Below, piece after piece: positions 1 to 64,000 of a stretch of 64,000 nucleotides of DNA. The stretch is from contig NW_025964223.1 in the NCBI RefSeq assembly GCF_023055435.1, forward strand, positions 49,352,001 to 49,416,000. The letters are read 5' to 3'. Made by a program: the position numbers and the translations under genes. Positions within the stretch are counted from its first letter, which is position 1. The number at the start of each line of letters is the position of its first letter. The notes beneath the pieces are model-generated. The model saw only the letters and a list, made by a program, of their open reading frames with translations. It did not search any database and had not been told where the DNA came from. Source of the stretch: Haliotis rufescens. Lineage: Eukaryota.

Positions 1-10839: not shown

Positions 10840-12530
10840 AGTGGTAAGTTTGAGTGGTAAAAATTCACGTTAGCTACGAGAGAAGCACAGAGAGCGAATG
10901 ACACTTCCCCACAGACAGCCCGGCTGATACTCCGGAGGCGCGGACGTCGGAGGAGACACCCTGCTTGTTGTGGCTGATAGCTGCACGCTTACAAGCGCGT
11001 GTGCTTTTTCGTGTATTTGTATCCGAATAATCACTTATTAATCAAGGAAAGTTTCAATTTCAACAATACAGTTAGGTAGTAAAAACATTTGGCTACATTT
11101 CGGTTACAATAGCAACGCTCACGGGTGAAGTTCAAAGCCACACGTGCTGTTTCCAATGAAGCGACCCAGTCTAAAATGTAGACATCGCTACTTTCAAAAG
11201 CACATTTTTAGCCTTGAGACTCAAGTTTATGCATTTTAAACGTTGCCTGTCAATTCTCAATATATCTAACTATGAAAGTAAAACACAACACTCATCAGTA
11301 TTGCCTATGATAAGCTAGAACAAGCGTTCAAACAACGACAATGAAGCACGTTTTTCTGACGACTTCGCCATTATGCAACAGAAAACATTTGACACTATAT
11401 TTCTGGAGACATAATTTTGGTCACTTCAGTTAGAGTTGAAACTAACTTTGTCATAACAAGTAAGTAACGGGGATTTTACTTTCAGGAAAACAGTCTAGTA
11501 AGACGAGGATCTCGGGACACAAGCAGCTAGGGCGCGAAGCCCCGAACAGTAACATATATACATAGGTGTTTAGATCACTCGATCGGTCGTCACAGATTAA
11601 GTCTTTTTGCCTGTCTTAATAGCACGATATTAGTAGGGGTCTTCGTCGTTTGGATGTTAATATTACCAGAACAATATAGGCTACAATGCATCAACGAAAA
11701 GTGAATGTTTCATACGAAAGGCCAGATCGAGTGAGCGAGTGTGCCGGGCCTCGTGTTAATCAGTGATCACATGTTTTTACAACGGCTAGATTTTAATCCC
11801 TGTAAATATACATCATAAATCAACAAACACAACATGTCTACTGAACCCGCTGAAAACGCGAGCATGCTGTTTTCATGGCAATGTCTGTTTACCAATGTGC
11901 GGTGTCTATATGTAGCTAAAGTTTGCCTACAGTAGTAGTAGTAGTATTATAGATTTTACGACCGCTTCAGCCGTTGGCTATTTCGCAGTCGGGGTCAGAC
12001 GGGTTTAACAATAATAAATAATAGTGGGTAATACATAAGTAATCGGCTGGCCCAAAAAAATGTAAGTTTAGGGGGGTTAAAGAAGAAAGAAATATAGTAA
12101 AGGGGTGTGAAGGGAAAAGAAGTTTAGCAGTAGTAATGTAGAGCTGAGAGAAACCTAATCTAAGGGAAGTAACTAGTGCAGAGACTTGATATAATATAAA
12201 ATCAGTTAAGCTGATATGCTAAATAATAATATGTATTATAAATGAAAAATAACAGTGGGGAAGGTGAAAAACCTATCATAAAAAGTGTGGACTTACTGGC
12301 TGGGGTAGGGAGTCAGGAGAGGGGGGGGTGGGTATAGGCCGTGCGCGTGGGAGCTGAGCTTGGGTTGGTGGCTGGTTGAACGGTCATATTTATTAGAGTA
12401 TGGATATGGGCGAATTTGTCGCGCGGACGTCGGAGAAGTCGGTCCGCGCTGAGAATTTGGATCCCGATCCTAAATTGTAAATGTGTGGGTTTTAGGCATA
12501 GCGTTTATGCTGTACTTTGTTGGGATTTTC

Positions 12531-13802
12531 CTAAAGTTTGCTTATTAGATTTGTAGTTTTAAGGAATGTAGCTATATGGGTAAATTTAGTGGTATGGTTA
12601 AAGGGATCTAGAAGGAGTTGGATGTTGTTTTTAAGCTGTGGGGGGAGAGAGTTGTAAAGTTGTGTTTGTTGTTGTTTATATTGTGAACAGTGGTTGAATA
12701 TATGGTCTAGTGTTTCAGGTGTATTGCAGTGAATGCAGTTTGGATGTGGGTGTCTTTTTTGTTTGTAGAGTGTCTCGTTTAGATTAGTTTGGCCGCTTAG
12801 CATTCTATTAATGACTTTATCTGCTAAAATGGACTTTGTGAAGTTTCGACACTTAATGACTGGTTTATTAAAGAGGGATTTTGTCAGGATTGACTTACAA
12901 TTTTGAATATTAATTTTGAAATTTTGAGATAATGTGTTTCTTTTGATTAATGATTTTATCTCGGCTTTACTGGTGGTGAATTCAATACTTGGTGATGGTT
13001 GGGTGGTGGCTAATTTTGCTGCTGTGTCTGCTAATTGGTTGCCTGTTATGCCAGCGTGTGCAGGTGCCCATAAGAGAGTTATTGTTTTGTTTGATTGTAT
13101 GAGTTTTGTGTGAATGTCTATGATATTGTTGATAATGTCTTGCCTTGATTTCGATTGTTTGTTATGAATTTGGGTTAGTGCACCTAATGAGTCTGAAATT
13201 ATAAGGAAGTTAGTGTCATTGGATATTTTTATATAGTGATATGCACATTGTATAGCCAGTAATTCAGCTGTGGTGGTATGTGTGTAGTTGGTATAGTGGA
13301 AGTTTGTGGTGATTGGTGTAGGTTGTGTGATCTGTAGGCCTAGTCCTGTTATGTCATTGTTAGTCTGTGATGCATCGGTATAGATATGGGTGTGGTTGGG
13401 CCAGTTTTGATGTATGTAGTTATTAGATATTTCCTTTTTATCAAGATTTTTAGGGTCAGGATGTGAGATGAATGTTTTGTGGAGTGAGAGGTCTGTTTCA
13501 GGGGGGGGTTTGTCATTTATGTATATGTTTTGGGGGCTTATGTGTTTGATGTTTTCTAACTGATGTATTCTTAGGAGTTTGTAGAGATGTGTAAGATAGG
13601 GGGCTAGGGTATGATTGTTTTTGAATTTCTTTAAGGTTGCAGGTCTAAGGTTGTTGTATTTAGTGATAATTTGTTTAAGGATGGGGTTTTGTTGGGCCCC
13701 AGCCCAGTAATTAAGAATGGTTTGGTTGCGGCGGAGTTGAATGGAGGTGGTTCCTGATAGAAGCTGAAGGGTATTTAGGGCTGTACCGGTTCTGGTACCC
13801 AG
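12531..13802 (-). pseudogene. Family C ORF2, C-terminal half (RNase H + CCHC)
   Basis: Manual translation gives IYTDAS, LWAPAHAGITGNQLAD and CIHC..H..C. Confidence 0.85.
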
Positions 13803-14065
13803 TTTTACTTACTTATATTAGGGGATTTTACGTGCGCTTTCCGACTGGAGCGTATTTCGCACACGGGCCCGGCCGGGCCATTTAGTGATATAAAAGGGGA
13901 AGCGAGAAGAGTGCAACCAAGGAGGGGGGTTTAGTGGTTGCTTATATAAAGTTTTGAAATTTTGAGATTCGGAAGACATGCCTTGGGGGAGTGGTTGGGA
14001 CTAAGGGAGTGTGTGGGGGTGAGTTGTTGTTTTTAGATGTTTAGTGTTGGTGGTTTAGTGAATTT

Positions 14066-17000
14066 TTAGATACGATTAATTAGGTCTGTTTTGGTTAGGT
14101 AAATGCCTAGGGCTTTGAAGTTTTCTATTTTATTTTGGGGGTTGAGGATTGCTTCTAAGGTAAGAGCTTTATTTGGATTTAGGTTGGTTTGTAATGTTGT
14201 ACGTTGGATGAGGTAGTGGGTGCAATGTAGTAGTACGTGGTCTATGGTTTCTGGGTGAGTGCAGTGTGGACACTTCCCGTTTGCGTGTTTTTTTAGTTTT
14301 AGAAGATGGTTATTTAGTTTGGTGTGTCCTGTTTGGAGTTTGGTGATTATTCTATCGATTTTTTTGGATGGATGGAGGATTTTTGGTTTGGTAAGGGTTT
14401 TTTTGAGGACTTTTATGATTTGGGTGTTTGTGTTTTGATAGAGGCTATGCCATTTTTGGGTGATTTTGTGTTTGTTGATACTTTTGATCTCTGATTTACT
14501 TATTGGTAGCTTAAGGCTTATCTCTGGTATTTTTAGGGACTGTTTAGCGGCTTGGTCGGCGTTCTCATTACCGTATATTCCTACGTGAGCTGGTATCCAG
14601 GTGAGTACTATGTTTTTGCCTGCCTCTGTTAATTTATCTATACTTTTGAGAATTTGGTTTATTAATTTGGGGCGGTTTTTGGTGTTTTTGCTTTGGAGGG
14701 CCTGGAGTCCACTTAGTGAGTCTGAGAGTATTAGGATTTTATTTTGGTTTTTAGTGTGATGGCTGTGGAGGGCCGTGGCGATACCCATGAGTTCTGCGGT
14801 GAAGATAGATTGGTTGTTTGGGAGTCGGAAGGATTGCGTATTTCTTATTGGTTGGGCTATGTGGACTCCGAAACCTGTGTGATTTGTGAATGGATCAGCA
14901 GATCCATCTGTGTAGATGTGGCACCAATTTGGCCAGTTTTGATGTATGTAGGCTAGTGAGGTGGATTTAGCTATGTTAGGGTCAGTTTGTTTGTTTATTG
15001 TTTTGGCTAGGGAAGTGTCTATTTTGGGGATTTTAAGTTTTGGGGTGAATACGTTGGATTTTTTGCAGTTTTGTTGTAGGTTCCCTATTTGGTGTTCGTT
15101 GCGGTAGTTTATAATACGTTGGGAAATTGGAGTGAGTAGAGGGTGTTTCCTAGTTAGTGCCTGGTTTTTGGGACGTATGTTTAGGTTTAGGAGATTTTGT
15201 AGAAGAGGGTTTGATTGAGAAGCTGCCCAGAAGTTTAGTGTTAAGTGTTGCCTACGTAGGTTTAGCGGCATTTCTCCTGTGAGGGCCTGAAGTGACGTAA
15301 GGGAGGTGCCTTGTTGGGTACGTGTGACTAATTTGAGGGCTTGGTATTGGATTGAATCTAGTTTTTTGGTTAATGTTTCGTTTAAGGTATCGTATATGGC
15401 ACAGCCGTAGTCTAGTTTGGATCTGATTAGGGATGTATAGAGGCTGAGGAGGGTATCTTTAGAGGCACCCCAGTTGGAGCCGGTTAGGCATCTTAGTGTG
15501 TTTAAATCTTTGCTACATCTTGTGGTTAGGTTTTGGACGTGGGCATCCCAGGAGAGATGTTCGTCGAATATTAGTCCTAAGAATTTAGTTTGTTTCTGAA
15601 ATTGGATTGGTTTGTTGTTTAGTTTAAGGGTGGGGGTGGCCCGTGTCATATTTTTATGTTTAAATACTATTCCTGTGGTTTTTTCAGTGTTTAGGGAGAA
15701 CCCCCATTTATCGGCCCATTGTTGTATTTTGTTTAGTGATTTCTGGAGTAAGTCCTGGGATGTTAAAATACTTTTAGAACGGATCCAGAGGGCTCCGTCA
15801 TCTGCAAATTTGGAAGTATTTATTTTAGGGGATAAGCCATCAAAGAGATCGTTTATCATTATGTTGAATAGTGTGGGGCTAAGAATGCTGCCTTGGGGTG
15901 TGCCGTTTTCTAGTGGACACTGGTCCGACAAGGCCTGGTCTATACCCACTGTGATTTTACGGTTTTTAAGGAAACTTTGGATGTAGTTTATGATTTGACC
16001 TTTTAGTCCTATTTTTTTAAGTTTTTGGATTAGCCCGTTGTGCCATACCATATCGAAGGCTTTGGAAAAGTCCAGAAAGATGCCTGTAGTATATTGTTTA
16101 TTTAGTTGTCCTGTTTTAATATCCTGTTCTAGACGTGCTAGGTTATCTAGGGTTGAGCGGCCGGGAGTAAAACCGCTTTGGTCTGAATTAATTATATTAT
16201 TTTGGGTTAAGTAGTGTTGGAGTCTATTTTTTGCCATGGATTCCATTACTTTGCATAGGTTAGAGTTGAGCGATATTGGCCTATAGGAGTTGGCTTGGTT
16301 GGCTGGCTTACCGGGTTTAGGGATGGGGATAATGAGAGCTTCTTTCCAAGGATTTGGAACCTGGCCGTTTAGATAAATTAGATTATAGAGTTTTAGTAGT
16401 GACTGGAGTAGTTTGGGCGGGAGTTTTTTGATTATTTGGTAGGAAGTTAAGTCTAGACCTGGGGCTGTTCCTTTTTTCCTATTTTGAAGTACGTGGTTTA
16501 GTTCTTCTATTGTGTACGGTTGGTTTATTTCTAGGTTGTTATTGTTTGGTTCTTGGATAGGTTTGGTTTCTGCCTGGAGTTTTTGTTTGAATTTATGGCT
16601 GAAGTTGTTATTGCTACTTATTGCCGAAAAGTGGTTTGCTAGGTTATTTGCTTTTTCGCTGGGAGTATTTGAGTTGTTTATGTTAGGCGTTTTTTTTTGT
16701 TTTTTTAAGCCTCTGACGGCGTGGATTTTGCGCCAGACTGTTCTGGCATCTGTGCGATTATTTAGTCCCTCGCAGAATTTTTTCCAGTCTCTGGTTTTTG
16801 CTATTTTGACTAGTGTTTGGACTTGGTGGTTTAGTTGGTGAGCTACCGGTATGTGATTATGGTCGCGTTTGGCTTTATTGAAGGCTGATTTACGTTTTTT
16901 CCTAGTTTGTTCTATTTCCTCGTTCCACCAAGGTACCGAGGGCCTACCTGATTTATTTGGTTTTTTGAAAGGGATTGCGCTTTTGGCTGTGTTAATTATG

Positions 17001-17827
17001 AAGTTGGTTAAGTTCTGGCAGTATATTTCTGGGTCATTATTTTCTATGTTTTGTAGGTTTACTTGATTGCAAATATCTTGGAATTTGTCCCAGTTAGCTT
17101 TATTGTAATTGAATTTGGGCTCTGAGCTTTCAGTTTGGTGGGGGACGTTAGTATTTCCTATGGTTATATTTATTGGGAAGTGGTCACTTCCTAGGGGGGC
17201 GTCGTGAACTTCCCATTGTGTGCTTTGAGCTAGATCTGCTGTGCAGATTGTTAGGTCGATAGCCGACATGTTGTTATTGCTTTTATCGTATCTAGTGGGT
17301 TGGTTATTATTTAGAAGTACTAGATCGTTGGCCTCTATCCATTCTGAAATTAGTTTGCCGTGGTTATCTAGTTTATCCCCCGTGCCCCAGGAGCGGTGGT
17401 GGGCGTTAAAGTCTCCTAAGAAGATGGATGATTTGGTGCTTAGTTGTTTGAGAGTATTTAGATCCTCCGGTTGGATTTTTTGTTGTAGCCAGTGGTAGAT
17501 ATTTACGATGTTTATTTTTTTGTTTTTTAAGGTGATTTGGACGCCATTGGCTTCTAGGTTTGGGGTATTGACTAAGATTTCTTCGTAGTTTATGTCCTCA
17601 CGGATAAGTATAATTAGGCCTCCCGATGCTCTTAGTGTTTTTGATTTAGGTCGGTCTAGTCTGACTGTGTTATAGTTTGGAAGGTTAAATTTGGATTTGC
17701 TTGAAAATTTGGTTTCCTGGATACACGCTACATGTGGTCCCTGTTTAAGTTTAAATCTAGCTTTAAGTTCGTGGCTGTGGGAGTTAAGCCCGTCCGCATT
17801 CCACTGGAAGATATTTAGGCCTGTCAT
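14066..17827 (-). CDS. Family A ORF2, intact: AP endonuclease, RT, RNase H, CCHC
   Basis: IFQWNADG, CIQETK, LGDFNAHH, AIDLT, SDHFPI (APE); KFADD (RT); YTDGS/GNENAD (RNase H); 1253 aa. Confidence 0.96.
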   Translation of the reverse strand: MTGLNIFQWNADGLNSHSHELKARFKLKQGPHVACIQETKFSSKSKFNLPNYNTVRLDRPKSKTLRASGGLIILIREDINYEEILVNTPNLEANGVQITLKNKKINIVNIYHWLQQKIQPEDLNTLKQLSTKSSIFLGDFNAHHRSWGTGDKLDNHGKLISEWIEANDLVLLNNNQPTRYDKSNNNMSAIDLTICTADLAQSTQWEVHDAPLGSDHFPINITIGNTNVPHQTESSEPKFNYNKANWDKFQDICNQVNLQNIENNDPEIYCQNLTNFIINTAKSAIPFKKPNKSGRPSVPWWNEEIEQTRKKRKSAFNKAKRDHNHIPVAHQLNHQVQTLVKIAKTRDWKKFCEGLNNRTDARTVWRKIHAVRGLKKQKKTPNINNSNTPSEKANNLANHFSAISSNNNFSHKFKQKLQAETKPIQEPNNNNLEINQPYTIEELNHVLQNRKKGTAPGLDLTSYQIIKKLPPKLLQSLLKLYNLIYLNGQVPNPWKEALIIPIPKPGKPANQANSYRPISLNSNLCKVMESMAKNRLQHYLTQNNIINSDQSGFTPGRSTLDNLARLEQDIKTGQLNKQYTTGIFLDFSKAFDMVWHNGLIQKLKKIGLKGQIINYIQSFLKNRKITVGIDQALSDQCPLENGTPQGSILSPTLFNIMINDLFDGLSPKINTSKFADDGALWIRSKSILTSQDLLQKSLNKIQQWADKWGFSLNTEKTTGIVFKHKNMTRATPTLKLNNKPIQFQKQTKFLGLIFDEHLSWDAHVQNLTTRCSKDLNTLRCLTGSNWGASKDTLLSLYTSLIRSKLDYGCAIYDTLNETLTKKLDSIQYQALKLVTRTQQGTSLTSLQALTGEMPLNLRRQHLTLNFWAASQSNPLLQNLLNLNIRPKNQALTRKHPLLTPISQRIINYRNEHQIGNLQQNCKKSNVFTPKLKIPKIDTSLAKTINKQTDPNIAKSTSLAYIHQNWPNWCHIYTDGSADPFTNHTGFGVHIAQPIRNTQSFRLPNNQSIFTAELMGIATALHSHHTKNQNKILILSDSLSGLQALQSKNTKNRPKLINQILKSIDKLTEAGKNIVLTWIPAHVGIYGNENADQAAKQSLKIPEISLKLPISKSEIKSINKHKITQKWHSLYQNTNTQIIKVLKKTLTKPKILHPSKKIDRIITKLQTGHTKLNNHLLKLKKHANGKCPHCTHPETIDHVLLHCTHYLIQRTTLQTNLNPNKALTLEAILNPQNKIENFKALGIYLTKTDLINRI

Positions 17828-17877
17828 TATTTGGGCTTTTAGTGTTTGGAGATTATGATTTTGGTTTAGGTTTTAAT

Positions 17878-19528
17878 TTATAGTCCTGCGGTAGCTAGGG
17901 TGTAGCTTGCGTAGAATTCTGGGTAGGTTTGGGTTGTAAGATTTAGTCTACGAGCTACTTGGTGTAGGTTAGTGGCTTTAATGTCTGGTTTGATTTCTTT
18001 CAGCAGGTAGAGTAGAAGGATTGTGAAGTTATTTAGTTGGGTATTTAAGGGTGTTTGGGGTTCAGGTTGAGTTTGAGGTTTGCGTTTGCGGTTTTTGAGA
18101 TTTTTGGGGGCCGACCGTGTTATATCATTTATGTTAATCTGAGTTTCGGTTTGGGAGTCATCTAAGTTAATTAATGTCCTCACTATCCATGGGAGTTGTT
18201 TGAGTGTTTGGTTGTGTCGTGCTGGGTATTTCAATGGGTTGAGTTATGTTTGTGTTTTCGGGTGTTGCTTGCTCGTGTCCGATTGTTGTTGCCCTGGTGG
18301 CTGTGGATTGTATGGTGTTTGGGTGGGATATGGCGGGTATGGTGAGTTTTGGTTTGCGTGCGGGAGTAGATGCAAGGACTGGTTTGGGTGTGGCGAATGT
18401 TGGCGGGTAGTGTGGGGTTTGGGTGTTTGTGGCTGTTGCGTGTGGTGTTTTCATGGGGACGCCGTCAAACGGGCTCTGTAGGTGTGGTTCGTTGTTTGGT
18501 TGTGGTGTGGGTAGCAAGGGTGTTCTTGGATGCTGTGTCAGTTTTCGTGTTTGTAATTTGGCCGAGTCGATGTCTATGTGTCTGTTGGCCTGTTGGGTGA
18601 GGGTGTGTTTGTGGGGGCATTTGTTGGATAGTGAGGAGTGATTGGTTGTTTTGCAGTGAATGCACCAGGGAGTGCAGGATCCTGGACATTGAGGTTGAGC
18701 GCAAGTTCTACATTTAGTTTTTTGATATTTACAGTCGTTAGCGGTGTGGTTATATTGAAGGCAGTTAGTGCACTGTTTAACTTGTTTGATGTAGGGTTTA
18801 ACTTCTAATTTAGATGACGCTCCGAAGGAGATGTGTTTAGGGGCTACTGGATATTTATCTGATTTTTGGAAGTTTATGATGACTATTGGCGTGTTGGTTA
18901 TTCTACCGTTCCTATTTGAGGTAATTCTCCTAGTGCTGGTTATTTTAGGTTGGAGGGTGTCTGTGTTAAGATTTGCTTCGTTACTGTATAATTCTAGGTC
19001 TTCCTCTGACTCTCTAGGGTTTACTCTGATTACTCCTCTAGTGTATAGTTGCCAGTTTGGGGTTTGGTGGGTTACTGTGTATTGAAAAATTTCCGTTATT
19101 TTTTTGGCTGCATTAAGTGAGTGTTGGTCCGGAAAGATGATTTGAAATCCTTTGTGAGCTTCCCTGATTTTATCGAAGTGTATTTTTTGTTTTTTAAACC
19201 ATAGTCCTACTTTATTAGCGGTGAGTACCTTACTTAGTGTGTTAATGGGGCCAGCCGCGCAGAAGTAGAGAGCGAACGTGACCATGGATGCAGGGATGGA
19301 AGGTGATGTGGGTGTTGTGTTTGAAGCGTCCAACTTCCGTTTTTTGGGGTTTGTTGTGGTTGCGGGCGAATCCGAAGTTTTGGTAGGAGAAGCGACTGTA
19401 GTTGGCTTTCCGAATTCGTGTGGGATGAGGGTTTCAGGTGTCCGATCGGAGGTGTTGTGGGCCTCCGATGGTGTGGGTGTCTCTGTGCAGTGGATGTCTG
19501 CCTGGGTGATTATACGTGTGTCGGCCAT
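17878..19528 (-). CDS. Family A ORF1 (gag-like, three Cys/His knuckles), frameshifted near 18170
   Basis: QCTNCLQYNHTANDC, CRTC and CIHC..H..C. The C-terminus (..TLATAGL) is in another frame, whereas it is continuous in the A' copy. Confidence 0.88.
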
Positions 19529-20019
19529 GTCTGTGGTTGTGCGTAGGTTGATGTAGTGTGTTTAGGTTTTGTTTGGGGGGAGGAGAGTGAGCTGAGCTTA
19601 AGAGGGGCTTTTGTGTGTAGAGTGGGTGACTGGGTGAGTGGTGTTTGGCTGGCTTCTGCGCTGTTTGGGTTTGTTGGTGAGTTTGTTTATTTAGTTAGGA
19701 GATTTTTTGAGGGTTGGTGTTTTAAGTGGGCTTGGGGGTGAGTTACTTTTGCCTAAGTTTGAAAGGGTGTGTTTGGATAGTAACTAAGGGATTTGTGGGT
19801 TTGGTATTTTAAGTGGGCTTGTGTGTGATTGGTTTTAACCTAAATTGTATGGGTGTGTTGTGATAATTACCGAGGTGTTGCTCTTGGGCTGGCTATCAGT
19901 GGAACTGTGCTGGCTTGGGAGGCTTGCTGGGTGAGGTTGGCTTGGTGGCTGGATGGCTTGGGTTGCTTCGTAGGCTGAGGAGGTGTTGCTAGCTTGGAGT
20001 ACAAACAAATCTTAGTCAA

Positions 20020-21830
20020 TGGTACCCAGGGCTATCTTTAGAGCTTTATATTGAATGGAATTTAGTTTGTTATTAAGAGTTTCTGAGATGGAGCTGAGGA
20101 CCGGGGCAGCATAGTCAATCTTAGATTGAATTAGTGACTTGTATATATTAAGCAGTGTTTGTTTGTCAGCGCCCCAATCAGTGCCGCTGATGGCTCTCAT
20201 TAAATTTAAGTCTTTTTGACATGATGTGACCAAATTATGAATATGGGGGGCCCATGTTAGGTGCTGGTCAAAAGTAATTCCCAGAAATTTGGCTTCCTTT
20301 TTGAATGAAATGGTTTGATCGTTAAGGGTGAGTTTGGGTGTGCAATTTGGCTTATGTCTATTTTTGAAAAGTAGGCCGATGGTTTTATTAGTATTAATTT
20401 GGAATCCCCACTGGGTTGCCCAGAGTTCTATGTGTTTCAGAAGGGGTTGAATTCTTTTTTGGATCTCTTTTATAGATGTTGACGACGTCCAGAAGGAAAT
20501 GTCATCTGCGAATTTTGCAGTAGTTGTTTTTTTAATTTTAGGTGGGAAAATGTCGTCAATCATAAAATTAAAAAGTGTTGGGGAGATTATACTGCCCTGT
20601 GGGGTACCATTGTCTAAAGGATGTGGGTCAGATAGGATGTTGTTGGTTTTAACTGTGATGTTTCTGTCTGTTAGGAAAGAGTGTATGAAATTTAGGATTC
20701 TACCATCTATGGCTTTTGCTTTAAGTTTTTGGATTAGGCCATGATGCCAAACCATATCAAATGCTTTACTAAAGTCTATGAAAATGGCCACAGTATATTG
20801 TTTTTGGGCGAGTGCTGTTTTAACGTCATGTTCTAAATGTAAAACGTGGTCTAAAGTTTGTCGGTTTGACATAAAGCCACTCTGGTCCTCATTAAGTAGT
20901 TTTTGGGAAGAAATTTGGAATTTTAGTCTATTGTTTATGACGGATTCCATTATTTTACAAATATGGGAGGTTAACGAGATAGGGCGGTAGGAATCCGGTT
21001 CTTTGGGGGGGTTGCCTGGTTTGAGAACCGGTACTACCAAAGCTGTTTTCCAAGCATGGGGGAGGGAGCCTGAAGTCCAAATTTGATTGAATAATTGGAG
21101 AAGAAGTTTTTGAATTTTAGGGGGAAGGTGGTTTAGGATAGTATAGCTAATATTGTCTGTGCCTGTGGCTGGGGCTGTATTTTTGTTATTGATGGCTGTT
21201 TGTAGTTCATGTATGTTTATTATTTTATTGTATGACATGCTTGTGAGGGGTGGTCTGGGGGAATAAGTGGGGTGATTTTTAATAGTGTCTTGCATAATGG
21301 GGGTGTGGTTGGCGGAGCTGCTAGTGGCCGAAAAGTGAGCAGCCATGGCGTTAGCCTTTTCTCTATCTGTATTTAGATTAGGGAAGGATGGGGCTGAGAA
21401 GGTTTTTGAAGTGCCCTTTATGGCTTTAAGTTTTTTCCATAAAATTTTGGTATTTTGTTTCCCCATTTTCAAGGAACTGGTAAAAGTTTGCCAATGTTTT
21501 CTTTTGGCTGCTCTTATAAGTTGTTTAGTTGAGTTTCTGAACTGTTTTGCCAAGGGGAGTTTGGTTATGTCCCGCTTGGCTTTATTAAGTGCCTTTTTTC
21601 TAAGTTTTCTAGAATTATCTATTTCTGAGCTCCACCAGGGGACAGTGATATGGTGCGGTGAAGTTTTGACTGTTGGAATGCATTGGAGGGCTATATTGTG
21701 AATTTTGTTTGTGAAGTTTGTATTGAAGATGTCGTTGTCAATGTTGTGTATATTTTGTATGTTTATTTGATTGCAGAGTATGTGGAATGTTTTCCAGTCA
21801 GCCTTTTTAAGATTGAACTTGGGTTGCTGG
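20020..21830 (-). pseudogene. Family C ORF2, N-terminal half (RT)
   Basis: YRPISLTS, DFSKAFD, GTPQGSIISPTLF, KFADD, WGADKQ. Confidence 0.9.
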
Positions 21831-21832
21831 GA

Positions 21833-36515: not shown

Positions 36516-37734
36516 TTTTGCTATGCGATTCCCACTTTTTTTCTTTTTCGACCATAAGGTGCACTTGACTCATTCACATCTGATGTAATCATACACTTTT
36601 ATTTCCTTGTAAATGGCCCCACTCATGCATGTCTGCTCAAAGAAATAGCTGCCAGCCATGTATTCTTACATACCTTTACAGAAAGGACTTTTCCACTATA
36701 CATGTGATCATATTCAGTTGTCAGTTCACCAAACTCGTCAACTATTCTGAAGGCATGTACGTCCTTTTCGCCACATAAAGGTGTTTGCGTGCACCGATAA
36801 TTGACTATTTTACTTACTTTCTTACTTTCAAAGCATGAATATATAATATATACATGTAAAATTATAATGTTGTTCGTGTTAAGTCTCGGCTCACATCTCT
36901 TTGCCTACACAGATAAGAAAAGGAGAAAGAGTTAGATCGTACAGAGCGCCTGTCAATAGGAGTTCACTGGCTTGCTGCTGGAAAATGTATTTTGAAAGCT
37001 GTGAGCAAGCTGATCACTGTTGACACGCTTTACAAATATGAAAAGAAACGACGCGACTGTGTGATAAACCAGCTATTTTATGTTCCCCGTTCTAGCTGAT
37101 CGCTGGCAAACGTACTTTAGACTTATTAGAAAGTATTTCCATACATTTCTCTCGCCATACAACAGGTAGATGTGACATGTTGCAGGTAGGGGGCTAGGCG
37201 AAACGCACACGACCAAGGGCGCACAACTCTTGACGCTCTATTTGAAAAGTCGTGCACAGGCGAGGCGTGTGTCGGTAAAACACCCCGTGGATGTCTGGCC
37301 TTTATCGCCGTTTTACACCTTTGAACACAACGTGCATGTGCAGCTACACACATAGGAAGTCTGCACTCAGTATATTATATATATCAACGACACTAATCGC
37401 CTCACTTTCCAACATACACCAATTTGGGGGGTTAATAAACAAGCATAACAACAGTCATTAGTGTTAAGGCACATCCCCCCCCCTCCCCACCCACACACAC
37501 ACAATAAAATCCCTGACGTACCCTTATCATCATCACCTATGTGTGTTATGTGCGTGGTGGGTGTTGCTGCCACGTTATCTCTGTTATCACGAGAACCTGC
37601 ACTTTATTACTGCTAACATACATATTTATTGTTTTGTTATCAGTGTTTTCAAGTTTTCTTTTGGGGTATTTGGATGGCCCTGAAAAGGGCCTTTGGACCA
37701 CAGAAATGTGGAGCGAAGGCGTGACAATGAGAGC

Positions 37735-38298
37735 TTAAGCCTTCTTTGGCTTGACTGCCTTCTTCTTGGGGGTCTTGACCTTCTTGGGTTTGGCTGCTGC
37801 CTTCTTGGGTGTCTTCGCCTTCTTGGGCTTGGCTGCAGCCTTCACCTTCTTTGGTGACTTAGCGGCCTTCTTAGCGGCTGTTTTGGGTTTCTTGGCAGCA
37901 GCTGGCTTCTTGACTTTCTTGGGGGATTTGGCAGCCTTCTTTGGTTTGGCAGCTGCCTTAGCCTTCTTGGGTTTTTCGTCTTTCTTTGCCTCGCCAAGAC
38001 GGAATGATCCAGCAGCTCCAGTTCCCTTTGATTGCTTCAGTGCGCCGTTCTTGACTCCATTTTTCAAAGCAGTCTTAATGCGAGCATTGATGGCCACCTG
38101 GTTGTCACCGACCTTGTAGTTGGCCAAGATGTATTTCAGAACAGCCTGTCGGGAGGAACCACTCCTCTCCTTCAGGGATGAAATAGCTTTCTTGATCATC
38201 TCCAAATAGGTAGGATGTGCGGCAGCCTTCTTAGGCTTGGCAGCAGCCTTCTTCTTGGGAGTCTTGACAACAGCGGGGGCAGCAGCAGCATCAGCCAT
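37735..38298 (-). CDS. H1: Histone H1
   Basis: 187-aa consensus H1. Confidence 0.98.
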
Positions 38299-39396
38299 AG
38301 TGGTAAGTTTGAGTGGTAAAAATTCACGTCAGCTACGAGAGAAGCACAGAGAGCGAATGACACTTCCCCACAGACAGCCCGGCTGATACTCCGGAGGCGC
38401 GGACGTCGGAGGAGACACCCTGCTTGTTGTGGCTGATAGCTGCACGCTTACAAGCGCGTGTGCTTTTTCGTGTATTTGTATCCGAATAATCACTTATTAA
38501 TCAAGGAAAGTTTCAATTTCAACAATACAGTTAGGTAGTAAAAACATTTGGCTACATTTCGGTTACAATAGCAACGCTCACGGGTGAAGTTCAAAGCCAC
38601 ACGTGCTGTTTCCAATGAAGCGACCCAGTCTAAAATGTAGACATCGTTACTTTCAAAAGCACATTTTTAGCCTTGAGACTCAAGTTTTTGCATTTTAAAC
38701 GTTGCCTGTCAATTCTCAATATATCTAACTATGAAAGTAAAACACAACACTCATCAGTATTGCCTATGATAAGCTAGAACAAGCGTTCAAACAACGACAA
38801 TGAAGCACGTTTTTCTGACGACTTCGCCATTTTGCAACAGAAAACATTTGACACTATATTTCTGGAGACATAATTTTGGTCACTTCAGTTAGAGTTGAAA
38901 CTAACTTTGTCATAACAAGTAAGTAACGGGGATTTTACTTTCAGGAAAACAGTCTAGTAAGACGAGGATCTCGGGACACAAGCAGCTAGGGCGCGAAGCC
39001 CCGAACAGTAACATATATACATAGGTGTTTAGATCACTCGATCGGTCGTCACAGATTAAGTCTTTTTGCCTGTCTTAATAGCACGATATTAGTAGGGGTC
39101 TTCGTCGTTTGGATGTTAATATTACCAGAACAATATAGGCTACAATGCATCAACGAAAAGTGAATGTTTCATACGAAAGGCCGGATCGAGTGAGCGAGTG
39201 TGCCGGGCCTCGTGTTAATCAGTGATCACATGTTTTTACAACGGCTAGATTTTAATCCCTGTAAATATACATCATAAATCAACAAACACAACATGTCTAC
39301 TGAACCCGCTGAAAACGCGAGCATGCTGTTTTCATGGCAATGTCTGTTTACCAATGTGCGGTGTCTATATGTAGCTAAAGTTTGCCGATAAGCATT

Positions 39397-39516
39397 GTCT
39401 ACGACCATACCACGTTGAAAACACCGGTTCTCGTCCGATCACCGAAGTTAAGCAACGTCGGGCCCGGAGAGTACTTGGATGGGTGACCGCCTGGGAACAC
39501 CGGGTGCAGTAGACAT
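39397..39516 (+). rRNA. 5S rRNA: 5S rRNA gene (GACCATA variant)
   Basis: 120-nt copy plus T-run. Confidence 0.98.
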
Positions 39517-40734
39517 TTTTGCTATGCGATTCCCACTTTTTTTCTTTTTCGACCATAAGGTGCACTTGACTCATTCACATCTGATGTAATCATACACTTT
39601 TATTTCCTTGTAAATGGCCCCACTCATGCATGTCTGCTCAAAGAAATAGCTGCCAGCCATGTATTCTTACATACCTTTACAGAAAGGACTTTTCCACTAT
39701 ACATGTGATCATATTCAGTTGTCAGTTCACCAAACTCGTCAACTATTCTGAAGGCATGTACGTCCTTTTCGCCACATAAAGGTGTTTGCGTGCACCGATA
39801 ATTGACTATTTTACTTACTTTCTTACTTTCAAAGCATGAATATATAATATATACATGTAAAATTATAATGTTGTTCGTGTTAAGTCTCGGCTCACATCTC
39901 TTTGCCTACACAGATAAGAAAAGGAGAAAGAGTTAGATCGTACAGAGCGCCTGTCAATAGGAGTTCACTGGCTTGCTGCTGGAAAATGTATTTTGAAAGC
40001 TGTGAGCAAGCTGATCACTGTTGACACGCTTTACAAATATGAAAAGAAACGACGCGACTGTGTGATAAACCAGCTATTTTATGTTCCCCGTTCTAGCTGA
40101 TCGCTTGCAAACGTACTTTAGACTTATTAGAAAGTATTTCCATACATTTCTCTCGCCATACAACAGGTAGATGTGACATGTTGCAGGTAGGGGGCTAGGC
40201 GAAACGCACACGACCAAGGGCGCACAACTCTTGACGCTCTATTTGAAAAGTCGTGCACAGGCGAGGCGTGTGTCGGTAAAACACCCCGTGGATGTCTGGC
40301 CTTTATCGCCGTTTTACACCTTTGAACACAACGTGCATGTGCAGCTACACACATAGGAAGTCTGCACTCAGTATATTATATATATCAACGACACTAATCG
40401 CCTCACTTTCCAACATACACCAATTTGGGGGGTTAATAAACAAGCATAACAACAGTCATTAGTGTTAAGGCACATCCCCCCCCTCCCCACCCACACACAC
40501 ACAATAAAATCCCTGACGTACCCTTATCATCATCACCTATGTGTGTTATGTGCGTGGTGGGTGTTGCTGCCACGTTATCTCTGTTATCACGAGAACCTGC
40601 ACTTTATTACTGCTAACATACATATTTATTGTTTTGTTATCAGTGTTTTCAAGTTTTCTTTTGGGGTATTTGGATGGCCCTGAAAAGGGCCTTTGGACCA
40701 CAGAAATGTGGAGCGAAGGCGTGACAATGAGAGC

Positions 40735-41298
40735 TTAAGCCTTCTTTGGCTTGACTGCCTTCTTCTTGGGGGTCTTGACCTTCTTGGGTTTGGCTGCTGC
40801 CTTCTTGGGTGTCTTCGCCTTCTTGGGCTTGGCTGCAGCCTTCACCTTCTTTGGTGACTTAGCGGCCTTCTTAGCGGCTGTTTTGGGTTTCTTGGCAGCA
40901 GCTGGCTTCTTGACTTTCTTGGGGGATTTGGCAGCCTTCTTTGGTTTGGCAGCTGCCTTAGCCTTCTTGGGTTTTTCGTCTTTCTTTGCCTCGCCAAGAC
41001 GGAATGATCCAGCAGCTCCAGTTCCCTTTGATTGCTTCAGTGCGCCGTTCTTGACTCCATTTTTCAAAGCAGTCTTAATGCGAGCATTGATGGCCACCTG
41101 GTTGTCACCGACCTTGTAGTTGGCCAAGATGTATTTCAGAACAGCCTGTCGGGAGGAACCACTCCTCTCCTTCAGGGATGAAATAGCTTTCTTGATCATC
41201 TCCAAATAGGTAGGATGTGCGGCAGCCTTCTTAGGCTTGGCAGCAGCCTTCTTCTTGGGAGTCTTGACAACAGCGGGGGCAGCAGCAGCATCAGCCAT
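40735..41298 (-). CDS. H1: Histone H1 (LINE D inserted in the 5' UTR)
   Basis: 187-aa consensus H1. Confidence 0.98.
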
Positions 41299-41343
41299 AG
41301 TGGTAAGTTTGAGTGGTAAAAATTCACGTCAGCTACGAGAGAA

Positions 41344-44300
41344 TGACTGACTGACTGATATAGAAGATTTAACGTGCGCTTTCCGACTGCAGCGTATTTC
41401 GCACACGGGCCTGGCCAGACCATTTAGTGTATTCCGAGAAGGGTGAAAGTGGTGTGTGCAACACAAGAGGGGGGCTTTTAGGGGTTGCTTATATCGATTT
41501 TTGAAATTTTAAAATTTGGAATAAATGCCTAGGTGGATGGAGGAGGGAACTAAGGGAGCTGGGTGAGGTGGGTATTTGTATGTTTATTGGATTTTGGGTT
41601 GGTAGATTAATAAGTTTTTAGATGCGCTTAATTAGGCCTGTTTTGATTAGGAATACGCCTAGGGCCTTGAAGTTTTCTAGTTTATTTTGAGGGTTTAGTA
41701 TTTCATCTAGAGTAGGAACCTTATTTAGATTGAGGTTGGTTTGTAGTGTGGTTCTGTGTGTTTGGTAGTGGGTGCAGTGGATGAGTGCGTGTTCTGTGGT
41801 TTCGGGTTGTTCGCAGTGGGGGCAGTTGCCTGTGGTGTGTCTTTTAAGTTGTTTTAGGTGGTTATTTAGGTTCGTGTGTCCTGTTTGGAGTTTTGTAATT
41901 AATCTGTCAATTTTTTTAGAGGGGTGAAGGATTTTAGGTTTGGCTAGTGGTTTTCTGAGCACTTTTTTGACTTGGCTATTTGAGTTTTGATATTGATTAT
42001 GCCATTTTTTGGTTATTTTTTGTTTGTTTACACTTTTAATTTCTGATTTTGAGATGGGTAGGTTTAGGCTTATTTCTGGTATTTTGAGAGATAATTTAGC
42101 TGCTTTATCGGCGCTTTCGTTGCCGTAAATTCCTACGTGGGCGGGGATCCACAAGAAGGTTATTTGTTTGCCTGCTTTTGTTAGGTCGTTGGAGCTTTTA
42201 AGTATTTGGTTTATTAATTTAGGTCGTTTTTTGGTATTTTTGTTTTGGAGGGCTTGTAGTCCACTAAGCGAGTCAGTGAGAATTAGGATTTTTTTGTGGT
42301 TTTTTGATTGTTGGTTATGCAGGGCTGAGGCCATGCCCATAAGTTCGGCCGTGAATGTAGATTGGTTGTTTGGGAGTCGGTAAGATTGTGTGGATATAAC
42401 TGGTTGTGTGGTATGGACTCCGAAACCTGTGTGTTTGGAGATCGGGTCTGAAGATCCGTCAGTGTATATGTGACACCAATTTGGCCAATTTTCGTGTATG
42501 TATGAAAGTGTGGTTGTTTTAGCTATGTTTGGGTCGGTTTGTTTATTTATTTGGTTAGTTAGTGTTGTGTCTATTTGGGGTATTTTGAGTTTAGGGGTGA
42601 AGATATTTGATTTTTTGCAGTTTTGTTTAAGATTTTGAGTTTGGTGTTCATTGAGGTAGTTAGTTATTCTTTGGGATATTGGGGTGAGTAAGGGGTGTTT
42701 GCGAGCTAGAGCTTGGTTTCTTGGGCTAATGTTTTGGTTAATTAGGTTTTGGATGAGAGGGTTTGTTTGGGACGCGGCCCAGAAATTAAGGCTTAGATGT
42801 TCCCTGCGTAGATTTAGTGGCATTTCTCCTGTAAGGGCCTGAAGTGAGGTGTAGGAGGTGCCATGTTGGGTGCGTGTAATTAGTTTAAGGGCTTGGTATT
42901 GGATTGAGTCAAGTTTTTTAGATAGAGAGTGGTTTAGGGTGTTGTATATGGCGCAGCCGTAGTCTAGTTTTGATCTAATTAGTGCTGTATAGAGTGAGAG
43001 GAGGGTATCTTTGGAGGCTCCCCAGTTAGAGCCGGTGAGACATCTTAGTGTGTTAAGGTCTTTGCTGCATCTAGTTTTTAGGTTTTGGACGTGAGCCTCC
43101 CAGGTGAGGTGTTGATCGAAAATAAGTCCTAAGAATTTGGTTTGATTGTTTGGTTGTTTAGCTGGAGGATTGGGTAGGCAGGTTTCATGTTTTTATGTTT
43201 GAATACTACTCCTGTTGTTTTATCTGAGTTAAGGGAGAAGCCCCATTTGTCTGCCCATTGTTGTATTTTATTTAGAGATTTTTGGATTAAGTTTTCTGCC
43301 ATTTTAATGCTTTTAGTGCGGATCCATAGGGCTCCATCATCCGCGAATTTTGAAGTGTTTAGTTTAGGGGATAAGCCCTCGAATAGATCATTTATCATTA
43401 TATTGAAGAGGGTTGGGCTGAGAATGCTGCCCTGGGGAGTGCCATTTTCTAGGGGACACTGGTCCGATAGCGTATGGTCTATACCCACGGTAATTTTGCG
43501 ATTGTTTAGGAAATCTTGGATGAAGTTTATTATTTGGCCTTTTAGTCCTATTTTTTTTAGTTTTTGTATTAGCCCGTGGTGCCATACCATATCGAAAGCT
43601 TTAGAGAAGTCGAGGAATATGCCTATGGTGTATTGCTTGTTAAGCTGTCCTGTTTTTAAATCCTGTTCTAGTCGGGCAAGGTTATCGAGAGTTGATCGGC
43701 CAGGAGTGAAGCCGCTTTGGCCGGGGTTTATGATGTTGTTTTGGTCTAGGTAGTGCTGTAGCCTATTTTTAGTCATAAGTTCCATTATTTTGCAGAGATT
43801 TGAGGTTAGGGATATGGGCCTATAGGAGTTTGCCTGATCTGCTGGTTTATTTGGTTTAGGTATTGGGATTACTAGAGCTTCCTTCCATGAGGATGGGACC
43901 TGTCCGTTTAGGTAAACTAGGTTGTATAGTTTAAGTAAAGTTTGGAGTAGTTTGGTAGGTAAGTGTTTGATTATTTGGTAAGAGGTGAGGTCTAGGCCAG
44001 GGGCTGTTCCTTTTTTTCTATTGTTTAGTACGTGATTTAGTTCTTCTATGGTATAAGGTTGATTTATTTCTAGGTTGTCTTGTCTGATTTCTTTGGAGAA
44101 TTTTATTTCTTTATTTAGTTTATCTTGGAATTTCTTACTGAAGTTACTGTTGCTACTAACTTTAGAGAAGTGTTTGGCTAGGTTGTTGGCCTTTTGGTTG
44201 GGGTTAGTTGAGTTGTTTATATTGGGGCTTTTTTTGTGCCGTTTGATGCCTCGGATGGCGTGAATTTTGCGCCACACCTTCCTAGCGTCGGTGTGGTGGT

Positions 44301-45749
44301 TTAGCTCTTCACAGAATTTTTTCCAGTTTTTGGTTTTAGCAGTTTTAACTAGGTTTTGGACTTGGTGGTTTAGTTCATGAGCTGTTTTGAGATGAGAGGG
44401 GTCTCGTTTAGCTCTGTTGAAAGCTGATTTGCGTTTTAGTCTAGTTAGCTCTATTTCCTCATTCCACCAAGGGACAGTGGGTTTTCCTGGGTTGGATGAT
44501 TTGAAGGGGATTGCGGATTTGGCTGCGTTGATTATGAAGTTAGTTAGGTTTTGACAGAATGTTTCGGGGTCTGTTGTTTCTAAATCGTTTAGATTAGCTT
44601 CGTTGCATAATTCTTGGAATTGGTCCCAGTTGGCGTTTTTGTACTGAAATTTAGGTTCCTGTTTAGGGGTTTGATTTGGTATTTTTATATTTCCTAGGGT
44701 TATATTTATGGGAAAGTGGTCGCTGCCTCGAGGTACTGGGTGGACGTCCCACATCAGACTTTGTGCTAAGTCTGGCGTACATATTGTTAAGTCGATAGCC
44801 GACATGGTGTGGTGGATTTTGTCGTATCTAGTTGGTTGGTTATTGTTTAATAGTATTAGGTCATTTTTTTCGATCCACTCTGATATTAGTTGTCCATGGT
44901 TGTCTAGTTTATCTGCAATGCCCCAGGTAGGATGATGGGCATTGAAGTCTCCTAGGAAGATTGTTGATTTATTTCCTAATTGGTAAAGGATGTCTAGGTC
45001 TGTATCTTTAATTGGTTTTAGTGTTGAGTGATAGATGTTAATGATTTTTATTTTTTGGTTATTGATGGTGACTTGGATTCCATTAGCTTCTAGATTAGGA
45101 GTGTTTACTTTAACTTCCTCGTAGTTAATATCCTCTCTAACGTAGATGATTAGACCTCCTCCTGTTCTGCCTGGGATGGTTTTGGACCTGTCGGTTCTTA
45201 CTGCGTTATAATTTGGTAGGTTGAATTTAGTTTTATGTGAGAATTTGGTTTCTTGAATACAAGCTACATGGGGACCTTTATCTATTTTGAATTTAGTTTT
45301 AAGTTCAGAACCATGGCCGGCGAGGCCATTGGCATTCCATTGAAAAATGTTTAGGCCTTCCATTGGGAAACTGGGTGGATTTATGTTTGGTTTAGGCTTG
45401 GTTTAGGTATTTACTTTAGTAGGTTATTAAGGTTGCTGCTGAAACGGTCGAAAGAGGTGGTGACGAGTTTTAGTTTATGTGCTACACCAAAGAAGGCTTT
45501 GGAGCTGGCTTCTGGATTAGACTGCTTTAACATGTAAGCTAGTAGGAGGACTAAGTTGTTTAGTTTTTTGCTTGCTACGTTTTGGGTGAGTTTTTTTCTA
45601 TAGCTTTTGGTTTTGGGGGCTGACAAGGTAAGATCGTTTATTTCCTCTGAGGATGTGTACTCGTCCTCTTCGGTTAAGTTATCTTTAGTTTGGTCACTCT
45701 CTTCGGTGGTGGGTTGCATGCTGGGTTTGGGTGTGAGAGTCTGAGTGGT
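41344..45749 (-). mobile_element. Non-LTR retrotransposon family D (diverged relative of A), 5'-truncated in ORF1
   Basis: 10-bp TSD tacgagagaa (41334-41343 and 45750-45759), (TCAG)n tail, ORF1 C-terminus at 45411-45749. Confidence 0.95.
41618..45363 (-). pseudogene. Family D ORF2 (APE-RT-RNase H-CCHC), frameshifting deletion near 43140
   Basis: The 744-aa and 401-aa ORFs are colinear with family A ORF2. Confidence 0.9.
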
Positions 45750-46812
45750 TACGAGAGAAGCACAGAGAGCGAATGTCACTTCCCCACAGACAGCCCGGCT
45801 GATACTCCGGAGGCGCGGACGTCGGAGGAGACACCCTGCTTGTTGTGGCTGATAGCTGCACGCTTACAAGCGCGTGTGCTTTTTCGTGTATTTGTATCCG
45901 AATAATCACTTATTAATCAAGGAAAGTTTCAATTTCAACAATACAGTTAGGTAGTAAAAACATTTGGCTACATTTCGGTTACAATAGCAACGCTCACGGG
46001 TGAAGTTCAAAGCCACACGTGCTGTTTCCAATGAAGCGACCCAGTCTAAAATGTAGACATCGCTACTTTCAAAAGCACATTTTTAGCCTTGAGACTCAAG
46101 TTTTTGCATTTTAAACGTTGCCTGTCAATTCTCAATATATCTAACTATGAAAGTAAAACACAACACTCATCAGTATTGCCTATGATAAGCTAGAACAAGC
46201 GTTCAAACAACGACAATGAAGCACGTTTTTCTGACGACTTCGCCATTTTGCAACAGAAAACATTTGACACTATATTTCTGGAGACATAATTTTGGTCACT
46301 TCAGTTAGAGTTGAAACTAACTTTGTCATAACAAGTAAGTAACGGGGATTTTACTTTCAGGAAAACAGTCTAGTAAGACGAGGATCTCGGGACACAAGCA
46401 GCTAGGGCGCGAAGCCCCGAACAGTAACATATATACATAGGTGATTAGATCACTCGATCGGTCGTCACAGATTAAGTCTTTTTGCCTGTCTTAATAGCAC
46501 GATATTAGTAGGGGTCTTCGTCGTTTGGATGTTAATATTACCAGAACAATATAGGCTACAATGCATCAACGAAAAGTGAATGTTTCAGACGAAAGGCCGG
46601 ATCGAGTGAGCGAGTGTGCCGGGCCTCGTGTTAATCAGTGATCACATGTTTTTACAACGGCTAGATTTTAATCCCTGTAAATATACATCATAAATCAACA
46701 AACACAACATGTCTACTGAACCCGCTGAAAACGCGAGCATGCTGTTTTCATGGCAATGTCTGTTTACCAATGTGCGGTGTCTATATGTAGCTAAAGTTTG
46801 CCGATAAGCATT

Positions 46813-46829
46813 GTCTACGGCCATACCAC
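46813..46829 (+). pseudogene. 5S rRNA: 5S rRNA 5' fragment (nt 1-17), split by the Gypsy element
   Basis: GTCTACGGCCATACCAC followed directly by the LTR. Confidence 0.93.
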
Positions 46830-47411
46830 TGTTACAGTGCATATATTTCATTACACTTTTTATATTTTTAACAAATTAAACTTAAACTAGGAAATTCTAA
46901 AATTCGAAAGTCGCTAGACCAGTATTTCTCGTTTTTATCGCCACTGGTCGACCATGACGGCTGCTCCTCGGCAAGCTCATTCACGCGAACAGTAAATTAC
47001 GTAATCATAGATACAGTCGGCGCGTACGTCCGCCCCGGCCCTTGTTCTCTTGATAAATGTTTTGTTACCAGCTGGCGCAGGTTTTGACCACCATCTTAAA
47101 CTGTAATTAAAACAAACTCTTCTCAGGCAATACTGATACCATTCTATTACCACCTGCTTTTGTGTAGTCAACTTTGACAGCCCAGGGCAGATAACAGAGA
47201 CCGAAATTACAACTTCAAAGTTATTGTTAATGTGATAAGAGTAGAGCTGTGGGGGTATATAACTCCTTGGGTGTTGGTCCTCAGCACACTTGCTTGAATA
47301 AACCTTAAGGACCTCACAGCTCTCTTCTCTCTTGTTTCAAGGCTAGCTCCCAATAGCTCATTCCCCAAACCGAGGCCTGACAGTCATTGGAATCCCAAAA
47401 AGGCTGTCTTA
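46830..47411 (+). repeat. 5' LTR (TG...TA)
   Basis: Matches 54825-55406 except ~2 substitutions seen. TATATAA at ~47256 and AATAAA at ~47297. Confidence 0.95.
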
Positions 47412-47413
47412 AT

Positions 47414-47425
47414 TGGTGGAGACGT
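47414..47425 (+). promoter_or_regulatory. Primer-binding site, probably tRNA-Ala
   Basis: TGGTGGAGA 2 nt after the LTR, complementary to the UCUCCACCA 3' end typical of tRNA-Ala. Confidence 0.65.
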
Positions 47426-47612
47426 TCGATCCTCGGTGCCTGGAGCCAGCCTTGTGAACTACAAGTTGAGACTGTGACGTTACCTGTACCTGACTCCACA
47501 CTACCACCACCACCTCCACAGCTTGACACCACACTATGCCTGCTGACACCATCGTCCCCTACAGAAGCAACAACACAGTCAGTCTCATCTTACCCAGCAA
47601 CAACCCCCAGTA

Positions 47613-49946
47613 ATGGCACAGATACATCTCCCCAAATACACAGGTCAGCAGGATGCTGAAAGTTGGTGGGCAGATTTCTACAACTTCAACTTCCTCCATG
47701 GTCACACAGACACCCAATCCTGTAGAATTCTACCCTTCTACCTGGACGGAGCTGCTAAAGTATGGTTCAGGGACCTGCCTGCGCACACACAGCTTGACAT
47801 CCACTTGCTGAAAGCGGCCTTTCAGCAACGATTTCGCAGTTCATCAGCCTTCAATTTGAGTCTTCTTGATATGACACAGAAGGAACAGGAGGACGTTGGA
47901 GACTTCATCACCAGGGTCCAAGCATCCGCGTTACACTCCTGCTTACCACAATCTGTGATAGTAGCCATTGCAATCAATGGGCTACTCCCACAGATTAAGC
48001 AGTGGGTGTATATGAAGGAGCCATTGACCCTGGATGAGGTTCGTCACCATGCCCAACTGGCTGTACAATCGCAGGCCCCAAGCAAGGAAGAGGTCAGCTT
48101 GGTCCAACAAGTTGAGCAATTTACGAACTTGGTGACCATGCTGATCACTACAAACAAGGTCTGTGCTGTACAATCAGCAACTCCCTCATCCCACCATCAG
48201 CAGCACGAGCCCCAGGTCCAGCAACAGCCACCCTCCCCATCACCAAGATACCACCAGCAACCACAACAGGAACCATACCAACCACAAGAGGATCCATACC
48301 AGTCACCACAGCAGTACCAACCACCACAGGAACAATACCAACCACCACAGGATCCATACCAGTCACCACAGGAACCATACCAGTCACCACAAGAACCATA
48401 CCAACCACCACAGGAACCATACCAGTCACCACAGGAACCATACCAACCACCACCACAGCAGTACCAACCACTACAACATCAATACCAGATACGGCAGGAA
48501 CAATATCAACCACCACAGCACTATCAGCCACCACAGAAGGAGTATCCAGTTCCACCACCTCAGCCCCACCACACAGCACAGCAACAACAACAGACGCCAT
48601 CCTTCTATCCGTACAGCTCCAGCAACAGTCAAAGTCTGCCAATTCCACAGCACCTTCGAGGCAGATGTCGCGGATGTGGTGAGTTTTTTCGGTTCCCTCA
48701 CAATTGCCCTCATAGAAATACAGTCTGTAATTATTGCTCACGCATAGGTCACCATGCAAAGGTATGCATGCGCGCATACTATGCACAATATCAACAGCCA
48801 CAGGGACTCATACCTGATACTCAGCGTTCTGGGGTCAGGCAAGAGTCAGCCTTTGTATCACTTGTTGCTCCCTTGACAAAGAACACTGTTCATGTCAAGG
48901 TTAAACAAGTGAGAACTACAGCTCTTGTTGACACAGGTGCATCAGTTAGCTGTGTCAGCATGGGCTACTTAAACAAGGTTGGCATCAAACCCTCTCATTT
49001 ACGCCCATCTCACCTAACTGAAATCATAGGTGTAGGTGGTGAAAAACATTCTGTGCTAGGTTCTGTCTCTCTTGACATTAACATAGGGCATATCTACCTC
49101 CCCCAAATCTTTCATGTCTTTCACAACTTACATCACTCTCTCATCTTAGGCATTGACTTCCTTGAATTAAACAAAGTCACTATAGACCTGCCCTCAAAAT
49201 GTCTTCACATACACGAAGGTCTTGTTTCAGTCTCTCTGGCATCAATCAATGGAGGCTACGCAAGACCATGCAAGGCTGTAATTATTCCTCCACACTCTCA
49301 AGCTGACATTCCCATCAAAATTTCTCATTGTCAACAAGGTCAAGTTTTTCTTCTTGAACCAGTTCCGGCATTAAATGACATGCAGCTCCAAGGTGCTAAG
49401 TGCCTTATAACCAACAATCCAAAATCAGCTTGCATGAGATTGCTTAATGCGAGTGACAGCCATGTCACTTTATATTCAAAAACAGTGGTTGCTGTAGCCT
49501 CAGAGATTGACCCCACATCTGTCCTTGACCTTCCTGACACTTCTGATTCTGATCCTCCTACTACTACAAGTGCTAACACAACACATTCACAGGACATTGA
49601 CTTTGATCTTAGTGATGCAGACCTCACACATGAACAACAAACACATTTACGTGCATTTCTCCAATCACAAAGGTCAGTTTTTGCCTCAGATTGGTCAGAA
49701 TTAGGACACACCCACTTACATCAACACAGAATAGAAACAGGTGATGCCAGACCGATTAGACTCCCTTTTTACAGGCAAAACGCAGCCATTAGAAAAGAAT
49801 GTTCTAGACAGGTAAAAGAAATGTTAGATGCCAATATCATTCAACCTAGTTCTTCTGAGTGGCACTCACCTGTTGTCATGGTTAAGAAACGTGACAGCTC
49901 TTACCGCTTTGCCGTAGATTATAGACGCCTCAATGCAGTTACTTAG
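47613..49946 (+). CDS. Gypsy Gag, aspartic protease and start of RT
   Basis: LDGAAKVWF (gag), CNYCSRIGHHAKVC knuckle, LVDTGAS, ILGIDFL, SPVVMVKK..RFAVDYRRLN. Confidence 0.93.
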   Translation: MAQIHLPKYTGQQDAESWWADFYNFNFLHGHTDTQSCRILPFYLDGAAKVWFRDLPAHTQLDIHLLKAAFQQRFRSSSAFNLSLLDMTQKEQEDVGDFITRVQASALHSCLPQSVIVAIAINGLLPQIKQWVYMKEPLTLDEVRHHAQLAVQSQAPSKEEVSLVQQVEQFTNLVTMLITTNKVCAVQSATPSSHHQQHEPQVQQQPPSPSPRYHQQPQQEPYQPQEDPYQSPQQYQPPQEQYQPPQDPYQSPQEPYQSPQEPYQPPQEPYQSPQEPYQPPPQQYQPLQHQYQIRQEQYQPPQHYQPPQKEYPVPPPQPHHTAQQQQQTPSFYPYSSSNSQSLPIPQHLRGRCRGCGEFFRFPHNCPHRNTVCNYCSRIGHHAKVCMRAYYAQYQQPQGLIPDTQRSGVRQESAFVSLVAPLTKNTVHVKVKQVRTTALVDTGASVSCVSMGYLNKVGIKPSHLRPSHLTEIIGVGGEKHSVLGSVSLDINIGHIYLPQIFHVFHNLHHSLILGIDFLELNKVTIDLPSKCLHIHEGLVSVSLASINGGYARPCKAVIIPPHSQADIPIKISHCQQGQVFLLEPVPALNDMQLQGAKCLITNNPKSACMRLLNASDSHVTLYSKTVVAVASEIDPTSVLDLPDTSDSDPPTTTSANTTHSQDIDFDLSDADLTHEQQTHLRAFLQSQRSVFASDWSELGHTHLHQHRIETGDARPIRLPFYRQNAAIRKECSRQVKEMLDANIIQPSSSEWHSPVVMVKKRDSSYRFAVDYRRLNAVT
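48260..48545 (+). repeat. 21-bp coding minisatellite in gag (YQ[S/P]PQ[E/D/Q][P/Q] heptads)
   Basis: About 13 ccaccacaggaaccataccaa-like units. Confidence 0.9.
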
Positions 49947-52900
49947 CCTATATTTTTTCCTCTGCCACGTTTTGAAGATGTCGTTGATGCCGTAGGTGAC
50001 AGCCATGCCAAAATCTTTAGTGTGCTTGATTGTGCTAGTGGCTTTTGGCAAATACCACTCCACCCAGATACAAAACACAAGTCCGCCTTCATTACGCCTG
50101 ATGGTGTTTTTGAATGGAATCGCCTTCCTTTCGGCCTCAAAAATGCTCCTATGGCATTTCAGCAAACCATTTCAGAGGCACTAAAAGAGATGAATTGGCG
50201 TTACATATTGATATATGTCGATGACATAATAATATTTTCTAAAACCTTTTCTGAACATCTGAATCACCTCAAGGCAGTATTCCAAAAGATCAGTGAAGCA
50301 GGCCTCACTCTAAAACCCAGCAAATGTAAATTCGCGACAAAACAAGTTACCTACTTAGGGCATATCTTCAGTAAAGATGGCATCCATGTTGATCCTTCCA
50401 AAATAGATTCAGTCACACAGATTCCACCTCCTAAAAATGTCCATGACGTGCGCCATTTCCTAGGTTTGGCATCATATTATCGGAAATTTGTAGCAAACTT
50501 TTCGGGCATTGCCTCCTCTCTTTACAATCTCCTTAAAAAAGATGCATCTTTCGAATGGTCATACAATTGTCAACAGGCATTTGAAAAGTTAAAACATGCC
50601 CTTACAACTGCACCCATCCTCGCATACCCTGACCAAAACCAACCCTTCATCCTCACAACTGATGCATCACAAACTGCAATAGGGTACATCTTAGGCCAAC
50701 TTGATCCTCAAGGTAGAGAACATGTAATATGTTATGGCGGCCGCTCTCTCCATACTGCTGAAAAGAATTGGGGTATCACACATCTAGAATGCCTGGCCGT
50801 CCTAGAAGGTATTAAAAACTTCAGGGTGTACCTTGCAAATGGATCATTTTCTGTTTACACAGACCACAAAGCTCTGACTTGGCTTAAGAAAACCAAACAT
50901 GACTCTGGTCGCCTTAGTAGATGGTCCCTAATGCTGCAAGAGTATGATTTTGAGATCATACACAGGCCAGGCAAAGCCAACACAAATGCAGATGCCTTAT
51001 CTCGCATTCCTCATGCAGAGCAAGTACATCAACCTAACACTGATGATATACCCTCCCCACCCATTTCAACAGAACCCATATCATCAACCCGTACATATGC
51101 ACAAGTAGCTGCCACTGCTTCATCTCCACTCTTACCCACTCCAACTTCACATTCGATGTCACCATCAAGCAGCCTCAAAGTGTTATTCCCTCATCACCAA
51201 GGCAACATGAGGTCTACACCCTTGACTGCCACTTCTCACCATTATGCCAATCCCAGTACAGGCAACAAGAGGTCTACACCCTCGACTGCCCATACTTCCC
51301 ATTATGCCAATCCCAATACAGGCAACAAGAGGTCTACACCCTCGACTGCCACTTCTCACCATTATGCCAATCCCAATACAGGCAACAAGAGGTCTACACC
51401 CTTGACTGCCACTTCTCACCATTATGCCAATCCCAATACAGGCAACAAGAGGTCTACACCCTCGACTGCCCATTCTTCCCATTATGCCAATCCCAATACA
51501 GGCAACAAGAGGTCTACACCTTCGACTGCTCATTCTTGCCATTACGCCAATCCCAATGCAGGCAACATGAGGCCTACACCCTCGACTGCCTCTTCTCTCC
51601 AACATGCTAATTCTCACTCAGCCAACAAGAGGTCTACACCTTCGACTTCCTCCACTCGCCAATATGCTTATTCAAAAGCAGGCAATATGAGGTCTGCACC
51701 CTCAACAGCCTTATCTCACAAACCAGCCAGCCGTGCTCATCCATGTCCCATACCACCTACTGACAAGAAGATAAACGAGTCGGTCACCACTGCTACAAAA
51801 TCCTCCAACAACAGTGTCCACACCGAACTACCATTCATGTCTCGTCCCTCCAGCCAACTGAGGTCTTCTTCCTCTTCAACCAAATCATGCTCATCTCCAC
51901 AAAACAACTTTCCAAAGCATACAAACATTGACAATGGCACTCTTGACTCACACAGTGTCTCATCAGAAGATATCGGTAGAGATGACATAACATCCTCTAT
52001 ATCTGTAGACTTTGTCTACAAGTCGGGTCCTCCCGATCCTCCTTCAGGCCCTATGGTCTTTGCTATAGGAACTGATCTTGATGATAAAGACTTGGCAGAA
52101 AAGCAACGTAAATCCCCTGACCTTCGTCCAATCATGGACTACATTGAAAAAGGTGAAATTCCTTCCACCTATACAGATGTTCAAGTCAAGGGTCTAACTG
52201 GCCTTGCTCAAGAGTATGACATACGTGATGGTATTCTGTACCACTTCTTTCATGCAAAGCATCGAGGTCAGAAAAACAATCGCCCTCCTATGGTAACACA
52301 GCTAGCTGTCCCTGTCTGCTGTCGCAAAGAGCTTCTTTTTGCCTACCATGATTCCAAAGCTGGTGGTTGCCACTTTGGACGAGATGCAACTCGTCAGACA
52401 ATACTCACAAAGTATTACTGGCCAGGCTTATACCAGGATATTGAGAATTATGTCAAGTCCTGTGATGACTGCCAACGCTCCAAAAAAAGGACAAACGCCA
52501 AGCCAGCACCAATGGTGCCCATGCCTATTGAGGACACATTCTCACGTCTCCATGTTGACATCCTCGGACCATTGCCTGAGACTAAGGAAGGTTATAAGTA
52601 TGTTCTCCTTGCAGTTGATTCCTTCTCACGCTGGACTGAAGGTTTCCCTATGCGCACTCAAGAAGCCTCCGAGGTTGCATCAATCCTGTTCACTAAGGTT
52701 TTCTCACGGTTTGGTGCTCCCCGTACTCTTCTTACTGACAGAGGTAGGCAGTTCACTTCCAAGCTAGTAAATGCTCTCTGTGAACTCCTCGATATCAAGC
52801 ACTACTACACTTCGTCCTACCACCCCCAGACTAATGGGATGTGTGAAAGGAGGAACAGTGTCATAGAGCAGGCTCTCCGAAGATATGCTGACCCTGATCA

Positions 52901-53852
52901 GACCAATTGGGCCAAACTCATTCCATGTGTTATGATGGCCATGCGCAATGTACCTTGTCAATCTACAGGGTATTCACCACACTACCTTCTGTTTGGAAAG
53001 GAAATGAATCTTCCTTTTGACACAACCTTGCTGCCTAAATCTACCCTCGGCAAAGATGCACAGGGTCATCTTCAAGATCTCTTGAAAAATCTGAATGTTG
53101 CAAAATCCCTTGCAAAGGACAACATGTCTGCTGCTCAGGATAAAAGCAAGAATCTTCAGGATGTCAGAAACAAGGAACCTTCATTTGCAGTTGGTGATCA
53201 GGTTCTCATGACTGATCCAACTGTCAAAACTGGCCTTTCCCCCAAACTGTCAAAGAAATGGATAGGACCTTACAGAATCATTCGCATCGGTCTTAACCAT
53301 ACTTTCAAACTACTGAACACTAACACAAACAAAGAACATAAATCCTTCATTCATGCCAACAGACTTAAAACTTATACACCTCCAACCCCTCGAAGACAAC
53401 CTGCACAACCAGCTCAGCATCTAGCAACACCCACTCAGTCGACGGCCTCCCAGCCTGACAATCCTCGTAGAGAAGCCTCACAAACAGCCCAGCATCAATC
53501 AACTCCAACTCAGTCAACATCCTCCCATCCTGACAACCCTACCACAACACAGCACACTTCCGTAGAGGATCCCATTATGCTACCTCACTCGTCTGATAAC
53601 TCTGACACTATTCCACAGAGTCCCACATCATCTACCCAACCAGATGATCAACTTTATGCTGTAAAACGCATACACAAAGCTAAAAAGAAGTCAGGAGTAA
53701 CTCATTACCTAATTGAATGGGAAGGTTACCCTCAACGCACCTGGGAACCTGCCTCCAACCTTAGTGCGGAAATGATAAGTGATTACCATACATTTAGAAC
53801 AGGATCTGGTCACAGACGGAAACGGAAACACAGATATTTTGCAAAATCATAG
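49947..53852 (+). CDS. Gypsy Pol (RT, RNase H, integrase, GPY/F, chromodomain), in frame after a single TAG
   Basis: LPFGLKNAP, YVDD, TTDAS, TDHKAL, H..H..CDDC, HVDILGP, TDRG, ERRN, WIGPY, YLIEWEGY..TWEPASNL. Confidence 0.93.
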   Translation, partial: PIFFPLPRFEDVVDAVGDSHAKIFSVLDCASGFWQIPLHPDTKHKSAFITPDGVFEWNRLPFGLKNAPMAFQQTISEALKEMNWRYILIYVDDIIIFSKTFSEHLNHLKAVFQKISEAGLTLKPSKCKFATKQVTYLGHIFSKDGIHVDPSKIDSVTQIPPPKNVHDVRHFLGLASYYRKFVANFSGIASSLYNLLKKDASFEWSYNCQQAFEKLKHALTTAPILAYPDQNQPFILTTDASQTAIGYILGQLDPQGREHVICYGGRSLHTAEKNWGITHLECLAVLEGIKNFRVYLANGSFSVYTDHKALTWLKKTKHDSGRLSRWSLMLQEYDFEIIHRPGKANTNADALSRIPHAEQVHQPNTDDIPSPPISTEPISSTRTYAQVAATASSPLLPTPTSHSMSPSSSLKVLFPHHQGNMRSTPLTATSHHYANPSTGNKRSTPSTAHTSHYANPNTGNKRSTPSTATSHHYANPNTGNKRSTPLTATSHHYANPNTGNKRSTPSTAHSSHYANPNTGNKRSTPSTAHSCHYANPNAGNMRPTPSTASSLQHANSHSANKRSTPSTSSTRQYAYSKAGNMRSAPSTALSHKPASRAHPCPIPPTDKKINESVTTATKSSNNSVHTELPFMSRPSSQLRSSSSSTKSCSSPQNNFPKHTNIDNGTLDSHSVSSEDIGRDDITSSISVDFVYKSGPPDPPSGPMVFAIGTDLDDKDLAEKQRKSPDLRPIMDYIEKGEIPSTYTDVQVKGLTGLAQEYDIRDGILYHFFHAKHRGQKNNRPPMVTQLAVPVCCRKELLFAYHDSKAGGCHFGRDATRQTILTKYYWPGLYQDIENYVKSCDDCQRSKKRTNAKPAPMVPMPIEDTFSRLHVDILGPLPETKEGYKYVLLAVDSFSRWTEGFPMRTQEASEVASILFTKVFSRFGAPRTLLTDRGRQFTSKLVNALCELLDIKHYYTSSYHPQTNGMCERRNSVIEQALRRYADPDQTNWAKLIPCVMMAMRNVPCQSTGYSPHYLLFGKEMNLPFDTTLLPKSTLGKDAQGHLQDLLKNLNVAKSLAKDNMSAAQDKSKNLQDVRNKEPSFAVGDQVLMTDPTVKTGLSPKLSKKWIGPYRIIRIGLNHTFKLLNTNTNKEHKSFIHANRLKTYTPPTPRRQPAQPAQHLATPTQSTASQPDNPRREASQTAQHQSTPTQSTSSHPDNPTTTQHTSVEDPIMLPHSSDNSDTIPQSPTSSTQPDDQLYAVKRIHKAKKKSGVTHYLIEWEGYPQRTWEPASNLSAEMISDYHTFRTGSGHRRKRKHRYFAKS
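51201..51730 (+). repeat. 60-bp coding minisatellite between RNase H and integrase
   Basis: About 9 copies of ggcaacaagaggtctacaccctcgactgcc..., encoding GNKRSTPSTATSHHYANPNT. Confidence 0.93.
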
Positions 53853-54824
53853 GTCTTGACCTTCCATGCTATTCCTCCTGGCAACAAGTCATCATTTGTC
53901 AAGGTATATGAGCTCTGACCACCCCCTACAGGTAATCAAATTGCCATGTGTTCTATAAGTGCTACGCAGTGAAATGTTGTGGCCACAACTTTCCTGCAAC
54001 AATGGTCATCCCATCTGACTTGTACTTTGGTTTCTTTTTGTCTTTGGTCCATCATGGAGAGCCACTATCCTTGAGTTCGGCTGATATTCGTGCCTCCTGT
54101 CCTGAGTGACCTCGCTTTGCCTCCAATACCTAACTAAGATACGTACACGTCAACTACCGTTAATCTCTCGTTGTCATCACCACCTTAACAGACTACAATG
54201 TTTCCATTCTGTTAGGAATCTTGGCTGTTCCTTGGGCAGCATTTCTCATCCTTGTCTCAAAATCTCAACTGTCTTCTCCAAGACTTGAGTGTGCCACAAT
54301 TCCAATTCTTCCACTCACTCTGTGCCTTCCTATTGGCATATCCAAACGCCTTCTGGTGCCTCACTTCCCACACATTCACAAACTCTTTAAGCACCCCTTT
54401 GCCACCTATATCCTAATATTTCACAACGGATACTTTCAAATCGTAGACCTAGCGTGATGTGAAATGTTTGACAGTGTCAGGGCAAATTGTTGGGGAACGC
54501 TAAAAACTCCCTCATCACAAAACAACCTTTCCTCATATTATGTATGTTCTTGTTAACCGGTTTCCTTTTCACAGAAATGCTTGTTCATTACTTCAAATTG
54601 TCATTTTTCTTGTAGTTTAATATGTAGGTATGTTTCAGAATCTTTGTAATGGAAATCGTGTGCCTTATGTTTTCAACTGATCAAACTATCTTCATGCACA
54701 CATTTGTTCATGTCCAACGTAATCTATTGTATCATTGTATTCTGATTATCTATGTATATTCGCTTCATTTTAATCCTTTTCTTTTGGCTTTTGAGGACAA
54801 AAGCTCCACGACGCACAGGGGTAT

Positions 54825-55406
54825 TGTTACAGTGCATATATTTCATTACACTTTTTATATTTTTAACAAATTAAACTTAAACTAGGAAATTCTAAAATTC
54901 GAAAGTCGCTAGACCAGTATTTCTCGTTTTTATCGCCACTGGTCGACCATGACGGCTGCTCCTCGGCAAGCTCATTCACGCGAACAGTAAATTACGTAAT
55001 CATAGATAAAGTCGGCGCGTACGTCCGCCCCGGCCCTTGTTCTCTTGATAAATGTTTTGTTACCAGCTGGCGCAGGTTTTGACCACCATCTTAAACTGTA
55101 ATTAAAACAAACTCTTCTCAGGCAATACTGATACCATTCTATTACCACCTGCTTTTGTGTAGTCAACTTTGACAGCCCAGGGCAGATAACAGAGACCGAA
55201 ATTACAACTTCAAAGTTATTGTTAATGTGATAAGAGTAGAGCTGTGGGGGTATATAACTCCTTGGGTGTTGGTCCTCAGCACACTTGCTTGAATAAACCT
55301 TAAGGACCTCACAGCTCTCTTCTCTCTTGTTTCAAGGCTAGCTCCCAATAGCTAATTCCCCAAACCGAGGCCTGACAGTCATTGGAATCCCAAAAAGGCT
55401 GTCTTA
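54825..55406 (+). repeat. 3' LTR
   Basis: Direct repeat of 46830-47411. Confidence 0.95.
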
Positions 55407-55513
55407 CCACGTTGAAAACACCGGTTCTCGTCCGATCACCGAAGTTAAGCAACGTCGGGCCCGGAGAGTACTTGGATGGGTGACCGCCTGGGAACACCGG
55501 GTGCAGTAGACAT
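55407..55513 (+). pseudogene. 5S rRNA: 5S rRNA 3' fragment (nt 14-120, including the TSD)
   Basis: CCACGTTGAAAACACCGG...GTAGACA followed by a T-run; internal control region retained. Confidence 0.93.
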
Positions 55514-56746
55514 TTTTGCTGTGCGATTCCCACTTTTTTTCTTTTTCGACCATAAGGTGCACTTGACTCATTCACATCTGATGTAATCATACACTTTTAT
55601 TTCCTTGTAAATGGCCCCACTCATGCATGTCTGCTCAAAGACATAGCTGCCAGCCATGTATTCTTACATACCTTTACAGAAAGGACTTTTCCACTATACA
55701 TGTGATCATATTCAGTTGTCAGTTCACCAAACTCGTCAACTATTCTGAAGGCATGTACGTCCTTTTCGCCACATAAAGGTGTTTGCGTGCACCGATAATT
55801 GACTATTTTACTTATTTTTTTACTGTCAAAGCATGAATATATAATATATACATGTAAAATTATAATGTTGTTCGTGTTAAGTCTCGGCTCACATCTCTTT
55901 GCCTACACAGATAAGAAAAGGAGAAAGAGTTAGATCGTACAGAGCGCCTGTCAATAGGAGTTCACTGGCTTGCTGCTGGAAAATGTATTTTGAAAGCTGT
56001 GAGCAAGCTGATCACTGTTGACACGCTTTACAAATATGAAAAGAAACGACGCGACTGTGTGATAAACCAGCTATTTTATGTTCCCCGTTCTAGCTGATCG
56101 CTTGCAAACGTACTTTAGACTTATTAGAAAGTATTTCCATACATTTCTCTCGCCATACAACAGGTAGATGTGACATGTTGCAGGTAGGGGGCTAGGCGAA
56201 ACGCACACGACCAAGGGCGCACAACTCTTGGCGCTCTATTTGAAAAGTCGTGCACAGGCGAGGCGTGTGTCGGTAAAACACCCCGTGGATGTCTGGCCTT
56301 TATCGCCGTTTTACACCTTTGAACACAACGTGCATGTGCAGCTACACACATAGGAAGTCTGCACTCAGTATATTATATATATCAACGACACTAATCGCCT
56401 CACTTTCCAACATACACCAATTTGGGGGGTTAATAAACAAGCATAACAACAGTCATTAGTGTGAAGACACATCCCCCCCCCCTCCCCCCCCCCCCCCCCC
56501 CCCCACACACACACAATAAAATCCCTGACGTACCCTTATCATCATCACCTATGTGTGTTATGTGCGTGGTGGGTGTTGCTGCCACGTTATCTCTGTTATC
56601 ACGAGAACCTGCACTTTATTACTGCTAATATACATATTTATTGTTTTGTTATCAGTGTTTTCAAGTTTTCTTTTGGGGTATTTGGATGGCCCTGAAAAGG
56701 GCCTTTGGACCACAGAAATGTGGAGCGAAGGCGTGACAATGAGAGC

Positions 56747-57310
56747 TTAAGCCTTCTTTGGCTTGACTGCCTTCTTCTTGGGGGTCTTGACCTTCTTGGG
56801 TTTGGCTGCTGCCTTCTTGGGTGTCTTCGCCTTCTTGGGCTTGGCTGCAGCCTTCACCTTCTTTGGTGACTTAGCGGCCTTCTTAGCGGCTGTTTTGGGT
56901 TTCTTGGCAGCAGCTGGCTTCTTGACTTTCTTGGGGGATTTGGCAGCCTTCTTTGGTTTGGCAGCTGCCTTAGCCTTCTTGGGTTTTTCGTCTTTCTTTG
57001 CCTCGCCAATACGGAATGATCCAGCGGCTCCAGTTCCCTTTGATTGCTTCAGTGCGCCATTCTTGACTCCATTTTTCAAAGCAGTCTTGATGCGAGCATT
57101 GATGGCCACCTGGTTGTCACCGACCTTGTAGTTGGCCAAGATGTATTTCAGAACAGCCTGTCGGGAGGAACCACTCCTCTCCTTCAGGGATGAAATAGCT
57201 TTCTTGATCATCTCCAAATAGGTAGGATGTGCGGCAGCCTTCTTAGGCCTGGCAGCAGCCTTCTTCTTGGGAGTCTTGACAACAGCGGGGGCAGCAGCAG
57301 CATCAGCCAT
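56747..57310 (-). CDS. H1: Histone H1 (K21R and L-to-I variant; promoter separated by LINE B)
   Basis: 187-aa H1 with several private substitutions. Confidence 0.97.
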
Positions 57311-57382
57311 AGTGGTAAGTTTGAGTGGTAAAAATTCACGTCAGCTACGAGAGAAGCACAGAGAGCGAATGACACTTCCCCA

Positions 57383-59300
57383 GTCAGTCAGTCAGTCAGT
57401 TTCTTAGTTTTAACGACCCCTTCTAGCATAGCTAATTTCGGGGTCGGGATGGCCCCGTTCTAGTAGATAGGGAGAATTTGAAAAATAAAGTCCTGATAAT
57501 GACGTGAATAGTGGAGATATGCTAAGGTAGCCACCCAAAAAAATGTAAGGTTTTATGGGGCAGGGGAATCGGGTGGAGGGCTGGGTGGTTGGTGTGTTGG
57601 GACTTGGCGTAGCGATTTATTTGGAGTATTTATAGTTGGTTATGTTTTGTGTGGTTTGTGTAAGAATTAGAAATTATTTGATAGTTTTCTTAAGTTGTTT
57701 TTGTGTCACGCGGGTTTTGTTAGGAAGGATAGTGGGCAGTGAGTAAATAACGATTTGGGATTTTAGGGTGTTTTTTGTGTGGTTTTTGTTGTTGTTGTTG
57801 TTGTTGTTGTTTTTTGTGGGTTTTTTAAATGTCTTGGGGGAGGTGCGTTTGGTTTATATCCGTTAGGTAGTTGGATGGATGATTGTGTCGCTTTTGTGGG
57901 TGGTGTTAGATTAGTTTTATGATATCTGTTTTTGTGATATAATTTATGATTGTTTTTTGTATTTGTGGGGGATTGTGGGGGGATAGGAGTGTGTGGATAG
58001 TTTTTGTGTATTTTGCATCTAGTGTGTTGATGTACTGTATTCTGTGTGGTAAGTAGAGTGTGCACGTGTAGAATAAGTGCTGTATTGTTTGGGGAACTAC
58101 ACATGTGGGGCAGAGCCCAGTGGAATGGCGAAAGTTTAATTTTGTGATGCCTACATATAGCCTGTTTAGTGCGGATTGTATATTACGTGAGTTGCTAGAA
58201 AGATTTACTTTATTGATTTGTTTATTTATTGTTTTGTATGTCCATGTGGCGGGGGAGGTGTGCAGTTGTTTGAAGTTTTCTTGGGTTATTAGTTTATTTA
58301 TGATGGATTTATATTCCTGTTTGCTGTATGTCAGTGGGTAATTAATATGTTTATTTTTTGCTGCTTGTTTGGCCGCTTGATCTGCCTTTTCGTTTCCTGT
58401 GATCCCAATATGTGAGGGTACCCATGCAATATTGATTTGTTTATTCTGTTCTGTTAATGTTTTCGTTAAGTGTAGTATTCGGTGTAGTAGATGTGGCCTG
58501 TTTGTGTAATTTCTGTTTTTAATTGATTGTATTGAGCTAAGTGAATCTGTGAGGATTAGAAGTTTGTTTTGTGTTATTGTCTCTGCCATTTTGAAGGCCA
58601 TATAGATTGCTGTTTTTTCGGCGGTATGTATGGATAGGTGGTTTGGGATGCGTGCTGATGTGGTGGTTATGTTTGGTTTGGTTGTGTGTATTGCGAAGGC
58701 TGTTGTGTGGTCCGTCGGGTTGTGTGACCCGTCTGCGTGGATGTATGTCCAGTCTGGCCAGTGTTGTTGTATGTAATCCATTGCCATTATTTTTTGTTGG
58801 TGCTTGTTTGATGTTATTTTTGTGATGTTTGTTAGACCAGTGTCAGTATGAGGAGGTGGCAGGTGATATGAGTAGTCATGAATGACAGGGGTGAGTTTTA
58901 TGTTTTTAAGTTTGTATGTTTTGAGAAGGTGGTTTAGCCGAATGGTGAATGGGAGTCTTCGTCTTTTTTTGATTAGTTTGACTTTCTGTCTTAGTGGTAG
59001 ATTTTCTGTTGTTGCTATGAGGCTGCTTAACAATGGGTTTGTGCATGCTGTAGCCCAGTAGTTTAGTGTGATTTGTTTGCGTTTAAGGGGGAGAGCTATT
59101 TCCCCAGTGAGCTTTAAGAGAGATGTGAGTGCTGTGCCTGATATTGTACCTAGTGAGATTGATAGTGCTTTGTATTGTATTGAGTCTAATTTCTTGGAGT
59201 CTGTTTGTGTGAGTGCGTCGTATGCGGGTGCGGCGTATTCTAACTTGGGTCGGATGAGTGTTTTGTAGACAGTAAGTAGCGTGTGCTGGTCTGCTCCAGC
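57383..59300 (-). mobile_element. Non-LTR retrotransposon family B, 5'-truncated copy 2
   Basis: 11-bp TSD acacttcccca (57372-57382 and 59301-59311). RNase H/CCHC ORF at 57906-59300. Confidence 0.95.
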
Positions 59301-60293
59301 ACACTTCCCCACAGACAGCCCGGCTGATACTCCGGAGGCGCGGACGTCGGAGGAGACACCCTGCTTGTTGTGGCTGATAGCTGCACGCTTACAAGCGCGT
59401 GTGCTTTTTCGTGTATTTGTATCCGAATAATCACTTATTAATCAAGGAAAGTTTCAATTTCAACAATACAGTTAGGTAGTAAAAACATTTGGCTACATTT
59501 CGGTTACAATAGCAACGCTCACGGGTGAAGTTCAAAGCCACACGTGCTGTTTCCAATGAAGCGACCCAGTCTAAAATGTAGACATCGCTACTTTCAAAAG
59601 CACATTTTTAGCCTTGAGACTCAAGTTTATGCATTTTAAACGTTGCCTGTCAATTCTCAATATATCTAACTATGAAAGTAAAACACAACACTCATCAGTA
59701 TTGCCTATGATAAGCTAGAACAAGCGTTCAAACAACGACAATGAAGCACGTTTTTCTGACGACTTCGCCATTTTGCAACAGAAATCATTTGACACTATAT
59801 TTCTGGAGACATAATTTTGGTCACTTCAGTTAGAGTTGAAACTAACTTTGTCATAACAAGTAAGTAACGGGGATTTTACTTTCAGGAAAACAGTCTAGTA
59901 AGACGAGGATCTCGGGACACAAGCAGCTAGGGCGCGAAGCCCCGAACAGTAACATATATACATTGGTGTTTAGATCACTCGATCGGTCGTCACAGATTAA
60001 GTCTTTTTGCCTGTCTTAATAGCACGATATTAGTAGGGGTCTTCGTCGTTTGGATGTTAATATTACCAGAACAATATAGGCTACAATGCATCAACGAAAA
60101 GTGAATGTTTCAGACGAAAGGCCGGATCGAGTGAGCGAGTGTGCAGGGCCTCGTGTTAATCAGTGATCACATGTTTTTACAACGGCTAGATTTTAATCCC
60201 TGTAAATATACATCATAAATCAACAAACACAACATGTCTACTGAACCCGCTGAAAACGCGAGCATGCTGTTTTCATGGCAATGTCTGTTTACC

Positions 60294-63200
60294 TTACTTA
60301 CTTACTTATATTAGGAGATTTTACGTGCGCTTTCCGACTGGAGCGTATTTCGCACACGGGCCCGGCCGGGCCATTTAGTGAGATAAAAGGGAAGCAAGAT
60401 GTGTGGAACCAAGGAGGGGGGTTTAGTGGTTGCTTATATAAAATTTGGAAATTTTGAGATTTGGAAGACATGCCTTGGGGGAGTGGTTGGGACTAAGGGA
60501 GTGTGTGGGGGTGAGTTGTTGTTTTTAGATGTTAGTTTTGGTGGTTTAATGAAGTTTTAGATACGATTAATTAGGTCTGTTTTGGTTAGGTAAATGCCTA
60601 GGGCTTTGAAGTTTTCTATTTTATTTTGAGGGTTTAGGATTGCTTCTAGGGTAAGAGCTTTATTTGGATTTAGGTTGGTTTGTAATGTTGTACGGTGGGT
60701 GAGGTAGTGGGTGCAATGTAGGAGTACGTGATCTATTGTTTCTGGGTGAGTGCAGTGTGGGCACTTCCCGTTTGCGTGTTTTTTTAGTTTTTGAAGGTGG
60801 TTATTTAGTTTGGTGTGTCCTGTTTGGAGTTTGGTGATTATTCTATCGATTTTTTTGGAGGGATGGAGGATTTTTGGTTTGGTGAGGGTTTTTTTGAGGA
60901 CTTTTGTGATTTGGGTGTTTGTGTTTTGATAGAGGCTATGCCATTTTTGGGTGATTTTGCGTTTGTTGATGCTTTTGATCTCTGATTTACTTATTGGTAG
61001 CTTAAGGCTTATCTCTGGTATTTTTAGGGACTGTTTAGCGGCTTGGTCGGCGTTTTCATTTCCGTATATTTCTACGTGGGCTGGTATCCAGGTGAGTACT
61101 ATGTTTTTGCCTGCCTCTGTTAATTTATCTATACTTTTGAGAATTTGGTTTATTAATTTGGGGCGGTTTTTGGTGTTTTTGCTTTGGAGGGCCTGGAGTC
61201 CACTTAGTGAGACTGAGAGTATTAGGATTTTATTTTGGTTTTTAGTGTGTTGGCTGTGGAGGGCCGTGGCGATACCCATGAGTTCTGCGGTGAAGATGGA
61301 TTGGTTGTTTGGGAGTCGGAAAGATTGCGTTTTTCTTATTGGTTGGGCTATGTGGACTCCGAAACCTGTGTGATTTGTGATCGGATCAGCAGATCCATCT
61401 GTGTAGATGTGACACCAATTTGGCCAGTTTTGATGAATGTAAGCTAGTGAGGTGGATTTAGCTATGTTAGGGTCAGTTTGTTTGTTTATTGAGTTGGCTA
61501 AGGATGTGTCTATTTTGGGGATTTTAAGTTTTGGGGTGAATACGTTGGATTTTTTGCAGTTTAGTTGTTGGTTCCCTATTTGGTGTTCGTTGCGGTAGTT
61601 TATAATACGTTGGGAGATTGGAGTGAGTAGAGGGTGTTTCCTAGTTAGTGCCTGGTTTTGGGGACGTATGTTTTGGTTTAGGAGATTTTGGAGAAGAGGG
61701 TTTGATTGAGAAGCTGCCCAGAAGTTTAGTGTTAAGTGTTGCCTACGTAGGTTTAGTGGCATTTCTCCTGTGAGGGCCTGAAGTGACGTAAGGGAGGTGC
61801 CTTGTTGGGTACGTGTGACTAATTTGAGGGCTTGGTATTGTATTGAATCTAGTTTTTTGGTTAAGGTTTCGTTTAAGGTATCGTATATGGCACAGCCGTA
61901 GTCTAGTTTGGATCTGATTAGGGATGTATAGAGGCTGAGGAGGGTATCTTTAGAGGCACCCCAGTTGGAGCCGGTTAGACATCTTAGTGTGTTTAAATCT
62001 TTGCTACATCTGGTGGTTAGGTTTTGGACGTGGGCATCCCAGGAGAGATGTTCGTCGAATATTAGTCCTAAGAATTTGGTTTGTTTCTGAAATTGGATTG
62101 GTTTGTTGTTTAGTTTAAGGGTAGGGGTGGCCCGTCTCATATTTTTATGTTTAAATACTATTCCTGTTGTTTTTTCAGAGTTTAGGGAGAAACCCCATTT
62201 ATCGGCCCATTGTTGTATTTTGTTTAGTGCATTCTGTAGTAAGTCCTGGGATGTTAAAATACTTTTAGAGCGGATCCAGAGGGCTCCGTCATCTGCAAAT
62301 TTGGAAGTATTTATTTTAGGGGATAAGCCATCAAAGAGATCGTTTATCATTATGTTGAAAAGTCTGGGGCTAAGAATGCTGCCTTGGGGCGTGCCGTTTT
62401 CTAGTGGACACTGGTCCGACAAGGCCTGGTCTATACCCACTGTGATTTTACGGTTTTTAAGGAAGCTTTGGATGTAGTTTATGATTTGACCTTTTAGTCC
62501 TATTTTTTTAAGTTTTTGGATTAGCCCGTTGTGCCATACCATATCGAAGGCTTTGGAAAAGTCCAGAAAGATGCCTGTTGTATATTGTTTATTTAGTTGT
62601 CCTGTTTTAATATCCTGTTCTAGACGTGCTAGGTTGTCTAAGGTTGAGCGGCCGGGAGTAAAACCGCTTTGGTCTGAATTAATTATATTGTTTTGGGTTA
62701 AGTAGTGTTGGAGTCTATTTTTTGCCATGGATTCCATTACTTTGCATAGGTTAGAGGTGAGCGATATTGGCCTATAGGAATTTGCTTGGTTGGCTGGCTT
62801 ACCGGGTTTAGGGATGGGGATAATAAGAGCTTCTTTCCAAGGGTTTGGAACCTGGCCGTTTAGATAAATTAGATTATAGAGTTTTAGTAGTGTCTGGAGT
62901 AGTTTGGGCGGGAGTTTTTTGATTATTTGGTAGGAAGTTAAGTCTAGACCTGGGGCTGTACCTTTTTTCCTATTTTGAAGTACGTGGTTTAGTTCTTCTA
63001 TTGTGTAAGGTTGGTTTATTTCTAGGTTGTTATTGTTTGGTTCTTGGATAGGTTTGGTTTCTGCCTGGAGTTTTTGTTTGAATTTATGGCTGAAGTTGTT
63101 ATTGCTACTTGTGGCCGAAAAGTGGTTTGCCAGGTTATTTGCTTTTTCGCTGGGAGTATTTGAGTTGTTTATGCTAGGCGTTTTTTTTGTTTTTTTTTAA

Positions 63201-64000
63201 GCCTCTGACGGCGTGGATTTTGCGCCAGACTGTTCTGGCATCTGTGCGATTATTTAGTCCCTCGCAGAATTTTTTCCAATCTCTGGTTTTTGCTATTTTG
63301 ACTAGTGTTTGGACTTGGTGGTTTAGTTGGTGAGCTACTGGTATGTGATTATGGTCGCGTTTGGCTTTATTGAAGGCTGATTTACGTTTTTGTCTAGTTT
63401 GTTCTATTTCCTCGTTCCACCAAGGTACAGAGGGCCTACCTGATTTATTTGGTTTTTTGAAAGGGATTGCGCTTTTGGCTGTGTTAATTATGAAGTTGGT
63501 TAAGTTTTGGCAGTATATTTCTGGGTCATCATTTTCTATGTTTTGTAGGTTTACTTGATTGCAATTATCTTGGAATTTGTCCCAGTTAGCTTTGTTGTAA
63601 TTAAATTTGGGCTCTGAGCTTTCGGTTTGGTGGGGGACGTTAGTATTGCCTATGGTTATATTTATTGGGAAGTGGTCACTTCCTAGGGGGGCGTCGTGAA
63701 CTTCCCATTGTGTGCTTTGAGCTAGATCTGCTGTGCAGATTGTTAGGTCGATAGCCGACATGTTGTTATTGCTTTTATCGTATCTAGTGGGTTGGTTATT
63801 ATTTAGAAGTACTAGATCGTTAGCCTCTATCCATTCTGAAATTAGTTTGCCGTCGTTATCTAGTTTATCCCCCGTGCCCCAGGAGGGGTGGTGGGCGTTA
63901 AAGTCTCCTAGGAAGATGGATGATTTGGTGCTTATTTGTTTGAGAGTATTTAGATCCTCCGGTTGGATTTTTTGTTGTAGCCAGTGGTAGATATTTACGA
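60294..64000 (-). mobile_element. Non-LTR retrotransposon family A copy, inserted ~45 nt upstream of the expected 5S start, runs off window end
   Basis: (TAAG)n tail after gtctgtttacc. ORF2 60557-64000 has a homopolymer frameshift near 63180 and RNase H changes (ILSVSLS, AHVEIYG). Confidence 0.94.

Follow-up and report, generated by a model that had tools for sequence, protein, structure and literature searches.

The 3' untranslated regions (UTRs) of several diverged LINE families in the abalone Haliotis rufescens carry a short two-block module that is very probably a selected copy of a histone promoter core. In the window, by which we mean the whole stretch of 64,000 nucleotides analyzed here (contig NW_025964223.1, positions 49,352,001 to 49,416,000), this module lies at 12421-12470 on the minus strand, within a truncated element referred to as LINE D. 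The module, found in a clade of RNase H-bearing (I-group-like) LINEs, would descend as a copy from the core of the host H2A-H2B bidirectional promoter, and its main block would correspond to a proximal element common to the H1, H2A-H2B, and H4 promoters. We give an even chance to the proposal that this captured core has been kept as a putative DNA site for a histone-gene factor, probably the HINFP orthologue.

The main block contains an 18-nt histone-promoter-type element at 12421-12438 (minus strand), which reads GCGCGGACGTCGGAGAAG on the forward strand and CTTCTCCGACGTCCGCGC on the sense strand of the LINE. The initial annotation had reported a 17/18 resemblance of this element to the promoter of the H1 genes in the same window. 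We re-read both sequences and the resemblance holds; the match to the H2A-H2B promoter is complete (18/18). The H1 element had been said to occur in every unit, and GCGCGGACGTCGGAGGAG was found on the same strand in nine H1 units of the window, at 2236-2253 and from 8653, 10938, 29451, 32451, 35396, 38397, 45813, and 59338 (all minus strand). Since the minus strand is the sense strand of the H1 gene (ORF 1574-2137) as well as of the LINE, the two copies of the motif have the same orientation relative to transcription, as had been claimed.

The motif is part of a hairpin, or inverted double site, at 12421-12449 (minus strand), with the arms GCGCGGAC and GTCCGCGC. The inverted arm GTCCGCGC at 12442-12449 closes the 8-bp stem described previously, which reaches 10 bp with an extension, and on the other strand it reads as an H4-type GGTCCGCGC site. 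RNA folding of the hairpin in its 71-nt context gave -23.8 kcal/mol (z = -2.3), and 7 of 200 shuffled sequences were equally stable. The hairpin starts 81 nt past the ORF2 stop of LINE D and ends 475 nt ahead of the (TAC)n tail. Its description as a CpG-rich island in a G-poor UTR was accurate: the sense strand of the LINE D UTR has 11.8% G, and 7 of the 22 CpGs fall in the 29-nt hairpin. Block 1 of the module (12455-12470, minus strand; sense GGATCGGGATCCAAAT) lies at a fixed distance from the motif and is conserved in six LINE sequences. Genome-wide, 60 copies of the hairpin were found at up to two mismatches.

The element that hosts the motif had been taken for LINE C, and this assignment had to be changed. 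LINE C proper (13805-19528, minus strand; ORF2 14066-17827, ORF1 18167-19528) ends at 13805, and the motif resides in a separate 5'-truncated copy of LINE D (11930-13802, minus strand), which comprises an ORF2 remnant (12531-13802), a 3' UTR of 585 nt (11946-12530), and a (TAC)n tail (11930-11945). The truncation point at 13802 abuts the 3' end of the full-length LINE C. The remnant is open over about 425 codons up to its stop at 12531-12533, contains RNase_H and zf-RVT domains, and is 36% identical to the C-terminal part of the LINE C ORF2; the reverse transcriptase (RT) of other D copies is 42% identical to that of LINE C. The domains found are those of I-group-like non-LTR elements, namely Exo_endo_phos (endonuclease), RVT_1 (RT), and RNase_H in the LINE C ORF2, RNase_H and zf-RVT in the D remnant, and an RT in other D copies. 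In a genome search with 13803-14700, nearly all other LINE C copies among the matches listed stopped at window position 13805, so the UTR that belongs to LINE C itself is about 260 nt long (13805-14065). This UTR has its own terminal hairpin, and within the window the motif was not found in it.

Motif and hairpin recur in other copies of family D but do not belong to family C, whose UTR in the window lacks the motif and whose other copies also end at 13805. Family D has 29 further loci with 83-100% DNA identity, which extend 5' into a full RT, and all 28 copies that can be aligned retain the hairpin with few changes (L027 gave no alignment across it). Present in these 28 copies and in at least five related families, the motif is ancestral to family D. 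Short-repeat tails, 5' truncation, and dispersal were all observed in this family, 28 copies of which end in (TAC)n tails and lie in unrelated surroundings.

The 15-mer GCGCGGACGTCGGAG occurs 552 times in the genome, and its reversed control does not occur. By class, the occurrences comprise the H1-type 18-mer, whose 113 copies, among the matches listed, almost always lie in the H1/5S array; 199 copies of the core-histone version, located in 4.1-kb core-histone units; about 60 D-type hairpins; and a remainder in other LINEs, repeats, and single places. The hosts that are neither LINE nor histone gene comprise, besides single places, an approximately 650-bp repeat family and tandem arrays of 88-bp units. 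The repeat family is non-coding and carries an H1-like motif, CCTCCGACGTCCGCGCGC, near its middle (L058-L060; G000:C1:15.49 Mb, C1:87.57 Mb, and C2:45.69 Mb), and the tandem arrays, with a period of 88-89 bp, have the exact 15-mer in each unit (G000:C113:4273775-4274631 and C223:41319119-41319675). The 24-mer that marks the 4.1-kb core-histone unit occurs 199 times, on many short contigs.

In the H1 promoter, the element, which starts 99 nt ahead of the ATG (2137), precedes a TATC box and a cap-site-like TCATTCG sequence. The H2A-H2B bidirectional promoter contains TTGTCTTCTCCGACGTCCGCGC, 41 nt ahead of the H2B TATAAA box; this version is the one identical to that of LINE D (18/18), and the match to a D subfamily extends over 21-22 nt. 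The H4 promoter has TTGTCTTCTCAGAGGTCCGCGCC, a GGTCCGCGC variant, 5 nt from the TATA box. The element is absent from the H3 promoter of the core-histone unit. The histone copies lie a few to about 40 nt ahead of a TATA box and cap site; in the LINEs, the only counterpart found was a conserved TATC-like block about 14 nt downstream. The H1, H2A-H2B, and H4 promoters all carry variants of TGTCTnCTCnGAnGTCCGCGC (about 21 nt), with GACGTCCGC as the core and in one orientation to the gene. As judged from its recurrence in these three promoter classes, the TGTCTnCTCnGAnGTCCGCGC-type element is a shared proximal promoter element of the H1, H2A-H2B, and H4 genes in this genome. In the core-histone unit examined (L031; G000:C110:3000-11800; 4.1 kb with the genes H2B, H4, H3, and H2A), the element occupies the middle of the H2A-H2B promoter, with inverted GATC-rich blocks and CCAAT boxes on its flanks. 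At the end of the H1 gene lies a canonical histone 3' stem-loop (37651-37696; Rfam RF00032), a feature by which this H1, with its H1.0/H5-like globular domain start, is classed as replication-dependent.

The promoter element of H4 genes is a binding site of HiNF-P, which recruits NPAT and Pol II (PMC5706932), and an H4 box resembling H4 site II is present in H1 promoters of the H1.0 type (PMC6027317). The abalone element is of this H4 site II, or H4 box, type and contains a candidate core, GCGGACGT, for HINFP (also called HiNF-P or MIZF). It resembles H4 site II in having GCGGACGT or GGTCCGC and in its position immediately ahead of the H4 and H1 TATA boxes, with a further copy in the H2A-H2B promoter. 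It differs in being longer (about 21 nt), in serving three histone classes, and in occurring in LINE 3' UTRs as well, and HINFP binding is putative here. We take GCGGACGT and GGTCCG within the element to represent the HINFP recognition consensus.

Loci fetched around other occurrences of the motif yielded six LINE sequences in which the element lies on the sense strand, 95-190 nt past the ORF2 stop. The C-termini of their ORF2 products are 40-62% identical pairwise, apart from one closer pair (78%), and at least five LINE families are therefore represented. Alignment of the six UTRs revealed an invariant 16-nt block, TCTCCGACGTCCGCGC, in a surrounding UTR that is barely alignable. A second block, GGATCGGGATC[C/G]AAAT, is located about 20 nt upstream of the invariant one, and smaller conserved blocks follow downstream. 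On the sense strand, the module therefore reads GGATCGGGATC[C/G]AAAT, 16 nt, and CTTCT[C/A]CGACGTCCGCGC, about 48 nt in all, the main variant having A in place of C at one position. Using a pattern anchored on block 1 and TCCGC alone, we found 165 two-block modules in the genome versus none in the control, and their span is nearly always 48 nt despite unrelated spacers. In one family the motif unit is present in three copies. In another subfamily ('AAGACAG', L067), a different repeat intrudes about 50 nt downstream.

The H2A-H2B promoter also contains block 1, as CGGATAGGATCGAAAC. There, as in the LINEs, it precedes the motif and has the same orientation; the spacer is 23 nt versus 16 nt in the LINEs. 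The H2A-H2B intergenic region and two of the LINE families align locally over about 77 nt. Considered alone, the block 1 match has p = 0.005-0.01, and about 0.1 for the families with the C variant. The two blocks that the LINEs have kept are the two that are shared with the histone promoter, which is what would be expected of an old copy of a promoter core that is subject to the same constraint, or bound by the same factors, in both places. The earlier proposal that the element had captured or mimics a histone promoter site gains from these data: the identity to H2A-H2B is 18/18, the second arm is an H4-type variant, block 1 is shared, and the motif is invariant in at least five families. We are accordingly confident that selection has preserved the module as a copy of a histone promoter core.

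Taken by itself, the window gave weak, suggestive evidence for the H1-LINE match. When one 3-kb unit was compared with the inserted DNA in full (37.6 kb), 39 of 200 dinucleotide shuffles contained a match of 17/18 or better, and restricting the comparison to the 585-nt UTR reduced this to 17 of 5000. A chance resemblance, or a neutral passenger sequence, is in line with the window-wide shuffles; it is untenable because of the genome-wide counts, with 552 occurrences of the 15-mer against none in the reversed control and 165 two-block modules against none. The complete identity to a second histone promoter and the invariance of the element among LINE families with 40-62% protein identity also contradict it. 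The data have already refuted this reading, and we assign it almost no probability.

Conservation of the hairpin is more limited than that of the motif. The complementary 5' arm is present in family D and several relatives, is lacking in L053 and L054, and is reduced to a 4-5-bp remnant in L055-L057; the motif is kept in all of them. Hence, the hairpin is conserved throughout the alignable copies of family D and is not universal, and its absence from two and reduction in three of the six sampled copies indicate that it is lineage-specific.

Outside this genome, the two-block pattern had no match in the metagenome scans. The 16-mer was found in metagenomes only on unrelated, bacterial-looking contigs, 118 of 120 of which have at least 50% G+C; the other two have unrelated flanks. 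A protein search for other species with the D ORF2 remnant returned only two distant matches (28-29% identity). Contigs from two other organisms span the motif region, with no difference listed at 12421-12449, in runs whose kind was guessed as RNA.

The main rival to a DNA site is a cis element at the RNA level, in which the ORF1 or ORF2 protein, or an RNA-binding protein of the host, would recognize the block on the transcript, along with block 1 and, where a family has it, the hairpin. The element would act in packaging, template choice, dimerisation, or localisation, and the likeness to histone promoters would be the relic of an old capture. Such a role would account for the constancy of the sense orientation, the 95-190-nt distance from the stop, and the 48-nt span. 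Family D and its relatives have a hairpin of 8-10 bp, one family has a C-to-T substitution in its 5' arm that retains a G-U pair, and the palindromes GACGTC and GCGCGC could serve RNA kissing contacts. However, RNAalifold predicted only a weak helix between the blocks (-5.4 kcal/mol), in which none of nine pairs covaries and both observed changes break pairs. The missing arm in two and the 4-5-bp remnant in three of the six sampled copies do not favor an RNA structure either, and no Rfam match was obtained over 11800-14200 (E up to 1). Moreover, an RNA-level role leaves unexplained why the two blocks conserved in the LINEs are exactly those shared with the H2A-H2B promoter, and why the motif recurs in unrelated repeats.

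The same LINEs possess what appears to be a true RNA element, and it behaves differently. The 3'-terminal stem-loop of LINE D (11959-11991, minus strand) is formed by the arms CGACTGC and GCGGTCG, after which come TAAAA and the tail; of its 11 pairs, 5 show compensatory changes among eight LINE tails, and it is likely the recognition element of the RT. No such changes were seen in the module. Because the terminal hairpin drifts while keeping its structure, whereas the module is frozen in sequence, sequence-specific recognition of the module is indicated. Terminal stem-loops of the form CCCGTCCGC...GCGGACGTTAAA end all these LINEs (window 11959-11991 and 13820-13860; L053-L057 and L061), and their arms in some families also contain GTCCGC or GCGGAC. 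Overall, we consider an RNA-level role possible but rather unlikely.

Two known systems bear on this comparison. The 'stringent' LINE 3' stem-loops of UnaL2, R2, and SART1 are recognized by their own RT. They resemble the motif hairpin in being hairpins in a LINE 3' UTR, but they are situated at the extreme 3' end and covary, whereas the motif hairpin lies 475 nt upstream and lacks its arm in two of six sampled copies. The I factor and gurken share an RNA localisation signal, and they provide a precedent for an I-group LINE carrying a copy of a cis-acting signal of a host gene. That signal is an RNA structure; the abalone module, in contrast, is sequence-invariant, shows no covariation, and matches untranscribed promoter DNA.

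That the module acts on DNA through a histone-gene factor is, in our estimate, a balanced proposition. The occurrence of the motif in unrelated repeats and tandem arrays and the duplicated and triplicated sites point to a DNA site; on the other side, a 3' UTR is an unusual location for a promoter element, and the fixed sense orientation and stop distance fit a protein site at the RNA level too. The module in LINE DNA would be a putative platform for the factor or factors that drive histone genes, most likely the HINFP orthologue with NPAT, and might work as an enhancer or a chromatin-opening site. The identification of the factor as HINFP, which is suggested by the core sequence, is somewhat less secure than the DNA-site reading. 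Transcription of full-length copies could in this way be tied to the histone programme in S phase, oogenesis, and cleavage, the times at which a heritable insertion would be to the element's advantage. Family D and its near relatives have two sites arranged as an inverted repeat, and another family has three; enhancer sites, to which these may be comparable, are often multiplied in this way. The fuller scenario, in which a LINE clade captured the H2A-H2B promoter core to join the histone programme by way of HINFP and NPAT, S-phase or cleavage-stage expression, or the histone locus body, is put forward tentatively, and we lean against it in this specific form. In inserted copies, CpG retention did not differ between the motif (96.5%) and other CpGs (93-95%), so local protection is not indicated. 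LINE C is far more abundant than the module-bearing LINEs and has no module, which implies that the module is dispensable for retrotransposition as such.

Transposable element families that spread host factor sites include the B2 SINE with CTCF, MER41 with STAT1, and LTR10 and MER61 with p53. As in these families, the abalone LINEs carry a host factor motif that is ancestral to the element and was scattered with its copies. The known cases mostly concern LTR or SINE promoter regions, whereas the abalone case concerns a LINE 3' UTR; in addition, the abalone site is a histone-gene element apparently copied together with a second block of one promoter. In the literature searched, we found no link between LINEs and histone promoters, and no report of a histone promoter core that is invariant in the 3' UTRs of long-diverged LINE families. 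If the same factor binds both the LINE modules and the histone promoters, retrotransposons would have a concrete route for timing their expression to DNA replication or early development, and some 240 extra histone-type sites would be spread through the genome. This would also make a clean test system, with a single 16-nt block to set against the animal's own histone promoters. The analysis also defines a promoter element common to the abalone H1, H2A-H2B, and H4 genes.

The module could instead be a sense promoter within the 3' UTR, as in the Drosophila telomeric LINE HeT-A, where a promoter in the 3' UTR drives the next element. Here, the module with the TATC-like and CCAGCC blocks would start a short RNA with the LINE tail, or one that reads downstream. 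The resemblance to HeT-A is that the 3' UTR of a non-LTR element contains a promoter-like module in sense orientation. This orientation is that of the histone promoters, the motif is followed at about 14 and about 45 nt by conserved blocks, and head-to-tail LINE junctions are frequent (window, L013, and L066). HeT-A elements, however, form head-to-tail arrays, and family D copies are dispersed with unrelated flanks. A conserved TATA or initiator consensus was not found downstream of the module, and the reads gave no starts, the small-RNA run amounting to 8 partial reads and the other runs being guessed as RNA. Downstream-only copies were not in excess, with 56 such candidates versus 79 upstream at first look. 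SINE-like subgenomic copies starting past the motif were considered on the same counts and rejected. We regard a 3' UTR promoter as unlikely.

A use of the site by the host is slightly less plausible again. It would consist either in silencing of the LINEs by a repressive complex of MIZF/HINFP with MBD2-type partners, or in titration of the factor by the approximately 240 dispersed copies acting as decoys. Drosophila Hinfp has been linked to H1 supply and to transposon repression, which agrees with this idea. Yet a harmful site would not be expected to remain invariant in at least five long-diverged families, some of them active enough to include 100% identical copies, and the same site is present in highly active histone promoters. 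We retain the DNA-site reading as our working interpretation.

The initial annotation had further suggested that the motif might provide RNA-DNA homology to the target locus, that is, that homology between the UTR and the H1/5S array guides insertion. LINE insertions abound in the array and recur at particular positions, as such homing would predict, but the observations on family D contradict it. Only one of the 30 D loci, the copy of the window itself, lies inside a histone array, and the flanks of the copies are unrelated. The motif is 475 nt from the tail, at which priming occurs, and the composite insertion that contains LINE D and LINE C (11928-27442) is at unit position 990-994, about 1 kb from the H1 motif and 7-10 nt upstream of a 5S rRNA gene. 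The 5S gene of the H1/5S unit occupies unit positions 1001-1119, as seen at 36396-36514 (plus strand; Rfam 5S, 111.5 bits). A single target matching the 3' region of the element, as in site-specific LINEs, was not observed for family D, and other families recur at fixed sites of the window and do not carry the motif. We therefore consider homing very improbable. Three independent insertions (5203/8645, 41343/45750, and 57382/59301) fall between the TATC box and the cap site (unit 2938-2994), 8-60 bp away from the H1 motif, and three more lie at unit 956-1020, at or just ahead of the 5S gene; none of these elements has the motif.

The composite insertion occupies a single target, and in it the end of the full-length LINE C (13805) is separated by two bases from the start of the truncated LINE D (13802). 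A C-like tail followed by a truncated D-like element was seen again in L066, and a D element followed by a truncated C in L013. The recurrence of these C/D junctions suggests template switching or insertion into tails. At 13825-13905 of the window, contig depth reached 1276 and 4286 in two runs of other organisms, whereas LINE D was covered at about 10-30. LINE C thus has a hugely abundant GC-rich tail region, perhaps shared with a SINE.

What the first reader, a model, noticed from the sequence alone, without database searches (positions are those of the whole stretch)
57372..59311. Family B inserted twice at the identical nucleotide of the H1 promoter
Seen: both copies follow gacacttcccca (5203 and 57382), both in the H1 sense orientation, but the 5' ends differ. 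Copy 1 is 3.4 kb with an ~18-bp target deletion; copy 2 is 1.9 kb with an 11-bp TSD. They also differ by several SNPs and in tail length. Inference: independent events, so a candidate histone-H1-promoter-specific I/Nimb-like retrotransposon. The sequence-specific APE elements I know are mostly R1 and Tx1 clade.
Basis: partly seen in the sequence, partly recalled or inferred. Interest (0 to 1): 0.8.

Follow-up and report, generated by a model that had tools for sequence, protein, structure and literature searches.

The report
LINE that re-hits the H1 promoter
In an abalone's roughly 110-copy array of linked histone H1 and 5S rRNA genes, the youngest lineage of one jumping gene (a LINE) sits only at one nucleotide just upstream of the H1 start, with four different upstream ends, so it probably landed there repeatedly, although older relatives are scattered at unrelated sites.

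Summary
Both window copies of family B follow GACACTTCCCCA, in H1 orientation, 72 nt upstream of the H1 ATG. Copy 1 (5204-8644) is 3441 bp with an 18-bp target deletion. Copy 2 (57383-59299) is 1917 bp with an 11-bp TSD.

Genome-wide, about 104 sites in this H1-5S array are empty. Four carry B at this nucleotide, two of them one segmental duplicate. A fifth B joins the promoter 13 nt away by its complete 5' end. That gives four different 5' junctions: an 18-bp deletion, and TSDs of 11, 56 and 13-17 bp.

Each occupied unit carries its neighbours' flank haplotype, so copy 2 does not derive from copy 1. These copies differ by 1% or less, and none that young lies elsewhere.

Older B copies (3-13% diverged) have unrelated flanks, so the family is not strictly H1-specific. 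B is an APE-RT-RNase H LINE of the I group; its clade is unresolved.

A sister family sits 9-11 nt upstream of 5S in six units. Together these suggest targeting of gene starts.

The scan found this phenomenon before on neighbouring DNA (s1-812730, s1-818164). I found no paper describing a histone-targeting LINE.

Verdict: probably repeated targeted insertion (0.62); a new variant of target-specific LINEs.

The parts
57372..57382 (-). H1-proximal copy of the 11-bp target-site duplication ACACTTCCCCA of copy 2. It ends at the recurrent nick site 57382/57383.
   Evidence: same 11 bp at 59301-59311
57383..59299 (-). Family B copy 2, a 5'-truncated LINE of 1917 bp. The tail (GTCA)4G on the + strand, which is (TGAC)n in sense, lies at 57383-57399. 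The 3' UTR follows. The ORF2 remnant (aa 807-1269 of 1269: end of RT, RNase H, C-terminal CCHC) lies at 57906-59297 in one frame without stops.
   Evidence: tblastn 99.1% to the full ORF2 of L031, single frame
59300..59311 (-). 5' junction of copy 2. Base C at 59300 is untemplated or element-derived. It is followed by the distal TSD copy ACACTTCCCCA and then the intact upstream flank CAGACAGCC...
   Evidence: microhomology with B (GCTCCCCAGCTTGTTCCCC in full-length B against GCTCCAGCACACTTCCCC here)
56747..57310 (-). Histone H1 coding sequence of the unit that holds copy 2. The ATG is 72 nt from the insertion point.
   Evidence: identical arrangement at 4568-5131 for copy 1
5192..5203 (-). Target GACACTTCCCCA next to copy 1. 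The nick site is 5203/5204.
5204..8644 (-). Family B copy 1, 5'-truncated, 3441 bp. The tail (GTCA)3G lies at 5204-5216. The ORF2 remnant covers aa 297-1269 in one frame. The 5' junction is at 8644/8645 with an 18-bp target deletion and a 2-nt (CT) microhomology.
29413..29445 (-). Example of an empty target in an intact 3000-bp unit: GACACTTCCCCA|CAGACAGCCCGGCTGATAC. In H1 sense, a TATA-like GTATCA lies at 29443-29438, the nick at 29425/29424 and an Inr-like TCATTC at 29414-29409. Other empty sites end at 2209, 10911, 32424, 35369, 38370 and 45786.
30451..30569 (+). 5S rRNA gene of the same repeat unit. The unit holds H1 on the minus strand and 5S on the plus strand.
   Evidence: Rfam RF00001, 111.5 bits; histone stem-loop RF00032 at 31705-31750, minus
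41344..45750 (-). A different, abundant LINE family (X2: APE-RT-RNase H, sense tail (GTCA)n) in the H1 leader, 27 bp from the B site. It has the same orientation and a 10-bp TSD, TACGAGAGAA. It is context, not family B.

Best explanation
Family B is a non-LTR retrotransposon about 6.2 kb long. ORF1 has three CCHC knuckles, ORF2 runs APE endonuclease, reverse transcriptase, RNase H, and the 3' tail is (TGAC)n.

Its youngest lineage has inserted at least three and probably four separate times by target-primed reverse transcription at one and the same nucleotide of the H1 upstream region. The site is the bottom-strand nick ...CTTCCCCA|CAGACAG..., 72 nt upstream of the ATG, and the element always has the orientation of H1.

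The first nick is fixed. Only the second-strand break and the 5' joining vary, which gives an 18-bp deletion or TSDs of 11, 13-17 and 56 bp, with 5' truncation and microhomology at each joint.

Shown: the identical 3' junctions, the four 5' junction classes, the local flank haplotypes, the restriction of the copies that differ by 1% or less to this site, and the dispersed older copies.

Inferred: that the events are independent TPRT events. Also inferred is that the site is chosen either by a sequence-specific cut of the APE domain or by tethering to the promoter complex about 12 nt upstream of the start. The second idea fits the unrelated targets of older copies and the sister family found 9-11 nt upstream of 5S. 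A further inference is that a multicopy array tolerates the loss of a few H1 units, as rDNA tolerates R1 and R2.
For: (1) Whole-genome pattern searches give 108 hits to the empty-site pattern, of which about 104 are truly empty (four are TSD copies beside B), and exactly four filled 3' junctions. All lie in one array on contig C445, and no other element starts at that nucleotide.

(2) Two of the four filled sites (L031 and L032) are 99.78% identical over 10 kb, so they are one event duplicated.

(3) The 5' junctions are copy 1 +18 deletion, copy 2 11-bp TSD, copy 3 56-bp TSD with the last ~95 bp of the 5' UTR missing, and copy 4 with the complete 5' end joined 13 nt from the nick. The true 5' end was defined from the C334 copies.

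(4) Copy 3 and copy 4 cannot be derived from each other by deleting within one unit. Copy 2 contains target sequence that copy 1 lacks.

(5) Informative SNPs in 840 bp of left flank and 520 bp of right flank show that each occupied unit has the haplotype of its local neighbours, not a shared 'B haplotype'.

(6) The H1-site copies differ by 0.1-1.0%. The nearest copy elsewhere differs by 2-4%. Queries from the 3' end, the RT region and the 5' end find identity of 98% or more only in the array. The single 98% hit outside is a 225-bp stretch of a rearranged copy that is 89-96% identical overall.

(7) B shares no stretch longer than 15 nt with the 3-kb unit, against up to 14 nt in shuffles, so no internal homology guides it.

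(8) Logan contigs of four coded organisms hold B. One contig of organism C joins the full B 5' end to ...ACACTTCCCCA.

(9) The sister family X lies 9-11 nt upstream of 5S +1 in six units.
Against: Seven older B copies have unrelated flanks, and one has a clean 9-bp TSD of its own, so strict sequence specificity is not a family trait.

Each truncated H1 copy can formally be derived from a full-length H1-resident ancestor by one microhomology-mediated deletion. For copy 3 this would be a one-unit deletion between GGTGTAAAAT in the B 5' UTR and GGTAAAAAT in the next H1 leader.

Divergence among the B copies (0.5-1%) is the same as among array units, so age does not separate the models.

Copy 4 has lost its 3' junction. 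Its 3' half is 2.9-3.5% diverged and abuts non-array DNA, so its first nick site is inferred, not seen.

No cleavage assay, no mapped TSS and no polymorphism data were available.
Confidence: 0.62

Rival explanations
1. B inserted once, full length, in one H1 unit and spread through the array by unequal crossing-over. The different 5' ends are later deletions or illegitimate recombinations between the element and nearby H1 sequence.
For: Segmental duplication of an occupied unit is seen directly (L031/L032). Every 5' joint shows microhomology. Copy 3 can be produced from a copy-4-type ancestor by a one-unit deletion at a 9-bp imperfect repeat. B divergence equals unit divergence. Older B copies show no specificity.
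Against: It needs three separate deletions whose flank-side endpoints all fall within about 75 bp of the original nick (-56, -11, +18) in a 3000-bp unit, roughly (75/3000)^2 to ^3 by chance. The flanks within 260 bp of the insertion carry local haplotypes that differ between occupied units, so gene conversion would have to reach up to the element without erasing it. Occupied units lie 50-230 kb apart among empty ones.
Confidence: 0.22
2. The copies arose by abortive gene conversion (synthesis-dependent strand annealing). Breaks near the active H1 promoter in empty units were repaired from an occupied unit. Copying ran from H1 into B and stopped, and the end was joined by microhomology. This mimics a precise 3' junction, 5' truncation and a TSD or deletion.
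For: It reproduces all junction types and the microhomologies. It would also leave the recipient unit's own flank haplotype in place.
Against: It requires breaks clustered within about 75 bp on three occasions, and it does not explain the complete 5' end with a 13-17-nt duplication in copy 4. Tail length differs between copies (3 against 4 repeats). The sister family shows the same geometry at 5S, with insertion lengths that appear to differ, which is what retrotransposition predicts.
Confidence: 0.1
3. The pattern is an assembly artefact of a collapsed or mis-joined repeat array.
For: Tandem arrays with nested repeats are hard to assemble. I could not see reads that bridge the copy 1 and copy 2 5' junctions (one search shows contigs only).
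Against: The junctions are clean, with TSDs and microhomology. Flanks differ by real SNPs. Independent public runs hold B at 95-99% or more, the empty site at high depth, and a B-5'-end/H1 junction.
Confidence: 0.03

Closest known systems
R1 and R2 elements of arthropod rDNA (target-specific non-LTR retrotransposons in a tandem multigene array)
   Same: A precise, invariant 3' junction. Variable 5' junctions (truncations, small deletions or duplications) that mark separate events. Residence in a tandem array of a highly expressed multicopy gene where a minority of units is occupied. The same orientation as the host gene. The APE of B is most like the TRAS1 (R1-clade) endonuclease among solved structures. 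General properties are from my own knowledge of the R1/R2 literature.
   Different: The target is the upstream region of a Pol II histone H1 gene, not an rRNA coding sequence. Older family members are dispersed at unrelated sites. Clade membership was not shown. The 3' tail is a (TGAC)n repeat.
Tx1-clade and RLE elements that target small RNA genes (Keno/Utopia in U2, Mutsu in 5S)
   Same: They target tandemly repeated, highly transcribed small genes. PMC4640811 states that most target-specific families fall in the early-branched, Tx1 and R1 groups. PMC5340908 links 5S types to sequence-specific LINEs.
   Different: Those elements insert inside the RNA gene by sequence recognition. B inserts upstream of the gene start. 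It has an RNase H domain after RT (an I-group feature per PMC4640811). It shows no insertions in 5S itself.
Position-specific integrators at gene starts: yeast Ty3 (at Pol III starts) and Dictyostelium TRE5-A (about 50 bp upstream of tRNA genes)
   Same: The geometry is defined relative to a transcription start rather than by a shared target sequence across all copies. The sister family X sits 9-11 nt upstream of 5S +1 and B sits 12 nt upstream of an Inr-like motif of H1. This comparison rests on my own knowledge of those systems and on earlier scan notes.
   Different: Those systems use Pol III factors. A Pol II histone promoter target is not known for them. Ty3 is an LTR element. For B the tethering is pure inference, and the dispersed B copies were not shown to lie at gene starts.
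I-group LINEs (I, Nimb, Ingi, LOA, R1, Tad1, Outcast)
   Same: ORF1 with three CCHC knuckles, ORF2 with APE-RT-RNase H and a C-terminal Cys/His motif, and a simple-repeat tail as in the I factor.
   Different: Apart from the R1 clade, these clades are not known for target specificity. Placement within the group was not tested.

Membership tests
Non-LTR retrotransposon (LINE) with APE endonuclease | ORF2 with an N-terminal AP-endonuclease-like domain followed by reverse transcriptase | tested here: met
   Exo_endo_phos (aa 23-235, E 1e-12), Exo_endo_phos_2 (E 5e-18) and RVT_1 (aa 522-773, E 1e-41) in the 1269-aa ORF2 of the full-length copy at L031.
Non-LTR retrotransposon (LINE) with APE endonuclease | TPRT hallmarks: a 3' tail at one junction, variable 5' truncation, variable TSD or target deletion, no LTRs | tested here: met
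   The independent C334 copy has a 9-bp TSD, ACTAAGCCG.
I group of LINEs (I, Nimb, Ingi, LOA, R1, Tad1, Outcast) | RNase H domain downstream of RT | tested here: met
   RNase_H at aa 991-1119, E 3e-15. PMC4640811 lists RNase H for these clades.
I group of LINEs (I, Nimb, Ingi, LOA, R1, Tad1, Outcast) | ORF1 with CCHC zinc knuckles | tested here: met
   Read directly in the ORF1 translation (CTICHLFGHAQSNC, CSKCSSEFHNSTEC, CINCDQYDHTAFSNTC). There is no Pfam hit for ORF1.
   No reference set of clade RT sequences was available. The only hint is that TRAS1 (R1 clade) is the sole PDB hit for the APE (E 4e-4).
Target-specific (site-specific) LINE | Independent insertions share the same 3' junction nucleotide | tested here: met
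   Three distinct events have the identical 3' junction (copies 1, 2 and 3). A fourth is joined to the same promoter 13 nt away by its 5' end. Independence is supported by the flank haplotypes but is not proven.
Target-specific (site-specific) LINE | All or nearly all family members lie in the target | tested here: not met
   Seven copies 3-13% diverged lie at unrelated sites. This feature is met only for the lineage that differs by 1% or less.
Target-specific (site-specific) LINE | The endonuclease cuts the target sequence specifically | not testable with these tools
   This needs a biochemical assay of the APE domain.
Target-specific (site-specific) LINE | The element-target association is kept across species | tested here: inconclusive
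   B and the empty site are present in four coded organisms. One organism C contig joins the B 5' end to the H1 site. No contig shown bridges the 3' junction in other organisms.
Position-specific integrator at transcription starts (Ty3/TRE5-like behaviour) | Insertions at a fixed distance from starts of genes that differ in sequence | tested here: inconclusive
   B sits 12 nt upstream of an Inr-like TCATTC in H1. TCAKTY lies 4-12 nt downstream of two of the seven dispersed copies (about 0.5% by chance, but found post hoc). No RNA gene lies next to the dispersed copies. Sister family X lies 9-11 nt upstream of 5S in six units.

The most novel reading that the evidence does not exclude
B and its sister family X form a group of I-group LINEs that find transcription start sites by position, tethered to the pre-initiation complex rather than by reading a long DNA sequence. 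They integrate 9-13 nt upstream of +1 in the gene's orientation, B at the Pol II histone H1 promoter and X at the Pol III 5S gene. A full-length B with its 13-nt TSD rebuilds the H1 initiator (gtgTCA|TTCG) exactly at its own 5' end. The element would thereby be transcribed from the H1 core promoter and would maintain itself in the array as R1 and R2 do in rDNA.
Probability: 0.3. Interest if true: 0.85.

Novelty: new variant of a known kind. Interest (0 to 1): 0.66.

Why it matters
Target-specific LINEs are known almost only from rDNA, telomeres, small RNA genes and microsatellites, and almost only from the early-branched, Tx1 and R1 groups (PMC4640811). A lineage that repeatedly uses one nucleotide in the core promoter of a Pol II histone gene would add a new class of 'safe-haven' target.

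Its close relatives are dispersed, so the specificity was gained recently. Comparing the young and old endonucleases could therefore show how such specificity arises.

If the choice is made by position relative to the start site, as the parallel with the sister family at 5S suggests, this would be the first LINE known to read a Pol II promoter in that way. That would be of interest for understanding integration targeting. For the host, it also shows how a histone/5S array absorbs and inactivates units.

Tried and rejected
(1) Copy 2 derived from copy 1 by rearrangement. Rejected: copy 2 keeps 29 bp of target absent from copy 1, and the flank haplotypes differ.

Rejected: no shared stretch exceeds 15 nt, which is no more than in shuffles. 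For that scan I read two stretches, L031 1011-7166 and L033 5672-5758, as one string inside the script. Nothing joined was printed or saved.

(3) Read-through (3' transduction) copies carrying H1 leader sequence elsewhere in the genome. None found: the filled junction occurs only four times, all in the array.

(4) Other elements starting at the same nucleotide. None: the only other hit is a C>T SNP of an empty site.

(5) Dispersed B or X2 copies next to RNA genes. Rfam found none.

(6) ORFs of host genes directly downstream of the dispersed copies. Nothing convincing.

(7) A 98% RT-region hit on C556. It turned out to be a rearranged copy only 89-96% identical overall.

(8) Fetching the whole 546-kb array.

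(9) Clade placement.

(10) Literature. Three full-text searches and two papers read gave no report of a histone-gene-targeting LINE.

(11) Read laying returned only contigs, so it could not show read-level polymorphism or the transcription start.
Full report
**What the window is.** The window is G000:C445:49352001-49416000. It lies in a tandem array with a 3000-bp unit, taken here as window 29425-32424. The unit holds a 5S rRNA gene on the plus strand (Rfam 111.5 bits) and a 187-aa histone H1 gene with a histone 3' stem-loop on the minus strand. Earlier notes of this scan call the genome an abalone; I did not test that. Mapping the unit onto the window shows many interruptions:
- family B at 5204-8644 and 57383-59299;
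- another LINE (X2) at 41344-45750;
- a 15.5-kb LINE composite at 11928-27442 and a Gypsy element at 46834-55404, both at the 5S gene;
- another LINE from 60294;
- two small deletions.

**Checking the observation.** Both B copies follow ...gcgaatgacacttcccca on the plus strand, and both lie on the minus strand like H1.
- Copy 1 is 3441 bp. Its flank resumes at CTCCGGAGG, so 18 bp (CAGACAGCCCGGCTGATA) are missing.
- Copy 2 is 1917 bp. It is followed by a second ACACTTCCCCA (an 11-bp TSD) and then the intact flank.
- The tails are (GTCA)3G and (GTCA)4G.
- The copies differ at 0.9% of sites over the shared 1.4 kb.
- Both keep the ORF2 frame open: aa 297-1269 in copy 1 and aa 807-1269 in copy 2.

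**The site.** In H1 sense the sequence reads ggaGTATCAgccgggctgtctg|tggggaagtgTCATTCgctc...61-nt leader...ATG. The nick is 72 nt upstream of the ATG. It lies 18 nt after a TATA-like GTATCA and 12 nt before the A of an Inr-like TCATTC. That this A is the start site is an inference; it was not mapped.

- The empty-site pattern GACACTTCCCCACAGACAGCC occurs 108 times, and every listed hit lies on C445 between 49.27 and 49.81 Mb. Four of these hits are TSD copies beside B, which leaves about 104 empty units.
- The filled junction GACACTTCCCCAGTCAGTCAG occurs exactly four times: the two window copies plus C445:49551598 and 49579910.
- No other element starts at that nucleotide.
- The two extra copies (L031, L032) are 99.78% identical over 10 kb and lie 28.3 kb apart. 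They are one event carried by a segmental duplication.

**Copy 3 (L031/L032).**
- ORF1 (572 aa, three CCHC knuckles) and ORF2 (1269 aa) are both open.
- ORF2 has APE, RVT_1 and RNase H domains.
- Another LINE, X, with a (TAAG)n tail, is nested in its 5' UTR with an 11-bp TSD, TACTGCTTCTT.
- Copy 3 ends in ...GCTGATC, followed by a 56-bp repeat of the H1 leader.

**A fifth B at the left edge of the array (copy 4, L033).** Its 5' part is 1.0% diverged from copy 3. It runs to the true 5' end of the family...GATTTAAATCGAA. I defined that end from two copies on contig C334 that stop at the same base before unrelated DNA. This end is joined to TGACACTTCCCCA|CAGACAGCC, which is 13 nt (17 nt counting the CGAA microhomology) from the nick. 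Its 3' part is 2.9-3.5% diverged, has a 2.6-kb internal gap and abuts non-array DNA. I read this locus as a young H1-site copy fused by deletion to an older neighbouring B. Its 3' junction is therefore lost.

**Four 5'-junction classes at one site.** Relative to a single first-nick position the classes are +18, -11, -56 and -13/-17. In the R1/R2 literature such classes are taken as markers of separate events.

**Are the events independent?** I compared 840 bp of left flank and 520 bp of right flank across 20 and 27 units. These came from the window, the occupied units and eight sampled stretches of the array. The array has regional haplotypes.
- Copy 1 carries the type of its window neighbours.
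- Copy 3 carries the majority type of its own neighbours.
- Copy 2 carries a window or intermediate type.
- Copy 4 carries the type of its neighbour.
- Within 260 bp of the insertion, copies 1 and 2 differ from copy 3 at the four haplotype-defining sites.

A single-origin model remains possible. Every truncated copy can be derived from a full-length resident by one microhomology-mediated deletion. Copy 3 could arise by a one-unit deletion between GGTGTAAAAT in the B 5' UTR and GGTAAAAAT in the next H1 leader. That model, however, needs three deletions whose flank-side ends all fall within about 75 bp of the nick in a 3-kb unit. It also needs gene conversion of the flanks right up to the element.

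An abortive gene-conversion model mimics the junctions but needs the same clustering of breaks.

I therefore favour repeated TPRT (0.62) over one insertion plus rearrangement (0.22), abortive conversion (0.10) and artefact (0.03).

**Is the family H1-specific?** No.
- Seven further copies with intact tails lie on C334, C556, C612, C605, C190 and C445 (at 32.8 Mb and at 49.268 Mb). They have unrelated flanks and are 3-13% diverged.
- The C334 copy has its own 9-bp TSD, ACTAAGCCG, and a nested insertion of about 19.6 kb.
- Contigs from other runs show two more non-H1 3' flanks.

The youngest lineage is a different matter. Queries from the 3' end, the RT region and the 5' end find identity of 98% or more only in the array. 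The one outside hit is part of a rearranged copy that is 89-96% identical overall.

For a family of ten to twenty copies in 1.33 Gb, the expected number of random hits in a 330-kb array is far below one. Three further hits at the same base and strand are therefore not chance.

**How the site is chosen.**
- B shares no stretch longer than 15 nt with the unit.
- No transduced H1 leader is found elsewhere, so homology guidance is not supported.
- Tail and primer share only the two bases CA/UG.

Two readings remain: a sequence-specific APE gained recently, or tethering at the promoter. Four points favour the second.
- The targets of older copies are unrelated.
- A TCAKTY initiator motif lies 4-12 nt downstream of two of the seven dispersed copies. 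This is about 0.5% by chance, but the pattern was found post hoc.
- The sister family X has its tail 9-11 nt upstream of 5S +1, in gene orientation, in six units. The differing unit spacings suggest different insertion lengths.
- A full-length B with a 13-nt TSD rebuilds gtgTCA|TTCG, the H1 initiator, at its own 5' end.

Family X2 is related to X. Its ORF2 is 44% identical to that of B. It is abundant and dispersed, with unrelated flanks. One X2 copy lies in the H1 leader 27 bp from the B site.

**Other organisms.** Logan contigs of four coded organisms hold B at 95-99% or more, with low depth relative to H1, and they hold the empty site at high depth. One contig of organism C joins the full B 5' end to ...ACACTTCCCCA. 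These are contigs, so they show presence only. They give no read-level polymorphism and no start sites.

**Comparison with what is known.**
- Domain order and ORF1 place B in the I group, which has RNase H after RT (PMC4640811).
- Among solved structures, only the endonuclease of TRAS1, an R1-clade telomere-specific element, matches the APE (E 4e-4).
- I could not run an RT phylogeny, so 'I/Nimb-like' is unconfirmed and the R1 clade is not excluded.
- According to PMC4640811, reported target-specific families are mostly early-branched, Tx1 and R1. Three literature searches and a 2026 review of histone gene organisation in more than 250 species gave no LINE that targets histone genes.
- The behaviour is closest to R1/R2 in rDNA: a precise 3' junction, variable 5' junctions, and a minority of units occupied.
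- If position is what is read, the closest parallels are Ty3 and TRE5-A at Pol III genes.

**Earlier notes of this scan.** Two followed-up notes on neighbouring DNA of the same array, s1-812730 and s1-818164, describe the same phenomenon: one family at a single nucleotide upstream of H1, and a related family upstream of 5S, U1 and U4. My results agree for H1 and for 5S. I did not test U1 or U4.

**Verdict.** I rate it a new variant of target-specific LINEs, with interest 0.66.

Noticed in passing
window 27380-27460; also C445:49433385, 49483920, 49697673, 49723357, 49774703: LINE family X, with a (TAAG)n tail, ends 9-11 nt upstream of the first base of the 5S rRNA gene, in 5S orientation, in six array units. 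The unit spacings differ (about 6.1, 6.9, 7.2 and 9.25 kb), which suggests different truncations and so separate events.
   Followed up: partly
window 41344-45750: LINE X2 (APE-RT-RNase H, sense tail (GTCA)n, the complement of B's tail repeat) sits in the H1 leader with a 10-bp TSD, TACGAGAGAA. The family is very young and abundant: 2216 first-look candidates and many copies at 99-100% identity. Its flanks are unrelated.
   Followed up: partly
C2:11.426-11.463 Mb and C598:1.434-1.470 Mb (L061, L064-L068): X2 3' ends recur every ~6.36 kb with the same flank, so a unit that contains an X2 copy has itself been tandemly amplified on two contigs.
   Followed up: no
L031 7155-9385 (C445:49557754-49559984): A 5'-truncated X element is nested in the 5' UTR of the full-length B copy, with an 11-bp TSD, TACTGCTTCTT. 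The whole 28.3-kb segment that carries it is duplicated at 99.78% identity (L031 against L032).
   Followed up: yes
L033 2123-5758 (C445:49268122-49271757): The left edge of the H1-5S array coincides with a B element. Its 5' part is young and joined to the H1 site. Its 3' part is older and abuts non-array DNA. TGACAC occurs at both flanks, 10 nt from the tail and directly at the 5' end, and I could not explain this.
   Followed up: partly
window 11928-12000: A further LINE with an (AGT)n-type tail, in the opposite orientation, starts 11 nt upstream of the 5S gene at the same target as the X copy on the other side.
   Followed up: no
window 10741-10748 and 32580-32583: Two unit-internal deletions. 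One removes unit positions 2113-2837, which is most of an H1 gene. The other removes positions 156-214.
   Followed up: no
L027 (C112:69184876-69184923): A 46-bp fragment of the B-type 3' end with its (GTCA)n tail is directly continued by a (CTTA)n run, the X-type tail. This looks like a template switch between the two LINE families during reverse transcription.
   Followed up: no
L014, L019/L022, L023, L024/L026, L029, L030: Short elements or other LINE families share only the last ~50 nt of B's 3' UTR (TTTCTTAGTTTTAACGACCCCTTCTAGCATAGCTAATTTCGGGGTC) and its tail. They may be SINE-like passengers or relatives that use the same 3' recognition module.
   Followed up: no
Together with the LINEs, this makes the 5S start region a second insertion hot spot of the unit.
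   Followed up: no
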